Shown here: positions 1 to 64,000 of the stretch, piece after piece | Numbering within the stretch: position 1 is the stretch's first letter | Layout of the letters: each line of letters begins with the position of its first letter | Source: a virus | Virus record (IMG/VR): IMGVR_UViG_3300039098_000035 | Coordinates: 1 to 64,000 of that record | DNA length: 64,000 bases | Direction: 5' to 3' (one strand) | The notes under the pieces: generated by a model | The model's input: only the letters and a program-made list of their open reading frames with translations | Database searches by the model: none | What the model was told of the DNA's origin: nothing | Program-made: the position numbers and the translations under genes

Positions 1-343
1 ACACTTCTCTAGTAATAACATGTGCACGTTCGCCACCAACTGTGGCAAATTGATTACCATACTTTGGAAGTTTACCTTTCTCTACAATGGTGTACCTAGG
101 CTTCTCACGCCCAGGTGTGTTTGAAACACACTCCATCATTTGAAACGTAGATGCATCCAGTGTAACTGCTTCTGTACCAGGCTTGGATACGATAGTACCT
201 CTAACCCCTACTACAGTAACAATAGGGGTACCATCAGGATTAGTAACCACCGCACCTTTACCCGCAACTGTGATAGGTTCTGTAATTGTACTTCTGCTAA
301 TTTCCTCTTTAATCTGTTCTGTAATCTTTTCAAACGAACTCAT
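1..343 (-). CDS. Hypothetical protein, runs off the window start (MSSFEKITEQIKEEISRS...)
   Basis: Not in the ORF track. ATG at 343, AGGAGG RBS at 351-356, frame open to the window edge. Confidence 0.75.
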   Translation of the reverse strand, partial: MSSFEKITEQIKEEISRSTITEPITVAGKGAVVTNPDGTPIVTVVGVRGTIVSKPGTEAVTLDASTFQMMECVSNTPGREKPRYTIVEKGKLPKYGNQFATVGGERAHVITREV

Positions 344-354
344 AATGGTTCCTC

Positions 355-723
355 CTATTTTTTAGTTACCTCAGCTTCAGGAAAGTTTTTATTCCCAATA
401 CCTTCTACTTGGTATGATACAACTTTAATTTTACCTACTTTTAGTTCACCTTTATACAGTACTTCAATCTCATCCCCTACAACTAAACCTACAGGGATCT
501 CCTTTGTAACAGTACGTATACTTACGCCTGCAACCAATTCATTCATAATATTATTAATATCTTCTTTGGATACGATAACAAATTCTTTGTTCTCTTCATC
601 AAGCATCTTAATATCAAAACTGTTGTACTTAAAATACGCTATGGCATCTTCACCATCTATGTTTACATTTTGTCTATGTAATGCCATAACAAGTTTTGCA
701 AATGCTACTTCTAATTTTTTCAT
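355..723 (-). CDS. Hypothetical phage protein
   Basis: 122-aa ORF with AGGAGGAG RBS; ATGA-coupled to the upstream gene. Confidence 0.75.
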   Translation of the reverse strand: MKKLEVAFAKLVMALHRQNVNIDGEDAIAYFKYNSFDIKMLDEENKEFVIVSKEDINNIMNELVAGVSIRTVTKEIPVGLVVGDEIEVLYKGELKVGKIKVVSYQVEGIGNKNFPEAEVTKK

Positions 724-911
724 CGTTGCTCCTCCTCTTTAATTTCTAAGTATATATAAGGTTTGCCACGATATGTGACAATAACCTTTTCTTCCATTCT
801 TTTTCTAACGGCCTCTACCTGCTCTTCGTTTATCACGAATGTAAGTTTACCGGCTCTAAGATCTTTGATCGTTTCCGTGATAAGTGTTCTTACTTGCCTA
901 GCCACGTGCAA
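720..911 (-). CDS. Hypothetical protein (start uncertain)
   Basis: 63-aa ORF in a tightly packed leftward operon. Confidence 0.55.
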   Translation of the reverse strand: MHVARQVRTLITETIKDLRAGKLTFVINEEQVEAVRKRMEEKVIVTYRGKPYIYLEIKEEEQR

Positions 912-1152
912 TACGAATTACTTTAATAATCTTTACTACGACTGTTGCCGTCATTGCAGCTAACACAATAAATATAAGAATTATCATAATTACTTCCTGC
1001 CATAGGATGTATCCTTCAGATGCTATGAAGAATATAATAAGTCCTAAGACAAATCCTACAGCTCCTGTACCTATTGTAAATGCAACTAGCATAACTATAT
1101 TCCACGCTAATGTATCTTCGATGTCTTTACGCATTTGGATCACCTGCCTCAT
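898..1152 (-). CDS. Small membrane protein with 2 TM helices
   Basis: Two long hydrophobic stretches (IVMLVAFTIG...FFIA; VIMIILIFIVLAAMTATVVV). Confidence 0.65.
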   Translation of the reverse strand: MRQVIQMRKDIEDTLAWNIVMLVAFTIGTGAVGFVLGLIIFFIASEGYILWQEVIMIILIFIVLAAMTATVVVKIIKVIRIARG

Positions 1153-1903
1153 ACTGCGCTACTACCTGCTCGTAGGTATTTGTGAGGATGAAATTCTCCA
1201 CGAACTCTACGGCAGTGGTAAACTCTGTGTCTACTAGTTCTGTGCTTAAAGGTATAAAGCCTTCCACTCCTACAGATGTATAGTGGGTAAGAGTGCTCAC
1301 AACTGCTTGGTCGGAAAATACTAAATTCGAATCGTATATAATCGTAAACAAATACATGTCTAAAGTCTCGGATGTCAAATTCGTATACACTAAATGAATC
1401 ACCCCTTCTGCCAAAAAATAGTAGTATATATCATGGTTAGAAGCTACCCACTCGTCAGGGTCAATTAAGTCATGGGTGTGTATAACAACTTCAACAGGTA
1501 CTTCGACTTCGACTTCCACCTCAACAATAACTTCTACCTCTACGTCTACGTACTCAATAACAGGCACGTCAACATATATGGTAGGCGGTTCAGGGATAGC
1601 CAAGTCTCGCTGTCTAGTAGATTTAAAACTTTGTATCTCATTGTTAGTTACGTTAAAACATAAGTGACTGTAAATATCTAACACAGTATAGTCATATATT
1701 TCTTCATCAATCTCAATGTCACCATACTGGGTCTCTACCATAATAACATCTTTAGTTCCTAAAGTAGTTGTTTGGGTAGACGCATAGAATGACAAGTCTT
1801 CCACCTCTATGCAAGGCGTTGTTTCAATATCTTCTAAAATTATAGGTGCAGCTTCACACCCAACAAGCACAAACAACATAATAAATATTAATAAACGTTT
1901 CAT
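1127..1903 (-). CDS. Acidic lipoprotein with a (VE)n spacer
   Basis: MKRLLIFIMLFVLVGC signal peptide and lipobox; VDVEVEVIVEVEVEVEVPVEV tract. Confidence 0.75.
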   Translation of the reverse strand: MKRLLIFIMLFVLVGCEAAPIILEDIETTPCIEVEDLSFYASTQTTTLGTKDVIMVETQYGDIEIDEEIYDYTVLDIYSHLCFNVTNNEIQSFKSTRQRDLAIPEPPTIYVDVPVIEYVDVEVEVIVEVEVEVEVPVEVVIHTHDLIDPDEWVASNHDIYYYFLAEGVIHLVYTNLTSETLDMYLFTIIYDSNLVFSDQAVVSTLTHYTSVGVEGFIPLSTELVDTEFTTAVEFVENFILTNTYEQVVAQYEAGDPNA

Positions 1904-2136
1904 TCCTTTGCCTCCTCAAATGTATTTAGTGTAAGCTCTAATGCTTCCATAACTGTGTCAATATCTTCTGTCTGTTTAAGTACTTTAAGATGCTTTGATA
2001 ATAAGTCATACCCTTCACTCATCATAACCATACCATCAATAATAGAATCGATGTTATTGGCTTCAATAATATCAATACCTTTCTCAACCAACCATTTACT
2101 TGGCTGCAGTAATTCTTGTATTTCTTCTTTAGTCAT
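1900..2136 (-). CDS. Hypothetical protein
   Basis: 78-aa ORF with AAGGAGGT RBS and its own upstream promoter. Confidence 0.75.
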   Translation of the reverse strand: MTKEEIQELLQPSKWLVEKGIDIIEANNIDSIIDGMVMMSEGYDLLSKHLKVLKQTEDIDTVMEALELTLNTFEEAKE

Positions 2137-2171
2137 TTGTGTTACCTCCTTTTTTAGTAGGGCATGTATTA

Positions 2172-2200
2172 ATTATACCAACACACACCCATACATTCAA
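2172..2200 (-). promoter_or_regulatory. sigma70/sigmaA-type promoter
   Basis: TTGAAT-17 bp-TATAAT with extended TG (TGGTATAAT) on the minus strand. Confidence 0.7.
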
Positions 2201-2571
2201 GCCTGTGGTAATTCTACTATAATTGTATCAGGTACAACTACTTTTTTCTTACGGACTTTCTTCTTCCTAGGTGTGAAGTACTCTTTAACAATCTTATTAA
2301 TTTCTAAAAAGTTAACTGCCACAAAATTTGCAAGCGCTTCTTCATCAATCTCACCGAACTCTAAGGTCATGGCTCTGATAGCATGTGTTACTTCATGCAC
2401 CAGTACTGTTCTCTTACGCTGTGTCCCCAACGTCTTAAGAATCATAATCTCATTATCATCACGATTACACGCGCCCCAAAAACGTTCGTCATCTTCCTGC
2501 ATAAATTTCTTAAGACCTGCTTGATCCACTTCTTTGATGTCCCATGTTTCATTATAAATTTTTAATTTCAT
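2197..2571 (-). CDS. ImmA/IrrE-like zincin metallopeptidase
   Basis: FWGAC...IMI...TVLVHEVTHAI (HExxH) followed by EEALAN. Confidence 0.75.
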   Translation of the reverse strand: MKLKIYNETWDIKEVDQAGLKKFMQEDDERFWGACNRDDNEIMILKTLGTQRKRTVLVHEVTHAIRAMTLEFGEIDEEALANFVAVNFLEINKIVKEYFTPRKKKVRKKKVVVPDTIIVELPQA

Positions 2572-2684
2572 TTCTTTTTCCTCCTTCTAATTTCATATCT
2601 AACCATCTGTGCGAATGCTACCACAACCAGAATCATAAAGCCTCCAATAAATAGTACCAGTATCTCTTCAACGGATACCTTCAT
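2568..2684 (-). CDS. 38-aa single-TM protein
   Basis: Read manually: MKVSVEEILVLFIGGFMILVVVAFAQMVRYEIRRRKKK; ATGA overlaps at both ends. Confidence 0.55.
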   Translation of the reverse strand: MKVSVEEILVLFIGGFMILVVVAFAQMVRYEIRRRKKK

Positions 2685-2926
2685 ATATCTAACCCGTAAC
2701 GCATGAGGGTGTGGCACATCCCATGAACCTCTTCTTTCAAGTCCTCAAACTCTCTGATGATAGGGTGAGAGTCCTGCGGAGGTGCAACATCATTATACTG
2801 TAATGTTATTAATGTGCCTTCGATAGTGTTTATACGCTCTGTTAAAACTCTAAGCTGGTTACTATGATCATGTAGGTCTGATTCCAGCCACTGTAGTTTC
2901 TGTCTAAGTTCTTTATCTTCCATCAA
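2681..2926 (-). CDS. Hypothetical coiled-coil protein
   Basis: 81-aa ORF with AAGGAGG RBS. Confidence 0.65.
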   Translation of the reverse strand: MMEDKELRQKLQWLESDLHDHSNQLRVLTERINTIEGTLITLQYNDVAPPQDSHPIIREFEDLKEEVHGMCHTLMRYGLDI

Positions 2927-3069
2927 GACGCCTCCTTACACAGCACATATTCTACCCCACCACCTATTGGCACTGCAGAAACTATTTTAAACCCTGCTGA
3001 CAAATACTGTATTAACATATCAACTGCAGCAGTACTTCTATTGGACGTACGTATTACAACTGTTTCCAT
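2923..3069 (-). CDS. 48-aa hypothetical protein
   Basis: Read manually (METVVIRTSNRSTAAVDMLIQYLSAGFKIVSAVP...); fills the operon gap with a TAATG overlap. Confidence 0.5.
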   Translation of the reverse strand: METVVIRTSNRSTAAVDMLIQYLSAGFKIVSAVPIGGGVEYVLCKEAS

Positions 3070-3329
3070 TATTTCTCAACTACTTTCATTATCACATTTA
3101 GGGTATCATATAATTCTTTTGAAACTCCTTGACTATAACCTTTGTAATACACGTACTGCCCTCCATTAGGACTGTATATAAGTTCCATACCATACACTGC
3201 AGCTTTGACATCTTCGAACCTGCTTATAACATCCATAAGGAACTGCATATCCACTGTGTTTACTTTAACAGTTTCAACACCTTTAGATATTTTTCTAAAC
3301 TTATCTGCGGTTTCTCTTAGAGTACTCAT
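3069..3329 (-). CDS. Hypothetical protein
   Basis: 86-aa ORF within the operon. Confidence 0.65.
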   Translation of the reverse strand: MSTLRETADKFRKISKGVETVKVNTVDMQFLMDVISRFEDVKAAVYGMELIYSPNGGQYVYYKGYSQGVSKELYDTLNVIMKVVEK

Positions 3330-3468
3330 AACTCAGTTACCTTCCAAACAGTATTACCAAAAAATCTTATCCAAAACTTCTTCCACTTGAGATGCCTTGC
3401 ACTCCTAGCGTGCGTAGTTTCATATACAACTATACATCCCACACGCCACCTATAAACTATTTTATACT

Positions 3469-3882
3469 TCATTGTTTAGTCACCGCCTCTACTATGAACT
3501 TCAGGTCCTTAAGTGTATCAGGTCTGTTGGCCCATATTCTTTTATTTATAATTGGTGCTGTTGCTTTATATAATTTATCATCTGCATTAAATGCCAAGTA
3601 GTAATAGAACTCAGTACCATGTGTACACACATACTTGTCGTAATAGAAGTATTGGCCACATACATGGAAAAATTCTTTCATCGATAATCGTTTACCTGAA
3701 CTAGGATACACGTTATGTTTATATATTTGGTAGAACGTAGTAGCCTTGATCATGTGTATATCTGTTAGCTTCTTAATCCTCTCGAACTCTGTGGTATTGT
3801 GCTCCACCTTATGGGACACAGGGTTGATGAAGTTACTTAAAAATTCAGTTGTTGTCATATCAGAAATCTCCAAATCCGCCAT
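3469..3882 (-). CDS. Hypothetical protein
   Basis: 137-aa ORF overlapping its neighbours. Confidence 0.65.
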   Translation of the reverse strand: MADLEISDMTTTEFLSNFINPVSHKVEHNTTEFERIKKLTDIHMIKATTFYQIYKHNVYPSSGKRLSMKEFFHVCGQYFYYDKYVCTHGTEFYYYLAFNADDKLYKATAPIINKRIWANRPDTLKDLKFIVEAVTKQ

Positions 3883-4054
3883 CGACTATGGTATCTTCTA
3901 ACTCTTCTATCGTGGCTTTTATATTTCCTTTAGGTGTACGTACTATCACATGTTCTTCATCTGGATCAATCTTAACATGGACTTGTACCTCACTGTTATA
4001 ATATGTCCCATCTTTCATTTTAACAAACCCTATGTTTAATAGAAACGTATGCAT
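3860..4054 (-). CDS. Hypothetical protein
   Basis: 64-aa ORF, TAATG-coupled to the helicase. Confidence 0.6.
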   Translation of the reverse strand: MHTFLLNIGFVKMKDGTYYNSEVQVHVKIDPDEEHVIVRTPKGNIKATIEELEDTIVDGGFGDF

Positions 4055-5637
4055 TAAAGATTCTTAATCTCATCCGCAAAGTACGGAGTCTCTTTAACCA
4101 TCTGCACATAGTGAGAACCATTCCTTAGAACGGGATTCATCTTAGCGATGTAAGGTCCTATAAGATTCGAGAAGCCGTTCGTTCCTTTGTTCTTTATAGA
4201 CTTTCTACCATTAGCCTTGCAGTACACCTGGTACATACGGTACAGGTCGCCACGTTTCATCTCGTCCTTAACCCGCCCTGTGAATGTGACACAATCACTG
4301 AAGAACATCCCAATGATATCACTATCTTCACGGTACTGAACAAACTTCCTAGATACCACGGCAGGTCGTGGAATATTCTTAAGGTTAATTCCTTTATGCT
4401 TAAAATAATTCTTATACAACCACGCTTGTATCGTGGGGTATTCCGCTGCCAACCTATTGAGGATGGTTGGGTCTTCCTTAGTAATATGAAAGTCAAACGG
4501 TATCAATATCAATCTTTGGAAAATCGGATCTAGAGTAGACCAATCACCAAAGTTCAGCAGACTGTTGGCCATGACAACGGGAGTCCCACAGATATTAACC
4601 TCAAAATTTTTACTATACGCGGGGCGCACCACCGTCATAATCTTGTTACCAAACTCATCACGTCCACCTTCTGTTAGATCCTTGATGTTCTGCGTAGACG
4701 CTTGCATCCTCTCGTCTATCTCGTTGAAGATGAGCAAACTACGACCCTCAGTTGCAGCCAGGGCATCGTCCTTCTTAAACGATGAAGCAGGATGTGCGTT
4801 CAGCAGCTCAGCGTTCATACGGATGGAGTGCGGACCAAGGATATCCTGCATAACCTTAATGATAGTACTCTTACCATTACGGCCTTGCTCTCCTATAAAG
4901 TAGACGTACACCTGGTTGTAGTTGTAAGGCGCCATCATATAGGCCAGCACTTTGTGAAAATACGCTATGAGCTCAGGGTCCTGCATCATGTATGTCTCGA
5001 TGAGAGATAGGAACAGGGTCGGATTAGGATCAGGCTCCAGCGATATCGGAATCGGACTGATATGTTGGAGCTGCATCGGCTGAGTATCCTTAAAGGAAAC
5101 CTTCCTTATAGCTAGAGTATGCTCCATCATGTCAAGCAGAGCACGCTGCTCGGTCCCATGAATCTTGAAGTACCGAAGATTCTCAACCTTCTGGATCAGC
5201 TCGGTACTCTTACGGACATGTAGCAGCTTGGACTGACGTATCCGCTTGGACAGATTGGGTATCTTACCTACCCCGAAGAAGTGATTGGCGTAGCGGAAGA
5301 ATATCTGGCTGTTCGCCTTGGTCGCTTCCTCAGAGATGACTGTGAAGTAATCGGTCAACAGGTTCTGCAAGCTGGCATCAGTAGTCTCGAAGTGCCACAG
5401 CCCATCCGTGTTATCGTACACGAACATGTTATCCTTATCACCTACGTAGCGGAAGTAGTTAGACAACCACGAGAATGTTTCTGTCGGTATCGGAACCGCC
5501 GACTCGGACGTAAATTTTTTCACAAACGCTTTAACCTCTGCCTCTGTCAGCGCGGAAGTATCGTTCAACGTAAAAACACCTCTTATATGTTTCAAGAGGT
5601 GTAAGCGCATAGATGTTAGATAGTTGGAAAATGCCAT
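4054..5637 (-). CDS. SF3 helicase of the P4-alpha/poxvirus D5 type; no primase domain recognised
   Basis: Walker A GEQGRNGKST, Walker B LLIFNE, motif C MAN, FQRLILIPF, winged-helix-like C-terminus. Start moved from the track's 5670 to ATG 5637 (AGGAGA RBS at 5645-5650). Confidence 0.88.
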   Translation of the reverse strand: MAFSNYLTSMRLHLLKHIRGVFTLNDTSALTEAEVKAFVKKFTSESAVPIPTETFSWLSNYFRYVGDKDNMFVYDNTDGLWHFETTDASLQNLLTDYFTVISEEATKANSQIFFRYANHFFGVGKIPNLSKRIRQSKLLHVRKSTELIQKVENLRYFKIHGTEQRALLDMMEHTLAIRKVSFKDTQPMQLQHISPIPISLEPDPNPTLFLSLIETYMMQDPELIAYFHKVLAYMMAPYNYNQVYVYFIGEQGRNGKSTIIKVMQDILGPHSIRMNAELLNAHPASSFKKDDALAATEGRSLLIFNEIDERMQASTQNIKDLTEGGRDEFGNKIMTVVRPAYSKNFEVNICGTPVVMANSLLNFGDWSTLDPIFQRLILIPFDFHITKEDPTILNRLAAEYPTIQAWLYKNYFKHKGINLKNIPRPAVVSRKFVQYREDSDIIGMFFSDCVTFTGRVKDEMKRGDLYRMYQVYCKANGRKSIKNKGTNGFSNLIGPYIAKMNPVLRNGSHYVQMVKETPYFADEIKNL

Positions 5638-5678
5638 GTCAATGTCTCCTGTCTCGGTGAATGCGATCACCTACCTTA

Positions 5679-5706
5679 ATTATACCATGAGGAAACGTGA
5701 TGTCAA
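5679..5706 (-). promoter_or_regulatory. sigma70-type promoter for the helicase and leftward arm
   Basis: TTGACA-16 bp-TATAAT with extended TG. Confidence 0.75.
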
Positions 5707-5789
5707 GCATGATTCTGTGTTTTTTCTGTGTCGCCTGTGCATTTCCCCACTGCGGGGCCAAGGTAAGCGATATAGGGTAGTTGACCAAA

Positions 5790-6040
5790 AGATATACTAC
5801 CAGAGAATGTGCCCTAGGTAAGGGATAAAACGTTGACCGGTAGTATTAGTAGTACAAGTGTACATCTTTCTTGGAGTTATTCTGTAAAAAATGCCCAAGT
5901 ATATTATATATATACGGGAGAGAACCGAGCAGCAAAAAAGTTCTATATACTACTAATACTACTAATACTACTATTGGTTAGCCACGAAGGGATTTCCCAG
6001 TGTTTCACATATACTACCCCATAAACTACATATACTACCT
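5790..6040. repeat. Iteron-like ATACTAC cluster (candidate origin or terminus)
   Basis: ATACTAC at 5794, 5947, 5956, 5965, 6011 and 6032; inverted copy at 5840. Confidence 0.55.
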
Positions 6041-6372
6041 TGACCAATTATCGTGAATTGAGATTGATATCTCTATGGAGACAAGGAAAGGTTGACTAAT
6101 ATATATATATATATATTACCCCTAAAACACAACCCCCCAATTAAGAACCTCCCCCTACCCATACCATAAGCATAACGTACATGTATCATGCCGTAGGCAC
6201 TAAGTCTAAGATGCGACAGCTTCCGACCATCACACCAGTGACACCCTCGGAATTTCCGTGGTTAACAGTGTAAAAACACAGACTGTGTATTTATGGAGGA
6301 ACTTAACGCAAGCAAAACTTAGTAATCATTATTATACACATTGTCGATATGTCCTATGGTTTACGGGTAACT

Positions 6373-6399
6373 CAAACAAACCAAACAAACCAAACAAAC
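6373..6399. repeat. Tandem 9-mer (CAAACAAAC)x3
   Basis: Read directly; an (AT)n run also lies at about 6099-6116. Confidence 0.8.
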
Positions 6400-6533
6400 T
6401 AGACACTCATGACCATCCACACCCACTACCTGCACGCCAGTGCCCCTCATCGCCCCCTCTTCGCCCACGCAGTGTATAAAACAATTACACCGTTAGTCTC
6501 TCTACTACTCTCGTAAGACCGGAGGTGAAACAC

Positions 6534-6752
6534 ATGGCTAAAGATATTTATTTAACTAAGAAAGTTGAGAACAATGATGCTGTCCGCACCATTGAGATGC
6601 CTGATGACCGAGGAATCAATCGTAGTGTATCTGTACACTTCGACCAATCCAAAGCTGAGAATGGCTTTGCAAAAGGTCAACTTTTGTCAGAAGTAGTAGA
6701 AGGAGATTACATCTACACTTGGTCTGATGCTCAACCAGAACCGCTGAAATAA
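6534..6752 (+). CDS. Hypothetical early protein, first gene of the rightward arm
   Basis: GGAGGTG RBS before ATG 6534; followed by a terminator. Confidence 0.75.
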   Translation: MAKDIYLTKKVENNDAVRTIEMPDDRGINRSVSVHFDQSKAENGFAKGQLLSEVVEGDYIYTWSDAQPEPLK

Positions 6753-6768
6753 TAGCGGTTCTTTTTTC
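6737..6768 (+). terminator. Intrinsic terminator
   Basis: AGAACCGCT-loop-AGCGGTTCT followed by a T run. Confidence 0.8.
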
Positions 6769-6825
6769 TCTAACCACTATAAGCTCAGTATGTTACTGGG
6801 CTTATAAAATTAAGGAGGTTCTATA

Positions 6826-7269
6826 ATGTTTTTAGATCTAATACCCATTTCCGCGCAACAAAAAAATATGCGTAACTACCTCACTCCTAAGGAGTGGGAT
6901 ATCTTACGCCGTATCACCTACAAAAAATATGCATACAAATGCGCTATTTGTGGTGGTCAAGGTAGAAGTCATCCCGTTGAAGCACATGAAGAGTGGGCCT
7001 TCTCACATGATACCATCATTCTCATTGATGTCGTAGCACTGTGTCCCACTTGTCATCGTCTGAAACATATTAACTTCTACCGTCATGACCTGCACACATT
7101 CCGTGCACTCATTCGCAGATACGCGTATCAACATAACATTACTGAAGCCATCGCACGTACGTTCATTTACAACCAGTTTGACATGTACGATATGCAGATG
7201 CTGAAACAATGGAAGCTTGACACATCTTCCATACAACGATACTATAAGGAGGTAACATGTACACATTAA
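6826..7269 (+). CDS. HNH endonuclease
   Basis: CAICGG...EAHEEW...VALCPTCHRLKH; AAGGAGG RBS. Confidence 0.85.
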   Translation: MFLDLIPISAQQKNMRNYLTPKEWDILRRITYKKYAYKCAICGGQGRSHPVEAHEEWAFSHDTIILIDVVALCPTCHRLKHINFYRHDLHTFRALIRRYAYQHNITEAIARTFIYNQFDMYDMQMLKQWKLDTSSIQRYYKEVTCTH

Positions 7270-7454
7270 ACTATAAAGACATTTCCCAAGCTACCCAGCT
7301 ATCATTATCTACAGTGAAGAGGTTCTTTTCCCCCAAAGGGAACCCTTCACTGAAGACAGCTATCAAAATAGCTGCACACTTTAACATCACTCTAAACGCA
7401 GTCAATGAGCTGCGTAACATTATCATCACTAAGAAGGAGGAAGATAATGAATAG
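7257..7454 (+). CDS. Cro/XRE-family HTH regulator
   Basis: YKDISQATQLSLSTVKRFFS...NPSLKTAIKIAAHF. Confidence 0.8.
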   Translation: MYTLNYKDISQATQLSLSTVKRFFSPKGNPSLKTAIKIAAHFNITLNAVNELRNIIITKKEEDNE

Positions 7455-7578
7455 GATACAACTACATGATTCACTAATGGACATCATAACTATTATGTCC
7501 AAAGGAAATCCAGGTGCTGTCAATTGTATTATGAAGGCAGAGGTACACCATTTATACTCGGTGATGCCTCATGAATAA
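7447..7578 (+). CDS. 43-aa hypothetical protein (possibly a truncated remnant)
   Basis: Strong RBS; MNRIQLHDSLMDIITIMSKGNPGA... Confidence 0.5.
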   Translation: MNRIQLHDSLMDIITIMSKGNPGAVNCIMKAEVHHLYSVMPHE

Positions 7579-7795
7579 AGTTATAAATGATTTATTAAAT
7601 GAACTTGAAGATACAGGAAGCATAAAAAAATTAATCCCTGCATTATTATCACTAAAAAAGCACATCAACGCACAGCAAGATAAATTGGATAGGATAGAGG
7701 GAATGATATTTAGTGATAAACCAATGTCTTATCGTTTAGCATTAACAAAGGAAATACTAAAGGAGGAAGATAATGCGTTATCTACAAAAGATTAA
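7571..7795 (+). CDS. Hypothetical protein
   Basis: 74-aa ORF within the operon. Confidence 0.6.
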   Translation: MNKVINDLLNELEDTGSIKKLIPALLSLKKHINAQQDKLDRIEGMIFSDKPMSYRLALTKEILKEEDNALSTKD

Positions 7796-8046
7796 TGTTT
7801 GATGCTATGATAACAGTTCTTCGTACTGTGTACCATCAAACACAAAAACCAATGGAAGATCGTGTACCTCGTGCACGTGTTCTTATTGAGCTACTCGATG
7901 CCGTTAACCACATTTCCATGTACATGAAAGATGAACTTAACCAAGGTTCACATCCTAACTACGCTCGTGAAAAATTATTAGCTGCAAAGCAACGCCTTGA
8001 CTGGGCATACAAGGAGGTACTCCATGTTACAGACAGTACTAGCTAA
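7795..8046 (+). CDS. Hypothetical protein
   Basis: 83-aa ORF with TAATG coupling. Confidence 0.6.
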   Translation: MFDAMITVLRTVYHQTQKPMEDRVPRARVLIELLDAVNHISMYMKDELNQGSHPNYAREKLLAAKQRLDWAYKEVLHVTDSTS

Positions 8047-8278
8047 GATTGATAAACATCTTGGTACTAACATTCCCTTTAATATCCAAGGCAACACTGT
8101 GATTCATGGTAAAGATACCTTCATTGTCAAGCCAGGACACATGGACGAATTTCTACGCATACGTCTCGCTAAGTACACCTTACTGCTTGAAAATATTGAG
8201 AATAAAAATTCCAATATTGGCATCTTCTTACAAAAATGGAATGCCCTTTCCTTAGAAAGTAGACAACACTATGATTAA
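8024..8278 (+). CDS. Hypothetical protein
   Basis: AAGGAGGT RBS before ATG 8024. Confidence 0.65.
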   Translation: MLQTVLAKIDKHLGTNIPFNIQGNTVIHGKDTFIVKPGHMDEFLRIRLAKYTLLLENIENKNSNIGIFLQKWNALSLESRQHYD

Positions 8279-8432
8279 ATACCTTGTATCCACAATCATA
8301 GTGGTTGTTGCTTTCGTAGCCATATACTTTGTAGCCACTACTCCCATAGGATTTACTATCTTTATAATTACACTTTGTGTACTTATATTCATATTGTTAG
8401 TTCTTCTAGTAAAGCTGGTTATCTATGGCTAG
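8271..8432 (+). CDS. 53-aa membrane protein with 2 TM helices
   Basis: Read manually: MIKYLVSTIIVVVAFVAIYFVATTPIGFTIFIITLCVLIFILLVLLVKLVIYG. Confidence 0.55.
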   Translation: MIKYLVSTIIVVVAFVAIYFVATTPIGFTIFIITLCVLIFILLVLLVKLVIYG

Positions 8433-8559
8433 TCCTGGACGTACCATCCGTAGAAAACAAGAGCGTAAACAAAAAGCAATTCATAAGAAACAACAGCAAG
8501 CTCGTAAACAAATCATCAACAATCTAACTAAGAAGGAGAAAGAACATGCGATTAAATGA
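8425..8559 (+). CDS. 44-aa basic protein
   Basis: Read manually: MASPGRTIRRKQERKQKAIHKKQQQARK... Confidence 0.5.
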   Translation: MASPGRTIRRKQERKQKAIHKKQQQARKQIINNLTKKEKEHAIK

Positions 8560-9127
8560 ATACTTTAAAGCAAAAGGCTCAATATCTAACATAGTATTTT
8601 GCCGTGTACCTAAAGGTCTTACATACATAGCAGACGGTAACGTTTATGTGTATGAAGGTAACCTTCATGTACGTATCAAACGTACTGATGGTGTTGGTAA
8701 CCCTTATCCTGCACCTCTTAAAGACTTTCAAATATATCTACGAGAGAAATACATTCCTACTATTACTAACTTTTACTACAGTAAGAAGCAACATACTTTA
8801 CATGTTGTTACTAAGAAGCATGATAAAGATATACGTACAAGCGTAAAGAAATCAGACAACGATAGTGATGATATTCAATATGCCTTTCTGTACGCTATGA
8901 ATATGCATACACTTCATATCACATCATCACAATTAAAGAAACGTATCGATGATGCTTTAGTACCTTTTAAAATAAGAGAGAAGAAACGTATCATATCACG
9001 TCCCTTTCAAACAAACGTTAGTAAAGAAATTGTAATGCTTATCTTAACACACATGTTAGTTAAACACATTGGTAAAGAAAAATTTCTTACATTATATAAA
9101 CAAGCAGTACTTGCCTATGATAAATAG
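8546..9127 (+). CDS. Hypothetical protein
   Basis: 193-aa ORF with AAGGAG RBS. Confidence 0.75.
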   Translation: MRLNEYFKAKGSISNIVFCRVPKGLTYIADGNVYVYEGNLHVRIKRTDGVGNPYPAPLKDFQIYLREKYIPTITNFYYSKKQHTLHVVTKKHDKDIRTSVKKSDNDSDDIQYAFLYAMNMHTLHITSSQLKKRIDDALVPFKIREKKRIISRPFQTNVSKEIVMLILTHMLVKHIGKEKFLTLYKQAVLAYDK

Positions 9128-9371
9128 TAAACAAGATATGGAAGTATCTAGATTGCTAGGTAACATAGCTAAAGAAAGATCAGCACCACCTCGAAGGTGT
9201 TCTACTACATTCGGAGACAAAGTAATCCGAGCAGCTGTATCCCAGCTAAATAAAAACAAACGCGCTTATGTATTCTACCACTATCAAATAGAAACAATTA
9301 AAAAGAAGTTATCATTTGATATAATAGTAGAAGATATGGGCAGCGAAGTCTACCAACTAAGGAGAAAATGA
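9117..9371 (+). CDS. Hypothetical protein
   Basis: ATG 9117 overlaps the end of the previous gene. Confidence 0.55.
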   Translation: MINSKQDMEVSRLLGNIAKERSAPPRRCSTTFGDKVIRAAVSQLNKNKRAYVFYHYQIETIKKKLSFDIIVEDMGSEVYQLRRK

Positions 9372-9802
9372 TGGACAAAATAAAAGCACTACAAGAAAAC
9401 ATAATTAAAATTAATGCAATGATTGAAACTAATAAGGTAGCACATCAAAAAGCAATGGCACCTTATGAATTACAGGCAACAAATTTATTAAACAATCTAC
9501 GAGAAGTTAAAGAAAAAATTAGTACTGAAAAAATATATCTTAAGCTACGTACCTTAACCTATGTAAATGAAATACTATCTATCGAAGGCAATAAACATAT
9601 CATAGTATCTTCACGTATCAATCGTATTGTATTGCAACAACGTAATGTATGGGATGGTAAAGCATATGTTGCAATATACGCAGCTATCATTGATTACAAT
9701 CCTAAAGGTACAGCAAGAACAGAACGTTTAAGCATTGATATAGGACATAATAAAATAATGGCTGATGCAAATTTAGAACACATCACTAAACTATTATTAT
9801 GA
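9368..9802 (+). CDS. Hypothetical protein with N-terminal coiled coil
   Basis: 144-aa ORF with AAGGAG RBS. Confidence 0.7.
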   Translation: MMDKIKALQENIIKINAMIETNKVAHQKAMAPYELQATNLLNNLREVKEKISTEKIYLKLRTLTYVNEILSIEGNKHIIVSSRINRIVLQQRNVWDGKAYVAIYAAIIDYNPKGTARTERLSIDIGHNKIMADANLEHITKLLL

Positions 9803-9993
9803 CAGGCTTCTATCCCCCGATACCAAAAAAATATAGCATAATGTATACTAAAGGTACCTATGCCATAGTTCGTATACGTGATTACACATCTGAAGAAGGA
9901 CCACATGTCAAACAAATAACTGCTGAACGCCACAGCAATGATGCTCGCCGACAATGTGCCTTGATGAATGAAGCAAATAGAACAAACTCTTAA
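9799..9993 (+). CDS. Hypothetical protein
   Basis: 64-aa ORF with ATGA overlap. Confidence 0.55.
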   Translation: MTGFYPPIPKKYSIMYTKGTYAIVRIRDYTSEEGPHVKQITAERHSNDARRQCALMNEANRTNS

Positions 9994-10207
9994 AGCAATG
10001 CGTACTAATAAGGTACAGAGTATGATCGTATTAGTTATTGGATTACTTTCAAGTATCTTAAGCTTATCTTCTGTATACTTTCTACTAACGTACCTTAGTG
10101 TACTATGCTTTACATTATACATCTTATATTTTAAATGGCGTGAACAAAAATTAAATCAACAGCTATCATACTATGTAGCTATGCTAGCAAAGGAGGAGGA
10201 ACAATGA
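9968..10207 (+). CDS. Small membrane protein
   Basis: Long hydrophobic segment MIVLVIGLLSS...LYILYF. Confidence 0.6.
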   Translation: MKQIEQTLKAMRTNKVQSMIVLVIGLLSSILSLSSVYFLLTYLSVLCFTLYILYFKWREQKLNQQLSYYVAMLAKEEEQ

Positions 10208-10836
10208 AGTATCCAAGATTAGACTTCTGTGAATCACAGTACTATGAGAATGACATAGGTATTACTATGGCAGAGCTTGAAGATCATTGCTCTATGAGCA
10301 CTAGCTCTATACATATTACAGATAGAAAAGCTTTACTTGAAGCCTTTGAACTCTGTGTTACATATCCTTTTCAAACAGACATGGCTAATGACATGTCATT
10401 AATGGATTATCAAACTATTAGAGAAAGATATTTACGTGCAAACATGGACGATGTTATTAAAAATTTAATTACACTGTGCCATATAGAATCAAGAGCTTAT
10501 GAACTGCCTGTACGTAGTGCTAAAGGAATACTTACAAAAATATTTGGAGATACCCACGGCTATGGAGATTTCTATCAACGCTTTGTAGCATTAAAAGATT
10601 TTAAAATTATTTTAAAAGATCACACTAGTTTTATAGCTATGCTTAGAACTATTTTAACAACGCCTCAACAAAAGGTATTGTTTATGGATGATGCTGCACA
10701 TGCGGCTAAGCAAAAAACTGAACGCATTATACACCTAAAGAAACAATTAATACAAGCAAACCAAAAAATAATATCTGGTACTAGTGAAGTAACTAACATT
10801 ACTAGATTGTTAAAAGAGTTAGGAGAATCTGTATGA
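10204..10836 (+). CDS. Hypothetical protein
   Basis: 210-aa ORF with AAGGAGG RBS. Confidence 0.75.
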   Translation: MKYPRLDFCESQYYENDIGITMAELEDHCSMSTSSIHITDRKALLEAFELCVTYPFQTDMANDMSLMDYQTIRERYLRANMDDVIKNLITLCHIESRAYELPVRSAKGILTKIFGDTHGYGDFYQRFVALKDFKIILKDHTSFIAMLRTILTTPQQKVLFMDDAAHAAKQKTERIIHLKKQLIQANQKIISGTSEVTNITRLLKELGESV

Positions 10837-11579
10837 ACATACAAGTAGCACTACCACACATGGTAACTTGTGTATACAACTGTAAGTTCTGTTGCAATAC
10901 AATGCACACCCAGTTCAAAGGACATAGACTACCTGCTGTACTGTATGCTACTAAACTTGCAGAGTTTTTAAAGAAACAACCTCGACCTCTTACTATCGTA
11001 TTAACAGGAGAGAACGAACCATTACAATCATTAGAATATGTCCTTGCTGTTCTTACATTTGTACCTGATGATGTTACAGTTGAGCTAACATTAAAAGGAT
11101 ATAAATTAAAACAATTTCTTAAAGATTTTAAAACAAGTAAACGTGTTGACTTAATCAACTTCAGTGTATCATCAACAGGTAAGACATCATACTCTGAAAT
11201 GTATGATAAACAATTAGCCTTAGCACAGCTATGTAAACAACAAGGCATTACTACTCGCTTTACATTTCTAATGACTAAACTATTATCACCTCATATGGTA
11301 CGTCATGCAACACGTAGTAAATGGATAGATCAAATCACATTAAAAAAATTACAAGGCAGTACACCATACATTAAAAAGAATGCTAATGAATATACTGCTT
11401 CAGTAATTACAGAAGATGCAACTAATATCATGCCTGGTAAACGTTTCACTACATTACAGTATAATAATCAAGAGATATGGATAGACAGAGACTGTCAAGA
11501 CGGTGACTATCTTATCTTTAGACCTGATGGAAATGTATACATTACATGGACATCAAAGGTACCATTTGAGTTTTTATAG
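10833..11579 (+). CDS. Radical SAM protein
   Basis: CVYNCKFC (CxxxCxxC) and LTGENEP (GGEP-like); AGGAG RBS. Confidence 0.82.
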   Translation: MNIQVALPHMVTCVYNCKFCCNTMHTQFKGHRLPAVLYATKLAEFLKKQPRPLTIVLTGENEPLQSLEYVLAVLTFVPDDVTVELTLKGYKLKQFLKDFKTSKRVDLINFSVSSTGKTSYSEMYDKQLALAQLCKQQGITTRFTFLMTKLLSPHMVRHATRSKWIDQITLKKLQGSTPYIKKNANEYTASVITEDATNIMPGKRFTTLQYNNQEIWIDRDCQDGDYLIFRPDGNVYITWTSKVPFEFL

Positions 11580-11913
11580 ATTCAACGAGCCTAGTCCAGA
11601 AGCGTATATAATACGCTGTTATAATCAAGAACCATGTGCTATACATGTACATGGTATATCAGGCGATATTGATAAATGGACAGGACCTACATATAAAACA
11701 GAAGCTAATGCATATATTAATGCGTACATATGGTTACGCAAAAAACAAGCTGATGAATTGCACGCTCTTGAACTTGTCATGGCACGTAAAGGCATCGAAG
11801 GATATCCTAGTAATAATAACTTATTTCTAAAACGTCATCCTGAATTACGATCAAAACAACATCAAGAATTGTATAAAGAAATCCAACTTGGATTAAAGGA
11901 GAGACGTAAATGA
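11503..11913 (+). CDS. Hypothetical protein (start uncertain)
   Basis: ORF fills the operon; ATGA overlap with the next gene. Confidence 0.55.
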   Translation: MTILSLDLMEMYTLHGHQRYHLSFYRFNEPSPEAYIIRCYNQEPCAIHVHGISGDIDKWTGPTYKTEANAYINAYIWLRKKQADELHALELVMARKGIEGYPSNNNLFLKRHPELRSKQHQELYKEIQLGLKERRK

Positions 11914-12107
11914 ACGATCATGAATTAATCCATGAAGCCATGCGTCTAGCAGATAGACATAACTACATAGATGTAAGAGATATCTCAGCTAAGATAGCAG
12001 CTAACATAATGCACGGGTATTCTAACCATGCATATATCATGAGACAAGTAACTAATCTGCGTACATTAGCAGATGACTTGCTAAAATTTAAGAAGAAGGT
12101 GAAGTAA
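11910..12107 (+). CDS. Hypothetical protein
   Basis: 65-aa ORF with AAGGAG RBS. Confidence 0.65.
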   Translation: MNDHELIHEAMRLADRHNYIDVRDISAKIAANIMHGYSNHAYIMRQVTNLRTLADDLLKFKKKVK

Positions 12108-12109
12108 CA

Positions 12110-12487
12110 ATGAAAAAATTATTATTATTATTAATTGTACTATCGTTTACATTAGTGGGATGTGATGCTGCTGATACAGCAACACACAACCTAAAGGACC
12201 AAGCAGATAACTTCGGTTTACTCCGAAGAATCATAGTCTTTCACGGTGTAACAGGTGAAGTAACTATGGAAATTGAAGGATACTGTAGCATAACTGATCA
12301 AACTACTCAACTTGAAGTAGTATGTGAAGTAGGTAGAGATAAGTATTATATAAATTATGTACGCTTAGGTGATAATACTGAATACTTAGTAGAACAATTA
12401 GAACCTATTACTGTTAGCACTTACCATTATGTACGTAGGATCCGGCCACAGACAGCGATACCTGATATCGTTATAGACATAGAATAA
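12110..12487 (+). CDS. Conserved phage lipoprotein
   Basis: MKKLLLLLIVLSFTLVGC lipobox; ADTATHNL..ADNF..RRIIVF.GVT...IEGYCSI pattern common in phage lipoproteins. Confidence 0.8.
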   Translation: MKKLLLLLIVLSFTLVGCDAADTATHNLKDQADNFGLLRRIIVFHGVTGEVTMEIEGYCSITDQTTQLEVVCEVGRDKYYINYVRLGDNTEYLVEQLEPITVSTYHYVRRIRPQTAIPDIVIDIE

Positions 12488-12657
12488 TGTATGAAGTAAT
12501 TATTATTAAAGCACCTCGTACTGTACTCATATGTAACAAGGAACATCTATCACGTGTCCTTGAATTACTTAAACCTAATGCTCATGCTATGGTAGAGCGT
12601 ATTGAAATGTGTGAAAATGTATACGACTGTAGACAAGTCACACCAACAGTGATATAA
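12487..12657 (+). CDS. 56-aa hypothetical protein
   Basis: Read manually (MYEVIIIKAPRTVLICNKEHL...); TAATG coupling. Confidence 0.55.
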   Translation: MYEVIIIKAPRTVLICNKEHLSRVLELLKPNAHAMVERIEMCENVYDCRQVTPTVI

Positions 12658-12658
12658 T
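12630..12658 (+). promoter_or_regulatory. sigma70-type promoter ahead of the structured RNA
   Basis: TAGACA-17 bp-TATAAT with extended TG (TGATATAAT). Confidence 0.75.
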
Positions 12659-12664
12659 TAAATT

Positions 12665-13186
12665 AGTAATACATCCTTTAGATGTTTACGCAACTGAACC
12701 CCCGTTAAGAGCGGCAGTATAGGGAGGAGACAATACTTACATTGTGCCCGACATTCCAATCTACGAGCATTGATTGGGTGTCACTGTATGTGTTCGGACA
12801 TTGATTAAAAAATTGCGCAGATGTCTGAGCATGTACAGTGACATGAACCTAAGAACCCATGTCGCACTTATCCCTTACATAGCATGGTGGATAGAATTGT
12901 GTAACGATAAAACGATACGCTATAGACCTATTCACACATCCCCTTCCTTAGGGTCATCGAGAGGTGGCCCTTCCTACTAACACACAGATGTATAAGACAG
13001 CAGAGCCGGCAGCTCAAGCCGCAGGATTACCGCACCACAGCAGAGTGGATTCCATTCCTATGATAGAGCAGCATCTGTTTATTATAACCATCATGGTGGT
13101 ATCGGATGTAGTTCCGATAAAGGTATATAACATGTGGTTATATACCTTCCACCATTAATATATGCCCACACATGTGGGTTATTTTT
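12665..13186 (+). ncRNA. Candidate large structured ncRNA or leader RNA of unknown class
   Basis: No credible ORF. 23-bp stem with 4 G-U pairs (12779-12843), GAGA-tetraloop hairpin (12950-12971), closing helix 12984/13078, perfect three-way junction (13093-13155); promoter before and terminator-like hairpin after. Confidence 0.7.
13164..13186 (+). terminator. Putative intrinsic terminator or attenuator
   Basis: GCCCAC-acat-GTGGGT followed by TATTTTT. Confidence 0.55.
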
Positions 13187-13201
13187 ATATACTAAGGAGG
13201 T

Positions 13202-13438
13202 ATGATGAAACATAAATGTATCACTTCACCGAAGATTCAATTAGTATGGACGTGTGCTTACCGCTCATGTGCTGAAATAATTACGCACCAATTAACAGAG
13301 AAAGCAGAGATTGGTTATGATGTGCTCATGTTGTGTGAACAACACTTTAATACATGGAAAAAAGCGCATCCCAAAATAAAATTAGAGGAGGAAACAGATG
13401 TTAAATCAAGTAGTATTAGTAGGTCGTCTAGTCTATGA
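13202..13438 (+). CDS. Small Cys/His-rich (possibly Zn-binding) protein
   Basis: CAYRSC...LCEQHF; AAGGAGGT RBS. Confidence 0.6.
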   Translation: MMKHKCITSPKIQLVWTCAYRSCAEIITHQLTEKAEIGYDVLMLCEQHFNTWKKAHPKIKLEEETDVKSSSISRSSSL

Positions 13439-13736
13439 CCCTGTAATTAAAACACTAGATGACGGTAGAAAAGTTATGAAGATCACCCTTGCAATTAAGC
13501 GAGGTTATAAGAACGCAGAAACAAATGAGTATGATACAGACTTTATAGTTTGTACACTATGGGAAGGCATTGCAGAAAGTACAGTTGAATACTGTAAAAA
13601 GGGTGCAACAATAGGTGTTAAAGCACGCCTTGCTCAAAGATATTTTAAGTATGGAGATAACAAAACATTCAGCTATCCTGAAATCGTTGCTGAAAAAATT
13701 ACATTCATCAACACTAAGAATAATTATGACGATTGA
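13398..13736 (+). CDS. ssb: Single-stranded DNA-binding protein (bacterial SsbB-like, no long acidic tail)
   Basis: MLNQVVLVGRL..DP...TDFI.CTLW.GIAE...EYCKKG..IGV...EIVAEKITF. Confidence 0.95.
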   Translation: MLNQVVLVGRLVYDPVIKTLDDGRKVMKITLAIKRGYKNAETNEYDTDFIVCTLWEGIAESTVEYCKKGATIGVKARLAQRYFKYGDNKTFSYPEIVAEKITFINTKNNYDD

Positions 13737-13914
13737 TGAGGTAATTACACGCCTTCAACAAGTACCTAAAGATACCCCTATCTATACCATAGGCACTCTC
13801 TTCTTTGTAACAGGTACAGATCGTGACTATGTAACTACTGCAAAATCTATACCTGATTTTTTAAAAACTCATCACATTAAAACACTTGACAATTATGCCA
13901 AGGTGTTGAAATGA
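13726..13914 (+). CDS. Hypothetical protein
   Basis: ATG 13726 (MTIDEVITRLQQVPKD). Confidence 0.55.
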   Translation: MTIDEVITRLQQVPKDTPIYTIGTLFFVTGTDRDYVTTAKSIPDFLKTHHIKTLDNYAKVLK

Positions 13915-14183
13915 AACGTAAACATTGGCAAGGATATGGTACTGTCCAAGCTAAAGTAATACTGCGTACCTCTAGGAAACTAATGATTAGTGTACTAGGT
14001 TCACATGAATGCGGATTAACATTCCATAATCCTGATAACTATAGACTAGCCCAATGGCTAGGTACTAAAGGACTTGGTAGATTTAAAGCTTCAGATGTTG
14101 CAGCATATACAGTAGAAGAAATGTCTACTGATGAAGTAATGTACACCATTATACTAAAACAAAGGGCTACCGTACCATGGTAG
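13911..14183 (+). CDS. Hypothetical protein
   Basis: 90-aa ORF with ATGA overlap. Confidence 0.65.
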   Translation: MKRKHWQGYGTVQAKVILRTSRKLMISVLGSHECGLTFHNPDNYRLAQWLGTKGLGRFKASDVAAYTVEEMSTDEVMYTIILKQRATVPW

Positions 14184-14209
14184 CCTTAATAACTTAAGGA
14201 GAATAAACT

Positions 14210-15115
14210 ATGACACAAGCAGAAATACTTACAAGAATGCGCGATGATTTAAATAACGGTATCATGAAAGTAGTAGCATCCGATGGCTATAGATACTACA
14301 CTGATGTATTAACAGAAGAAATGAATATCCCTTTAACAACTACTGCAGAAACAGCGAAGCTATACAAAAAATTAGTTATCGATGCAGCTATTGCAGTGAA
14401 TACTCCATCAGCACAAACAGGAAATCCTTTCCTTAGACTGCCTCGTGTATCTATGTATATAGGACAGCCTGATACAGGTAAAACATACAAAGCTATTAAG
14501 GTAGCTGAATCATGTGGTCTTGATCCATTAATTAAAATGTGTAGAGACTCATTAAACTTAGAGACTTTGCTTGAGGACTTCACATTAAAAGATGGTAAGC
14601 CTATCTTTGAAGAATCATTAGCACTTAAAATGTTATCCGGTACTGACAATGGAGTCATCATTCTTGATGAGTTCAATACATTACTAACAGGTGTAATGAA
14701 AACATTACAACCTATCTTTGATGACACATCAACAACGTTTGAATACAGAGGTAAAGTATATAATAAGAATCTTAACTGTAAATTCATAGTAACATTGAAC
14801 GATAAAGATAAAGGTATCAGTGTAGTACCTGATGCCATACTATCACGTTCAAAATTAGAATGGTTCGAACCTGTACCTGTACCTATCTTAGCACAGTGGA
14901 CAAAGGTTCCACTTAAATGGATACAAACTATATACAATGTCTATAAAATAGCAGGCTTACTAGGTGTATTCGGTACTCGTCAGATAAAGATGTTAAGACA
15001 ACTACCTGATGTTGCCTCTATTAAGAACCACCTATATGGTTTATGCATGATGAAGAACATCGATGCTAAAATCATAGATCAATTACAGACAACTAATATG
15101 TTGAATCAATTATGA
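14210..15115 (+). CDS. MoxR/CobS-like AAA+ ATPase
   Basis: GQPDTGKT, VIILDEFN, FIVTLN, PDAILSR. Confidence 0.88.
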   Translation: MTQAEILTRMRDDLNNGIMKVVASDGYRYYTDVLTEEMNIPLTTTAETAKLYKKLVIDAAIAVNTPSAQTGNPFLRLPRVSMYIGQPDTGKTYKAIKVAESCGLDPLIKMCRDSLNLETLLEDFTLKDGKPIFEESLALKMLSGTDNGVIILDEFNTLLTGVMKTLQPIFDDTSTTFEYRGKVYNKNLNCKFIVTLNDKDKGISVVPDAILSRSKLEWFEPVPVPILAQWTKVPLKWIQTIYNVYKIAGLLGVFGTRQIKMLRQLPDVASIKNHLYGLCMMKNIDAKIIDQLQTTNMLNQL

Positions 15116-15534
15116 TAGACTTAGTTACAGTTAAATTAGTACGAGAAAAAAGTATACCTTATCAATGTAACTCTCCTGAAAAAACATATGAACTACTACA
15201 AAAATTAATAGGAGACAAACCTCAAGAACATTTTATAACTTTATGTATAGATGCTAAAGGTGTTGTAAATAATGCAAGTATTATACATATAGGTGCCATT
15301 AATAAAAGTGTAATAAGTCCAAGAGCTATCTTTCGTACGGCTATATTAAGTAACGCAGTAGCAATTATTATAGGACATAATCATCCTAGTGGTAACCCAA
15401 CACCTAGTCCAGAAGATAAACTTACAACAAAAGAATTAATAAAAGCAGGAACAATTTTAGATATTAAAATTCTTGATCATATTATTATAGGTAATAATAT
15501 ATACTATTCATTTAGAGAGAGAGGTCAAATGTAA
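15112..15534 (+). CDS. radC: RadC-like JAB/MPN domain protein
   Basis: QEHF...PRAIFRTAILSNA..IIIGHNHPSGNPTPSPED...LDHIIIG. Confidence 0.93.
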   Translation: MIDLVTVKLVREKSIPYQCNSPEKTYELLQKLIGDKPQEHFITLCIDAKGVVNNASIIHIGAINKSVISPRAIFRTAILSNAVAIIIGHNHPSGNPTPSPEDKLTTKELIKAGTILDIKILDHIIIGNNIYYSFRERGQM

Positions 15535-15535
15535 C

Positions 15536-17134
15536 ATGGCTAATGCAGCAGGAAAATTAAATATACCTGACCCTAAACCTAAACAACATAAGGACCCTAG
15601 TAAAGCAGCATTCATTAGCATCCTAGAATTTATTACCAATACATTCTATCGTACTAATGAGAACGAAGAGATCACAGTACAGATGGGTAAAACAGGTGTA
15701 AATTATTATGATACAAAACGTATCATGTTAGATGAAAGTATCATTGATGCTTATGGTAAGCTCAACATACCTAGATTCATAGTATATTATCATGAACTAG
15801 GACACCACTTATATTCTCAAGGTTCTTTTGAACTGCTTAAGAAGTGGTCCAAGCTTAATAAAGGTGGACCTATTGAATATCATAAGAGGTACCATCATCT
15901 AACTAATTGGATCGAAGATTATTATATTGAGAAAAAATTACTTAGTGAACATACATACTTAACAGATGTACTTAACTGTCTTAAGTTAGTACCCCCTGAG
16001 TATGATATCAATGCATTAGAATATGCATTCAATTTTTATTATATACATCAAGCACCAACACCAGCGTTACATTACGCAGACCAAGTAACTTTTATTTCTT
16101 ATCTTAAAAACTTAGATAAATTACGTTCACGTAATAATACTAAGTTCGGACGAGGAATTCTTTCAACGTTAAGTGTAAAGAGATCTACTGAAACAACATT
16201 CGTTGTACTCTTAATAGAGTTCTATGAATGGTGTGTCCTTAAAAAAATACTACCTAAAGATAATCCTATGCCGCCTCTATCTAATCCTAACAATCATATA
16301 CAACCGAAAGGTAAGAATGGCACAGGTAAAGGTAAAGGTAAAGATAAAGGTACATCATCCCCTCATTCAGGTCAAGTGGGAAAGAATGTTACATACGTAG
16401 AACAGTTTCATGTTGGTAAAGCTACTACTCTATTTAAAGATGAAGTAGCAGGAGAAAACAAGATGATACATAAAGAACTATTAGATATGTCGCAACGTTT
16501 ACAGGCTGACACATCCACATTAGATGGCTTGTTTAGTACTAAACATAAAGACAGTGCTATCATCCAACCAAAAATTATATTACCTAACTTCTTCAATCCT
16601 AAAAGATTAATAGATCAAGTACTCTTTAGACAAAAGCAACATACCTATATGAATGCTGCAATCTTTAGAGATATAAGTGGTAGTACTAGTGGAGATATTC
16701 ATACACTAATGGAACATGTAACAGCACGCTTACATGCAGAGATACCTGTAGATATAACGTACTACTTGTACTCATCAGGTAAAATAAGTGTTGTTGAAGT
16801 ACCTTATATACCCTGGCTTAAGAGACGCGATAAGCCTACGTTATATATTAATAATCCTTTAGTGCAACAGCTTACTGGAGGAACTAACAGTGATGCAATC
16901 GCTGATGTAATAACACAACAACTATCAGATAAATGGTTAAACATAATCATAACTGATGGTGATCTTAATAGTCTTATGAATAGAGATAACATTCATGAAC
17001 TGTTAAAGAATGTATTCGTAGTAGCTGTTGATGCTACTGTCGAACCTGGTCTATTAGGTGTACCTGTTAATAGTATAGTTGATATAGAAAATATAACTCC
17101 TGTATTATCTACGATAAACTTAGACAGAACATAA
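15536..17134 (+). CDS. Zincin (HExxH) plus vWA domain protein, CobT-like partner of the MoxR ATPase
   Basis: YYHELGHH...NWIEDYYIE; GK-rich linker; MIDAS DISGS, GGT, IITDG. Confidence 0.85.
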   Translation: MANAAGKLNIPDPKPKQHKDPSKAAFISILEFITNTFYRTNENEEITVQMGKTGVNYYDTKRIMLDESIIDAYGKLNIPRFIVYYHELGHHLYSQGSFELLKKWSKLNKGGPIEYHKRYHHLTNWIEDYYIEKKLLSEHTYLTDVLNCLKLVPPEYDINALEYAFNFYYIHQAPTPALHYADQVTFISYLKNLDKLRSRNNTKFGRGILSTLSVKRSTETTFVVLLIEFYEWCVLKKILPKDNPMPPLSNPNNHIQPKGKNGTGKGKGKDKGTSSPHSGQVGKNVTYVEQFHVGKATTLFKDEVAGENKMIHKELLDMSQRLQADTSTLDGLFSTKHKDSAIIQPKIILPNFFNPKRLIDQVLFRQKQHTYMNAAIFRDISGSTSGDIHTLMEHVTARLHAEIPVDITYYLYSSGKISVVEVPYIPWLKRRDKPTLYINNPLVQQLTGGTNSDAIADVITQQLSDKWLNIIITDGDLNSLMNRDNIHELLKNVFVVAVDATVEPGLLGVPVNSIVDIENITPVLSTINLDRT

Positions 17135-17149
17135 GAAATGAGGTATAAT
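17121..17149 (+). promoter_or_regulatory. sigma70-type promoter ahead of the primase-polymerase block
   Basis: TAGACA-17 bp-TATAAT. Confidence 0.6.
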
Positions 17150-17153
17150 ATTT

Positions 17154-17438
17154 ATGAAATATGTACTCGTAAAATCTAGACATAAGCACACACAATTAAA
17201 TGGAACTGTACCCATATTTAAACAGGTAACTAACCATCAAATTTTTGATTTTGATTACCATAAAAAAATTATACATAATGTTTTAGAGCAGCATACAGGA
17301 GAACTCTTACTGTATGTAACAGGGTTAACACCTTTACTTATTTCAGTGATTAACTACTGCAGGTTATTTAAAATACCTGTAGTTTTATTCCACTTTAATA
17401 GTTCAACTCAACGTTATATACCACAGAGTATCATATGA
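17154..17438 (+). CDS. Small phage protein with a CARF/SAVED-like Rossmann pattern
   Basis: SRH...LLLYVTGLTPLLISVINYC...VVLFHFNSSTQRYIPQ. The fold call is inference. Confidence 0.6.
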   Translation: MKYVLVKSRHKHTQLNGTVPIFKQVTNHQIFDFDYHKKIIHNVLEQHTGELLLYVTGLTPLLISVINYCRLFKIPVVLFHFNSSTQRYIPQSII

Positions 17439-18382
17439 TAATCTATCAATTAGTATTTGGTATAGATTCAGGCCAAGTTAACTGTGTGTTTCACCCTGAT
17501 ACCAGGGCATCAGCAGGTATCAGTAACATAGGACAATTTAACTGCTTCACATGTGGAGCTAAGGCACACAGTCCTGTAAGTTTTGCGTCTCGATACTTTG
17601 GTATCGGATCAGAGCGTGCCAAAAGAATTAGTAATTCATTGGACCGTATACAAAAATATAAATATAAACAAAACCCTATTGAACCTGACCAACGTGCATA
17701 CCTACAAGCCTGTGGTATAAGCGATACTGTAATAGATAAATTCTTTTTCAGTTCGTCAGTACACAAACTAATATTTAATCATACTTGGAATGGTATGTCT
17801 ATAGGTTATACATGGTTCAATGATCCTATCTTAAAAAGCCACAACGCAGGTGCGCCAAAGTATAAGTACGACAGGAATAATATAGGAGGTATGGTTACAC
17901 CCTATGATTCAGCTGAACGATACAATACTTTAGTTGTGTGTGAAGGTGAGAAGGATATGTTAACAGCGCTATCAATGGGAGTTGTTAATGCAGTAGCAAA
18001 AGTAGGTGGAGCAAAATCCTACATTATGGGTGGGCGTAACTTTGAAAACAAAAACATTATCATAGCTTATGACTGTGATAAGTATGGTAGATTAGGAGCA
18101 GAGCAAGATGCTACGCTATTAACAAACCGCTTCAACTGTAAAGTAAAAGTAATAAACTTAGGCTTACAAGATAAGGAAGACTTGAATGATTACTTCATCA
18201 AGTATGGGCACACGGTCCAAGAATTTAATACCCTTATTAAAGCAACACCTATATTTGTACCAGTACCAGTGGTACCTCATGAAAAACTTCTAACGTATGT
18301 TAATGGTCTATCTGCGGATGACATAGACACACTAGAAAATATACTAAAAGAAAAGAAGGAGAAAGACAATGTCAAAAATTAG
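17435..18382 (+). CDS. DNA primase (Zn finger + Toprim)
   Basis: CVFHPD...FNCFTCG; PKYKY; VVCEGEKD; IIIAYDCD; EDLNDYF. Confidence 0.9.
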   Translation: MIIYQLVFGIDSGQVNCVFHPDTRASAGISNIGQFNCFTCGAKAHSPVSFASRYFGIGSERAKRISNSLDRIQKYKYKQNPIEPDQRAYLQACGISDTVIDKFFFSSSVHKLIFNHTWNGMSIGYTWFNDPILKSHNAGAPKYKYDRNNIGGMVTPYDSAERYNTLVVCEGEKDMLTALSMGVVNAVAKVGGAKSYIMGGRNFENKNIIIAYDCDKYGRLGAEQDATLLTNRFNCKVKVINLGLQDKEDLNDYFIKYGHTVQEFNTLIKATPIFVPVPVVPHEKLLTYVNGLSADDIDTLENILKEKKEKDNVKN

Positions 18383-18824
18383 TTTACAAGACATCTTAGT
18401 AGAAGATGCAAAGAATGCTAAGTCATCAGACTTCATTCAAGATACATTAGCACCAGGTAAATACCAGATACAAGTCTTAGAATTTGTAGAGGAAGATACG
18501 TATCAATATATTTCAACAATAGTTAATAAGAAAAAGTATAACTTCTTCTATAACTATTATCTAAAAGATTCAACAGATCTTAATGCGGATACTATTAATT
18601 TTATTAAAGCGTTAGCTACTGTTGCAGTAACCGCTAAGACTACTCTATTAGAGATTGCTAATTCAGCTATCGGTTCTACCTATGAAGTTGAAATTTATAA
18701 CTACGTATCTAAGAGTGGTAAAAATAAAGGAAAGACTATGCATAACATTAATTACAGAGCATTACCTATACGTACAACAACTCAAGTTAATATTGATGTA
18801 GTGGAGGACGACCTACCTTTCTAA
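18369..18824 (+). CDS. Phage SSB-like protein (DUF669-like)
   Basis: LAPGKYQIQV N-terminal motif and acidic C-terminus VVEDDLPF. Confidence 0.6.
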   Translation: MSKISLQDILVEDAKNAKSSDFIQDTLAPGKYQIQVLEFVEEDTYQYISTIVNKKKYNFFYNYYLKDSTDLNADTINFIKALATVAVTAKTTLLEIANSAIGSTYEVEIYNYVSKSGKNKGKTMHNINYRALPIRTTTQVNIDVVEDDLPF

Positions 18825-18878
18825 AAATATAAACCTTGGGGTGTATAGGTTAACCCCAAATAATTTTAAGGAGGTATC

Positions 18879-19127
18879 ATGGATTACGGTGACGAAATTA
18901 AATTAGAAATGAAAATAAATAATACAGTATACGCATATGAATATGAACAAGCAGTGCAAGAAAATAAATGGATAGATGTTGATGGACGTCATCTTGATAT
19001 ATCTGGAATGGGAATGCAGCACATAGCTAATTGTATTAAGCTGTGTAGAACCAAACCAAATTGGCGTCCAGACATGTTAAGACTACTATTAATAGAATAT
19101 AATAAAAGGAGGATACCAAACAAATGA
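18879..19127 (+). CDS. Hypothetical phage protein
   Basis: 82 aa with AAGGAGGT RBS; W.D..G..L.I..M...HIANCI. Confidence 0.7.
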   Translation: MDYGDEIKLEMKINNTVYAYEYEQAVQENKWIDVDGRHLDISGMGMQHIANCIKLCRTKPNWRPDMLRLLLIEYNKRRIPNK

Positions 19128-20449
19128 AACACGGTTATCTATTATACACAGGGTATGGTAAGACTAAGTTAGTACTAGATAAAATTTTAGCTGTACCCCA
19201 CAAACCAAGAACATTATTAATATCTACAAAAAATGTTGTTGAGTCTTCTTGGATTGAACAGATTAATGAATGGTATCCAGGACAAATCAGTTATGATTAT
19301 ATAACAGGGTCTATCAAAGAAAAAGATAGACTGAATATTATCAACAAACTTACTGATATCCTAGCGATGAATACATCTATGTTAAATTGGTACATATCAC
19401 ATACGTGTACCATTAAACGTAAAGCAAAACTTAAGAATGGAGAGATTAAAATATACTATAATGATCACGAAATCTTAAGTCGTTTTGATTTACTCATTAT
19501 AGATGAATCAAGCCTGTTTAAAAATTCACAATCAGAACGGTTTAAACTAATTAAGAAGTGGGCACATAAGATAAAGCATGTCATCATCCTTAGTGCTACA
19601 CCTACACCTAAAAACATAGAAGATCTATGGGCACAGATATATCTATTAGATGGTGGCCAACGATTAGGTAAAAATATTACAGCATTTAGAAATAAATGGG
19701 GCATACCTGTACCATTACCTAATGGGCATAACAAGTATCAATACTCACAAGAAGCTATTGATGAGATACTTAATCTAGTACGTGATATCACTACCAGTAT
19801 ACCTAAACCTGATAAGCCTTTGTTCCCTGAACCTATACTAACTAAAGGTATGATTACACCTGATGCTAGTACAGCTGCATTGCTTAAAGAATTCAAGCGT
19901 GATTATATTACACGATTAGATTCTACTAAAATGTTAGTAGCGTTCAGTGTTAATCAACTCATAACTAAAGTAAATCAAATAGCAAGTGGTGATGTGTATT
20001 ATAAGAAGAATGTATTCCCACTTAACGATCTTAAAATGAAAGTATTAAAGAAACGTTTATCATTACAAACAACACCGGTAATGATTATGTATACATATAA
20101 GTTTGACAAAGTTAAACTATTAGAACTACCAGGTGCAAGGTTACTATCCAAGCCACAAGACTTTAAAGATTGGAACAACAACCTAATACCTATAGGTATA
20201 CTGTCACCCTTTAGTGCAGCACATGGACTTAACTTACAACACAGTGACTGTCGTGAAATGATATGGTTCTCTCCTATATGGGACACAGAGAAATGGATAC
20301 AGACAAACGCACGTGTGTGTAGACGTGGTCAAAAATATATTATAAATATTCTTGTATTAATTATGCGAGGTAGCTATGATGACTACGCATTTAATCTATG
20401 TATAGATAAATTTAAAATACAGTATAATAATTTAGAATTTCTAAGATAG
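19124..20449 (+). CDS. SNF2-like superfamily 2 helicase
   Basis: TGYGKT, IIDESS, LSATP, DLWAQ, AAHGLNLQ, QTNARVCRRGQ. Confidence 0.9.
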   Translation: MKHGYLLYTGYGKTKLVLDKILAVPHKPRTLLISTKNVVESSWIEQINEWYPGQISYDYITGSIKEKDRLNIINKLTDILAMNTSMLNWYISHTCTIKRKAKLKNGEIKIYYNDHEILSRFDLLIIDESSLFKNSQSERFKLIKKWAHKIKHVIILSATPTPKNIEDLWAQIYLLDGGQRLGKNITAFRNKWGIPVPLPNGHNKYQYSQEAIDEILNLVRDITTSIPKPDKPLFPEPILTKGMITPDASTAALLKEFKRDYITRLDSTKMLVAFSVNQLITKVNQIASGDVYYKKNVFPLNDLKMKVLKKRLSLQTTPVMIMYTYKFDKVKLLELPGARLLSKPQDFKDWNNNLIPIGILSPFSAAHGLNLQHSDCREMIWFSPIWDTEKWIQTNARVCRRGQKYIINILVLIMRGSYDDYAFNLCIDKFKIQYNNLEFLR

Positions 20450-20459
20450 GAGATAGACG

Positions 20460-22487
20460 ATGCTTAAGTATTTAATATTTGATACAGAAACAACAGGCTT
20501 ACATATAATATCTGATCGTCCATTCCTATTTCAGTATGGATTGGTTGATGAAAATTTAAACTTAGTATTAACAAAAGTGTTCCGCCCTAATAATGTTGCT
20601 GACTTAGCAACATTTATAACATATTTAGATTCAGTTGAAGTGTTAGTAGGAGCTAATATTAAATTCGATGTTAATCAAACTATTAACATAGGTGTACCTG
20701 CAAATGTCTTTAAAGATAAACATTACATAGACACTGCTGTCCTTGCACGTTTAGTAATATCTCATGATACACAAAAGGACAAGACTTTTTCAGTAGCCTT
20801 AAAGAAATTAGCTCAGCGATACCTTAACATAGACGCCGCTGATGAAGAGCGTAAGCTTAAAGCAGAGCTTAGTAAGTTAACGATGGCACACAAAGCATTA
20901 ATGAAAGAGCACTATATAAACCAAGGTGTATGGGACACTACATTGAAAGCCCGTGAGCAAACACAAATCATCAATGAGGTATATAATAAATGGAATAAAG
21001 TATTCCATAAATACCCACGATTGAAACAACCTCGTAAGACTTTCCTTGCACATAACCGTACACCTAATTATTCTGATGTGGCTAACATTGAGACTTATGG
21101 TAGAAAAGATATAACATTAACACATGGTTTACTTAAATTATTTTATCCTGATGTAATTAGGTTACAACAAATTCCTGCGTTTATAAGAACAAGTGCAGCT
21201 ACATATCCTTTAATAGATATGGAACGTGCTGGTTTAACAGTAGATGTACAACGTCTCTTACAAGACAGAGCTATGATAGTTAAAGAACAAGCAGTAACAC
21301 ATATCATAGATCCTCGTACTAACACAAGGTTAAACATTGGTCAACACGCTAAACTTAGAGCACTCTATGAGTATGAATCAGGTATGCTTCTTACAAGTGC
21401 TGATAAAGAAACGCGTGCACGCATAGAAGCTAAGTCACCTGCAGCTAAAGCAGCTAATTATTTAGCTAAGATGGATAAGTATTTATCTACATATATTACA
21501 GGGATTCTTAATAAACTAACTAAGGTAGGAACAGAGTATAATGTATACACTCAATACAATCTAGCCGGTACGATAACGGGTAGACTATCATCAGACTTCC
21601 AACAATTTCCAAGAGACCCATTGGTATTAAAAAACGGGTATGAAGTTAACATACGCTCATGGTTTATAGTTCCTAAAAAATATAAGTATATGTTTTACTT
21701 TGACTATAGTCAGATGGAACTACGGCTTCAATGTGAATGGACTAACATAGTAAACGGACAGCCTGATGAAAATATGGCACGTGCTTTTTATCCTTATCAT
21801 TGTTATCGTATGGATAAAGGACAGTTAATACCTTATAAAGGAGGTGTTAAGTGGGAGCAATATACATGGTATCTTAATGAATGTGTTAATACATTGTGGA
21901 AACCTGTAGATTTACATGCCCTTACTACGAAAAATGCTTTTCCTGGTATAGATGAAACGCATCCTGATTGGAAACATTACAGAGGGTTGGGTAAACGTAC
22001 TAACTTTGCAGTAAACTATGGAGCATCAGCACCTAGAATAGCTCAAGCATTGCATGTAGATTTACCTACAGCTAGAGCTTTAGTTAAAGGATATAGAGAT
22101 GCATTTCAAGGTGTAGTTAAATTTGGTAAGTGGTTACAAAACAGATGCTATGTTACTACTAGTATACCTAACTTATTATTTAGACGTTACTACTCACGTA
22201 ACAAACATCTTATGCAGAACTGGTTAGTTCAAGGTAGTGGAGCAGACATACTGTTAGAAAAAATTAAAGAAGTGTGGGACTACATACAAGACAAACCTCA
22301 TTGGAAATTATTCTTATCCGTCCATGATGAGTTAGGTTTATATTGTAAAGACATACCTCAAGCACAGCTTAAGAAAGAAGTAGAAGAACTTAAACAAGTT
22401 ATGATGTATCGTCTATCAGCTGTAGATATTACAGTAGACGTAGAGTATACAACAACTAAATGGTCTGAGAAAAAGGAGTGGAAATAA
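20460..22487 (+). CDS. polA: Family A DNA polymerase with 3'-5' exonuclease
   Basis: DTETTGL, GANIKFD, TITGRLSS, DYSQMELR, KRTNFAVNYG (Phe at the 762-equivalent position), VQGSGAD, VHDE. Confidence 0.95.
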   Translation: MLKYLIFDTETTGLHIISDRPFLFQYGLVDENLNLVLTKVFRPNNVADLATFITYLDSVEVLVGANIKFDVNQTINIGVPANVFKDKHYIDTAVLARLVISHDTQKDKTFSVALKKLAQRYLNIDAADEERKLKAELSKLTMAHKALMKEHYINQGVWDTTLKAREQTQIINEVYNKWNKVFHKYPRLKQPRKTFLAHNRTPNYSDVANIETYGRKDITLTHGLLKLFYPDVIRLQQIPAFIRTSAATYPLIDMERAGLTVDVQRLLQDRAMIVKEQAVTHIIDPRTNTRLNIGQHAKLRALYEYESGMLLTSADKETRARIEAKSPAAKAANYLAKMDKYLSTYITGILNKLTKVGTEYNVYTQYNLAGTITGRLSSDFQQFPRDPLVLKNGYEVNIRSWFIVPKKYKYMFYFDYSQMELRLQCEWTNIVNGQPDENMARAFYPYHCYRMDKGQLIPYKGGVKWEQYTWYLNECVNTLWKPVDLHALTTKNAFPGIDETHPDWKHYRGLGKRTNFAVNYGASAPRIAQALHVDLPTARALVKGYRDAFQGVVKFGKWLQNRCYVTTSIPNLLFRRYYSRNKHLMQNWLVQGSGADILLEKIKEVWDYIQDKPHWKLFLSVHDELGLYCKDIPQAQLKKEVEELKQVMMYRLSAVDITVDVEYTTTKWSEKKEWK

Positions 22488-22903
22488 TGTATATAAAAGA
22501 TCTTACTAAAGATACAAAGTTATTAAAGAAACAAGGTGATGGATTCTTAGTTGATGTATTAATTAAGGACGGTATAAAAACTATACGTACTACTACTGAT
22601 CCTTTTCTTGCTAAACAATATACTGTAAAAGAAATGTTTGAAGAAGTATATCATAACATGAGTGCTAATGACATTAAAGATGTTCGTACTGCACATGCTA
22701 AAGGTAATGATAGTTATCGTACTGTACTTGCTTATCGTTGTGATAACTACTATGCCCTTAAAACGTCAAATATAAGTTATGGGTATAATAAAGATATGGA
22801 AGCAGAGAAAAAATTATTAATAGAATTAGATTTATCTTATATGATTGAACAAGAAGAGACTGTAATAGAATCTATTGATATCTTAGGAGGCGGCGATGAG
22901 TAA
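22487..22903 (+). CDS. Hypothetical protein
   Basis: ATG 22487 is TAATG-coupled to the polymerase. Confidence 0.65.
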   Translation: MYIKDLTKDTKLLKKQGDGFLVDVLIKDGIKTIRTTTDPFLAKQYTVKEMFEEVYHNMSANDIKDVRTAHAKGNDSYRTVLAYRCDNYYALKTSNISYGYNKDMEAEKKLLIELDLSYMIEQEETVIESIDILGGGDE

Positions 22904-23852
22904 AATAATATTTAATGTAGCGCGTCATGAGTACCAGGTTAATGGTGTAATATATATGAGTACAACACAGCTTATGAAAAAGTATGGGTTGTCTGTAGAC
23001 TATGGTACGATACCTGCAGCTGTATTAGCTAAGGCAGCGAAGAAAGGTAATGCAATACACAAAGCATTAGAAGAACATATCAAAGGAGATAAAACTATGA
23101 TTGGTTTATTCGATGAGGTTAAACTCTTTGATAGCTTTATTAAAGCTCGTGGTGTAGACTCTACATGTTTAGTGCCTGAAGAAATAATAGCAGATAATAC
23201 TTATCAAGTAGCAGGTACTGTAGATTTACAATACATAGATGGACAAGATGATGTACTTGCAGATTTTAAAACTACTTCCTCATTGCATATGGATGCAGTA
23301 GCGTGGCAGTTAAGCATATACAACTATATTAAATGTAAAGGAGATCTACTTGCATATTATTTTAAAAAATTAAAAGTCTTTCATTTTAATGGTGTACGTA
23401 TGTATGTTAAAGATGTATACACCGTAGACTATGATGCAGTGGTAGCGTTATTAGAAACACATAAGCGTAGAGATAAAACCTATACTTATATTAAACCTAA
23501 TAAAGTAATCTTACCTACAGAAGAGGTATACCTTAATCAAATTATGACAGAGATAAAGTTACATGAGGATGCTGTAATTAAACTTAAAGCAGAATCACTT
23601 ATAATTTTAGAAAAAGTTAAAAAGAATTTTATTAAACAAAAAGATTATGCATTTACTAACGGTGTAATAAACATTAAGTATACTGGTGCAATACATAGAC
23701 GTAGTCTTAATCAAAGCAAAGCTAAGAAATTCATTACAGATAATGGGGGCATATTAGAAACATTTATGAACGAAACAATTAGTGCAGATAAAGCAACAGC
23801 TAAGCTGTGTAAACAAACAAGTCAAGATGGTGATCAAGATGCTATGCCCTGA
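22896..23852 (+). CDS. PD-(D/E)XK exonuclease (RecB-like)
   Basis: GNAIHKALE; AGTVDL...ADFKT...WQLSIY. Confidence 0.85.
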   Translation: MSKIIFNVARHEYQVNGVIYMSTTQLMKKYGLSVDYGTIPAAVLAKAAKKGNAIHKALEEHIKGDKTMIGLFDEVKLFDSFIKARGVDSTCLVPEEIIADNTYQVAGTVDLQYIDGQDDVLADFKTTSSLHMDAVAWQLSIYNYIKCKGDLLAYYFKKLKVFHFNGVRMYVKDVYTVDYDAVVALLETHKRRDKTYTYIKPNKVILPTEEVYLNQIMTEIKLHEDAVIKLKAESLIILEKVKKNFIKQKDYAFTNGVINIKYTGAIHRRSLNQSKAKKFITDNGGILETFMNETISADKATAKLCKQTSQDGDQDAMP

Positions 23853-23921
23853 TGATATGATAACACAAGATGTTATGTTAGACGCAATAGAAAAAATGAA
23901 AAAACAATTAAGGAGATAACT

Positions 23922-24218
23922 ATGGACAACCCTAAAGGCTATATGAATGCAGTACATGTATTCGGACGCAGCATGATGGGAAGACTTGGACAGACGCGTC
24001 ACTTGCAATGGCAGTGGCGCAACAAGTCTAAACCCTTACAAACAATATCACTTACAAAGAAACAGTATGATGATATTAAAAAATTATTAGGTCCTATAGA
24101 TAGTAAAGCGGTAAATACTTTAACAGAGTACAGTAATAGTATCCGTATATACCATACACATACTGCTAAATATTATATGAGAGTAAAAAGATACATAAAG
24201 AAAGAAGGTTTAATATGA
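23922..24218 (+). CDS. Hypothetical protein
   Basis: 98 aa with AAGGAG RBS. Confidence 0.65.
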   Translation: MDNPKGYMNAVHVFGRSMMGRLGQTRHLQWQWRNKSKPLQTISLTKKQYDDIKKLLGPIDSKAVNTLTEYSNSIRIYHTHTAKYYMRVKRYIKKEGLI

Positions 24219-25114
24219 AAGAAATGTTTATCACTAAAAAATTTAGAGATAAAAGTTTAAGCCTTATTAATGCTATTAATAATATTATTGTAGAATATCA
24301 AAATCAAGGGTACGAGTTAACACTACGACAAATATATTATCAATTAGTTGCTAGAGGAAGTATACCTAATACAGAACGTAGTTATAAGAACATAGGTTCA
24401 TTGGTTAATAGTGGCAGGCTCGCAGGTATGATAGATTGGGATGCTGTAGTTGATAGGACTAGACATATTAGAAAAAATCAGCATTGGAATACTCCGGAAC
24501 AAATTGTAAAAGCTGCTCTTAATTCTTATAAAATTGATATGCGAGAAAATCAACCCATATATATAGAAGTATGGGTAGAAAAAGATGCATTGATATCCAT
24601 TGTTGAGGGTGTCGCTAATGAACATGATGTTACATGTTTTAGTTGTAGAGGATACGTATCTCAAAGTGAGATGTATCAGGCAGCGCAGCGTTTTATTGAT
24701 CAAGGCCATTTAATTGATAGGTATATTTTACATCTTGGAGATCACGATCCATCAGGTATGGATATGACAAGAGATATTCAAGACCGCTTAGAAATGTTTG
24801 GTGCAGATGTAATTGTAAAACGCTTAGCTTTAAATTGGGAACAGATAGAGTTGTACAATCCTCCTACCAACCCTGCTAAGTTAAGTGATAGTAGAGCTGA
24901 AGGATATATTAATTTATATGGGTCTTACTCCTGGGAATTGGATGCTTTAGAACCTAAAGTAATAGAAGTTTTAATTCAAGATGCAATAGAAGAATTAACA
25001 GATGAAGATTTACTTATAGATAAACAGAAGGATTTAAAAGCGGACCAAAATAAATTAAAACGAATGCTTAAATTAAACTAAGAAGTATAAAGAAAGAAGG
25101 TCTAATATGAAAGA
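24195..25114 (+). repeat. 28-bp direct repeat (27/28 identical) flanking the Topo VI A-like gene
   Basis: ATAAAGAAAGAAGGT(T/C)TAATATGAAAGA at 24195-24222 and 25087-25114. Confidence 0.85.
24215..25081 (+). CDS. Topoisomerase VI subunit A-like (Mini-A/JetD-type Toprim) protein
   Basis: LTLRQIYYQL (WHD tyrosine), IEVWVEKDAL, RGYVS, LGDHDPSG, WELDAL. Confidence 0.85.
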   Translation: MKEMFITKKFRDKSLSLINAINNIIVEYQNQGYELTLRQIYYQLVARGSIPNTERSYKNIGSLVNSGRLAGMIDWDAVVDRTRHIRKNQHWNTPEQIVKAALNSYKIDMRENQPIYIEVWVEKDALISIVEGVANEHDVTCFSCRGYVSQSEMYQAAQRFIDQGHLIDRYILHLGDHDPSGMDMTRDIQDRLEMFGADVIVKRLALNWEQIELYNPPTNPAKLSDSRAEGYINLYGSYSWELDALEPKVIEVLIQDAIEELTDEDLLIDKQKDLKADQNKLKRMLKLN

Positions 25115-25238
25115 CGAAGTAGTAACGTTATTTAAAGAAGCGGGTATGCCTATACCAGATGCATACTTCGATGTAACAGAGGATGGTACTGAGATAGTAA
25201 TCATCCAGAAAGAGGAGGAAGTAAATGGAAAAACTTAA
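25107..25238 (+). CDS. 43-aa acidic protein
   Basis: Read manually: MKDEVVTLFKEAGMPIPDAYFDVTEDG... Confidence 0.55.
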   Translation: MKDEVVTLFKEAGMPIPDAYFDVTEDGTEIVIIQKEEEVNGKT

Positions 25239-26148
25239 CTTTACACCTATTGTACAGTACAAGAAACCGATGAAGAGTTTATTGTTCGGACCCCAACATG
25301 CAGGTAAGACTTGGAATAGCTTAGATTTAGCGGCAGGTATTGTTATGGAAGAACGTGGATACAAAGATATTAAAAAAGTATGGAAACATATAGCTGTATT
25401 AGACACAGAGAACAGACGTGCTATTTTAGTACTGCGTAAGAAAGGTGCCATGGATGTTAACTATCAAGAAATTAAACCACCGTTTAATAGTAATAAAGTT
25501 GTTGAACTTCAGCAACAGTTAGATCTTTTAGATAACATTGATGTTATTATACATGATTCATTGACACACTACTGGGCTAAAAAGGGTGGAGTGTTAGATG
25601 AGAAGGCACAAAAAGATAAACAAGGTGGTAACTCATACACTAACTGGCAAGAGTATAGTGCTAAGTTTAATGATATGATTGATACTTTATTACAATCTCC
25701 TAAACATATTATTATTACTGCCCGTTCAAAGAATGATGTAGTAATGGAAGAGAATCATAAGGGTAAGATGGCGCCTGTAACATATGGATTAAAGCCTATG
25801 TTGCGTGACGATATTGAATATGATTTTGATATGGTATTTAATGTGGATAAAGATACACATAGTCTTATCGTAGATAAAGGTGTGCCTGATATAATGCCTA
25901 TCTATTCTAATGTAACTGTAGATACTGGTAGAGAACTATATCAACTGTTTAATGCAGGTACTGTAATCCAATCACGTACAATGGATCACATTAAAGAAAG
26001 TATTAAATCTTTAACACGCGCAAATAATATGGTAACCTTTGTAATGCAGAAACTACAAGGTAAAAAATTAGATGAATTAGATATTGATGAATTAATTACC
26101 ATAGAAAAAATATTGATTGATGAAGTAAAGAAACAACAACTTAAATAA
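25225..26148 (+). CDS. Sak4-like (AAA_24) ssDNA-annealing ATPase
   Basis: LLFGPQHAGKT, VLDTEN, IIHDSLTHYW, HIIITARSK, IEYDFD. Confidence 0.85.
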   Translation: MEKLNFTPIVQYKKPMKSLLFGPQHAGKTWNSLDLAAGIVMEERGYKDIKKVWKHIAVLDTENRRAILVLRKKGAMDVNYQEIKPPFNSNKVVELQQQLDLLDNIDVIIHDSLTHYWAKKGGVLDEKAQKDKQGGNSYTNWQEYSAKFNDMIDTLLQSPKHIIITARSKNDVVMEENHKGKMAPVTYGLKPMLRDDIEYDFDMVFNVDKDTHSLIVDKGVPDIMPIYSNVTVDTGRELYQLFNAGTVIQSRTMDHIKESIKSLTRANNMVTFVMQKLQGKKLDELDIDELITIEKILIDEVKKQQLK

Positions 26149-26164
26149 CTTGGAGGTATTGTAC

Positions 26165-26470
26165 ATGTTACTACATGTATTATTAAAAGTATTAGATTTA
26201 ACATCTATATATACATTTAAACTAGATAATAAAGAATATTCTCTTAGGTATCTTCGAGATAATTATGACACAATAGATATTGTACGGGCTAGAATTACTG
26301 TTGAACATAGAACGTTATTCAAAGAAGACATTAGTATTTTATTAGATGTTGATAACTTAGAACACCTGGATAAATATACTGATGCTGAAATTATAATCCC
26401 TGAAGCATCTATCTATGCTCATATGGTACTAAATATATTCACAGATATAAAGTATATACCCACAGTTTAA
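26165..26470 (+). CDS. Hypothetical protein
   Basis: GGAGGT RBS before ATG 26165; last gene of the rightward arm. Confidence 0.6.
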   Translation: MLLHVLLKVLDLTSIYTFKLDNKEYSLRYLRDNYDTIDIVRARITVEHRTLFKEDISILLDVDNLEHLDKYTDAEIIIPEASIYAHMVLNIFTDIKYIPTV

Positions 26471-26508
26471 ACCATATGCCATGTGTTTCTACGATTCAGG
26501 GTATATAT

Positions 26509-26550
26509 AAATAACCCCTTACTCTTATGAGTAGGGGGTTTATTTTTTTT
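26509..26550. terminator. Terminator between the convergent arms, probably bidirectional
   Basis: AACCCCTTACTC-ttat-GAGTAGGGGTT with an A-rich left flank and T run on the right. Confidence 0.8.
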
Positions 26551-29500
26551 TATCTCATTGCTTGTGACTGACGATGACGTACGTACTGTTTCCATTGTAT
26601 GTCTTTAACTAATCCTATTGGATCTACCTTAGGTTGTCGCATACGTCCGTACTTATTAAACCAGTTCTTATATATATTTTCATATCGTTTGTATCTACCG
26701 TTATTGTTTCTATACTTATAAGGAGTGTATTTATTGTTTCCTTCACTGTAATTATATAAGAAGTTAAACGTATTTCCTAGTGTACGTTCTCTCTGTTGTA
26801 CAGGTTTACGTACCCCAGGAGTAGGTGGTGTTACATTACGAGGCCCTAGTGTATTAGCTGACCTTGTAAGTACGCCTACTGTAGCTAAATTCTTCATAGC
26901 TTCTCCTACATCTTTAGTTGTTGCTAATGTGTGCAGAGATCTAAGTATTGGATTACGTCTTTGTTCTATAGTAGCTGCAGTGTTATTGAGAATGTTCTGT
27001 ACATCGTATAGTCCAAATCCTAAACGAAGTCCTACGCCTCCTCCTACAGGTAGCCAACCATTCATAATTTGAAACTGTTCATACTGATCATATTGTCCAT
27101 CTTCATCTGCATATTGTCCATATACGCCATCAACTATATCACTGATTAATCTATTGTATGATGGATCAAGCATTCTATCTAACCAGTTATCAACTGTACG
27201 TATTGGGAAAGATAGGTATGGTATATCTGCAAGTAGCTGTGTTTCTACAGGTGTACGTTGTCCATAATTAAACCAACGTTTTAAAGATCTGTTAACTGTT
27301 TCATTAAAAGAGTATCCATATAGGTATCTATCAAATAGAAACCCACCTATACGTGCAGTATTTTCAATGGTCTCATTCATGTTCGCGTATAATTTATAAG
27401 GTTGGAATGCAAGTTCAGCTAATTTATTTTCAAAAGTACGTGAAGCATCGTTAACTTCTTTTGAAACTTCTTCATATGTTTTATCTGTTGTATTGTTGAA
27501 GTTGTCTGATACACGTTTCTCTACAATACGTCTTAAGTATGTGTAGTGTTCTTGTTTGTATGTATCTATCTGTGCATTTGTTTGCATGAATGCAGAAATT
27601 TCAAATAGAATATGTTCTACATCATTGTATATTGGTTTATCTTTTTTACCTTTGTCTTTGTTATATTTTTCCATCCATTTTTTTATACGTTTACGGGGTT
27701 TGTTTGGTGTGCTAGGGTCGAACATTAAGGAATCATGTAGTGTTAAGTATTCTGCAAAGTTAATGTTAAGTATAAATGCAGCACTGTCTTTAATATCTTT
27801 ACGTCCATCTAATACTTGTAGTTTTTCTTTAGCTTTAAACCTAAATGTAGGGTCTTCTATTTTCTCAATTTCTTTTAAGTTTTTAAATCCAACAATATCT
27901 TTAACTACAAAATTCATAAGAGTGTCTAAACTTTTTAATACTTTAGTAGCTCTGTCAGACCTGTGCTTAATACGCGATTTAACATTGTTGAGTTTTTTAA
28001 CACCTTCAGTGTAGCTGTATATTCTATTGCGAATATCTACTAAATTTTTAACTAATGTAATAGCATCATTGTGGGTAATACTACCGTGGTTGTTTTTAAT
28101 ACGAGTAAATACTTGTTGCATTTCTTCAAATTTACTTTTGATATCTATCTGTACTGTTAATCTTTCTTCATATACATCTTGGTAAAGTTTATATAGTTGT
28201 CCAGTAAGCCCTGTAATTCTAAGTATTTCTGGAGCTTTTGTTATGGTACCGTATAATCCTTCTTGGGTGTATAGTTCACTGTATATTTGTGTCCATGTAT
28301 CCATGTAGTTACGGAACAGAAAGCCTAGTGATAGTCTCATCATAAGTTTTTGAGAATACTGTAACGAAGATACTAAATCAGGTATCATACCTTTACCTTC
28401 TAATCTTGCAGGTTTGTATGCAATATCATATGAACTCATAAAATCATCTAAGGTTACAAATCCTATACTTAATTCTTCTGTTGTATTATTATTCTTCATA
28501 TGATCTTCCATCATCTTTAATACTCTAGCAAAATCTTCAGGAGTTTTAATATTAATTTCTTTTAATGTAGGTGACACATCATCTTTAAAATCTATACCGT
28601 TAAGGTCTACTGTTTTATAACGCTTACCGTTAATTTTAATACCGTCTTCTTTAGTTATACCTTTGTTTAAATCTTTCACATACTTTATAATGTCTTCAAA
28701 CGAATCGAAGCGAGTAGTTTTTCTATGTTTATATATATTCCAAGGCATCATCTTAGCCCAGTTAGATTTGTTATCATACTCTGTAATGTTTTTCCTTAGT
28801 TGATCTCCAAGATTTCTTACTAAAGTTTCATTATCATAGGCATCCATTACCACTGTTAACCTTAAGAACTTTCGGTTTCCTCTGTAGTAATCGAATAATT
28901 TATCCCAGTCATAGGTGTCGTCATCGTTTTTAAACAATGAAGCCATTGTTAAGAATGGTGTTTGATACTTTTGCATGTTCATTAAGTTTGTATCTTTAAT
29001 TTTTTGTACATCTTTACTGGTAAACTCTGGGTCATCTCCTATATATTTAGGTGCGTTTTCATAAAGATCGAATATAGTTCTACCTTTAGGGTCGTGTAGT
29101 AGGAACGTACCTTTACTGAAACTTTTACTGAATGCTGCTTTAGCTGTAATCTCTTTCATCTTTTTAATCTTACTTCTAACTTCTTTTTCTTTAGCGTTAA
29201 GGTCAGCTATGTGTTTAGTAACGTCTTTATTTTTATCAATGTAAGCTATAGCTTTGTCTTTATGTGTAACGTCATCTTTGATGTGTATTATTTTACCACG
29301 TATGTTAAGTAATTCTGCTGATAATTCTTTTAACTCTTGCTCATTTTGTTTATACATAGTATATGCTGTCGTTATTTCTCTTATTGAATTTCCTACATTA
29401 TGATAACTAAATTTATTACGGTTAGCTATTTTAATTTTGATATCGTTAGATGATAACTTTTTAATTCCGTCATCATATTGCTCTGCTTTGTCACCATGTA

Positions 29501-32500
29501 TAGAGCGTAGTGTGCTGAACTCTGTCTTAACATTCTCAAGCAAGTCATCTAATGTCTCTTGGTTACGTATACTTTTAATACCTTTTTCTTCTAGGTATGT
29601 AGTAAATAATTTCTGTTCTAATGGTGTACTTTCGTTATACATTTTAGTATAGTTAGCTACGTTATTACGGGCATCACTACCTGTGCTTAGGTTGGATAAC
29701 ATTTCTTGTGAGTAATGTGCAGGTACTTTTATACTGTTATTACTTACTGTATTAGTTTTTCTAGTTACATTACCTTCAAGATCCATAGTTAAATATTCGT
29801 AGTCTACATCTTTATTGTTTAATAGAAAATCTTTAGCTGCTTGGTGTTCATCCCCAAGTAATGCATCTAATCTAGTACGTTCATGTTTGCTTTTAAGCGT
29901 AATTAACTGTGCAAATAATCCATATCCTTTAGCTATAAATGGAATCTTATCTTTAGATAATGCAGCATGGTTTGTTAAATGGTACGTATCGTTAACACTA
30001 CGGTATAGACTATATGATGTAGTAAGTACTCTAAGTACTCTATATGCAGGTATGTTATATGTTAACAACGTCTGCATGTATTCATTAACTGTCTTAACTG
30101 TACCTCTTACCTTAATTTTTTTGTCCAAGATTTGTTTGATAGGTAGCTCAGCATTGAATGCTTTAGTAATTGCTTCAAGTACATCGGATACTTCATAATA
30201 TATACTGTCAGCAAAATGGGCATCATTAAAGAACTCAGCCTTAGCGTATTCATTAATACGTTTAGTTAAGTTTATTCTTGCATCAGTTTCATTGTTGTAA
30301 TAATCTTTACGTTGTGTGTTAGACATATCTTTATTCAATGCCTCACGTCTAGCTTTAACAACTTCATCTGATATACGTACACCATTTTTTTCAAATGGAT
30401 TTGAATCCATAGCTATTGCTAATGACCTTGAATGGTTTCTATCTACACCTGTTGTAACTTTACGTATACTTTCTTCAGCAGTTTTCGCCCCTACTTTTTT
30501 ATTATAGTTGTTATAGAATACAGTCTTATCGATGTCACGTCCAGCATGTTTAGCTAGACCAATGATAGTACTTGCATCCTCTGATTGTACCCCTAATTTT
30601 CTACGATCAATAATAATTTGATCGAGATAGTTGTCCCCTGCTTTTTTAATAAATTTTTTAACATTTTTATCTTTAGTAAAATTTTCAGCAACCTTAATGT
30701 TCTTACCAAAGTAAAATACATCGATGAACATTTTATCTGATTCAGATAATGTAACGGTGCCATGGTCCTTATGGTCTTCAGTTATCTTTTCTAACATGTC
30801 CTTGTAGAATACATTTAGATCTTTAGGGTAGTACTTGTTGAAGTGTGCTACTATACCTATCTGATCTGTGCTGTCGTATACATCTTTAAGACTTGTAAGT
30901 TCTTCTGTTACTCTAACAGATTCATTGATAGTGGTGTGGATATCTCCTAATACTTTAATCATATCATCTGCCCACATATCTTTGTATGTTTCAGTGTTGC
31001 CACTGGTGTAGTAGTCTGCTATGTTTCCTATTTCTTTCTTAGCTAATGATATAAACTTAGACTTGTTCATCTTCTTAGCTTTGGCTATATGCTTAGCACT
31101 TAATAGTTTTGTTACTAACGATCTAGTAGTTAAGTTACCATTACTACCTCTAAATGGATCCCATACATTACCCTCAGGGTCTCTATTCAAGCTGTTGTAT
31201 CTACTTAATATTGATGCAGCTACACGGTTCTTTCTGTTACCACCGAACAGGTTGATACCACGTTTAGATGTTTGGATACGTTCTACTGTACCAAGCACAC
31301 TATCAGTGTATACCTTACTGTTTGCTACCTTAAGGAATAATTCCTTATACTTATCAGCATTAACCATGATGTTCTCTATACCAACCTCTCTAATTGTAGC
31401 ATTGTCTGCTTTAGATAGGTGTAATGTTTGATACTTAAAGTCTTCACTACTTACGTGCTTAGATATGTCATACTTACCTGCACCTACTAACTTATCAAAT
31501 ATATAATACTTCGATGCTATATCTAATATCTTACTGCGTTTAAACATAGCGGCAACCTTAGCAGGGTTGTCATAGTCTTCTATTTTAAACCCATCTATAG
31601 TATTGGCACCTTTTGTTAGCTTACGTATTGCTACGTTCAAGAAGAACTTTCTATTATCGTTGTTCCATTTAATGTTAGCTTTACTTACGTCAGCATCATC
31701 GATATCTTTTTGAATACTGTCGAACGTACTACCGTAAATTTCTCCCCAAGTATAGTGCGTTCTAATTTCTTTAAACGTGTGCTTACCTACTGATGAGTAA
31801 CGTAGATCTACATTGTCAAATGTTATACGCTTGTTACTTGTTTGCATTTTTTTATTAATTTTCTCTATGTACCCGTGATCATAGTAGTTATCTTCAGTAG
31901 CATCTAAGTTCTTAAACAAAGTTTTTTGTGTAACACCTGGTTCAATTTCTTTATGGCTATCCACTGCTAACATACCGATAGTATCACCATCATTATCTCC
32001 ACCTATTAATTTGTATAGGTAAGCATTAGCTTCTACTGCATGGTGTGTATGGTACCCTATAACTTTAAGCATAGGTACTGCATTATAATCCTGTACTGGT
32101 GAACGTGCAGCTACAACCCAACCATACTTCTGTCCGAAGTTTTCAAATGTAAACACTCCATCTTTCTCAGTGTACATTGTGTGGTCTACGCCATTAATCT
32201 TGTCGTTCGTTACACCTATACTGTTAAGGTAATCAATAAATTTTTTCTTATTCTTAACTGTTGCTGTAGTACCATCATTAGACACTAAGTCCTGTGCTTT
32301 AGCAGACTTAATATCGAATCCATTGATGAGCTTTTTCCATATGGTCTTGTCTACTTTACCATACTCTAAGAATCCACCTTTTAAATCTTGGAATGCTTCC
32401 CATCCATCTTTAGATGTACGTATTTCTCCTTGACCTAACCTTAAGTTAGCAAGTAACTGTTGACGTACACCATCATGTCTTCTATATATAGACTCATACA

Positions 32501-35500
32501 TTACACCTGTGTTACCATGTATAATTTCAAGTGCTTTATTTCTTGCACGATTCTCCATCTCTTCTAACATAACTTCTATTTGTTCTATCTCTCTAGGGTC
32601 TTTAAGAGTTTCTAATTTATTTTTATACAGTAGATATGTTTCAATATCATCCACTAGTATATTATTGAATAGGTCTTTAATATTTCCTATGGTCTCTGCT
32701 ACGTTGTACTCCCCCTTGGTATCTTTGACACCATGTACTGCTAATACTTTTTTGAATCCATAGTGATAGATGTTAGAGTATGTGCTTAATCCTTTATAAT
32801 CTCCACCTAACAAAGCTTTCTGCCAATCTACATCTTTAGTTTCCATTACATCTGTCACAGAAGGAGACATAGATACACCACCACGTACGCTACCTTTGAT
32901 ATCTTTAACTGATAGCTTAATTTCTCCTGCTTCAGTTAACTCTGTTTTAGTAGACATGTGATCGGCAGTATGATCGGCATCCATAATTACATACAGCCCA
33001 CCTTTATACATGTTCATACCTTTAAAATTATATTCTCCTACACTATTAGGTTTACTTATGTCTACAAACTCTACTTTTAAATCTTCTTTAAATGTTATAT
33101 CAATAAGGCTTCGCCATTTACCTTTAACACCTTTGAATAGTTCAGAAAGAACTACATCATAGTCAGTACCAGGATCTAGAATAAGTTTACCTTTAGTTAC
33201 ATTGAACATTTTCTTAAGTTTAGCATTGTACTGTTTAAGTGCTGGTACTTTTTTAGCTCCCGTCATATGCATACGTATTGTATCTAATGCCTGGTCTAGC
33301 ATAGCACCGTATGCGCCCCTTTCTTGGATAGAAGATTTACTACCTATTATAGATACACCGAATTTAGCTCTTAGTCCTTCTACATACTTAACTCCACCTT
33401 TGAATCCATATAAACCTAACCAAGTTTTATTACCTTCATCCCAGCCTAATGCACGTGCATCTGCTGAATCTATTAGTAATGTATCTTCAAATGCATCAGG
33501 ATGATCTATGAATCCTACTTGCAGATTAAGTCCTATCTTATGTAGTACGTCATCTTCATACATATCAAATTGTTTTTGAGTAAGGATGTTAGGTGTGTAT
33601 GTATTAACTTGTTTAACTACCTTATCATCCTTGTATGTCTCTAATAATAGCTCAGTAAGTTTCTTTTTCTTTGTTCCTTTTTGTTTGTTTACGTAATCTG
33701 TTATGTGCTCCTCGAAAGTTTTAGAAGGATCAGCATCTTCTAAGACATATGTTTCATTAATTGCACCTATAGGTGTATAGTTTAAGTGCATCTTAGATAA
33801 CGACAGTATACTACGTATCGCATTCGTATTGAATGTGTGTAATTTATCTGCGTTAGCTTGTGTTCTAATATTTGTTGCAGACCCTGCACTACCTTCAGCA
33901 GATAGCTCAAGGTTCATACCTAATTCATATGCACGTTTTGCTGTCCACTTAGCTATGTAGTTAGTAGAATAATCTGCAGGTATTAAGTTCAAATGTTTAC
34001 CGGGATCGTTAGAAGAAAACTTAGACATAACTGTATCCACTATACCACGGTATACTTTGTGTATATCTCCTGCATTTTCCTTACGCTTAGCGTATTGAAT
34101 TACATCTAGGTAACTATAGAACCTATGACGTAATAACTTGCTTAGATCGTATTTAACAAGGCTTGTATCTTTCATGTCTTTATCATTAACAGTACCTTCA
34201 AGTGCAGCTTTCATAGCTTTAGCTTGGTCTGCTTCTTCTTTATAGTACTTGAATGCACCTTTCTTCTGCATACTCTTCAATGTTTCTACAAGTTTGTTGA
34301 TTGATTCATACGCATCATCAATACCATTCTCAGTAAAGATATTTTCTTTTCTTAGTCCTGTAAGTCCGCGTACTGTCTTACCATCTTTGTCTTTATGGAT
34401 GTATAATGTCTTCAATAATTTCTTAAGTTCGCTAGGTTTAATCTTACGCTCTATAACTAAAGGTTTTTTATATATTAAATCTGTATCAGTCTCAGTGTAG
34501 TAGTACGCAAGTTTAACCGTACCTTTTGTAGGGTACTTAGTGTTATATGTGTACTGTTGTACGTATGTATTACCAAACTTATCAGGTGGAGTAGGTACGG
34601 ATACAGTAATAATGTTTCCATTATCTGTTTCATGTACAGTGTTGAATACTACATCAGGATTTAATCCAATACCACTCTTGTTTATACCCTCATTGTAATC
34701 GTTGTATGCACGTTCAACACGTTTAACATTCATGTCTTTAATAAATTGTTTATCTTTACGTTTAGTTGCTGCGGCTTTTAAACCTTCGTAATCTTCTATG
34801 GTTATATCGTTAGCTCTACCTTGTAGTATGTTAAAAATGTCTTCATATTCAATCTCTTTCTTAACATTTGATATAACTTCTACTTTACTTAGGATCTCAT
34901 TAAATTTATTTGTAATACTCTTTAGTGATGCGTTGTAACTCTTATCATCACCAGGTGTTTTGTTTTTAAGTATATCTATACTATGTTCATAATGTGCTAT
35001 GTCTTTTTGTATGGCTATAGCCACCATTGATGATATGTTCCTAGTCTCTAGTTTACCTACAGTTGTGTCCTTAGTGTTAAGTACTTCTAATACTTTATGG
35101 ATTCCTCCTGTTGTACTGGTATTAGTTAATAATGTATTGAATACTGTGTTACCTTGCCATTTAGGCACTGCCGTTAATAGGCTGTCGTACATACCCTTAA
35201 GCTCCACTGTAATATCTTTATCAGTAAGATCGATCTTGTTGTTTGCTTTAGGTAAGAACCTATGTATGTATTTGTTCCAACTTTTTTGTAGGTCTTTTAC
35301 ACGGATGTCTTTTATAGTTTTTATATCCTTTATAACATCTGTAAGTTTAGTTTCTAACAGCGTTGTAAGTTCCTTACTCACTGTGATGTCTGAACCTTTA
35401 TTAATTTTAGTAACTAACTTAGACATATTAGTTATTTTGTCAGTGTATCCTTTGATAAGTTTATTGATTGCTGCCTCTGACTTAGCTTTAATTACTTCAG

Positions 35501-38500
35501 GCTCTAATGTTTTCTCAAGCATCGCCTTAACTTTAGGACTTTCCAATACTTTCTTAACATCAGCTTCGTTATCGATGTCTGTAGTCTTAAGTATATTAGC
35601 AATCTCTGTTAGATCCTTGATAGCTATGTTCATACCACGTACTTGCTCATCCATCTGCATTTGAATAAGTCCAAGGTTAGTTGTATGTGTACGGGCTAGG
35701 TCCCTTTTACTTATCTCAAGTGCAAGCTCTCTATTTACTGCTATGTTTACATCATATGTCATAGTATCTGTGAAGTTCTGTATAACTCTAGTAGCACGTT
35801 GGATATCTCTAATGTACTCTTCTTTAAGATTTTCAATGTCTACTATTTTTGTAGTGATTTCACTGATACGATCTTCAAGAACTACTGCAGTATCTAATAG
35901 ATCTTTTTGTTCTGCTCTTAATTGTGTAGATCGTTCACCAGGTGCACTAGATGCAGGACTTTTAAGATACTCTATGTGTTGTAGTATTTGTTTTAACTTA
36001 ACTTCAAAGTTTGTTATCATCTTAGCTGGTGCTAGTGTAGAATTATTCTCTTTAGAAATACCGAGCGCATCATTAACAGTACCTACAACAGTGTTGTGGT
36101 AACTTTCATACGCTGTTTGTGTGTTGTAGTCTAGTATAGTTTCTACGCTTAGTATGTGTAGATATTCTTTCTCTGATTTTTCTAATAATTCTTCAGTAAC
36201 CCACTTCTCTATCTCTTTATACTGCTCTAATTTAGAGTGTATTGAGAACCCTTTTGTAAAGTATTGTACTAGCTCATGCTTGATACTTTCTTTACTTACA
36301 AGTGTATCTGCGTCTACATAATTAAAGAACAGTTCATTGATGTAGTCTATCTGTGAGTTAACCCCAGTAAATAACGCTTCTTTAACTTCTACGTTTTGTA
36401 TAATACTTAGAGATTCTTGTGTATCCTTTATAACTTTAAGAGACATTATCTTAAGTATTTCGCTATAGAACTTATCAATCATATCAAGTTCATTTGCTGT
36501 TACTTCCATACCTCTATTGTATTTCTTGCGTACCTCTTGTATTGCTTTATGGTACTGCTCTATAAGCTTACGCTCTTTACCCATGTTAACTAGGTTATCT
36601 TTACTAGTCCAGTCTAATCCAGTAGCTCTTAGCTTAGCTTCTATGGTATCTGCATCCATACTGTTGATCGCTTTGTGGTACATGTTATTTAATAATGTGT
36701 TTGCTATACGCTGTATGAATTTATCATAGTACACGAAGTCAAAGCTCTCACCATTGTGTGCAATGATAGGTGTATTCTTAGACGCTGCATTCATTTCATC
36801 TACAAATGTTTTAACAAATAGTAAGTCATTACCTTGACCTTTAACTTTTTCAATAGTCATGGCTGTAATTGCATCTACATCTGCTCTTACTGCAGTAGGA
36901 TTTTCCTTGATAGCTATTTTCCACTGTTGCTCATAGAAATCCTCAATTTGTTTTGATTTAGTTATTAGTATAGCTCCATCAGGTTGCATCAGTTCTTCTG
37001 TACCAGCTACAAACATTTGATTACTTATGTATTGGTTGACGATTTTTATTACAGGGCTTCCCTTATGCATAACTTGTTTAACTAATGTCATTTGATATGG
37101 TGTAGGTACCCCGTAATTATTCTTAATTGTTTCCATATCTAAAACGATGAATGCTTCAGGTATTTTTCTACCTAGTTTTTTCATTTGTGCAACGTAGTTT
37201 AATCTTGTAATGATGGCATCCATGATAGGGTTATGTAATTCTACTTTGTTAGATACACTAGCATCCTTTATTAATTCTTCTAATGTTTCTTTACCACCCT
37301 TGAATAGTCCTGAAGTTCTATTGATAACATCTTGTAAAACTTGCTCTTTTATTAGGGCAACCTCTTCAGGTGTCTCGCCTTTCTTGAATCCATACAAGTT
37401 CATGTATGTACCGAGGTTACTATTACTGTGAGGTTTCTCAAGTAAACGTGCTTCAACTAGTTTATCATATGAATCTTTATACCCCTGTGCTTCCACACTA
37501 AGTTCATCAATTTCTCCTTGAATTTTCTCAGTCTTAGCTATGTTACCTTTAGTGTATGTATAGTAACTTGCTTGTCTAAGTCTTGCTTTATCTTTAAGAA
37601 CTTTAGCTTCTTTAATTTTTGTGCGACTGGCTACTAGTGTTTCATTCATAGTTTCGATGTCACTATCAGAGAGGTATGTTACTACATCCATAGTATTTAT
37701 AGTAGGATTATCTATTTTAATTTCATTAGACGCTTCCATCAATAATTTCTTAACTGATGTAGGCTTCGCTTTATCTAAGGCTTCTACTATTTTATTATTA
37801 TTCTCCAGTGCTGCACGTGTTTTACTTATATTAGCTTTAAGTTTCTCTAACGATACTACATCTTTCCTAACTTTAGCATTGTGTACTTTATCAATACTAA
37901 AGTCTAAACGCCCATCAATGTATGTATCTACATCTGTAGGAAGTTCTTCTGATTTAGTGTATGTATACCCTGGCTTGTACTTAATCATGTTGTTTAAATC
38001 TTTAACAGTCTTAGCAAGGAGGGTACTTGTTTTAAGATGCTTGCTTTTCTTAATAGCATTCTCTCTTAAGCTATTAGCTTTCATATCTGATAATTTAGAA
38101 CGTTCGATCTTCATCTTACTTGCGAATGTATCAACCGCTATGTTCGCATGTACTTTAATAAGTTTAGTCTTATATTCATCTTCATGTTTCTCCATGTCAG
38201 GTTTAGGTGTACGAATTAATGTTCTAGTACTTGCTTGTAATGCCAACACTTTAGCATCTATTATGTTTTCATAGGCAGCACCATCCATAGTTATACCTGC
38301 TAATAATTTCAATGAAGCATATTGTGAATCTAGCTGAGCTTCAACACGATCTTTAAATTTAGTAGTAGTTTCCAATATCTCTGTGATATCCCTCTTAGTT
38401 AGCTTGCCTACAGTTTCTGTTTCAAATACATTTTTTTTAGCCGTAGTAATATTATCTTTGTATTTTTTATCTATGCTGTATATGAATCTATTTATAATTG

Positions 38501-41500
38501 CGAATTGGTTTTTATCTAATGTTGCACCTTTTAAATCTGCTATACCTTGGAACCCTGCTAGGTATGCGTCTAATCCATCAATACGTTTGTTTGTTATGTC
38601 TTCAGATTTTTTTAAACCTTTGTAATGATGTATCCACTTAAGTGTATTACCTTTTGCACTTATGATCTTAGGGGTAGCCTCTAGATCTCTATCAATAATA
38701 TCAATACTGTTCTCTATGAACTCATACCATTTCTTATATTTAGCTACTGATGTTATCTGTAGTATTGCTAATTCATTTTTGAATGTATTGAACGTATCTT
38801 TAGCTGTTACAAATTTACTTGAACGTACACGTCTAAACAGGATGCCTTCATCGGATTGAATCAGGGTATCTCGTTTAAGTTCTAGTGCTTTTCTTCTATC
38901 ATACTCTTTAAGTATCCCTATATCCTTCTTAGCACGTACACCATCTACTTCTTTTTGTGCGGCTAAAGTTTTATTACGTACGAATGTTTCAGTATCTTCA
39001 ATGAATTCTTTTATTAGTGTTGGGTTGTTCATGAATATTTTTTGTAAGTATTCTTGCTTTTTGTTACGTCTATCTTCTAATAGTTTAATATAACTTTCTT
39101 CAAGATCTTCAACTGCTTTAGTAGTGGCTGCTACATTATCTTCAACCTCTTTAAGTTTCTCTTCAGCAACAGTAGTATCACTAAGTGCGAACTTAAAACT
39201 ACTCTTAAGTCCACCTTGAGAACTTACTATACGTTTTTTAATTGTTTCAAGTTCTGCCATTTTACGCTCAGTGTTAGTGTAGTCTATAGCTAAAGGCGTT
39301 TCTTCTATACGGATGCTATCATCAAATGATTGTGCTATTAACATAGTGTCTTCTGTTTGTGCATTTGTTATAGATAGGTCATTAAGTAATATCATCTTAA
39401 GATCTTTAGTAGCTTCAATTATTTTTTCAGCTTCTTTACGTTCTGTTGGTGTCATAGCTGCTAATGATTCTTTAGGGTACATTTTGTTTACAAGTTTTTG
39501 TACATCCTGGACCCCACTTAACATAGTAGTTATGTTATTAATATCTTGTTTAGCTAACCTACTTTTACGTCTTAAATGTTTTTTAATGTATGTAAACATA
39601 CGTTCTTGTCTATCAGCGAACTCTGCTTTACCTACATTATATTTATTAACAATAATATAACCTAGTACCCCGCGTATGAACCCTTCTTTAACGTTGTTTG
39701 CTAAGAATCCTTCACTCTCAAACTTGTTAAGAATCCCTTTAAGTGAAGCATCAAGTCCTTTGATACGTGCAGTTTCATGTTTAGGTATTAGACTTATATA
39801 CCTACCAAGTTCTTCCTTGTATGCGCCTATAAGATTGTTGTCTGCTTTCAATACTTGAAAGGCTATACCAATATCTTGCATACGGATGAAATCTTTTTCT
39901 TTAAAATCTTTACGCATGTGTCTAGTAAAATCTGTAAACAGTTCACGTAGTTCATTGTATACTTTGTTCTTAGACTGTACTTGTGTTACATCATCTGCAT
40001 AGTCTTCATCTATGATATCAAAACTAACATCTGCTAATGCATTGTTTAGGTCATGTTGTATCTTAGACATAGGTGACACTGAGTTTTGCTTAGACATTAC
40101 GTTAGAATATATTCTTCTTTGTATATTACGTGTTACTTGATTCATTTTTGTTTCTGCAGTTAAGATATATTTAGGATCTATTCCTATTACTTCATTGACT
40201 GTATCAGTCTTAGGTATGCGTACCATCTTAAGCTTATCATTCATACTATCAGCATAGCTTCTAGCATCATTGATAAAGTTTAGTGAATCGTCAATACTAT
40301 TTATAACGCTGTTATCGAACTTATCTTTTTTATAGTCTCTACCAAGTGCGTTTGTTATTTCAACATCATTAATAGCTCTCATATTACCTTGTACTACTAT
40401 ATCTCTGTATGTATAACGTGCATCTTTAAAGTTCCATTTAGACCCTAGCTCTTTAAATAAGAATTGTATTTTAAGTTCGTTTAAAACTCTAGTAAATGCG
40501 TACATCTTACTAGTTGTTGTGAACTTAGCCTGTATCACAGATACAATACTGTCCATAGTTTTATAATTACGGAATAGGGATTCAACTTCTTCGTATTCTA
40601 AGCCAAACGCACTTAAAAATTTCTTAACTTGTATGCGTTTAGCGTCTGCTTTTAATTTAATACTTTTACCATCCATAGATTTAATGGCGAATAGATAATC
40701 ATGCACAGCTTCTTTAAATATTATATTGTCATCCAGTAGGGATATGCCCATAAGATGGTATACCTCATAGTTATTTTCAAACTTTCTATTTGTATGTTTT
40801 TTACCTGCTCTTAAGATATCGTATGCTTGTTGGAATACGTCACCTTGTACACGTACCCAAGCACCATCGAAGTCTTTATCCTTAAGGTTGTGTTTAGTTA
40901 ATAACTCTGCAATATCGTAGCCTTTGGTAGTCTTCTTAAGGATCTCTATATCAACAAAGAATGCTGTAGCATTACGAACATCTATATCTTTGATACTGTC
41001 TAGGTATTCTTGGATTGATTTGAATCGTGAGGGTACGATCTCTTTCAATGTCTTAGGATCCACAGTGTAGTTCTGTTTATCTTTAAATGTTGTGTATTCT
41101 ACCGCATCTAATAATTCTTTAATAACTATTTGTAAATCTCCATAAGATTCAGGGCTTAAGAAATCTAAAATACCTGCAGGGAATACTTGTTTAGTTATCC
41201 AACTATCCATTGTTACACTCCCTATATTACGGAAGTATTCAGGTCCTTCACTCCTAGCTGTTTTTGTTTTATCTTTTTGTTCTGTTAACAATTTTTGATA
41301 GTACTCATTAAATGTTAGCTTATTGCTTTCAGGTAATTCTGAGTACGCAAAGTTAGCTCTCATAACAAGTTCCATGAATGGTACCTTCTGTATGTTTCTT
41401 AAACTGTAATCTACATATGTATCTATTACTTCACGTTTAAACATATCTATATACTCTTCTACTTTACTTGTGTCTGATGTATCCATACCTTTCATAAAGA

Positions 41501-44500
41501 GTCTTCTAGGATCCCCTACAGTACTTTTAAGTGCAGTGACTATATCTTTTTTAAGACTGTCTGATATTTTAACGTTTACATCAAGTTCTTTAAGTAGGCT
41601 TTCTGTATTTTTAGTGCTGTGCAAGTCTTTAAGTTTCTTAAGACTGTAGTAGTTAATACCTCTAATCTTACCTAGCTTACGTGCGTTTTTATGTGCATTC
41701 TTTTTCTTGTGTCCTGCACGTATAGTTTTATACGTAGATACTAATCTATGCTGTAGTGTAACTCCATCTTTTTTCTTATCGAACTCATCTTGCATTTTAA
41801 TAATAGTTTTAACAGCTTGATTTATTTTATTAGGACCGTAAGGTTTAATATATGCTTTAGCATGTGGAGGCGCTACTTCTAGTAGTGCTTGTTGTCTTTC
41901 ACGCATTTCATCAGGTGTGATGTACCATTCTAGTCCTTCTTTATGCTTGCGTTTTAAAATGTGCATCATGTCTGTATGTAGCTTATGTCCACGTTTAAGC
42001 TTGTGCATGAAATCGTATACAGTATCACGTACATTGTTAAGGTTCCTTAAGAAGTCCTGGTTCAATACATTAGAGAAATCAAATGACATCTCAGATGCAT
42101 TGTACTTAGTCTGCATCTTTTCTAATGCAGTACGGATGTTCTCAAGTAGTGTTTTAGATCCTACAGTAATACCTTTAAGCTCTGCTAGTTTAACGGTATC
42201 GATTTTATCTTCTAGTTTACTAAGGTCAAACAGATCCCCATTAGAATTTCTACGGATGTACTCGTCTTTAAAGAATAGATTAGCTATCACATCGATAGAA
42301 TATTTATCGAACTCAGTGTCAGCTCCTACATACTTCAGGAACTCCATGAAAGCTGCTTCAAGTTCAGCATCTTTTTCTAACTGCTTATATACTGAAGAAC
42401 TATTGAATGCTACATTAGTTAACGTACCTTTATTAATTGCTGTATGTTTCTCTTTTAGTTCGGAGTATTTCAAGAACTCATCTACAGTTTCATCAATGCT
42501 CATTTTCTTTTTCTTAGCTACACTTATAAGTTTGTTTATATCATTGAGGTATTTTTCAATACGTACCTTGCTACCTTTAACATTAATTATATTTGGGTTA
42601 ACTTCACCTAGTATCTTACCGTTTACTACTTTAGTAGTGTACTTGTATACATTAACGTATTTACCTATCTTATGCATTTTAGTAATGTCGCCATGCTCTT
42701 CATCAGTTAATATGAATACTTTACCTATGTTGGCTACACCTTGTGTCTCTCTAATAGTTGCTTTGATTTTATTTATAACTCTTTCTGGGAATACATCTTT
42801 ATTGTCAGTAACGATTGTAATACCATAGTCACTAGCACTGCGTACTTCGAAAGAAGCTCCTTCAAAGGAACCTTTCATTGTTGCTTTTAAATGCGTTGTA
42901 AGTCTATTAGCGTATACTATATCATTCTCATCTATAATGTTCTCACCTATCTCAGTGTTGTAGTTAGGTAACCCTTTAACATTCTTATCATTGACGTTCA
43001 ATTTACCATTGATATCTTTACGTTTAACAACTACATACTTCTTAGACTTAACGTCAAATGCCATAGCATAGTCTTCAAAATCTGTGCTGTATGTGCTGTG
43101 TATGATTGATGATATACTACTTGGGTTTGCTTTAAGGAACTTGAAGAATGGCACAGGATCTTTTAACTTAGCATCCTTAGCTATTTTTTGTATCCTAGTA
43201 TATGCACTGATACGCTCAGTAAGATCTTTAACTTCAGTACCAACTCTTTTAATACGTACTTTGTACTTATCAGGATTCTTTTTAAATCCATCAAGTATTT
43301 TTTTTGAATGTTTTAATCTCTTTTGTAATTTAGTTATGTTTCTATCCAATGCAAAACCTTTAGATACTTGGTGTTTATAAAAGAATATCTCACGGAACAG
43401 TCCTTGTTTAGTTTCTTCAGGCATCTTAGAGCCCATGATATACAATGCAAACAATGCATCAGGATCTTTAGGCTTGGCTACTTGTTTGCCATTAACATCG
43501 ATTGTTTGTATCTTCTTGTTGAGTATATCTTTAGTTGCTTTAGTATACAGCCCTGTAACATTCTCTTTAAGATATTCAGCTATGTTAGCTTTGAAATCTT
43601 TCTGTGCCTTACTACGTTTACGCGTGTTAAGGAATGTATCTAAGGATAGTGATCGTTGGAGATAGTTGTACTGTGGGTCCACAAGTAGATTGTAGTCTTC
43701 TTCAGTACTATCACGTAAGTAAGCTTCCTTAGGGATGTCTACTATATCCTCTATCAATAGGTTTCCATATTTATTAATTAACCCATTGTATTCTATTTCA
43801 ATTCTGTTATTGATGTCTTGTACTACCTTGATATCTTTATTCTTACCTACCCTGATACGTAGGCCATAGATATCTTTTATATTAACATGGTACTCAAGTA
43901 ACATTGTGAACATATTTATTGTTCTGACACCAGTATCAGTCTTAATAGTAAATATTACTTCATCATTCTTAAGTCCATAGTCTGTAACTTTTCCAGGATC
44001 TAACTTAAGTTTACTTGCACGATCTGTTTCAATATATTTATTCAATAGGAACATTACCTGGAATAGTGGAACCTCAAGTTTGTTTATATCTGTATCATTA
44101 TTGAAATCCAGCTTACCGTAGTTCATTATGTCTTTAATTAGTGTATCATACTTAGCGTCCCCTATTATCATAGCCTTTACTACGTCTCTAGCTAGGGTAT
44201 AGTATCTGTCGGACAGTCCTACAATATCTTTTTGTTCATATGCACGTATGGATGCCATGATACTAGATATTTTTTTGTGGGTTCTATTGAAACTGTTAGT
44301 AAGAAGCGCTTCATTAGTCTTAGCTATTGCATCTTTAAAGATGCCCTCATAGACACCTGCTTTAAAGTGTCCATCAGGATCATTGATTAAGTTTTCAATA
44401 AACACATCTATATCTTCTTCTTCAAAGCCTAGGTCTTTATTTAATTGGAAGATATCTAGGTAAGGGCTGTTAGTATGTGTACTCATATATTCTTCTACAG

Positions 44501-47500
44501 AGGTATACATACTTTTATAAAGCATTTCTTTGTATTTAGATTCCTGCTTTTTATTTACTTCTACGTATGTGCTTATTTTTCTACCGCGTTTATAGTTTTC
44601 TGCAAGTACTCTTACTTTGAACGCTTGGTCTACTTCATTGGGGTACCTCTTAAGTCCTACACGGTTTAAGTACTTCCAATCAAATTTAATATTGTCTCCA
44701 ATGTCTAGCATTTGTCCGAACATCTTTATAACATAATCATAATGTCCTTTCGATACACGTCCTTCAACTTTCAGTACCTTGAAATAATCTGTAAGTTTAC
44801 TGATGTCTTTTGTGTTGTGATCTATATACTTAGACGGGACTACACCAAACTCTATAGGTACTACTTTAGTAGTGTACTTGTTACTTAAGATACCCTTAAC
44901 ATACTTCACAGTTTTAGTGGTGCCTTTTCCCCCCACTACTGTACTGTGTTTAATGGATGGTATCAGGTTAAACATATTCTTTTTCTTAATTTTATTTACA
45001 ATAGACGCTTTACTGTTCTCTAGTCTAGTGTCTACTCTACCTTTAATACGTTCCTTACGTGCTTGCTCAAGCTTACGTCTGGATTTTATTTCTTTAAGAG
45101 CTACTGATTTTGTAACAGCACGCTGTTCTACTGCAGTAGCATTATCGTTATGCTTGTTTAAAATATATGCCGCTTCTTCAGTTACACTTCTTGTATTTAG
45201 TAAGTATTTAACTACTGTACCTTCTTTATACGTGTTGATATAGTCTGTCTCCGTGTATACTGCTTTAGTTCCCCTTATTTTTTTAACTTCATTTTTAGTA
45301 GGTATTCTAGGAAGGATCTCACGATCAACATCTGCTGACATAAATAAACTAATGTCTTCTTTAACTACTCTACCTGAATACATATATGATTTAAAGAATT
45401 CATATGTAGGGTTCTTACGCATGAGAGTATTTACAAGATTTATTTCAGCTTGTAAGACATTTTTGAATTCTTCATAAGCATCGGTTCCTTTTTTAGACTG
45501 TAGCAATGTTACAAGTTCTTTATCTGCCTCTGTGAATAATTTAATAGCAGCATTCATCTTGTCTCGGAACAGTGAGTTACCTTTACCATACATTTTACCG
45601 TACACTATTTCTTGTAGCTTAGCTTCAGTTAGGTCCTGTAATTGTACACGTTCAATATGTATTCCATCAGACATCATAATTTTATTTATGTTAGTATATA
45701 TCTTATTAAGTACATCTCCAGAAAGAACTTCAGCTACATTGTCTTCAGTTACAAGGTTAGTTTTGTTTATAAGCTCACGTATAGTATCTATACGTTTCTT
45801 TGCATCCCACTTTCTCCAGTTGGGTTTAGTTATATTTACAGGTACTTTAACAATACCTGCCATTAATAAACTTACATCAGATGTTTTTAATGTTTTGTAT
45901 ATTGCTTTAGTAACCGCTTGTTGTAATGTTGGCCTGTATTCTATATCTATATTTCCTTTTACTTTTAATTTTCCTAGCAAGATTGTTTTAAGTGATGCCC
46001 CTTTTTGGGTTACTCCCTGTGCATCTTCATAGTAGTATGCTGCATCAATACCAAACATAGCTGCTATTTTATCCAGCTCATCTAGTGCTTTCGTATCCTT
46101 ACTGAAGTAATCTTGTAGCAGTTTAGATACATCCATTGTGGCTTCTTTAATTTTTACGTTTGTACCAGGTACCGCTGTAGTTGTGCTTACATTAGTATAT
46201 GCTTTATATACATTAACAAGTCGCAGTAAATTAATAAGTGTTTTGTTTAAATCGGAAGCGGTATCAGACATAACACCATTTGCTGTATGTAAAAGAGATA
46301 ACACTTTATTAACTGCCGTGCTATATTTAGTGTGGTACAAGTAATAAGTAACAGCACTATTTTGTGCCAAGTATTTTTTAAGGTCATCATTTTTAAACCT
46401 TCGTTTAACAACTTCTTCTATTGTTTGTCCCGTGCGTTCAATGGCATCTTTGTATAGTTTTATCTCTTTTTGTATATCTTTTAAAGTGTCCTTATTTACC
46501 CTTACTTTAATACCACTTCCGCTTAAGTATTCAATAGGGGCAAGATCTATAAGGGCTTTGTCCTTTTCATACGTACGTTTTCTTTTTTCAATTAGGCGTT
46601 TAGATTCTTCTATATCTCTGCGTATATCTGCATACTCTTTTTTAACATCCTCACTAAGTAGCTCTGCTTTGTCTGATAGTATTTTGTCTAAGTGCTCATT
46701 CAAGTTTGCAACACGTTTAAACATATCGTCAAGTGTGTCATTACTTTTGTTAACGTCATCTTTATTATTTAATGCCTCTGATATTTGTGGGTTCTTGTAT
46801 ATGGTATCTATATTAGTAATTAATTTTTCTAAGTTAGTTATTGTTTCTGCTTGCATTTTTGTAGATGTGGAAGTACGTCTAGATTCTACCCATTTACCTA
46901 CAGCAAAACGTAACCCTTTTATTGCGGTGGATACAGGGTTCGTTACATGAGTGATAGCAGTAGCCACGGTATCGATAGTGTCCATATGTGCACGCATACC
47001 AGCGTACCTACTGTACATAATTGCTGCGTTTTTAGTATCAATAGTAATATCCATATCTTGTATAAATTTAGCCACTAATGTACTTTCATCAGCTCTATCT
47101 TTATAGACTTCTTTAAGGGCTCCTAATGTTCTAGTAACACCTCGTACAAATAGTCTACTCTCGTCATCAAGATCTTTACGTCCTTTGATACGCTTGTATT
47201 TATTGTATGCTTTTTGGAATGCTGTTTTTTGTGCATCAGATCCTACGTTATATTTAAAAGTACCTTTAGTAAATATTTCATTAAACATTTTTACTATTGC
47301 TTTATACTGTACATCTATATCTATAGTACGGTATTCAGCTTTACCGGTCGCATCTTTAACATTGTTCCCTGTTAAATCCATCAATAGTTTACGGACACCT
47401 TCAGGACCTTCTTTGATATAGCTGTGGACAAGACGTTGCATTTGTGAACGCCTATAATCTGCGCCATATTTATGTGCAAAAATACCGTGGTTATCTACAA

Positions 47501-49340
47501 GCTTACCAATATCATTTGTTTTAGCGATGCCGCCTTCTGTCTGTATTTTGGCGGCTTCATAATCCATAACACGATTAATTAATTGTGATGTACTCTTTAC
47601 AATTTCAGTAGTACTATATTTATCGAAAGCCTCATTGAAGTTTTGAGGATCTATTATAAGTTCTCCTAATGTAGATATTAAAGAGTTTCCTAAATTTCCG
47701 ATGTCTACTCCAGCAGCTTCACGGATGTCATCAAACATAACTGATTTATATATCTCGTCACTGTATCCCCATGAACGTGCCATAGCATCTATCATATCAG
47801 CAGAATTTCCAGATACAAGTCCTAATAATATTGCTTTGTTTCTAGTGGCTCCATAAAGGTTGTCATTGATATCTCCATATAAAGATATGGCTGAAACAAA
47901 ACTTACATCTTCAGGATTGTCAGGGGCCCAAGGTAACGCATCATCTATAATTCCTGTAAATGCAGACACACCTTGTAAAGCCATCATAGATAGACCTGCT
48001 CTGGCTTGGTTACCTAGTGCACTAGTTGTTAGCCATTGAGACGCACCATGAATACCAGGTATGTTTCCGATAGCTCCGCGTCCTGATGCCATTGAGTTCA
48101 GCATTACAGGAACTCCTAGCATAGTTACAGCTGCTGCCAGTGTAGATATAGGTCTATTAATAATACCTGCATTTAAATTTTTAATAAACATTTCCTGTGC
48201 TTTAGCACCTTCAGGTGAAAGGGATTTACCTAGGGTTTGTCCGACCAACCAACCTTGGATGGCGCTGACACCTAGAGAAACCACACCACCTATAGTAGAT
48301 ATAGTTGTACCTAATACTCCTACACCTGCTCCTACACCAGTAAACCAAGAAGAGTACCCCGCTATTTCCATAGCACTCCCAGCTACAGCTACAGAATCAC
48401 CTAGCAGCGCTAGACTATTAAGTCCTATATTTAACAAGTCTTTCTGTTCTATACTTTGGGATAGTCCTGCTATTGATAGCCCTAGCGATGCTAGATCTGC
48501 AGTAGCTCCGATATAAGGTACAAGCCCTGTACCCTTAGTGGCAGCTTTACTTCCAGTTTTTATTATATCTGTTGTAATTCCTGCACTACGTAATGTATCG
48601 CCTGTTATATTAGCAGCACGTGCTGCGTCATCAGCTGTGTAATATGCCTTGCGTGCTTTTTGCAATGCTTTTTTACCTGCATTGGAATTATTTCTATACT
48701 TGTATTTAGTCCATAAATTTTCTACTATGTCTTGTGTAAGGTTAGCATCTTTGTCCATCATTTCTGCGGCTACAAGAGCGTCTTTTGTACCTAAAAATGC
48801 TTCATTTACTTTATTATAATTAGTGATTAACGCATCATATTTATCATATACTTTTTTATTATCAGATATTAAACGCATTCGTGAGAATGAACTGTTATGG
48901 AACGCAGTACGTTTTGGGTTTAGTTCCCCAGTCCACCCTGACTTAGGGTTAATAGTATTACTGCTCCAAAATCTTTTTGATATAGGGTTCTTATATTTAA
49001 GCCCTAATGCAGGTAGCGTTGCAACGCCACTGCTTAATAGCGAGCTTACTCCAGCACCTACAACTCCACCTATAATTCCAAATGTATCATATATCCCTGC
49101 ATCTTTATACGCATACTCTTTACGAATACGTTCCATATAAGCTTCATTATTTACAGCAAATGGAGATGCTGCCATTTGTTCCAATGTATATTGGAATTGT
49201 GAAGCATTGTATGCACCTGCTTGACCGTAACCAAGTACCCCGGTATACAGAGGATTCATAGCAGGTCTACTGTATAAGTTAGCAACCTCTAAATGGTTAC
49301 GGTTATACACATAAGGTTTTCTAGGTTTCATTACAGCCAT
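26550..49340 (-). CDS. Giant (7596 aa) virion/ejection polyprotein containing a single-chain two-barrel RNA polymerase and a DEDD exonuclease-like domain
   Basis: Collinear RNAP motifs AFED, NK..GLYGFKG, SSIQERG, LYVIMDADH, RGG, HGNTG..RR, ARSP, GGDNDGD; VLDMET and IAHNGESFD; hydrophobic N-terminus; AAAGGAG RBS; lies next to the capsid operon. Confidence 0.88.
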   Translation of the reverse strand: MAVMKPRKPYVYNRNHLEVANLYSRPAMNPLYTGVLGYGQAGAYNASQFQYTLEQMAASPFAVNNEAYMERIRKEYAYKDAGIYDTFGIIGGVVGAGVSSLLSSGVATLPALGLKYKNPISKRFWSSNTINPKSGWTGELNPKRTAFHNSSFSRMRLISDNKKVYDKYDALITNYNKVNEAFLGTKDALVAAEMMDKDANLTQDIVENLWTKYKYRNNSNAGKKALQKARKAYYTADDAARAANITGDTLRSAGITTDIIKTGSKAATKGTGLVPYIGATADLASLGLSIAGLSQSIEQKDLLNIGLNSLALLGDSVAVAGSAMEIAGYSSWFTGVGAGVGVLGTTISTIGGVVSLGVSAIQGWLVGQTLGKSLSPEGAKAQEMFIKNLNAGIINRPISTLAAAVTMLGVPVMLNSMASGRGAIGNIPGIHGASQWLTTSALGNQARAGLSMMALQGVSAFTGIIDDALPWAPDNPEDVSFVSAISLYGDINDNLYGATRNKAILLGLVSGNSADMIDAMARSWGYSDEIYKSVMFDDIREAAGVDIGNLGNSLISTLGELIIDPQNFNEAFDKYSTTEIVKSTSQLINRVMDYEAAKIQTEGGIAKTNDIGKLVDNHGIFAHKYGADYRRSQMQRLVHSYIKEGPEGVRKLLMDLTGNNVKDATGKAEYRTIDIDVQYKAIVKMFNEIFTKGTFKYNVGSDAQKTAFQKAYNKYKRIKGRKDLDDESRLFVRGVTRTLGALKEVYKDRADESTLVAKFIQDMDITIDTKNAAIMYSRYAGMRAHMDTIDTVATAITHVTNPVSTAIKGLRFAVGKWVESRRTSTSTKMQAETITNLEKLITNIDTIYKNPQISEALNNKDDVNKSNDTLDDMFKRVANLNEHLDKILSDKAELLSEDVKKEYADIRRDIEESKRLIEKRKRTYEKDKALIDLAPIEYLSGSGIKVRVNKDTLKDIQKEIKLYKDAIERTGQTIEEVVKRRFKNDDLKKYLAQNSAVTYYLYHTKYSTAVNKVLSLLHTANGVMSDTASDLNKTLINLLRLVNVYKAYTNVSTTTAVPGTNVKIKEATMDVSKLLQDYFSKDTKALDELDKIAAMFGIDAAYYYEDAQGVTQKGASLKTILLGKLKVKGNIDIEYRPTLQQAVTKAIYKTLKTSDVSLLMAGIVKVPVNITKPNWRKWDAKKRIDTIRELINKTNLVTEDNVAEVLSGDVLNKIYTNINKIMMSDGIHIERVQLQDLTEAKLQEIVYGKMYGKGNSLFRDKMNAAIKLFTEADKELVTLLQSKKGTDAYEEFKNVLQAEINLVNTLMRKNPTYEFFKSYMYSGRVVKEDISLFMSADVDREILPRIPTKNEVKKIRGTKAVYTETDYINTYKEGTVVKYLLNTRSVTEEAAYILNKHNDNATAVEQRAVTKSVALKEIKSRRKLEQARKERIKGRVDTRLENSKASIVNKIKKKNMFNLIPSIKHSTVVGGKGTTKTVKYVKGILSNKYTTKVVPIEFGVVPSKYIDHNTKDISKLTDYFKVLKVEGRVSKGHYDYVIKMFGQMLDIGDNIKFDWKYLNRVGLKRYPNEVDQAFKVRVLAENYKRGRKISTYVEVNKKQESKYKEMLYKSMYTSVEEYMSTHTNSPYLDIFQLNKDLGFEEEDIDVFIENLINDPDGHFKAGVYEGIFKDAIAKTNEALLTNSFNRTHKKISSIMASIRAYEQKDIVGLSDRYYTLARDVVKAMIIGDAKYDTLIKDIMNYGKLDFNNDTDINKLEVPLFQVMFLLNKYIETDRASKLKLDPGKVTDYGLKNDEVIFTIKTDTGVRTINMFTMLLEYHVNIKDIYGLRIRVGKNKDIKVVQDINNRIEIEYNGLINKYGNLLIEDIVDIPKEAYLRDSTEEDYNLLVDPQYNYLQRSLSLDTFLNTRKRSKAQKDFKANIAEYLKENVTGLYTKATKDILNKKIQTIDVNGKQVAKPKDPDALFALYIMGSKMPEETKQGLFREIFFYKHQVSKGFALDRNITKLQKRLKHSKKILDGFKKNPDKYKVRIKRVGTEVKDLTERISAYTRIQKIAKDAKLKDPVPFFKFLKANPSSISSIIHSTYSTDFEDYAMAFDVKSKKYVVVKRKDINGKLNVNDKNVKGLPNYNTEIGENIIDENDIVYANRLTTHLKATMKGSFEGASFEVRSASDYGITIVTDNKDVFPERVINKIKATIRETQGVANIGKVFILTDEEHGDITKMHKIGKYVNVYKYTTKVVNGKILGEVNPNIINVKGSKVRIEKYLNDINKLISVAKKKKMSIDETVDEFLKYSELKEKHTAINKGTLTNVAFNSSSVYKQLEKDAELEAAFMEFLKYVGADTEFDKYSIDVIANLFFKDEYIRRNSNGDLFDLSKLEDKIDTVKLAELKGITVGSKTLLENIRTALEKMQTKYNASEMSFDFSNVLNQDFLRNLNNVRDTVYDFMHKLKRGHKLHTDMMHILKRKHKEGLEWYITPDEMRERQQALLEVAPPHAKAYIKPYGPNKINQAVKTIIKMQDEFDKKKDGVTLQHRLVSTYKTIRAGHKKKNAHKNARKLGKIRGINYYSLKKLKDLHSTKNTESLLKELDVNVKISDSLKKDIVTALKSTVGDPRRLFMKGMDTSDTSKVEEYIDMFKREVIDTYVDYSLRNIQKVPFMELVMRANFAYSELPESNKLTFNEYYQKLLTEQKDKTKTARSEGPEYFRNIGSVTMDSWITKQVFPAGILDFLSPESYGDLQIVIKELLDAVEYTTFKDKQNYTVDPKTLKEIVPSRFKSIQEYLDSIKDIDVRNATAFFVDIEILKKTTKGYDIAELLTKHNLKDKDFDGAWVRVQGDVFQQAYDILRAGKKHTNRKFENNYEVYHLMGISLLDDNIIFKEAVHDYLFAIKSMDGKSIKLKADAKRIQVKKFLSAFGLEYEEVESLFRNYKTMDSIVSVIQAKFTTTSKMYAFTRVLNELKIQFLFKELGSKWNFKDARYTYRDIVVQGNMRAINDVEITNALGRDYKKDKFDNSVINSIDDSLNFINDARSYADSMNDKLKMVRIPKTDTVNEVIGIDPKYILTAETKMNQVTRNIQRRIYSNVMSKQNSVSPMSKIQHDLNNALADVSFDIIDEDYADDVTQVQSKNKVYNELRELFTDFTRHMRKDFKEKDFIRMQDIGIAFQVLKADNNLIGAYKEELGRYISLIPKHETARIKGLDASLKGILNKFESEGFLANNVKEGFIRGVLGYIIVNKYNVGKAEFADRQERMFTYIKKHLRRKSRLAKQDINNITTMLSGVQDVQKLVNKMYPKESLAAMTPTERKEAEKIIEATKDLKMILLNDLSITNAQTEDTMLIAQSFDDSIRIEETPLAIDYTNTERKMAELETIKKRIVSSQGGLKSSFKFALSDTTVAEEKLKEVEDNVAATTKAVEDLEESYIKLLEDRRNKKQEYLQKIFMNNPTLIKEFIEDTETFVRNKTLAAQKEVDGVRAKKDIGILKEYDRRKALELKRDTLIQSDEGILFRRVRSSKFVTAKDTFNTFKNELAILQITSVAKYKKWYEFIENSIDIIDRDLEATPKIISAKGNTLKWIHHYKGLKKSEDITNKRIDGLDAYLAGFQGIADLKGATLDKNQFAIINRFIYSIDKKYKDNITTAKKNVFETETVGKLTKRDITEILETTTKFKDRVEAQLDSQYASLKLLAGITMDGAAYENIIDAKVLALQASTRTLIRTPKPDMEKHEDEYKTKLIKVHANIAVDTFASKMKIERSKLSDMKANSLRENAIKKSKHLKTSTLLAKTVKDLNNMIKYKPGYTYTKSEELPTDVDTYIDGRLDFSIDKVHNAKVRKDVVSLEKLKANISKTRAALENNNKIVEALDKAKPTSVKKLLMEASNEIKIDNPTINTMDVVTYLSDSDIETMNETLVASRTKIKEAKVLKDKARLRQASYYTYTKGNIAKTEKIQGEIDELSVEAQGYKDSYDKLVEARLLEKPHSNSNLGTYMNLYGFKKGETPEEVALIKEQVLQDVINRTSGLFKGGKETLEELIKDASVSNKVELHNPIMDAIITRLNYVAQMKKLGRKIPEAFIVLDMETIKNNYGVPTPYQMTLVKQVMHKGSPVIKIVNQYISNQMFVAGTEELMQPDGAILITKSKQIEDFYEQQWKIAIKENPTAVRADVDAITAMTIEKVKGQGNDLLFVKTFVDEMNAASKNTPIIAHNGESFDFVYYDKFIQRIANTLLNNMYHKAINSMDADTIEAKLRATGLDWTSKDNLVNMGKERKLIEQYHKAIQEVRKKYNRGMEVTANELDMIDKFYSEILKIMSLKVIKDTQESLSIIQNVEVKEALFTGVNSQIDYINELFFNYVDADTLVSKESIKHELVQYFTKGFSIHSKLEQYKEIEKWVTEELLEKSEKEYLHILSVETILDYNTQTAYESYHNTVVGTVNDALGISKENNSTLAPAKMITNFEVKLKQILQHIEYLKSPASSAPGERSTQLRAEQKDLLDTAVVLEDRISEITTKIVDIENLKEEYIRDIQRATRVIQNFTDTMTYDVNIAVNRELALEISKRDLARTHTTNLGLIQMQMDEQVRGMNIAIKDLTEIANILKTTDIDNEADVKKVLESPKVKAMLEKTLEPEVIKAKSEAAINKLIKGYTDKITNMSKLVTKINKGSDITVSKELTTLLETKLTDVIKDIKTIKDIRVKDLQKSWNKYIHRFLPKANNKIDLTDKDITVELKGMYDSLLTAVPKWQGNTVFNTLLTNTSTTGGIHKVLEVLNTKDTTVGKLETRNISSMVAIAIQKDIAHYEHSIDILKNKTPGDDKSYNASLKSITNKFNEILSKVEVISNVKKEIEYEDIFNILQGRANDITIEDYEGLKAAATKRKDKQFIKDMNVKRVERAYNDYNEGINKSGIGLNPDVVFNTVHETDNGNIITVSVPTPPDKFGNTYVQQYTYNTKYPTKGTVKLAYYYTETDTDLIYKKPLVIERKIKPSELKKLLKTLYIHKDKDGKTVRGLTGLRKENIFTENGIDDAYESINKLVETLKSMQKKGAFKYYKEEADQAKAMKAALEGTVNDKDMKDTSLVKYDLSKLLRHRFYSYLDVIQYAKRKENAGDIHKVYRGIVDTVMSKFSSNDPGKHLNLIPADYSTNYIAKWTAKRAYELGMNLELSAEGSAGSATNIRTQANADKLHTFNTNAIRSILSLSKMHLNYTPIGAINETYVLEDADPSKTFEEHITDYVNKQKGTKKKKLTELLLETYKDDKVVKQVNTYTPNILTQKQFDMYEDDVLHKIGLNLQVGFIDHPDAFEDTLLIDSADARALGWDEGNKTWLGLYGFKGGVKYVEGLRAKFGVSIIGSKSSIQERGAYGAMLDQALDTIRMHMTGAKKVPALKQYNAKLKKMFNVTKGKLILDPGTDYDVVLSELFKGVKGKWRSLIDITFKEDLKVEFVDISKPNSVGEYNFKGMNMYKGGLYVIMDADHTADHMSTKTELTEAGEIKLSVKDIKGSVRGGVSMSPSVTDVMETKDVDWQKALLGGDYKGLSTYSNIYHYGFKKVLAVHGVKDTKGEYNVAETIGNIKDLFNNILVDDIETYLLYKNKLETLKDPREIEQIEVMLEEMENRARNKALEIIHGNTGVMYESIYRRHDGVRQQLLANLRLGQGEIRTSKDGWEAFQDLKGGFLEYGKVDKTIWKKLINGFDIKSAKAQDLVSNDGTTATVKNKKKFIDYLNSIGVTNDKINGVDHTMYTEKDGVFTFENFGQKYGWVVAARSPVQDYNAVPMLKVIGYHTHHAVEANAYLYKLIGGDNDGDTIGMLAVDSHKEIEPGVTQKTLFKNLDATEDNYYDHGYIEKINKKMQTSNKRITFDNVDLRYSSVGKHTFKEIRTHYTWGEIYGSTFDSIQKDIDDADVSKANIKWNNDNRKFFLNVAIRKLTKGANTIDGFKIEDYDNPAKVAAMFKRSKILDIASKYYIFDKLVGAGKYDISKHVSSEDFKYQTLHLSKADNATIREVGIENIMVNADKYKELFLKVANSKVYTDSVLGTVERIQTSKRGINLFGGNRKNRVAASILSRYNSLNRDPEGNVWDPFRGSNGNLTTRSLVTKLLSAKHIAKAKKMNKSKFISLAKKEIGNIADYYTSGNTETYKDMWADDMIKVLGDIHTTINESVRVTEELTSLKDVYDSTDQIGIVAHFNKYYPKDLNVFYKDMLEKITEDHKDHGTVTLSESDKMFIDVFYFGKNIKVAENFTKDKNVKKFIKKAGDNYLDQIIIDRRKLGVQSEDASTIIGLAKHAGRDIDKTVFYNNYNKKVGAKTAEESIRKVTTGVDRNHSRSLAIAMDSNPFEKNGVRISDEVVKARREALNKDMSNTQRKDYYNNETDARINLTKRINEYAKAEFFNDAHFADSIYYEVSDVLEAITKAFNAELPIKQILDKKIKVRGTVKTVNEYMQTLLTYNIPAYRVLRVLTTSYSLYRSVNDTYHLTNHAALSKDKIPFIAKGYGLFAQLITLKSKHERTRLDALLGDEHQAAKDFLLNNKDVDYEYLTMDLEGNVTRKTNTVSNNSIKVPAHYSQEMLSNLSTGSDARNNVANYTKMYNESTPLEQKLFTTYLEEKGIKSIRNQETLDDLLENVKTEFSTLRSIHGDKAEQYDDGIKKLSSNDIKIKIANRNKFSYHNVGNSIREITTAYTMYKQNEQELKELSAELLNIRGKIIHIKDDVTHKDKAIAYIDKNKDVTKHIADLNAKEKEVRSKIKKMKEITAKAAFSKSFSKGTFLLHDPKGRTIFDLYENAPKYIGDDPEFTSKDVQKIKDTNLMNMQKYQTPFLTMASLFKNDDDTYDWDKLFDYYRGNRKFLRLTVVMDAYDNETLVRNLGDQLRKNITEYDNKSNWAKMMPWNIYKHRKTTRFDSFEDIIKYVKDLNKGITKEDGIKINGKRYKTVDLNGIDFKDDVSPTLKEINIKTPEDFARVLKMMEDHMKNNNTTEELSIGFVTLDDFMSSYDIAYKPARLEGKGMIPDLVSSLQYSQKLMMRLSLGFLFRNYMDTWTQIYSELYTQEGLYGTITKAPEILRITGLTGQLYKLYQDVYEERLTVQIDIKSKFEEMQQVFTRIKNNHGSITHNDAITLVKNLVDIRNRIYSYTEGVKKLNNVKSRIKHRSDRATKVLKSLDTLMNFVVKDIVGFKNLKEIEKIEDPTFRFKAKEKLQVLDGRKDIKDSAAFILNINFAEYLTLHDSLMFDPSTPNKPRKRIKKWMEKYNKDKGKKDKPIYNDVEHILFEISAFMQTNAQIDTYKQEHYTYLRRIVEKRVSDNFNNTTDKTYEEVSKEVNDASRTFENKLAELAFQPYKLYANMNETIENTARIGGFLFDRYLYGYSFNETVNRSLKRWFNYGQRTPVETQLLADIPYLSFPIRTVDNWLDRMLDPSYNRLISDIVDGVYGQYADEDGQYDQYEQFQIMNGWLPVGGGVGLRLGFGLYDVQNILNNTAATIEQRRNPILRSLHTLATTKDVGEAMKNLATVGVLTRSANTLGPRNVTPPTPGVRKPVQQRERTLGNTFNFLYNYSEGNNKYTPYKYRNNNGRYKRYENIYKNWFNKYGRMRQPKVDPIGLVKDIQWKQYVRHRQSQAMR

Positions 49341-49379
49341 GGTATCAAGCTCCTTTGTATAGGGTTTATCTCACTACAT

Positions 49380-49408
49380 AGTATACCATAAAAAAACCAC
49401 CCTTTCAA
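49380..49408 (-). promoter_or_regulatory. sigma70-type promoter for the giant gene, overlapping the upstream terminator
   Basis: TTGAAA-17 bp-TATACT with extended TG. Confidence 0.7.
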
Positions 49409-49419
49409 AGAGTGGTTTT
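49390..49419 (-). terminator. Intrinsic terminator of the capsid operon
   Basis: Minus strand AAAACCACTCTTTGAAAGGGTGGTTTTTTT. Confidence 0.85.
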
Positions 49420-49425
49420 AATTTA

Positions 49426-49764
49426 CTAAATCTTTTTGAAATCGCCAGTAGCAGTTTCTTTCATAAACTTAGCATTAGTTTGCGATACTTTGATCTGACG
49501 ATCAATGTGGTGCAAGTACTTAGTAAGAGCATTGTAGTGCCCTTTTGAGAGTTGGAATCTAGATCCATCTACAGGGAACTTACGAAAGTTTCCATTGTAT
49601 GCTACAGTCACTTGAGTACCAATGTATCTTTGGTACAGCGGTGATATAGAATACTCTGTAGGTTTGGCTCTATATAACTTAGCATCATTACGTTTAGCTG
49701 CATTCTCTCTTGCAGTTACACCCTTAATTAATTTGGATGTTAGTTCAAATGTGTCTTTTGCCAT
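49426..49764 (-). CDS. Hypothetical virion/head protein
   Basis: 112 aa directly downstream of the capsid gene; AAGGAGG RBS. Confidence 0.75.
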   Translation of the reverse strand: MAKDTFELTSKLIKGVTARENAAKRNDAKLYRAKPTEYSISPLYQRYIGTQVTVAYNGNFRKFPVDGSRFQLSKGHYNALTKYLHHIDRQIKVSQTNAKFMKETATGDFKKI

Positions 49765-49836
49765 TTGAGTGCTTCCTCCTTTTTAGATTATTTGAGAGTT
49801 TAACCTGTACCACTCCCAAGGTCTATAGGACAACTA

Positions 49837-51669
49837 TTATTTAATGTTAGATAGTGGATCGTTTCCACTGTTTTCTAACACATTAGTCTCTAAACTAATT
49901 TTAACTTGTGCTACATCTGTACCGATCCAAGCTGTGCTTGAATGATTAGCTGTAAATACGTAAGGTACGCCTGCATAAAGCACAGTGTCTCCTATTACAT
50001 AATCAACGTCAGTAGCGAATACTGGATAAACACCAGCACCATTAATGAATGGAGATAATGGTACGATAGTGTCAGAGTTGACACCGTCAACACGAAGGAT
50101 CATTTCACCTGCAGTGTTTACTCTATTTGCATCTGATGATGCTGCGTCAGGATTTAAATCATCCATTAACGTATACTCACCAGTTAAGAATTGGTCAGTT
50201 AACGCTGCAAGCTCAGCAAATTTAGGGATACCATATGTAATACAGATTGCTTCAGGACGCTTAATAGCTAATCCAAAACCATCTACTTTAAATCCGATTG
50301 ATTGACGTTGGTCTAAAGGATCCCCAACACCACTTGAACCTAAAGGTTTGATAATCATTTGAGGGGCATCAGAGATACCATCTTGTGCTAATTTCAGCAA
50401 TGCTTCCATACCGAATAAGATTCCTCTATGTACAGGTAATTGCATAAATCCACCTGCATCTATTAATGCATTTACTGCAGCAATGTCAGCAGCTAAGAAA
50501 GTACCATCAGTTGTACCGAACGCAGAAGTTAACGTACTATAACTAACAGTTCTTACACCGTTAACCATCGATACAGTTTTGGTAGATTTTCTTAAAACAA
50601 CTTTACAAGTACCCGCAGCACCACCAACAGATTCGCCAGTGTATACACAGTCTGTATCTTTAACAATAGTTTTAGTAGCTACAGGAATTTCCCACACAAC
50701 GTGGTTTTCTACTGCAGTACCATCATCTAAGTACGAAGTACCTGAGCCAGTTACTTTTGCATGTACTCCACCTGATACAACTACTTCAAACTCTTCATGT
50801 ACATCCATGTAATAAATAGTATCGCCAGATACAGCGTACAATCTAATAACTTCAGTACCATCTGATTTCTCATATACTCCAGGGAACTCAGTGTCAGGAT
50901 AAGCGAACTCATCTAACATTGTAGGAATAAACATTAAATCAAACATTGGGAATGGTTCACCACTACCCCAAAGTTTTCCAGTAGTTTGTTCAAGAGCCAT
51001 GTATTGCTTAACTCTAGGATCATCAATCAAACCATTAATAAATTCTGTACTACAGATGTAGTTGAACTTACCACTGATAGGTTTTACTAACATTCTTTTC
51101 ATTCTTGCAATTAAGAATCTTAAATCATCTAACAATACTTCGTCACCAAATGCAAGATTAGCAAATGATTTAAAGTTTGCAAAGAATTCATTCGGTGATG
51201 CTAACCAAGTTTTTCTTGCATATAATTCTTTTGTTTGGTTGGCAAGGTCACCATAATGTAAAGATCTTTCTGCTACTATTTCTGATATTACAGATAAATT
51301 AATTTTATCAGTATACTCACTCCATCTACCGAACGAGAACACATTCCCAACTTCAATAGTTTCGTAAGCATGTTTATCTGGTGCTGGTGGTACTCCTTCA
51401 CGCAATGGTCTAAGCGTTGGTGTCATACCAGCCCATCTACGGAATCTTGCAACTGTATCCCCTTTACGGATACTTAAATTTTCAGCATATTTTAAATGTA
51501 CAAAGTTCTCTTCACCATATTTTAAAGTGTCAAGTAAGATTGTATTATAAAATTCGCCTGGTTCAAACGCGGCTCTGTATACGCCATCAGCATCATACAG
51601 CATACCTAATACAGTATTTACATTTTGCAAATCATGTAAAGGTAGTAATTCGCCAGTGATTACAGCCAT
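49837..51669 (-). CDS. Major capsid protein, N4-gp56 family, with an internal insertion and C-terminal CBM5/12-like domain
   Basis: LREGVPP, FGRWSEYTD, IIKPLGSSGVGDPLDQRQSIGFK; C-terminal YVIGDTVLYAGVPYVFTANHSS. Confidence 0.9.
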   Translation of the reverse strand: MAVITGELLPLHDLQNVNTVLGMLYDADGVYRAAFEPGEFYNTILLDTLKYGEENFVHLKYAENLSIRKGDTVARFRRWAGMTPTLRPLREGVPPAPDKHAYETIEVGNVFSFGRWSEYTDKINLSVISEIVAERSLHYGDLANQTKELYARKTWLASPNEFFANFKSFANLAFGDEVLLDDLRFLIARMKRMLVKPISGKFNYICSTEFINGLIDDPRVKQYMALEQTTGKLWGSGEPFPMFDLMFIPTMLDEFAYPDTEFPGVYEKSDGTEVIRLYAVSGDTIYYMDVHEEFEVVVSGGVHAKVTGSGTSYLDDGTAVENHVVWEIPVATKTIVKDTDCVYTGESVGGAAGTCKVVLRKSTKTVSMVNGVRTVSYSTLTSAFGTTDGTFLAADIAAVNALIDAGGFMQLPVHRGILFGMEALLKLAQDGISDAPQMIIKPLGSSGVGDPLDQRQSIGFKVDGFGLAIKRPEAICITYGIPKFAELAALTDQFLTGEYTLMDDLNPDAASSDANRVNTAGEMILRVDGVNSDTIVPLSPFINGAGVYPVFATDVDYVIGDTVLYAGVPYVFTANHSSTAWIGTDVAQVKISLETNVLENSGNDPLSNIK

Positions 51670-51851
51670 AATTTTTCCTCCTATTTTTATTTTTGATACG
51701 GGACATGGATATATAAAAAGCCAGAAATAAATACGATAACAAAAGCCGTTATACGATTTTAATTTCTGACATCAGTAATCCATATATAGTCTGCCGAGCT
51801 CTATATACTTCGCTCAAGGCACTAAAGTAGCCCGCTACTATCTTCAATTCC

Positions 51852-51891
51852 ATTATATTGGCTTGTAAAGCATTTGTCAAGATGATATAAT
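51852..51891. promoter_or_regulatory. Overlapping divergent sigma70 promoters (capsid gene and Ig gene)
   Basis: Minus strand: TTGACA-17-TATAAT (51880-51852). Plus strand: TTGTAA-17-TATAAT with extended TG (51863-51891). Confidence 0.8.
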
Positions 51892-51934
51892 AAATTGTAC
51901 CAAAATATATTATAAGAGAGAGAGAGGAGAAATT

Positions 51935-52645
51935 ATGAATTATTTACGAAGAATTGTAGTACCTTATGCTGAACGTGATAAAGCGTACATAGCATTGAAT
52001 ACCCTTAGAGGTCCTGTACATGCGGACAATGTACTGATTAACAAGTTACCGTACACAGTGTTTAAAGCAATGGGGATAGCACCTATCATATTGCAGAAAG
52101 ACATAGTGACTATGGCACGTAATGGAACGATACCTCTAGAAGAAGTAATACGTAGAGCTATCATTGCATCTGACTTAGACATTGGAGGTACTGTGTTAGT
52201 AGATGCTTCTGACTTGGCAGCAGTTACAGAGGAGACAGCAGGAGACTATGCTGTAACATGTACCGCTACAGATCCTTGGGACGGTACAAGTACTATTGAA
52301 TTTATAGTACGTGTTATTGATGCAACTATTGCATTGATTACTTTAACCGCAACCGCTATAGATATTGAAGATCAAAACGTAGCGGCATTTGATCCTACAG
52401 CGAATATTGCTTCAGCAGTAGATGATACAGACGATGTATCAGCTAGTGTATTACTTACATTTAAAGAAGATGATGCTGCGGGTGCAGATATATTTGACAC
52501 CGATTACGCAGGTAGTTTAGCGTTAGCTAAGACACATCTAGGTACTGAAACAAATAAAGTATTTGTAATGTACAATTACTCAGATGCTTCAGGAAACCCT
52601 GCAGTAGAAAAAACTGCAACGTGGACAGCAATCGCAGATACATAA
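51935..52645 (+). CDS. Ig-like (DUF5011/HYR-type) domain protein, possible virion decoration
   Basis: AGDYAVTCTATDPWDGTSTIEFIVRVID and YNYSDASGNPAVEKT repeats; no signal peptide; GAGGAG RBS. Confidence 0.75.
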   Translation: MNYLRRIVVPYAERDKAYIALNTLRGPVHADNVLINKLPYTVFKAMGIAPIILQKDIVTMARNGTIPLEEVIRRAIIASDLDIGGTVLVDASDLAAVTEETAGDYAVTCTATDPWDGTSTIEFIVRVIDATIALITLTATAIDIEDQNVAAFDPTANIASAVDDTDDVSASVLLTFKEDDAAGADIFDTDYAGSLALAKTHLGTETNKVFVMYNYSDASGNPAVEKTATWTAIADT

Positions 52646-52646
52646 A

Positions 52647-52766
52647 ATTAAAAGAGACCTAATCGGTCTCTTTTTCTTTTGCTTCTACATTAGATTCAAT
52701 GTACTCTAATACTTCGGCATCGACAAGTTCCCCTGTCTGAAGATCGTAACGTAGCTGATAATTCAT
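52647..52766 (-). CDS. 39-aa hypothetical protein
   Basis: AGGAGGG RBS; MNYQLRYDLQTGELVDAEVLEY... Confidence 0.45.
52650..52679. terminator. Bidirectional intrinsic terminator
   Basis: AAAAGAGACC-taatc-GGTCTCTTTTT. Confidence 0.85.
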
Positions 52767-52775
52767 AGTGCCCTC

Positions 52776-53345
52776 CTATTCTAATATTTCTGTTAAAGGT
52801 ATTTCATAATGAAATGTGTATGAGAAAAATATAATCGTGACATCTTCAGGGTCTACAACATCTCCTAATGATGCTTGTATAGCTGTCCGTAGAGGGTCTT
52901 CTACCATGTTTAAGGTATACCCAGGAGTATCAATAACATATTGAAGGTTGAAATATATTCTAACTTCATAGTCATTGTTTGTGTCAATGTACATAATATG
53001 AGTGAACCCATGCTGTTCTAACAGCTGATAGATAGGACTTTCAGCTGTTAGTATAGTATCGACTAAGTTCTCTCTATCTTCTAGTGCTTGTATTCTGGTC
53101 TCATGATCTTCGAGACGGGCTTCAGCGTCTTGCAGACGTGCTTCATGGTCTGCAATAGTTGCTTGTATCTCTACAATAAGTTCGGCTTCTGTCAGGCCTT
53201 CTTCAATTAAGTCATCTATTTTAGTAGAGCAACTCTCAATCATTTGACAAGCGTCTAGCCACCACTGCATTTCTGTAGCGGTGTTTTCATCAGGTGCACA
53301 CGCTGTCATAAAGAGGACCATAAGTAGTATTAATAATTTTTTCAT
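52776..53345 (-). CDS. Lipoprotein with a heptad coiled coil
   Basis: MKKLLILLMVLFMTAC lipobox; IADHEARLQDAEARLEDHETRIQALE. Confidence 0.75.
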   Translation of the reverse strand: MKKLLILLMVLFMTACAPDENTATEMQWWLDACQMIESCSTKIDDLIEEGLTEAELIVEIQATIADHEARLQDAEARLEDHETRIQALEDRENLVDTILTAESPIYQLLEQHGFTHIMYIDTNNDYEVRIYFNLQYVIDTPGYTLNMVEDPLRTAIQASLGDVVDPEDVTIIFFSYTFHYEIPLTEILE

Positions 53346-56300
53346 TATAAATCTTCTCCTTCTTCTTGTGTTATAAGCCCTTTAGATATTAGTAGTTCCA
53401 CCATACGGTTGTGCTTATCTTCTAGTTTTTTAACTTTACTTTGTAAGTGTTTAATCATAACTGTTTTCAATGTGGCTATGTTATCTGTACGAATAGTGAT
53501 GTCTTCTCTTTCATTTGTTCCATCACGGTCTGTAACTAATTCTCTAGATACCAACATTGCTAAAAGTACAGGATGGTCTTTAAGAATAATTTCAATTTCT
53601 TGTGCCATTACTCCAATCTTAAGGTCATCTGCTTCATCATCATTGTAATTGAAAGTATATATGTTAAGTTGTTCAAACAATAATTCAATCTGTCTAAACA
53701 TAGTTCCGTCTTTGCCTTCAACATACCCTGCGATACTTGGGTTTATTTCTAAGTTATTATCTAATTGTATACGATTAATATCTTTCTTTCTAGTAATGTC
53801 TGATAAAGAATACTCAGCATTTCTATATACCCTATATGAGAATAAATATCCAAAATATTCTGTGGTACTTAGACCTAACATAAGTGCGGTGTTACTTGCA
53901 TCTATATTAGCAGATACTGTAATACGTTGTGATGGGGTGGTTCCTTCTATAAGACGTATCATCTCTACCCCACCTGCAGAGAACGCAAGTTGGTCTAATG
54001 AAGGGAAGAACATTCCTGTATCAGCGTCTCCACTGAATCTATACGCAGGAGCAGTTAAAGTACCTTTAGTAGATGTCCGGAACTGCATTGTTTGCAGGTA
54101 AGTATTTGCCTGCATATATCCGTCTCCAAATGTTACATTAGTTAAAGCTGTTTCAATCTTAGCTTCAGTTAAACTGTATTCTCCATCAGTTATTCCATAA
54201 CCTGCTAAGGTAGTTGGTGTACCAGTTAAACTACTGAATGCGCCATCGAAGGCATCAGTTATTCCATAACCTGCTAAGGTAGTCTGTGGCGTTTGATAAT
54301 CAGTGTCAGCTACAAGAGGTGCTTGATAGTCTGTGCCCGCTACAAAGTTACCTTCGTGGAATATTTTATATTTATTTACACCCATAGACCATCCACCAAC
54401 AAATAAATCATTAGTAGTGCCATCTAGTCCGAAGTGTAATGCGTAGTCTCCACCAACGTGGAATGTAATCATTGCATCTGTACTTGCAGTTGCTTGTTTA
54501 ATTTGCAATGTATTTATTTCTGATGCTTGTGACCCAAGCTGTCCAGCAGGTACAGTGAATACCGTTAACCCTGTGTCCGTTAAGTAGTCATCAGGATCGA
54601 AGTTATTTGCGTGCCACGCTGTATATCCTCCAATTTCTAATTCATCTGAGAAATAAAACACTTGCTCTGTTGCATCAAATTTTAAAAAGTGCGCTACAGC
54701 TGAAGCAACATCTCCAAAGAATACAACGGCGTTGTCATCACTTTGGTCGTAATTGATGTACAATGAATCATCAGCGATAATACTACCGCCAACATACAAT
54801 ATTCCTGTAGATGTTAAACGCATACGTTCTTCTATAGATGTACCGTCTCTAGTTTTAAATAGTAAATCAGTTGCAGTACTTGCAGGGTCATTAGTTCTAT
54901 ACGCTGTAATTTCTGCATAATTCTCACCTACAACAGTGGTAGATAGTCTAAAGCCTATCGTTGCGTTGGAACCAACAGAAGCATAATTAGACCTTAATCG
55001 AAGTCCAGTCTCTCCTGAAGCGTTCACCAACTCCAAGGAATTTTGTGGTGATGTAGTCCCTATACCTATTTTATCAGCAAAAGTAGTTTCTCCTGTTACA
55101 GCCCCACCTGTTAAAGGCAGAGCATAGTCATCAAAATTACCCATATCTAATACTTCTAACCAGTCCATCCATGTTCCATTATTTTTACCACGTACTGCCA
55201 TATGGCCTGTACGGAAATCTCCATATATTTCATGTACCCAAGAACTTGAGTAAACTCCAGCATATAACCCACCATCTGTGTTACTAAAATTATCAAAATC
55301 TCCTGAAGGGAAACTGCTAGCATACCCTATTGTATTTCTTACAACATCATTAACAGGCATAGAGCCGCTATTATTGGTTGTAGTTAAATCAAGTAAATTT
55401 TGTACAGCTGCTTTATCCAACAAAGGTTGGAAGTAATTAGCAGCGTGTCCTTCTAAAGTTCCAGCGTCTAATTGAGTTCCTGTTTCAGAAATTTCAATAG
55501 TGTCAGTTCCAATACTTGTTACGTATGAAATACTTAAAGCATCCATCCATGCTACATTATCATCACCGCTGTGTCCTAATAACAGTTCTCTTACAGACAC
55601 AATAGAATAATCCCATTCTTCTGTAGCATCTACATCTCCTATATATATAACCCCATAGTTACTTGCATCTAAAGCAAAGTGTACTTGACGTGTAATATTC
55701 ATTGCATCTGTTGATTCAAAGATTGCGAATGTGTTTGTCCATGAAGGAGCTGCGTGTAAATATCCACCTAATGTAACTGTGAAAGACGTATCATGAGCAT
55801 AATTATAAACATCTACAACCATTCTAAGCATTGTATTAGACTCTCCTTTTTGAGGAAGTTTAATTCTTATTGCTCCATCTATATTACTTACAGCTGTATT
55901 AAGAAGACCTCCTTTAGGATTAACTATTTTACGTACTCCACCTTCATAAGAATATAAATGTGCATTTAACATACCAGCGATTGTTACATCTTCACTAACA
56001 ACGATATTTCCACCAATTAATGCGTCTCCACTTATATCTAAATCATATGTTGCACCTGGTACAGCTGTATCTGATGTACCATAACCGACTCTTAATGAGT
56101 GTGCTACTGTAAGTTTACCGCCTGTTGAAAGAGCCATAGCTCCTTGGCTTGTACTGTGGTTAGTATCTCTCCATAAAAAGCCACGATCAGCATCATCGTT
56201 AAATGTAAACGTCATGGCCCAGTCATTATTGATTGCCCCAAAGGACAATCCACTAACCATACCTATACCATAATTATCGTCAGAATATACCCTGTATTTC

Positions 56301-59300
56301 ATGTAGTTACTATCTGTATTATGTACAATTTCTGCGTCAGTATCAAATGTTAAATCTCCTGTCATAGTACCACCTGCTAGGGGTAGGTACGCATGTGTAT
56401 GTGCAACAGGGTCTGGTTGTGTACCTGTTAAATCTCCCCATGCTACACCAGTTAAGTATCCTTCTACTCCATGATCTCCCCAACCATAAGCTAGGTCCCA
56501 ATTAACTATTAGTGCTGCAGTTACTGCGCTAGCATCATGGTCATCTTCTAATGCATACGTCCCTATGTTAGCTGATGTTAATATTTTATTCCATGTAGTT
56601 GTAGGCAAAACTGCATTTGCGTGTCTAGCATAGAACTCTCCCCCTGCTGTATCAAACCACAACTGACTGAAGTAATTTCCTGGATGAGTATTAATACTAA
56701 GTAGTGCTCCAGCGTTATTCCCTGCAGGTCCTTTATTCGTCCATGTTCCTGTAGAACCAGGGTATAAACCTGTACCATTATCAGCATCAACATCTAGTGC
56801 TCCACCAGCAATTTGGGATAGGTAATTATGTGTATGTGCAACAGGGTCTGGTTGTGTACCTGTTAAATCTCCCCATGCTACTGATGTAAGATAATCCGTA
56901 CCTGCCAAAAAGTTACCTTCATGGAATATAGCTTTAGCAATATTTCCTGTAAGTGCTGTGTACCCTGTTAAATCTGTTACTTGTGATACATTCCAGGAAC
57001 CTTCCCAGTTTTGAGAATCATATGTAGGGTGGCTGATTACTTTAGTAACAGCAACTCTTCCGTAACTCCAAGATTTACTAACAGTACCTATGATAATACA
57101 ATGCCTACCTCCAGGGGTAACTCCAAGTTGAACTTCATCTATATTATTTCCTGAGCCAATTACGCTATAATTATACCAAGTAGAAGTGGTCCAATTATGT
57201 CCACTCATAGTATAAGTGCTGTGTGTGTTTGTGGTATACTCATATGTATCTATTGTAATAGTCATCATATCATACATAGCAACAGTGTTAGGAAGTTCTA
57301 TTACAATGCATCCTGTTGTAGTCCCTCCAACACCCCATTGAGCTGTCGCATTTGGTATTACTATATCACCTATTCGTAATGAGTCATACATTCTTACACC
57401 CTGCCCAAATTGTGTAGGTAAGAATATTTTTATATCTTGTGCATCTTCATCTACTAAAAGCACTGTATCGTCTCTTGGAGGTGTCAAGTTAGTGCCTGTA
57501 TTATCATATACAGGTGCCATCCAAATATAGTCATCTGTCTCGTCACGCAGCCCAGTAAACATTTTAGCTGCAGTACCTCTTGCATATACTGTAGCAGCCC
57601 AACCAGTAGCATCTTCAATAATTAGCCCATCATTCCAGGCTCCACCATTTGCATTTGTTATTTTTATTTGTCCGTCTACATGCAAAGTATACTCAGGATC
57701 TGTTGTGCCTATACCTACTTTACCTCTGTCTAAAACAAGTACATCATCGTATACTGTGTCAACATTTATCATACTGAAATTATATCTTACAACTCCACTT
57801 GACACAGTTTGCTTTAAAAATAATTGATATGCGTCATTATCATTATACTTTAGATTAAAGAAGACTTCATCATCTTCAGACCCTGTATTTATTTGTAATA
57901 TCGCATCGTCAATAGTTAAGGCACCTGTTAAAGTACCTCCTACTAGAGGAAGTGCGTATGAATCATAGTTGCTACTATCTAATATAAAATTCTCAGAAGT
58001 CTCACTGTTATATAACAAGTCTCCAGTAGGAGCTTCTTCAATCATTGTTATTGTTATAAGGTTCAACATGTCTAGAGTTAACACAGCATTATCTGTGTAG
58101 TTACTCATTGTTATAAACCCTTCAAAGTTTGTACCTGTGTCATACAAACTAAAATACACAGGGTATGCATTGTCTTGCCCAAGTTGATAAGCATTAGCTG
58201 CCCAGTTTTCATTATAGAAACCTAGCATTAAATGAACATCACTACGATCTGTAGCTGCATAGTTATTAGATGATAGGATTCTACCATGTAATATTCTATG
58301 TTGTGATCCAGTTTTATTGACTGAGAATATTTTGTATGTTTTACTTCTACCTGTTAGTCTGATCTTATTAACAACCTGAGTACTTAAATCTAAAGTTAAG
58401 TCTGCTAAAGCACCACTTCTACCAAGAGTTACAACTCTATCTGCGAGTGTTATTGAATCAACGTAAGTATTAGTATCATCACTAGCATGTGTATGTCCTA
58501 CTAATGAGACTGCTGTTCCATCTATTGTAGGTGTATTTACAAAGTCTGCGATACCATCAGAATCGATACGCAGTGCTAGGGTATTATTAACATCAAAAGA
58601 TAGTTCATTAGTAGCGTGTGCGTAGTACATACCTGCTACATAGCTATCTTCAGGATCAGCAAAACCATAATATCCTTTACCTGTGTTAGGTGTAAGAAGA
58701 GTTATCATTGCATATTCAGAACTTTCTATAAGTAAATCTGTATATGTATGTGCACTACCTCCTGAGCTATCTTCATATATGTGTAGTTTACGAGAAGGAT
58801 TATCTGTTCCTATTCCTACATTCCCTGAAGTTGCAATTCGCATTTTTTCTGTATCGCTTGTAGTAAATACAAGTGGGTATGCTCCTATACTTCCTATAAA
58901 CATTACATCATTCAATGCTGTACCTGTACCAGCATAACCAATATGTCCAGCATGTGTATTAGATGTATGCTTGAAGTGTATTGCACTATATCCTGCTGCA
59001 TTTGTATTCTGTAACGTAAGTACAGGTTTTCCAGCTTGTGCACTTATAGCGTGTAATTTAGTTGAAGGACTGCTAGTTCCTATACCAAAATTATTTGCTA
59101 AGGCGTTTACATATGAATCCCCCGCACCATCAATTTTTGCATCAACAGCACCTGCTGCATTTCTTACATCAAAGTAGTATCCGTTACTGCTCCCCCATAT
59201 TTCCATACGTTGCATTATTCTTATAACGGCATCCCCATATATAGCTGGGTATACTCCATCTCTTCCTAATGTTAAAGCATAATCATATGTGTCATCAGTC

Positions 59301-62300
59301 CATATTTTTATTGAACCATTTTTAATTTCCAGTAGTTCATTAGGAGCATTGGTTCCTATCCCTACTTTACCATCATGTGCAACTGTTAATCTTTCTAAAG
59401 CATTTGTCCAAAGGGACAATGTACCTGTGGCTGTATCAAGGTTTTTAATTGCCATAGTTCCATCGTTACTTGTTTGGATTACTGAGTCTGTTCCACCAGG
59501 GATAAGATCTATGTAATCAATATCAGTCGTTGCAGAATAAGGCCCCACTCTAAGTGTGCCATTTATATGTGCTGCTCTATTAGTATGCATATCGCCTGTA
59601 CCAACAAACAGTTTAGTTTCTATTGTTAAATCACCAGTCATAGTATCACCGGTAACATCTACCCATAAGTCAGACCAATCCGTAAGGTCTGCTACAACAT
59701 GAGTATGTCCTACTAATGATACTGCTACAGCATTTACTGTAGGTGTGAATGCGAAATCTGCAATCCCACTAGGTGCTATGAATAATGCAGTTACATCAGG
59801 TACTCCATTACTTGTTGTATTGTCTTTAGTTCTAAATACTAATCCTCCACGATATCCTCCGTGTCCTGAAGCATAAATCCCTGCAAGGGTTGCTTGTTTC
59901 CCATCACTGTTCCAATCACGTCTGAATGTAATACCATAAGAAGGTTTAGTTTCGTCAAAACTAGTTTGCGGCGATTCAGAATTTTCATTTGAACCTATAG
60001 TAAGCATACTTTTAAACACACTGTTATCTAATGTTTCATTTTTTATATGTAACAAAGCTAGAGGTACAATAGTACCAATACCTATTTTACCATCATTTTT
60101 AATAATCATTTTAGTATCTGACGCAAGAGTGAATTCATCATAATCAGTAGCAGAATCTACAACAAAGTGTAAATCACTTAGTCCATGTGAGTCTACACCT
60201 TTACTAATTATAGCTGTCTTGTCTCCAACACCTGAACCAGGATTAAGTCTGTGTCTGAATACATACCCAACTTCTCCTACATCATAAGCATTGTGGGAGA
60301 CAACTATCCTTGCATTTGCTCCATATACTTCTAAGTTTTTAGTTGGTGACGCTGTACCTATTCCTATATTTCCATTAGATAAAATACGCATCTTCTCTGT
60401 AAGAGCTGAACCTGTCCATGTTGAGAAATACAAATCATAACCTGTTTCGCCTATACGTGCGTTCCCTGATTGCCATTGTAGGTGGTCCCCGCTAGGAATG
60501 TTAATACTACCAGCTATGTCAAGATTACCTAGTATATCTTGTTTGAACGCAGAAGGTAATCCTGTAGGGCCGAAGTTAAGAGCACCTGCGGCATCTTTCC
60601 AAATTCTGTGCGATGTTCCATGAGAACTTGTAATAGCGATACCATCTGCCAATGTGTCTCCACTTTGACGTATTCCTAGTATCCCTGTTGAAGCAGTTGA
60701 CCCTCCATCAATAGTTAAGGCACCTGTTAAAGTACCTCCTACTAGAGGTAGGTAAGGATGAGAGTGTGTTTCTTCATAACCAGTAAGTAAGGTATCTACT
60801 TCTGCTTGTGTATATTTATCAAGGTCCGTAATGTCGGCTTCTACATGAGTGTGAGCATTTGGATCACGATTATCAGATAGTCTACTGTCATCCGTTTTAA
60901 CTAATGCAACTACTCCAACTTTAGGAGTTGAATCAAATGAAACAATACCATCTTGGGTTATTCTTAATGCTCTATTTGTTGAACTGTGTATTTCATAACC
61001 ATTTTCATTACCTGTTAGTTCTCCTGTGTACCTATGAAACCAGCTAAAGGTTGCACCAGATGCTTCATAATTAATTTTAAGAAAATCTATAGTATTATTT
61101 ACAGCAAGAAATTTCAAACTATTTGTACCTAACTCAATGTCTCCTGTTAGTGTACCACCTATTAAAGGAAGGTAAGGATGTGAATGTTCGTCAGATTTAA
61201 GAAGTAACGCTGCATCTAGTTCTACTTCAGTATAATATCTATCATCATGTATATGATCGCCAATACTTACTACAGCTGATGATACTTTATCTGAACGGTA
61301 GGTTTCAAACTCTTCAATCGTGTATGAACCGTTACCTGCTTTCATTAACAGCCTACCTAGTATGATAAATTCTTGCATCTCTAAAGCACCTGTTTCTAAA
61401 GTAGATAAATCATTTAATGCTTTAGCATCTGTTAAGTTATCTCCTTCATATTGTCCAGGCATCCAGATAACGGCACTGTCATTAGAATCATTTGTAATGA
61501 CTAACCAGTATACAAAGTATTTATTATTGCTTACATCTTCAAGAGACCAAACACCAGCAGTGTTCAGGTTAACTTGAGGCTGTGTGTTTAAGTAACATGT
61601 TGCAGTTGTCCCTGCAATTTTTCGTATGTCACCGTCTGCGTTTCTATATAAGATAGGTGCTACTAGTGCGTCTAAAGTCTGAGTTACTCCTATGTTTTCC
61701 CCTAGAGTTAATCTCAAATCTTCATCGTACATTACACCTGGGTCTACTTTAATAGTTGTTGTAGTTAATGTAGTCACTGCGAACCCACTTGAATATCGAG
61801 TACCGTAAGTAAGATGTTCCATCTCATGATCTCTATCATCCATCATCCATCCATGCCACTCAGGCCCTAGAAGAATCATTTCTTTATTAGTAGCGTCCCA
61901 TAGTCCATAAGCTACTAACGCTTTAGTTAAGTTAAACGTCCAAGCTGAATCACTAGCTATCAATCCTGCTGTGGTGTAGTAAAAGAATTTAAGTCCTTCA
62001 GTATCATCAAAAACAACTGATTCACTTCCTATTTGTTTAGTTACTTTAACACTATTGATCCAATAATCTTCAACACTGTTAAATGTAATTGTAAATGTTC
62101 TAGTTGCATCAACACACGATACTTCTAAATCAGGCTGGTAATCCCACCCTGTTTTATTAAACTCATACTTATCATGATCGTGAGACAATAATGAGTATAG
62201 TCCACTATGGTCTCCCCAACCATAGGCTGTGTCCCAGTTACCGCTACTAGTTAATAAGGAATCTATTTCAGTTTCCGTGTAGTATCTATCATCATGTAAT

Positions 62301-64000
62301 GTACCTAGAGGTTCATATATTGCAGCATGGTTATGAGATATGTCCGCATAATCAGCGTCATGATCGTGAGACAATAATGAGTATAGTCCACTATGGTCTC
62401 CCCAACCATAGGCTGTGTCCCAGTTAGTTACTCCACCTTCTAATACACCTATAGCATCTTCATTAGCTTCTATGAAATCAGCGATTTCTCCAAGCGTGTC
62501 TAATAATGCAGGTGCATCCCCTAGAATGGCAGCAATCTCATCACCGATTTCAGTTGTAATTTGTGCCGCAGTCCTTCCTCCTAAATCTCCAACAGTAGTT
62601 GTATCTGCTAGGTAAGGATGAGTATGTATAAGAGCAAACTTGGCATCGGCCGCAGCTTGAGTATACTTATCTAGGTCCGTGATATCAGACTCAGTCCATG
62701 TTAGAGCTAAGACTTCTGCTTGAGTATATAAACTAGGTTTACCAGTTACATCAGTCCATGCAGGTACCCAAGTATCTGCTCTATAAGGATGAGTATGGAT
62801 TAATGCATACTTAGCATCAGCTTCAATCTCAGTATAATATCTATCATCATGAAGATGTGTAGTAGCTGAGTAATCAGAAGGATCAAATGAACCTGCATGC
62901 CATACTTTATTGGTCCCTACAAAGAAATCACCGTTTTCAAGTACTACAGCCTGTGTTGATACAGGATCATGGCTTGTAAATGTAAACGTAGTATTATACA
63001 ATCCTCCTGGACTAGCATCATCATGATATTCAAACTTAAAGATACCCCATTGGGTAGGTGTTGCGCGGTCACTAAACTTAATACCTACGCTTCCGGTACT
63101 TGTTGTTTTATGTAAGAATAGTGGAAGTTCTTCAGTACTTACTATATTCAACATTCCTGACATTGTATCTCCTGCCAATAGTACATAGGGATGAGTATGT
63201 ATAAGAGCAAACTTGGCATCGGCCGCAGCTTGAGTATACTTATCTAGGTCCGTGATATCAGACTCAGTCCATGTTAGAGCTAAGACTTCTGCTTGAGTAT
63301 ACTTATCTAGGTCCGTGATATCTGCTTCGACATGAGTATGTACTATAGGTGCGTACACTGTACTAAGCCCACTGATTAAACTAGTTACTTCAGCTTGGGT
63401 ATACTTATCTAGGTCCGTGATATCAGACTCAGTCCATGTTAGAGCTAAGACTTCTGCTTGAGTATACTTATCTAGGTCCGTGATATCAGACTCAGTCCAT
63501 GTAAGTGCTAAGACTTCTGCTTGAGTATACTTATCTAAATCAGTTATTTGGGATTCTGTAATACTAATACCTGTAGACTTATCCCATGCTATAAATACAG
63601 GGTCTGTTTCAGTTACTATATATGCTTGTAAATCTGTTATTTGCGATTCCGTTATAGTTATACCTGTACTTTTATCCCAGGCTATAAAGATAGGATCTGT
63701 TTCATCAGGAAATGCTAGGTCTGTTATCTGTGCCATAACAATACTGATACCGGTACTTTTATCCCATGCACTAAATATAGGGTCTGTCTCAGTAAATGAA
63801 GTTAGGTACCCTCCATCTCCATGATCGCCCCAGCCATAGGCTGTGTCCCAGTTAGTACTGTTGGTTAACATAGCATCTACTTCAGCTTGCGTATACTTAT
63901 CTAATCCAACAATCTGTGCAGAAGGTATTTCAGTTATAGGAATACTCTGCATTAAATTAACTATCTGTCCTTCAGTAAAATCAACATAGTCTTCATTAGT
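53345..64000 (-). CDS. Giant modular tail fibre / receptor-binding protein with C-terminal peptidase S74 chaperone (5' end beyond the window)
   Basis: Frame stays open upstream of ATG 63952 to the window edge. HxH motifs, DKYTQAEV repeats, G.(V/I)GIGT..P repeats, TTLAGYGITD; SDITRKKDI...IGVMAQEIE plus coiled coil. Confidence 0.9.
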   Translation of the reverse strand, partial: TNEDYVDFTEGQIVNLMQSIPITEIPSAQIVGLDKYTQAEVDAMLTNSTNWDTAYGWGDHGDGGYLTSFTETDPIFSAWDKSTGISIVMAQITDLAFPDETDPIFIAWDKSTGITITESQITDLQAYIVTETDPVFIAWDKSTGISITESQITDLDKYTQAEVLALTWTESDITDLDKYTQAEVLALTWTESDITDLDKYTQAEVTSLISGLSTVYAPIVHTHVEADITDLDKYTQAEVLALTWTESDITDLDKYTQAAADAKFALIHTHPYVLLAGDTMSGMLNIVSTEELPLFLHKTTSTGSVGIKFSDRATPTQWGIFKFEYHDDASPGGLYNTTFTFTSHDPVSTQAVVLENGDFFVGTNKVWHAGSFDPSDYSATTHLHDDRYYTEIEADAKYALIHTHPYRADTWVPAWTDVTGKPSLYTQAEVLALTWTESDITDLDKYTQAAADAKFALIHTHPYLADTTTVGDLGGRTAAQITTEIGDEIAAILGDAPALLDTLGEIADFIEANEDAIGVLEGGVTNWDTAYGWGDHSGLYSLLSHDHDADYADISHNHAAIYEPLGTLHDDRYYTETEIDSLLTSSGNWDTAYGWGDHSGLYSLLSHDHDKYEFNKTGWDYQPDLEVSCVDATRTFTITFNSVEDYWINSVKVTKQIGSESVVFDDTEGLKFFYYTTAGLIASDSAWTFNLTKALVAYGLWDATNKEMILLGPEWHGWMMDDRDHEMEHLTYGTRYSSGFAVTTLTTTTIKVDPGVMYDEDLRLTLGENIGVTQTLDALVAPILYRNADGDIRKIAGTTATCYLNTQPQVNLNTAGVWSLEDVSNNKYFVYWLVITNDSNDSAVIWMPGQYEGDNLTDAKALNDLSTLETGALEMQEFIILGRLLMKAGNGSYTIEEFETYRSDKVSSAVVSIGDHIHDDRYYTEVELDAALLLKSDEHSHPYLPLIGGTLTGDIELGTNSLKFLAVNNTIDFLKINYEASGATFSWFHRYTGELTGNENGYEIHSSTNRALRITQDGIVSFDSTPKVGVVALVKTDDSRLSDNRDPNAHTHVEADITDLDKYTQAEVDTLLTGYEETHSHPYLPLVGGTLTGALTIDGGSTASTGILGIRQSGDTLADGIAITSSHGTSHRIWKDAAGALNFGPTGLPSAFKQDILGNLDIAGSINIPSGDHLQWQSGNARIGETGYDLYFSTWTGSALTEKMRILSNGNIGIGTASPTKNLEVYGANARIVVSHNAYDVGEVGYVFRHRLNPGSGVGDKTAIISKGVDSHGLSDLHFVVDSATDYDEFTLASDTKMIIKNDGKIGIGTIVPLALLHIKNETLDNSVFKSMLTIGSNENSESPQTSFDETKPSYGITFRRDWNSDGKQATLAGIYASGHGGYRGGLVFRTKDNTTSNGVPDVTALFIAPSGIADFAFTPTVNAVAVSLVGHTHVVADLTDWSDLWVDVTGDTMTGDLTIETKLFVGTGDMHTNRAAHINGTLRVGPYSATTDIDYIDLIPGGTDSVIQTSNDGTMAIKNLDTATGTLSLWTNALERLTVAHDGKVGIGTNAPNELLEIKNGSIKIWTDDTYDYALTLGRDGVYPAIYGDAVIRIMQRMEIWGSSNGYYFDVRNAAGAVDAKIDGAGDSYVNALANNFGIGTSSPSTKLHAISAQAGKPVLTLQNTNAAGYSAIHFKHTSNTHAGHIGYAGTGTALNDVMFIGSIGAYPLVFTTSDTEKMRIATSGNVGIGTDNPSRKLHIYEDSSGGSAHTYTDLLIESSEYAMITLLTPNTGKGYYGFADPEDSYVAGMYYAHATNELSFDVNNTLALRIDSDGIADFVNTPTIDGTAVSLVGHTHASDDTNTYVDSITLADRVVTLGRSGALADLTLDLSTQVVNKIRLTGRSKTYKIFSVNKTGSQHRILHGRILSSNNYAATDRSDVHLMLGFYNENWAANAYQLGQDNAYPVYFSLYDTGTNFEGFITMSNYTDNAVLTLDMLNLITITMIEEAPTGDLLYNSETSENFILDSSNYDSYALPLVGGTLTGALTIDDAILQINTGSEDDEVFFNLKYNDNDAYQLFLKQTVSSGVVRYNFSMINVDTVYDDVLVLDRGKVGIGTTDPEYTLHVDGQIKITNANGGAWNDGLIIEDATGWAATVYARGTAAKMFTGLRDETDDYIWMAPVYDNTGTNLTPPRDDTVLLVDEDAQDIKIFLPTQFGQGVRMYDSLRIGDIVIPNATAQWGVGGTTTGCIVIELPNTVAMYDMMTITIDTYEYTTNTHSTYTMSGHNWTTSTWYNYSVIGSGNNIDEVQLGVTPGGRHCIIIGTVSKSWSYGRVAVTKVISHPTYDSQNWEGSWNVSQVTDLTGYTALTGNIAKAIFHEGNFLAGTDYLTSVAWGDLTGTQPDPVAHTHNYLSQIAGGALDVDADNGTGLYPGSTGTWTNKGPAGNNAGALLSINTHPGNYFSQLWFDTAGGEFYARHANAVLPTTTWNKILTSANIGTYALEDDHDASAVTAALIVNWDLAYGWGDHGVEGYLTGVAWGDLTGTQPDPVAHTHAYLPLAGGTMTGDLTFDTDAEIVHNTDSNYMKYRVYSDDNYGIGMVSGLSFGAINNDWAMTFTFNDDADRGFLWRDTNHSTSQGAMALSTGGKLTVAHSLRVGYGTSDTAVPGATYDLDISGDALIGGNIVVSEDVTIAGMLNAHLYSYEGGVRKIVNPKGGLLNTAVSNIDGAIRIKLPQKGESNTMLRMVVDVYNYAHDTSFTVTLGGYLHAAPSWTNTFAIFESTDAMNITRQVHFALDASNYGVIYIGDVDATEEWDYSIVSVRELLLGHSGDDNVAWMDALSISYVTSIGTDTIEISETGTQLDAGTLEGHAANYFQPLLDKAAVQNLLDLTTTNNSGSMPVNDVVRNTIGYASSFPSGDFDNFSNTDGGLYAGVYSSSWVHEIYGDFRTGHMAVRGKNNGTWMDWLEVLDMGNFDDYALPLTGGAVTGETTFADKIGIGTTSPQNSLELVNASGETGLRLRSNYASVGSNATIGFRLSTTVVGENYAEITAYRTNDPASTATDLLFKTRDGTSIEERMRLTSTGILYVGGSIIADDSLYINYDQSDDNAVVFFGDVASAVAHFLKFDATEQVFYFSDELEIGGYTAWHANNFDPDDYLTDTGLTVFTVPAGQLGSQASEINTLQIKQATASTDAMITFHVGGDYALHFGLDGTTNDLFVGGWSMGVNKYKIFHEGNFVAGTDYQAPLVADTDYQTPQTTLAGYGITDAFDGAFSSLTGTPTTLAGYGITDGEYSLTEAKIETALTNVTFGDGYMQANTYLQTMQFRTSTKGTLTAPAYRFSGDADTGMFFPSLDQLAFSAGGVEMIRLIEGTTPSQRITVSANIDASNTALMLGLSTTEYFGYLFSYRVYRNAEYSLSDITRKKDINRIQLDNNLEINPSIAGYVEGKDGTMFRQIELLFEQLNIYTFNYNDDEADDLKIGVMAQEIEIILKDHPVLLAMLVSRELVTDRDGTNEREDITIRTDNIATLKTVMIKHLQSKVKKLEDKHNRMVELLISKGLITQEEGEDL
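62616..63910 (-). repeat. Tandem and dispersed 63-bp units (DLDKYTQAEVLALTWTESDIT) and ETDP.F.AWDKSTGI repeats in the tail fibre
   Basis: Near-identical DNA copies, e.g. 62616-62728 matches 63189-63301. Confidence 0.9.

Follow-up and report, generated by a model that had tools for sequence, protein, structure and literature searches.

Introduction

Few large structured RNAs are known from phages, ROOL and GOLLD among them, and every new class is informative about the use that phages make of RNA alone. Leader systems are also known in phages, including the lambda pR'-tR' unit (the "6S" transcript) and the HK022 put RNA, and the early transcripts of T7 and lambda contain RNase III sites. In Firmicutes, the C-rich regulatory RNAs include RsaE/RoxS and the S. 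aureus RNAIII, which is ~514 nt long. Among the Rfam models, we take RF01998 to be GOLLD, RF03087 to be ROOL and RF01820 to be RsaE/RoxS. PMC12286853 places ROOL and GOLLD "often near tRNA islands".

Here we describe a non-coding, strongly folded unit of ~520 nt in an uncultured marine phage (an IMG/VR virus record), located at positions 12660–13190 of the window, by which we mean the whole 64,000-nt stretch of DNA that was analysed. The original prediction had proposed either a large phage ncRNA of the ROOL/GOLLD size class or a regulatory leader or antiterminator gating the replication genes downstream. With modest confidence, we favour a self-contained accessory ("moron"-like) ncRNA gene. 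Newly found is a sub-module at 12867–13082 which recurs in other ocean samples. As a defined unit of ~520 nt, the RNA lends itself to synthesis, probing and expression with no need for phage culture.

A non-coding unit with a strand-specific fold

The unit is present as a single copy in the phage genome, and its putative primary transcript (12665–13190, + strand, ~520 nt) was delineated from the lack of an ORF, coding scores, GC content and fold statistics. GC reaches 42.6% in the unit and 46.8% in the module 12867–13082, against ~34–35% in the flanking genes, a step into the unit of 8–12 points.

The earlier claim that the region holds no credible ORF stands under four genetic codes. Table 11 yields only two weak candidates, 68 and 64 aa long, and no longer ORF spans the unit under table 4, TAG=Q or TAA=Q, on which grounds a recoded gene was rejected. 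Codon scores of the weak ORFs (−0.13, 0.08 and 0.05) are those of spurious ORFs (median 0.04, n = 121) and not of real genes (median 0.53, n = 27). None of the weak ORFs possesses a Shine-Dalgarno (SD) sequence, which 21 of the 27 long genes carry, their Pfam search gave no match, and a comparison of the 64-aa ORF with 5.8 billion protein clusters returned no protein sharing three 5-residue words, calls from its own contig included. A small-protein gene, whether a 56-aa peptide from the ATG of 12988–13158 or a real 64- or 68-aa ORF, was therefore rejected and retains hardly any probability. The frame 12988–13158 does stay open across the conserved core described below, and of its three core substitutions, those at 13032 and 13047 are synonymous third-position changes, as coding would also allow, while 13036 is His>Tyr. 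However, in addition to the missing SD and the lack of Pfam or cluster candidates, codon scores of 0.05–0.08 are level with the spurious median, conservation breaks off in mid-ORF at 13082, and the last 21 codons of 12988–13158 fall within perfect hairpins.

On the + strand, the whole unit had a z score of −5.69 and none of 100 shuffles was as stable, compared with a z score of −2.37 and two of 100 shuffles on the − strand. Its MFE of −168.1 was the lowest among 37 tiles of 531 nt on the arm (runner-up −135.0), the remaining 36 tiles having a mean z of −1.61 (sd 1.52), with one tile at −6.05. This stability derives mainly from a 25-bp stem and a junction towards the 3′ end; a 200-nt tile over the conserved core was not unusually stable (z −1.35) and the core helices have low probability. 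The confident + strand helices hold 11 G-U pairs, which become mismatches if read on the − strand. These observations support a real, strand-specific, structured and non-coding unit.

Promoter-like and terminator-like sites at the borders of the unit

The RNA had been credited with its own near-consensus promoter, and a sigma-70-type promoter-like site (TAGACA-17-TATAAT with TG, 11/12 match) is present at 12630–12658 on the + strand, at a gene junction where it overlaps the stop and last codons of ORF 12487–12657, with a predicted RNA start at ~12665. The match count, in contrast, is at chance level: four sites of at least 11/12 were found in the window on both strands versus 6.1 ± 2.2 in 30 dinucleotide shuffles, hence the promoter match by itself is not beyond chance. 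All four sites fall at gene junctions and are oriented into the next unit, and it is this position and orientation, rather than the match score, which supports the promoter at 12630–12658.

A final hairpin with a U tract was likewise found as predicted, in the form of an intrinsic terminator (13164–13190, + strand, −9.3 kcal/mol) with a 6-bp G+C-rich hairpin at 13164–13179 followed by UAUUUUUAUAU, the U tract ending at 13190. Only three terminator-like sites, including this one, occur on the + strand of 6500–26499. The + strand has no terminator from the upstream genes to 12630, and further downstream none that would make processive antitermination necessary. Relative to shuffles, neither promoter nor terminator matches are enriched. 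Promoter, terminator and the lack of an ORF occur together here, as in an independent sRNA/ncRNA gene, although the promoter consensus match alone is at chance level.

Three nucleotides downstream of the U tract begins the SD (AAGGAGG) of a 78-aa ORF (13194–13438, + strand), which belongs to no known family, has a low coding score (0.125), gave nothing informative in the ESM Atlas and overlaps ssb (13398–13736) by 41 nt. Another promoter-like site (13292–13321, 10/12) could serve as an independent promoter for ssb.

Structural elements of the RNA

Towards the 5′ end, a purine-rich SD-like AGGGAGGAG (12721–12729, + strand, mean P(unpaired) 0.21) has the first CCUUCCU (12942–12948) as its predicted partner. 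Of the long-range helix originally placed at 12721–12730/12939–12948, 7 bp are predicted, only as 12721–12727/12942–12948, and with a P of just 0.43. Downstream lies a fully paired stem of 25 bp (12778–12844, + strand, −36.1 kcal/mol) with arms at 12778–12802/12820–12844. Its 17-nt loop is rich in A/U, and six of its pairs are G-U, which become A-C on the − strand. It had been described as a 23-bp stem whose four non-Watson-Crick pairs are all G-U; those four are confirmed and the stem extends to 25 pairs. The known properties of RNase III sites are the basis for reading processing from duplex length, and on this analogy the stem is a putative RNase III-type processing site.

Further along the + strand, hairpin A (12884–12939, P 0.82–0.99), with a hypervariable tip, is followed by the first copy of CCCUUCCU (12941–12948), which forms part of a joining region. 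Hairpin B (12950–12971) is, as proposed, a GAGA (GNRA) tetraloop hairpin of 9 bp with two G-U pairs (P 0.98), and the first four bases of the second CCCUUCCU copy (12968–12975) are its 3′ end. Domain C (12984–13078, + strand) is the most conserved stretch, and was thought to be closed by ACAGAUGU/GCAUCUGU. These can pair over 8 bp (12984–12991/13071–13078), but the closing helix is absent from the MFE fold and competes with a rival, 12999–13004/13074–13079 (P 0.31). The domain contains a 9-nt direct repeat, ACAGCAGAG, at 12997 and 13037, 40 bp apart, and a 4-bp hairpin (13035–13048, + strand, arms 13035–13038/13045–13048) which pairs in both folds. The three-way junction of the original prediction is predicted at 13093–13155 (+ strand, −30.3 kcal/mol, P 0.95–0.98), outside the conserved module, with 26 Watson-Crick pairs, no G-U pair and a perfect 12-bp inverted repeat (13120–13148).

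Accessory position in the phage and recurrence of a module in other metagenomes

A 532-aa hallmark protein led to seven related phages, which keep the AAA-to-PolA replication block at 38–66% protein identity. The closest hallmark proteins overall share 58–72% identity, and several of them are encoded on contigs of 60–79 kb. In the loci of these seven, neither blastn nor nhmmer found the RNA, nor did BLAST or covariance model R1 (0 of 5) in the five searched as whole records, L193 and L196 being searched as loci only. The RNA, ssb and their neighbours (6826–14210) have no counterpart in the seven relatives while the replication block is shared, placing the RNA in a variable accessory block and not in the role of an integral switch. 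The proposal that it gates the replication genes is weakened accordingly, and an integral regulator of the replication block was rejected. An N4-like virion RNA polymerase context was also rejected, as the 3534-aa ORF has a tail-fibre chaperone domain.

In three further marine metagenome studies, contigs were found whose match is confined to the module 12867–13082 (+ strand), which is the sole part of the unit met in other metagenomes and has sharp edges on both sides, with flanks unlike the window (for X2, X3 and X4, the share running on unlike was 1). The X2 contig (348 nt) matches 12867–13081, the X3 contig (376 nt) 12867–13050, a limit set by the contig end, and the X4 contig (151 nt) is identical across 13024–13082, all at a depth of 2.5–3.8, where single differences may be errors. 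These are the only three partial relatives of the RNA known so far. The phage genes around the unit gave only short matches (~34–99 nt) in the same samples. A high-depth signal at ~12866–12894 (X1) reflects a match of only ~28 nt.

Over 12973–13081 (109 nt), X2 shows four substitutions and no listed gap, an identity of ~96%; of the 22 substitutions and 14 gap letters of this contig, the difference tables omit three and seven, respectively. Joining strands are nearly invariant and hairpins variable: among the listed differences, none falls within 12935–12949, which includes the first CCCUUCCU copy, and 12984–13031 is invariant in both X2 and X3. The outer stem of hairpin A is kept by one-sided changes (A12934>G giving U-G, C12928>T giving G-U), and its tip (12895–12928) has many changes and indels, with an ambiguous alignment there. 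In hairpin B, as read from the listed changes, six one-base indels together with G12967>T leave X2 and X3 with an unchanged loop and a stem that is paired throughout its 10 bp. The second CCCUUCCU copy is changed by two insertions in these contigs. The 4-bp hairpin in domain C carries a compensatory double change, C13036>T and G13047>A, in both X2 and X3, replacing C-G by U-A and keeping the predicted pair. The compensating changes in two hairpins would support selection on RNA structure, counted as a single variant lineage since X2 and X3 share most of them.

The similarity of X2 and X4 ends at 13081/13082, hence the module travels without the terminator region. A core of ~96% identity in other samples, unlike neighbour genes and absence from seven family phages suggest an RNA module that is mobile, self-sufficient and strongly constrained.

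These results bear on whether the 520 nt are a cis-acting 5′ leader or attenuator for the genes that follow, beginning with the 78-aa ORF and ssb. In this reading, the amount of transcription that reaches them from P12630 and the upstream genes would be fixed by the terminator at 13164 or regulated by a factor. We take this possibility seriously but hold it to be unlikely. Parallels exist in lambda pR'-tR' and in the long leaders of riboswitches and T-boxes, and conserved joining regions with variable hairpins are also typical of riboswitch aptamers. With the U tract ending at 13190 and the SD starting at 13194, there is no space for a promoter before the 78-aa ORF, the terminator standing right in front of the next SD in the manner of leaders, and + strand terminator-like sites are scarce (three per 20 kb, with none from the upstream genes to 12630). 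On the other side, no pairing alternative to the terminator was found by eye, which led us to reject a riboswitch-type terminator/antiterminator switch, and the very stable junction just upstream puts ~80 nt between the module and the terminator; the antiterminator of the original prediction loses ground on both counts. Furthermore, the similarity halts before the terminator region, Rfam gave no riboswitch, T-box or leader match, the replication block occurs without the RNA in seven relatives, and ssb has a promoter-like site of its own, which could drive it separately and further weakens the gating proposal.

Very improbable, in our judgement, is a DNA-level element adjoining the replication genes, be it an origin, a primer-transcript region, a set of operator palindromes, or a site of recombination or packaging. 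Having 26 pairs without G-U, the three-way junction folds equally on both strands, and this would suit such an element, as would the perfect 12-bp inverted repeat, the spacing of the ACAGCAGAG direct repeat, the position just upstream of ssb and the high primary-sequence conservation of the core, which is expected of protein-binding DNA. However, in the stems upstream of the junction G-U pairing is limited to the + strand, folding is far worse on the − strand, the compensated hairpins indicate selection on single-strand pairing, the family relatives replicate without the element, and the divergent junction at 5671–6825, partly conserved in relatives (match 6085–6165), is a better origin candidate.

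Known RNA families and further homologues

Searching the whole window with cmscan against Rfam 15 gave no matches at gathering score, and at E ≤ 10 only chance-level miRNA, snoRNA and sRNA models were obtained for 12400–13400 and 12860–13095, hence the RNA is not ROOL, GOLLD or an intron. Riboswitch, T-box, leader, group I/II intron and ribozyme families were all absent at E ≤ 10, as was homology to RF01820. ARAGORN detected no tRNA or tmRNA genes in the 64-kb window, and the original prediction, which did not recognise the RNA as a tRNA, tmRNA, RNase P, 6S or intron, agrees with this and with the absence of any such Rfam family even at E ≤ 10. A similarity to the 16S 3′ end was a mere impression and was rejected, with no SSU model match at E ≤ 10.

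We see only a slender chance that the RNA is a diverged member of a described family (ORF-less group I/II intron, ROOL, GOLLD, 6S-like or ribozyme) beyond the reach of the models. Its size and phage context are ROOL/GOLLD-like, and the sharp module edges with unlike flanks resemble those of a mobile insert. Against this stand the Rfam and ARAGORN results, the single copy in the genome and the outcome of excising 12867–13082, which joins no open frame and runs directly into a stop codon.

No match to 12600–13200 was found by blastn in 50,697 phage records, and 12930–13090 at E ≤ 10 gave only chance matches of 19–30 nt, in 16 of the same records. An exact core 22-mer and 23-mer each had no occurrence in IMG/VR. 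The exact core 20-mer was found in 11 JGI metagenome and 15 GTDB genome stretches, all 26 of which are alike over just 20–26 nt and thus represent chance matches in GC-rich DNA. A doubled 9-mer pattern occurred in at least 119 stretches, none of those listed being module-like (best listed 78% over 50 nt, E 0.004). Regions upstream of ssb, where the original prediction looked for homologues, disappointed: 34 SSB-anchored loci showed no nucleotide similarity, and their 34 whole records gave matches of 14–25 nt only. PolA and the lipoprotein gene, whether alone or as alignment A1, yielded no IMG/VR relatives, two small phylum samples of GTDB genomes contained nothing (0 of 401 in each), and covariance model R1 matched only the window itself among 26 sources. 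Generic keywords retrieved no description of such an RNA from the literature; the supplementary motif lists of PMC5737381 might hold a related motif outside Rfam.

The rarity of the family, with exact core words finding no real match in IMG/VR, JGI metagenomes or GTDB species genomes, would also be expected of a functionless transcribed spacer, left behind in a mosaic region by gene decay or recombination, whose hairpins merely stabilise or terminate transcripts. Such a spacer could well sit in a hypervariable accessory block, tiles within coding sequence reach z scores of −4 to −6 too, and the promoter and terminator matches do not exceed shuffles. We nevertheless judge it distinctly improbable, given that X2 is ~96% identical over 12973–13081 in samples of other studies where the neighbour genes match over ~34–99 nt only, that two hairpins show structure-preserving changes, and that GC rises by 8–12 points with strong strand asymmetry.

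C/U-rich motifs and a proposed mode of action

CCTTCC occurs three times in the RNA (526 nt), against 0.03 expected in a post hoc test; counting both strands, the remainder of the 81.8 kb holds nine. Predicted accessibility of the motifs is only moderate (mean P(unpaired) 0.42–0.57), and the copy in the 3′ junction is buried (0.04). No antisense target above chance was found in the phage genome, the best being 13–17 nt long (E 0.5).

For the accessory ncRNA gene that we favour, we infer transcription by the host RNA polymerase, with the promoter at 12630–12658 setting its start at ~12665 and the terminator at 13164–13190 its end; this would give an RNA of ~520 nt. This RNA would be modular, with a variable 5′ domain dominated by the 25-bp duplex and presumably cut by an RNase III-type enzyme, a module of ~215 nt (12867–13082) as its functional heart, and a 3′ end which the very stable three-way junction and the terminator hairpin would protect. 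Within the module, variable hairpins may position the nearly invariant joining strands, which bear anti-Shine-Dalgarno-like C/U-rich motifs (CCCUUCCU twice, UCCCUU and UUCCAUUCCU) around the GAGA hairpin. Possibly, the RNA acts through exposed CCCUUCCU motifs of this kind. By analogy with C-rich regulatory RNAs, action would most likely be in trans, the exposed C/U-rich strands pairing with purine-rich ribosome-binding sites or binding a strand-recognising factor, so that translation would be re-programmed early in infection. As a side effect, the terminator would reduce transcription into the 78-aa ORF and ssb.

A bolder reading, which we consider quite unlikely, is that 12867–13082 represents a novel class of phage RNA spread by horizontal shuffling, whose invariant strands, a GNRA hairpin with a CCUUCCU tail immediately after it, mimic the anti-Shine-Dalgarno end as a decoy or for translation hijack. 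Such a mimic would soak up ribosome-binding sites, or factors or toxins that recognise the small-subunit end, and would be an accessory gene carried by unrelated marine phages. Within the same estimate, the RNA might instead form a self-assembling, RNA-only particle in the manner of ROOL and GOLLD.

Comparison with known systems

The RNA of our favoured accessory gene resembles ROOL and GOLLD in being phage-encoded, hundreds of nucleotides long and richly structured, and the original assignment to their class stands as far as size and phage origin are concerned. It is not supported further, as neither model matches at E ≤ 10 and the 64-kb window holds no tRNA genes; GOLLD is also larger than the present RNA. 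The lambda pR'-tR' unit and HK022 put share with our locus a strong promoter and leader RNA followed by a terminator directly before a gene block. However, no Q-like or qut/put-like element was identified in the phage here, in length the present leader exceeds theirs 2.5- to 8-fold, and its core is conserved independently of its flanks. With the RNase III sites of T7 and lambda, the locus has in common a long, nearly perfect duplex of 25 bp within an early-type transcript, a comparison which explains the 5′ stem only and leaves the conserved module unexplained.

RsaE/RoxS and RNAIII, like the present unit, have their own sigma-70/sigma-A-type promoter, an intrinsic terminator and several C/U-rich, SD-complementary motifs beside or between hairpins, and RNAIII is also of comparable length. 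The present RNA differs from RsaE/RoxS in being phage-borne and in its CCUUCC-type motifs, as opposed to UCCC in loops. Should its C/U-rich strands indeed be directed at ribosome-binding sites, the RNA would be a phage equivalent of the Firmicutes C-rich regulators and a simple case of translational takeover.

Anatomy and folding of the RNA unit

The IMG/VR virus record is 81.8 kb long, and the window is its first 64 kb. Only one run covers the stretch completely; it is a marine sediment metagenome, probably the one from which the phage record came. The RNA unit, a predicted non-coding RNA (12665–13190, + strand), sits in the rightward arm, with a 125-aa gene (12110–12487) and a 56-aa ORF (12487–12657) upstream, and a 78-aa ORF (13202–13438) and ssb (13398–13736) downstream. 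The 125-aa gene is matched by Pfam as Phage_VG64 and by PHROGs as “recombination directionality factor” (RDF), yet its N-terminus is a lipoprotein signal peptide ending LVGC, whose Cys is invariant in three sequences; the product is more likely an exported lipoprotein, e.g. for superinfection exclusion, than an RDF.

The promoter-like site of the original prediction (12630–12658) matches 11 of 12 consensus positions with the TG extension and is suitably placed. Shuffled sequence yields at least as many sites that match this well (6.1 ± 2.2, versus 4 in the window), hence the call depends on placement and not on score. A second TAGACA-17-TATAAT site (17121–17157) ends 4 nt before ATG 17154, therefore either the 94-aa ORF is leaderless or the site is no promoter.

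As predicted, no credible ORF was found: the longest under table 11 has 68 aa, and neither table 4 nor reading TAG or TAA as Q opens a frame across the region. A small protein gene is a lesser rival, and the weak ORFs count against it: these scored −0.13 to 0.08 per codon (27 long genes have a median of 0.53 and 121 spurious ORFs one of 0.04), all lacked a Shine–Dalgarno (SD) sequence, and the 64-aa ORF had zero protein candidates among 5.8 billion clusters searched. One possibly fortuitous 20-codon frame starts at UUG (12742–12804), 12 nt past the AGGGAGGAG motif, and extends into the 5′ arm of the long stem, with its stop at the top of that stem.

All elements named from the sequence were recovered. 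In the predicted fold, 25 pairs make up the long stem, six being G-U when read on the + strand, and the GAGA hairpin (hairpin B, 12950–12971), three-way junction (13093–13155) and terminator (13164–13190) each show a pairing probability of 0.95–0.98; the two proposed long-range helices can pair, but are only weakly predicted. The RNA unit folds to −168.1 kcal/mol (z −5.69, 0/100 shuffles equally stable), compared with z −2.37 on the opposite strand, a difference that counts against a second lesser rival, an element acting at the DNA level. It has the lowest energy of 37 tiles of 531 nt in the same arm, by a margin of 33 kcal/mol, and the sole comparable tile is the first of the arm (6819–7349, gene 6826–7269; z −6.05). 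GC content rises from about 34–35% in the surroundings to 42.6% in the RNA unit and 46.8% in its central part. Elsewhere, where a radical-SAM gene overlaps the next ORF, a tile of 200 nt (11465–11664) gave z −4.29 on the + strand and −0.74 on the − strand (20 shuffles).

Searches against Rfam 15 returned nothing at gathering score and, at E ≤ 10, chance matches only (hairpin-shaped miRNA models and the like). No tRNA or tmRNA was detected, ruling out these identities; the unit is not repeated within the genome, and no antisense target within the phage genome rose above chance. The proposal of a large phage ncRNA is partly supported, for a structured non-coding unit without a match to ROOL or GOLLD. 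A diverged member of a known RNA family is a further lesser rival; in these searches the RNA unit matched no described family.

A conserved module in other metagenomes

Contigs from four runs were aligned to window positions 12000–14000. The probable source run covered this region fully, while three runs from three other studies (marine/seawater metagenomes, 2017–2018) each gave one long matching piece only, on contigs which extend into sequence unlike the window. These pieces, all partial and the three known relatives of the module (12867–13082), matched 12867–13081 (X2, 348-nt contig), 12867–13050 (X3, 376 nt, stopping where the contig ends) and 13024–13082 (X4, 151 nt, zero differences, with a second, more diverged piece at 13048–13091). 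The 5′ edge at 12867 and the 3′ edge at 13081/13082 were thus each seen twice. Depth of the matching contigs was 2.5–3.8, and some X2 differences lie outside the tables used.

The listed changes are spread very unevenly, a distribution that counts against the last lesser rival, a functionless spacer. They are dense at the tip of hairpin A (12895–12928) and absent from 12935–12949; 12984–13031 is identical to the window in X2 and X3, and X2 has four substitutions in total across 12973–13081. Two of these four, C13036>T and G13047>A, convert C-G to U-A, as the positions pair in both predicted folds. A12934>G and C12928>T each replace a Watson-Crick pair by G-U in the outer part of hairpin A (12884–12939). 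With its six one-base indels and single substitution applied manually, hairpin B still forms a 10-bp fully paired stem (8 Watson-Crick, 2 G-U) with the GAGA loop unchanged. An RNA with a defined fold usually shows invariant joining strands and variable but compensated helices, a picture which the module, on these alignments, appears to match. As most changes are common to X2 and X3, the two amount in essence to a single independent comparison.

Chief among the rivals is a leader acting in cis on the downstream genes: the terminator U tract ends 3 nt ahead of the next SD, and no terminator between the upstream genes and the RNA unit stops incoming transcription. However, no helix was found that competes with the terminator, and a very stable junction separates it from the module, which argues against a regulated switch; furthermore, the module occurs in other samples without the 3′ region, and ssb has its own promoter-like site. 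The two roles are compatible, since an RNA with a leaky terminator end also attenuates the genes that follow. We consider the RNA unit to be, with moderate confidence, a real, self-contained structured RNA gene; its anatomy and conservation signature are good, and its function is conjecture.

The phage family and its accessory block

A 532-aa protein (15536–17134) marks the phage family, with 159 homologues at E ≤ 0.001; the lowest identity in the 120 listed is 41%, and contigs of 70–83 kb carry many of the homologues. It has no Pfam match, and there is no cultured relative among 50,697 phage records, in which it had zero matches; the nearest PolA sequences are from Paenibacillus and Bacillus phages (27–31% identity). 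Its 56-sequence alignment has invariant H-E-x-x-H (H86, E87, H90) and D379-x-S381-x-S383, which we take to resemble zinc-protease and MIDAS/vWA motifs. An AAA_5 (MoxR-like) ATPase (14210–15115) is encoded ~420 nt upstream of the gene, with a 140-aa ORF (15112–15534) between, an arrangement suggesting a MoxR–vWA type pair conserved across the family.

Seven IMG/VR relatives retrieved with this protein share the order AAA ATPase, 532-aa protein, primase, 151-aa protein, helicase and PolA (38–66% identity). Nothing in window 6826–14210, a stretch that takes in ssb, the lipoprotein gene and the RNA, had a detectable counterpart in any of the seven, and the RNA unit was also undetected in five whole relative records by BLAST and by R1, a covariance model of the RNA. 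In the rightward arm of one relative locus (L191) genes abut one another, without a gap like that of the RNA unit. Because the relatives share the replication genes without the RNA, it is a member of a variable accessory block outside the conserved replication machinery, a block of the type holding host-takeover and exclusion genes.

The divergent-arm junction of the window (5671–6825) ends in a strong terminator (6737–6762, −14.3 kcal/mol). In relatives (L197 13113–14749, matching parts of L198 and L199) the junction is ~1.6 kb of ORF-poor DNA of 41–52% GC (background ~33%), ending in a + strand terminator (L191 1876–1898), without an Rfam match and sharing only about 75–86 nt with the window (6085–6165). 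This junction may hold an origin or another region of non-coding RNA. The 3534-aa ORF at 53345–63952 (−) carries a C-terminal Peptidase_S74 (endosialidase chaperone) domain, and was therefore rejected as an N4-type virion RNA polymerase in favour of a giant tail fibre or spike.

Proposed working of the RNA

We propose that the RNA unit is an independent ncRNA gene made up of three parts. The 5′ domain (12665–12866; <80% conservation in relatives) is dominated by the 25-bp duplex. RNase III-type enzymes cut duplexes of about this length, and such cleavage would free the remaining RNA. The conserved module would be the functional part, and the three-way junction and terminator hairpin would provide a stable 3′ end. 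The nearly invariant strands of the module are C/U-rich (UCCCUU at 12871, CCCUUCCU at 12941 and 12968, UUCCAUUCCU at 13050), and CCTTCC occurs three times in the 526-nt RNA against nine in the other 81 kb, both strands (a post hoc test). These strands could pair with the AAGGAGG-type ribosome-binding sites used by the phage; one is predicted to pair with an internal AGGGAGG at 12721 (P 0.43). The leading candidate mechanism, held with low confidence and drawn by analogy with C-rich regulators, is an RNA that acts in trans and binds either purine-rich ribosome-binding sites or a protein recognising C/U-rich strands. As phage-borne structured ncRNAs, ROOL and GOLLD are the closest comparators in kind, and in possible mechanism the closest are the C-rich regulators, RsaE/RoxS and RNAIII.

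Follow-up and report, generated by a model that had tools for sequence, protein, structure and literature searches.

A putative single-chain two-barrel RNA polymerase within a 7,596-residue phage protein, with proposed delivery in the virion

The giant protein of an uncultured marine-sediment phage probably contains, at residues ~5130-6045, a single-chain two-barrel DNA-dependent RNA polymerase (RNAP) that would be delivered in the virion, and we put the probability of this reading as a whole, our best explanation of the gene, at roughly 0.75. Judged from the predicted models, the two-barrel polymerase core is very likely real, with its active site intact, and delivery of the giant protein in the virion, argued by analogy, is somewhat favoured. 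In the proposed mechanism the protein would be a late product, packaged in the capsid, that leaves it alongside the DNA, largely unfolded, to transcribe the first phage genes like N4 gp50, crAss-like gp66 and P23-45 gp96. If virion delivery is true, the phage brings its own RNAP to begin its transcription. The window, the whole 64,000-nucleotide stretch of DNA that was analysed, holds a single open frame (26550-49340, minus strand) whose translation includes all nine RNAP-like motifs, and the polymerase module sits at about 70% of the chain:

31206..33953, minus strand: confidently folded RNAP module, aa ~5130-6045 (model 2, pLDDT at least 74 from about residue 250, aa 5130)
32808..33605, minus strand: predicted beta/Rpb2-like double-psi barrel region (DPBB-B), aa 5246-5511 (VIA and conservation)
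32481..32807, minus strand: predicted helical connector between the barrels, aa 5512-5620 (helices at model 1 residues 264-390)
31866..32480, minus strand: predicted beta'/Rpb1-like double-psi barrel (DPBB-A), aa 5621-5825 (VIA, Foldseek, Asp triad in 51/51)
31206..31865, minus strand: predicted post-barrel helical region, aa 5826-6045 (helices at model 1 residues 636-815)

Two AlphaFold2 models, built from 23-25 sequences, cover aa 5230-6150 (model 1; pLDDT 80.1, pTM 0.74) and aa 4880-6060 (model 2; pLDDT 74.4, pTM 0.72). The first-pass annotation had proposed AlphaFold with Foldseek as a check on its RNAP assignment, and all 50 PDB matches listed for model 1 were largest subunits of multisubunit RNAPs (best Foldseek E 1.1e-3, probability up to 1.0); matches in BFVD were mostly viral RNAP subunits. 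Its description of one chain with a beta-like half followed by a beta'-like half agrees with the VIA-align structural comparison (48,161 chains, 50 matches listed per search), in which each half matches its own subunit class, model 2 residues 178-633 the beta type and 655-1166 the beta' type. The beta-type matches to model 2 include AR9 7s00_C (Z 15.1, rmsd 3.6, 215 aligned), Pol I 4c2m_B (Z 14.7, rmsd 5.7, 345 aligned), Pol IV 7eu0_B (Z 14.7, 358 aligned), Xanthomonas beta 6j9e_C (Z 14.0, 353 aligned) and phiKZ 7ogp_C (Z 14.0), and this match may begin near aa 5060, in a low-confidence part of the model. Model 1 residues 17-282 likewise align with ASFV RPB2 8q3b_B (Z 12.8, rmsd 3.5, 210 aligned), Pol IV 7eu0_B (Z 11.9), Pol I 4c2m_B (11.7), vaccinia 6rfl_B (11.6) and AR9 7s00_C (11.6). 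The helical connector would join the two halves, and largest-subunit matches start at model 1 residues 302-318, onto N-terminal chain residues 24-47. Beta'-type matches to model 2 include 7ob9_A (Z 12.5), 9mu7_A (12.2), 2pmz_A (11.9) and 6edt_D (10.5); in model 1, residues 392-596 align with Pol V NRPE1 8hil_A (Z 9.4, rmsd 2.4, 110 aligned) and the isolated DPBB domains 7dww, 7dbo and 7dvc (Z 7.1, rmsd 2.0-2.1). Alignments with Rpb1, A190 and beta' extend as far as residue 821 of model 1 and residue 1166 of model 2, through a post-barrel helical region that in the models finishes with a helix about 47 residues long, contains conserved K624, R631 and E638 (model 1 numbering), and is a candidate bridge-helix/funnel region.

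Exact string search found every motif quoted in the first-pass annotation where it had been placed, with the coordinates it gave for GGDNDGD exact; the list adds RSPVQ and the metal loop:

33471-33494, minus strand: AFEDTLLI, aa 5283-5290
33396-33434, minus strand: GNKTWLGLYGFKG, aa 5303-5315, the K5305/K5314 loop
minus strand: SSIQERGAYG, aa 5336-5345
minus strand: GLYVIMDADH, aa 5448-5457
minus strand: RGGVSM, aa 5486-5491
minus strand: HGNTG, aa 5608-5612
minus strand: RRHDGVR, aa 5620-5626
minus strand: ARSP, aa 5745-5748
32091-32105, minus strand: RSPVQ, within the beta'/Rpb1-like barrel
31983-32003, minus strand: GGDNDGD, aa 5780-5786
31983-31997, minus strand: DNDGD metal loop, within the beta'/Rpb1-like barrel

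DPBB-B carries FED, the K5305/K5314 loop and R5341, and DPBB-A carries RQQ (R5626, Q5628), RSPVQ and the DNDGD loop. In the proposed active site the reduced beta-like half would supply the E5285/D5286 pair, the two lysines and R5341, and the beta'-like half RSPVQ and a Mg-binding triad of D5782, D5784 and D5786. These positions are near-invariant although family members share only 23-54% overall identity with the window's protein. Among 51 non-redundant members aligned with MAFFT (duplicates L004, L013, L009 and L017 removed), D5782, D5784, G5785 and D5786 are kept in 51/51, as are R5746, P5748, Q5750 and D5454; N5783 is kept in 49/51, K5305, K5314, G5315 and R5341 in 50/50 (one partial row is gapped), D5286 in 49/49 and E5285 in 40/49. 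Conservation of DxDGD in homologues had been set beforehand as a test, and the Asp triad is intact throughout. With this conservation, the motif pattern exceeds chance. The family consists of proteins of 7.3-8.0 thousand residues known only from metagenomes, at least 32 relatives exceeding 7,000 aa, and a search of 1.84 billion proteins gave 29 representative matches at E<=1e-3, all giants or fragments. Deposited phages gave no homologue when searched with the polymerase region or with the N- and C-terminal parts used as queries.

Delivery is argued from composition and from the position of the gene:

26550..49340, minus strand: giant gene, 7,596 aa, zero Cys (ORF list and translation)
48084..49079, minus strand: N-terminal Gly/Ala-rich hydrophobic segments, aa 88-107, 336-361 and 398-419 (Kyte-Doolittle, window 19, threshold 1.5)
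25225..26148, plus strand: AAA_24 (Sak4-type) gene, convergent with the giant gene (PF13479, E 8.8e-16)
49380..49419, minus strand: terminator-like hairpin overlapping a sigma-70-like promoter match (consensus scan only)
49837..51669, minus strand: major capsid protein gene, directly upstream of the giant gene (phrog_1357 major head protein, E 2.1e-9)

The 16 other ORFs of the window hold 49 cysteines in 5,552 aa (0.88%), a frequency at which none in the giant has P about 6e-30; 13 of 32 giant relatives also have no Cys and 19 at most one, and N4 gp50, gp51 and gp52 each contain none. Together with the Gly-rich hydrophobic N-terminus, which is kept in the family consensus, this Cys-free composition fits an ejection route. 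On the structural strand, the giant gene stands between the AAA_24 gene, which closes the replication arm, and the capsid gene; this order, the AAA_24 neighbour included, is kept in 5/5 related IMG/VR records, whose capsid proteins are 62-65% identical. The third element of the argument is that no other polymerase was found: neither a T7-type nor a Pfam beta/beta' domain was detected elsewhere in the 81.8-kb record, which is 81% complete, and a PF00940 search of it was empty, though this profile matched no control genome either and so carries little weight. The missing part of the record could hold another polymerase.

The same module could instead be a genuine two-barrel RNAP that stays unpackaged, made in the cell for middle or late genes or for a replication/transcription body, like the non-virion polymerases of phiKZ, AR9 and P23-45 (gp64). 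We consider this unlikely, although the top structural matches include the jumbo-phage subunits 7s00_C and 7ogp_C, both non-virion, and similarity between the giant and known virion proteins, those of N4 and API480 among them, was not found. A sigma-70-like promoter match also lies, with the hairpin, about 40 nt before the ATG of the giant gene, and since such matches are present, some or all genes may need no more than the host polymerase; the consensus scan gave 2 promoter-like sites where 2.1 would be expected, and 1 terminator-like site where 0.3 would be. However, the giant gene is on the structural strand and adjoins the capsid gene, so the host would have to transcribe late genes before an unpackaged enzyme existed. 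An unpackaged enzyme also leaves unexplained the absence of Cys that is common to N4's ejected proteins, the 7.6-thousand-residue size and the hydrophobic N-terminal segments, and the N4-like gene position kept in all five relatives speaks against it.

Virion delivery is suggested in part by the likeness to N4 gp50, which is also a giant Cys-free protein (0 in 3,500 aa) with the same proposed role. Its gene, too, lies between the Sak4/SSB end of the replication arm, with which it is convergent, and the capsid genes, and the order from AAA_24 to giant gene is that of N4 gp44-gp50. The likeness does not extend to sequence. N4 gp50-gp55 show no similarity to the giant, nor do N4 gp56, gp59 and gp68 to the phage's capsid, portal and terminase proteins, and the capsid, initially called N4-gp56-type, gave nothing by BLASTP against gp56 (best E 0.18). 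By tblastn this 610-aa protein instead matches its counterparts in Paenibacillus phages SV21 and API480, and the nearest deposited capsid and terminase proteins belong to these podophages and to the Page group of Bacillus phages; the 93 records listed as terminase matches include no crAss-like or Bacteroidota phages. Kazmierczak et al. 2002 reportedly found the N4 virion RNAP catalytic domain to be T7-like. SPbeta YonO is a single-chain two-barrel phage RNAP that is not known to be a virion giant, and no YonO chain is among the structural matches listed. Iyer et al. 2017 (PMC5512222) describe the gp50 catalytic domain as T7-like, not two-barrel, and Chaban et al. (bioRxiv 10.1101/2022.12.01.518664) name YonO.

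Among packaged two-barrel enzymes, P23-45 gp96 (PDB 8h2m/8h2n), as described by Chaban et al., is a virion RNAP fused to the tape measure protein in a chain of 5,002 aa. Like the predicted module of the giant, its polymerase is a single-chain two-barrel enzyme within a very large chain, the Lys barrel preceding the Asp barrel, and it aligns across both barrels (8h2n_A, Z 9.5, 255 aligned, model 2 253-1166), below the multisubunit enzymes and with no sequence similarity. As described there, the gp96 polymerase lies at the N-terminus of a long-tailed phage's tape measure, unlike the internal module of the giant, whose phage has podophages as its nearest terminase and capsid relatives. Drobysheva et al. 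(bioRxiv 10.1101/2020.03.07.982082) describe phi14:2 gp66 (PDB 6vr4) as a single-chain two-barrel RNAP that is packaged in the virion and ejected; it is likewise a large protein (2,180 aa) of mostly unassignable domains, with DFDID where the giant has DNDGD. Its structural match is weak (6vr4_B, Z 6.2 with model 1; absent among the 50 matches listed for model 2; BFVD E 0.087), with no sequence match.

The best structural matches for both halves remain multisubunit beta/beta' (Rpb2/Rpb1), including the split forms of AR9 and phiKZ, at Z 13.4-15.1 for the beta type and 10.5-12.5 for the beta' type, with single-chain phage and RNAi polymerases lower (Z 6-9.5). Motif order is the same, and so nearly is spacing: 34 residues separate NRAPTLH 424 from NADFDGD 458 in E. 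coli beta' and 35 separate ARSP 5745 from GGDNDGD 5780, and MLKLNH 1232 to GGQRF 1266 spans 34 in E. coli beta against about 34 here. The giant's module differs in being one chain of about 985 residues rather than about 2,750, embedded in a far longer protein, and in its metal loop, DNDGD instead of DFDGD. As first noted, only 18 residues lie between D5286 and K5305, where E. coli has about 250 (D814 to K1065), and the flap insert said to be absent is indeed missing, sequence and model (strand-helix-strand) showing no domain between FED and K5305.

A two-barrel fold does not reveal template or product specificity, and the module might catalyse another polymerisation: RNA-dependent RNA synthesis (QDE-1-like), priming of the injected genome's replication, or DNA synthesis (PolD-like). 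QDE-1 7y7p_A (Z 9.0, rmsd 3.6, 210 aligned across both barrels, model 1 40-592) and plant RDR2 7w84_A (Z 6.3) are among the matches, and the F-to-N change in the metal loop (N in 49/51) departs from the cellular consensus. We regard this as improbable: DNA-dependent multisubunit subunits score Z 12-15 against 6.8-9.0 for RNAi enzymes, the phage already encodes a family A DNA polymerase and primases, and no PolD chain is among the 50 matches listed per VIA search, an absence that does not exclude PolD.

Kinship was not visible to sequence methods. The polymerase region had no Pfam or PHROGs match, PF00623 and PF00562, which detect multisubunit RNAP, were not found at E<=1 in the 81.8-kb record, this region included, and phmmer and the family HMM gave no RNAP match among PDB sequences; hhalign returned a 24-column DNDGD/DFDGD match with E. 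coli RpoC (E 0.29) and a wrong register with RpoB. Because no sequence method links the region to RNAPs, the assignment rests on predicted structure and motifs. That the module forms a sequence lineage distinct from gp66, QDE-1 and gp96, as suggested at first, is supported by the lack of phmmer or family-HMM matches to them in the PDB. Chance motifs or a dead relic, a purely structural, non-catalytic stretch within a giant internal or tail protein, would suit a region recognised by no sequence profile and models from so few sequences, which can err, but are very improbable given proposed catalytic residues invariant in 49-51 of 51 members despite their divergence, two independent models with pTM above 0.7, and halves that separately match the correct subunit class.

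One detail of the early motif assignment could not be confirmed: the pairing of RRHDGVR with KRVDYSGR is a by-eye register that no alignment tool supports. The invariant R5626-Q-Q5628-L-L, also by eye, matches E. coli beta' RQNLL (339) no less closely, a register likewise without backing from any alignment tool. The neighbouring HGNTG is weakly conserved across the giant family.

The giant gene in this window is a single open frame of 7,596 codons on the minus strand (26550-49340; ORF list and translation of the window), and the first-pass annotation had proposed, from the sequence alone, that its product contains a virion-packaged, single-chain two-barrel RNA polymerase. A string search places all nine RNA polymerase-like motifs where that annotation had put them, between aa 5283 and 5786 in the numbering of the giant protein, with GGDNDGD at 31983-32003 and 18 residues intervening between D5286 and K5305, and the observation itself is confirmed. 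In an alignment of 51 non-redundant family sequences (four duplicates removed), D5782, D5784, D5786, G5785, R5746, P5748, Q5750 and D5454 are invariant, K5305, K5314 and R5341 occur in 50 of 50 sequences, and D5286 in 49 of 49. The DNDGD loop proposed as catalytic is conserved in homologues, with its Asp triad present in 51/51 and N5783 in 49/51.

The family that shares this loop is known from metagenomes only, as proteins of 7.3-8.0 thousand residues whose identity to the protein encoded here is 23-54% overall. When aa 5150-6000 were searched exhaustively with HMMER against 1.84 billion representatives, 29 proteins came up at E<=1e-3, mostly 7.4-8.0 thousand residues long and the remainder fragments; a word-indexed search gave 28 hits, adding further relatives. 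Scans with the family alignment identified 6 loci in IMG/VR, 15 in metagenomes and none among 185,579 reference genomes. The giant used as a single-protein query had no match among viral contigs, and tblastn of the polymerase region, the C-terminal 697 aa or the N-terminal 620 aa had none among 50,697 deposited phages. Shorter relatives of 2,051-2,662 aa are located on 7-9 kb contigs and are probably truncated proteins. The relative P0013 (7,801 aa) has a precomputed Pfam label for intein splicing (PF14890); a P0013-specific insert was sought and none was located. The DNA sequencing run that contains the sequence of the window, probably its source sample, carries the label marine sediment metagenome, and no RNA sequencing run is listed as containing it. 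Our literature search found no description of the family, which the "23 RNAP families" supplements of Chaban et al. and Drobysheva et al. could name.

The polymerase reading is carried by predicted structure. Input alignments were assembled from sub-ranges of the family loci and a few whole relatives and passed to AlphaFold2, which yielded a first model of aa 5230-6150 (25 sequences; pLDDT 80.1, pTM 0.74) and a second of aa 4880-6060 (23 sequences; pLDDT 74.4, pTM 0.72) with low confidence before ~aa 5130. In a Foldseek comparison with the PDB, all 50 of the 50 matches listed were largest subunits of multisubunit RNA polymerases, with a best E of 1.1e-3. VIA-align, run over 48,161 chains, divides the model into two halves that match different subunits. 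The first half matches second-largest subunits, including AR9 7s00_C (Z 15.1, rmsd 3.6, 215 aligned), Pol I 4c2m_B (Z 14.7, 345 aligned), Pol IV 7eu0_B (Z 14.7, 358 aligned) and Xanthomonas beta 6j9e_C (Z 14.0, 353 aligned); residues 17-282 of the first model and 178-633 of the second were matched to nine different second-largest subunits at Z 13.4-15.1 among the matches listed. For the second half the matches are to largest subunits, at Z 10.5-12.5. Residues 392-596 of the first model superpose on the double-psi beta-barrel (DPBB) of Pol V, 8hil_A, at Z 9.4 and rmsd 2.4 over 110 residues, and this Asp barrel reaches Z 11.6 against the same chain with the second model (rmsd 2.2-2.4 over the two models) and Z 7.1-8.5, rmsd 2.0, against isolated DPBB domains. 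These Z values exceed the tool's stated background for non-helical models, and each half finds the correct subunit class.

Predicted structure and alignment together place in the module a DPBB with a DxDxD metal-binding loop (D5782, D5784, D5786) and a second DPBB, of the beta/Rpb2 type, with a basic loop bearing two lysines (K5305, K5314). Rigid alignments cover both barrels in QDE-1 (210 aligned, rmsd 3.6) and in gp96 of Thermus phage P23-45 (255 aligned, rmsd 4.7), and also in P74 gp62, and the pTM of 0.72-0.74 argues for canonical facing barrels that would bring the Asp and Lys loops into one active site. With invariant residues at these positions, the single-chain two-barrel reading of the first-pass annotation is well supported, and we regard the module as a candidate enzyme.

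Sequence methods reveal no polymerase here, whereas predicted structure clearly suggests one. Pfam and PHROGs searches of the whole giant in three pieces gave nothing significant and no RNA polymerase family, the sole near match being DUF5743 at aa 5894-5989 (E 0.0014, below its cut-off). PF00562 (RNA_pol_Rpb2_6) and PF00623 (RNA_pol_Rpb1_2), which were matched in 14 of 14 control genomes, are absent at E<=1 across the whole 81.8-kb record. Neither phmmer nor the family HMM found an RNA polymerase match at E<=10 among PDB sequences, 6vr4 included. With hhalign, the family gave against E. coli RpoC only a 24-column DNDGD/DFDGD match (E 0.29, not significant) and against RpoB a non-significant alignment in the wrong register. 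The proposal of a distinct lineage is borne out to the extent that the module is a sequence orphan, with no RNA polymerase kin in Pfam, PHROGs, PDB or deposited-phage searches. A polymerase of this sort escapes annotation pipelines altogether.

The predicted module can be divided as follows.

aa ~5130 (possibly 5060) to 5511, minus strand: pared-down beta-like half (predicted structure)
aa 5512-5620, minus strand: helical connector (predicted structure)
aa 5621-5825, minus strand: beta'-like barrel with RSPVQ and GGDNDGD (predicted structure, conservation)
to ~aa 6045, minus strand: helical region after the barrel (predicted structure)

Alignments with Rpb1 and beta' run on through the last region to a helix of ~47 residues at aa ~5999-6045. 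In E. coli beta ~250 residues separate FED from the first Lys, compared with 18 in the giant, and the model has no inserted domain at this position, in agreement with the earlier suggestion that the beta-flap insert is absent. The spacing in the other half is close to that of the cellular enzyme: NRAPTLH lies 34 residues before NADFDGD in E. coli beta', and RSPVQ lies 35 residues before GGDNDGD in the giant. The module, at ~985 residues and lacking a flap, may represent a minimal natural fusion of beta and beta'. It could be useful as a compact model of the two-barrel catalytic core and of the evolution of such cores.

Virion-delivered RNA polymerases allow phage transcription to begin without the host enzyme, and three designs are established: the T7-like gp50 of N4, gp66 of crAss-like phages and the tape-measure-fused gp96 of P23-45. 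The modelled part of the giant (aa 4880-6150) is predicted to be two-barrel, and BLASTP and phmmer detected nothing between N4 gp50 and the family giants. Among single-chain enzymes the structural scores are lower than for the multisubunit enzymes: gp96 9.5, QDE-1 9.0 with the first model and 6.8 with the second, P74 gp62 8.4 and 7.3, and gp66 of phi14:2 6.2. Matches in BFVD are mainly giant-virus RNA polymerase subunits, with a few uncharacterised phage proteins and a phi14:2 structural protein at E 0.087. Judged by the models, the module resembles cellular beta/beta' more than it resembles the other single-chain enzymes of phages. For the gp66 family, the PDB sequence searches at E<=10 showed no homology to the giant and the structural match is low (Z 6.2); its motif is given as DFDID by Drobysheva et al. 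(bioRxiv 10.1101/2020.03.07.982082), compared with DNDGD in the giant. Two-barrel enzymes fall into two clades according to Chaban et al. (bioRxiv 10.1101/2022.12.01.518664), one of multisubunit enzymes with some fused derivatives and the other of single-subunit phage, plasmid and RNAi enzymes. For polyvalent proteins, the accessible portion of Iyer et al. 2017 (PMC5512222) reports only N4-type polymerases.

Genome organisation bears on how the giant is deployed, and the following neighbours are relevant.

Upstream, plus strand: replication arm with AAA_5 ATPase, primases, SNF2 helicase, family A polymerase, exonuclease, topoisomerase-like protein and AAA_24
4054-5670, minus strand: D5/DUF5906-type primase-helicase
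17435-18382, plus strand: Toprim DnaG-like primase, different in kind from the preceding one
53345-65014 of the record, minus strand: second giant gene, for a tail fibre of 3,889 aa (phrog_18345, E 1.9e-39)

The replication arm and the giant gene converge, and the capsid gene (49837-51669) is next on the strand of the giant, followed by the tail fibre and then by the remaining structural genes and terminase. The AAA_24-giant-capsid order is kept in 5/5 related IMG/VR records. The tail fibre ends in a Peptidase_S74 intramolecular chaperone (PF13884, E 2.7e-5). The giant polypeptide is ~835 kDa, its gene occupies 28% of the IMG/VR record (81,831 bp, rated 81% complete), and the two giant genes together take up ~42%. 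The window comprises the first 64 kb of this record. The N4 gene order of Sak4-like gene, SSB, gp50 on the opposite strand and capsid genes is the same as that seen here. Assignment of the capsid to the N4 gp56 type finds no support: it has no BLASTP match to gp56, and the portal and terminase have no BLASTP similarity to N4 gp59 and gp68. The nearest terminase and capsid among deposited phages are those of SV21 and API480, two Paenibacillus podophages (29-30% identity), and of the Bacillus phage Page group.

Delivery of the giant in the virion is plausible from its composition and gene position. It contains no Cys in 7,596 residues, compared with 49 in 5,552 residues of 16 other ORFs in the window (P ~6e-30); 13 of 32 giant relatives likewise lack Cys and 19 of 32 carry one at most, and N4 gp50 (3,500 aa), gp51 and gp52 are also Cys-free. 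The N-terminus has three Gly/Ala-rich hydrophobic segments, and the gene is grouped with late genes. Searches for PF00940, PF00562 and PF00623 found no other polymerase in the incomplete record, with PF00940, the T7-like family, also matched in no control genome. Against delivery count the presence of sigma-70-like promoter matches and the lack of similarity to known virion proteins: comparison of the giant with API480 gp16, 13 N4 virion proteins and 6 API480 proteins gave one match at E 0.024 and otherwise nothing, in keeping with the blank tblastn result for three of its parts among deposited phages.

To a bolder reading of these observations we assign, as a whole, a probability of roughly one in three (0.35). 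The family would be a third independent "bring your own polymerase" solution, a fused, pared-down beta-beta' enzyme in a podophage-like lineage, drawn from the multisubunit branch (cellular and jumbo-phage) and not from that of QDE-1, gp66 and gp96. This enzyme would have replaced the T7-like virion polymerase of N4 both genomically and functionally, and one giant polypeptide would unite the membrane entry, ejection and transcription that N4 divides across gp50, gp51 and gp52. If delivered in the virion, the family would add a sequence-orphan design beside the established ones.

Other parts of the giant offer further leads. A DnaQ/DEDD-like motif pair (DMET..., ...HNG..FD) at ~36700-37170 on the minus strand (aa ~4060-4210) is conserved in the family consensus; this exonuclease candidate stands at motif level, the PDB sequence search and the hhalign comparison with E. 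coli DnaQ both being blank. The N-terminus has no language-model look-alikes. The C-terminal 697 aa (26553-28643, minus strand) rank with the best-conserved parts of the family consensus. Their language-model look-alikes are unnamed viral clusters, with a cluster of LPD38 (PF18857), a polyvalent-protein domain, at rank 15 (score 0.94); hmmscan gave no PF18857 match at E<=1 in aa 5001-7596, and the likeness is a lead only. Proteins of 762-861 aa that correspond to the C-terminus only occur on 76-79 kb contigs and could be split forms or frameshifts.

Across related IMG/VR records the polymerase region is 23-39% identical and the capsid protein 62-65%; the giant is by far the faster-evolving of the two. 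A terminator-like hairpin and a sigma-70-like promoter match (TTGAAA-17-TATACT with an extended TG) overlap at 49380-49419, ~40 nt upstream of the giant gene's start codon. Another terminator-like hairpin, on the plus strand at 26513-26540, is found immediately before the stop codon of the giant gene, at the point of convergence of the two gene arms.
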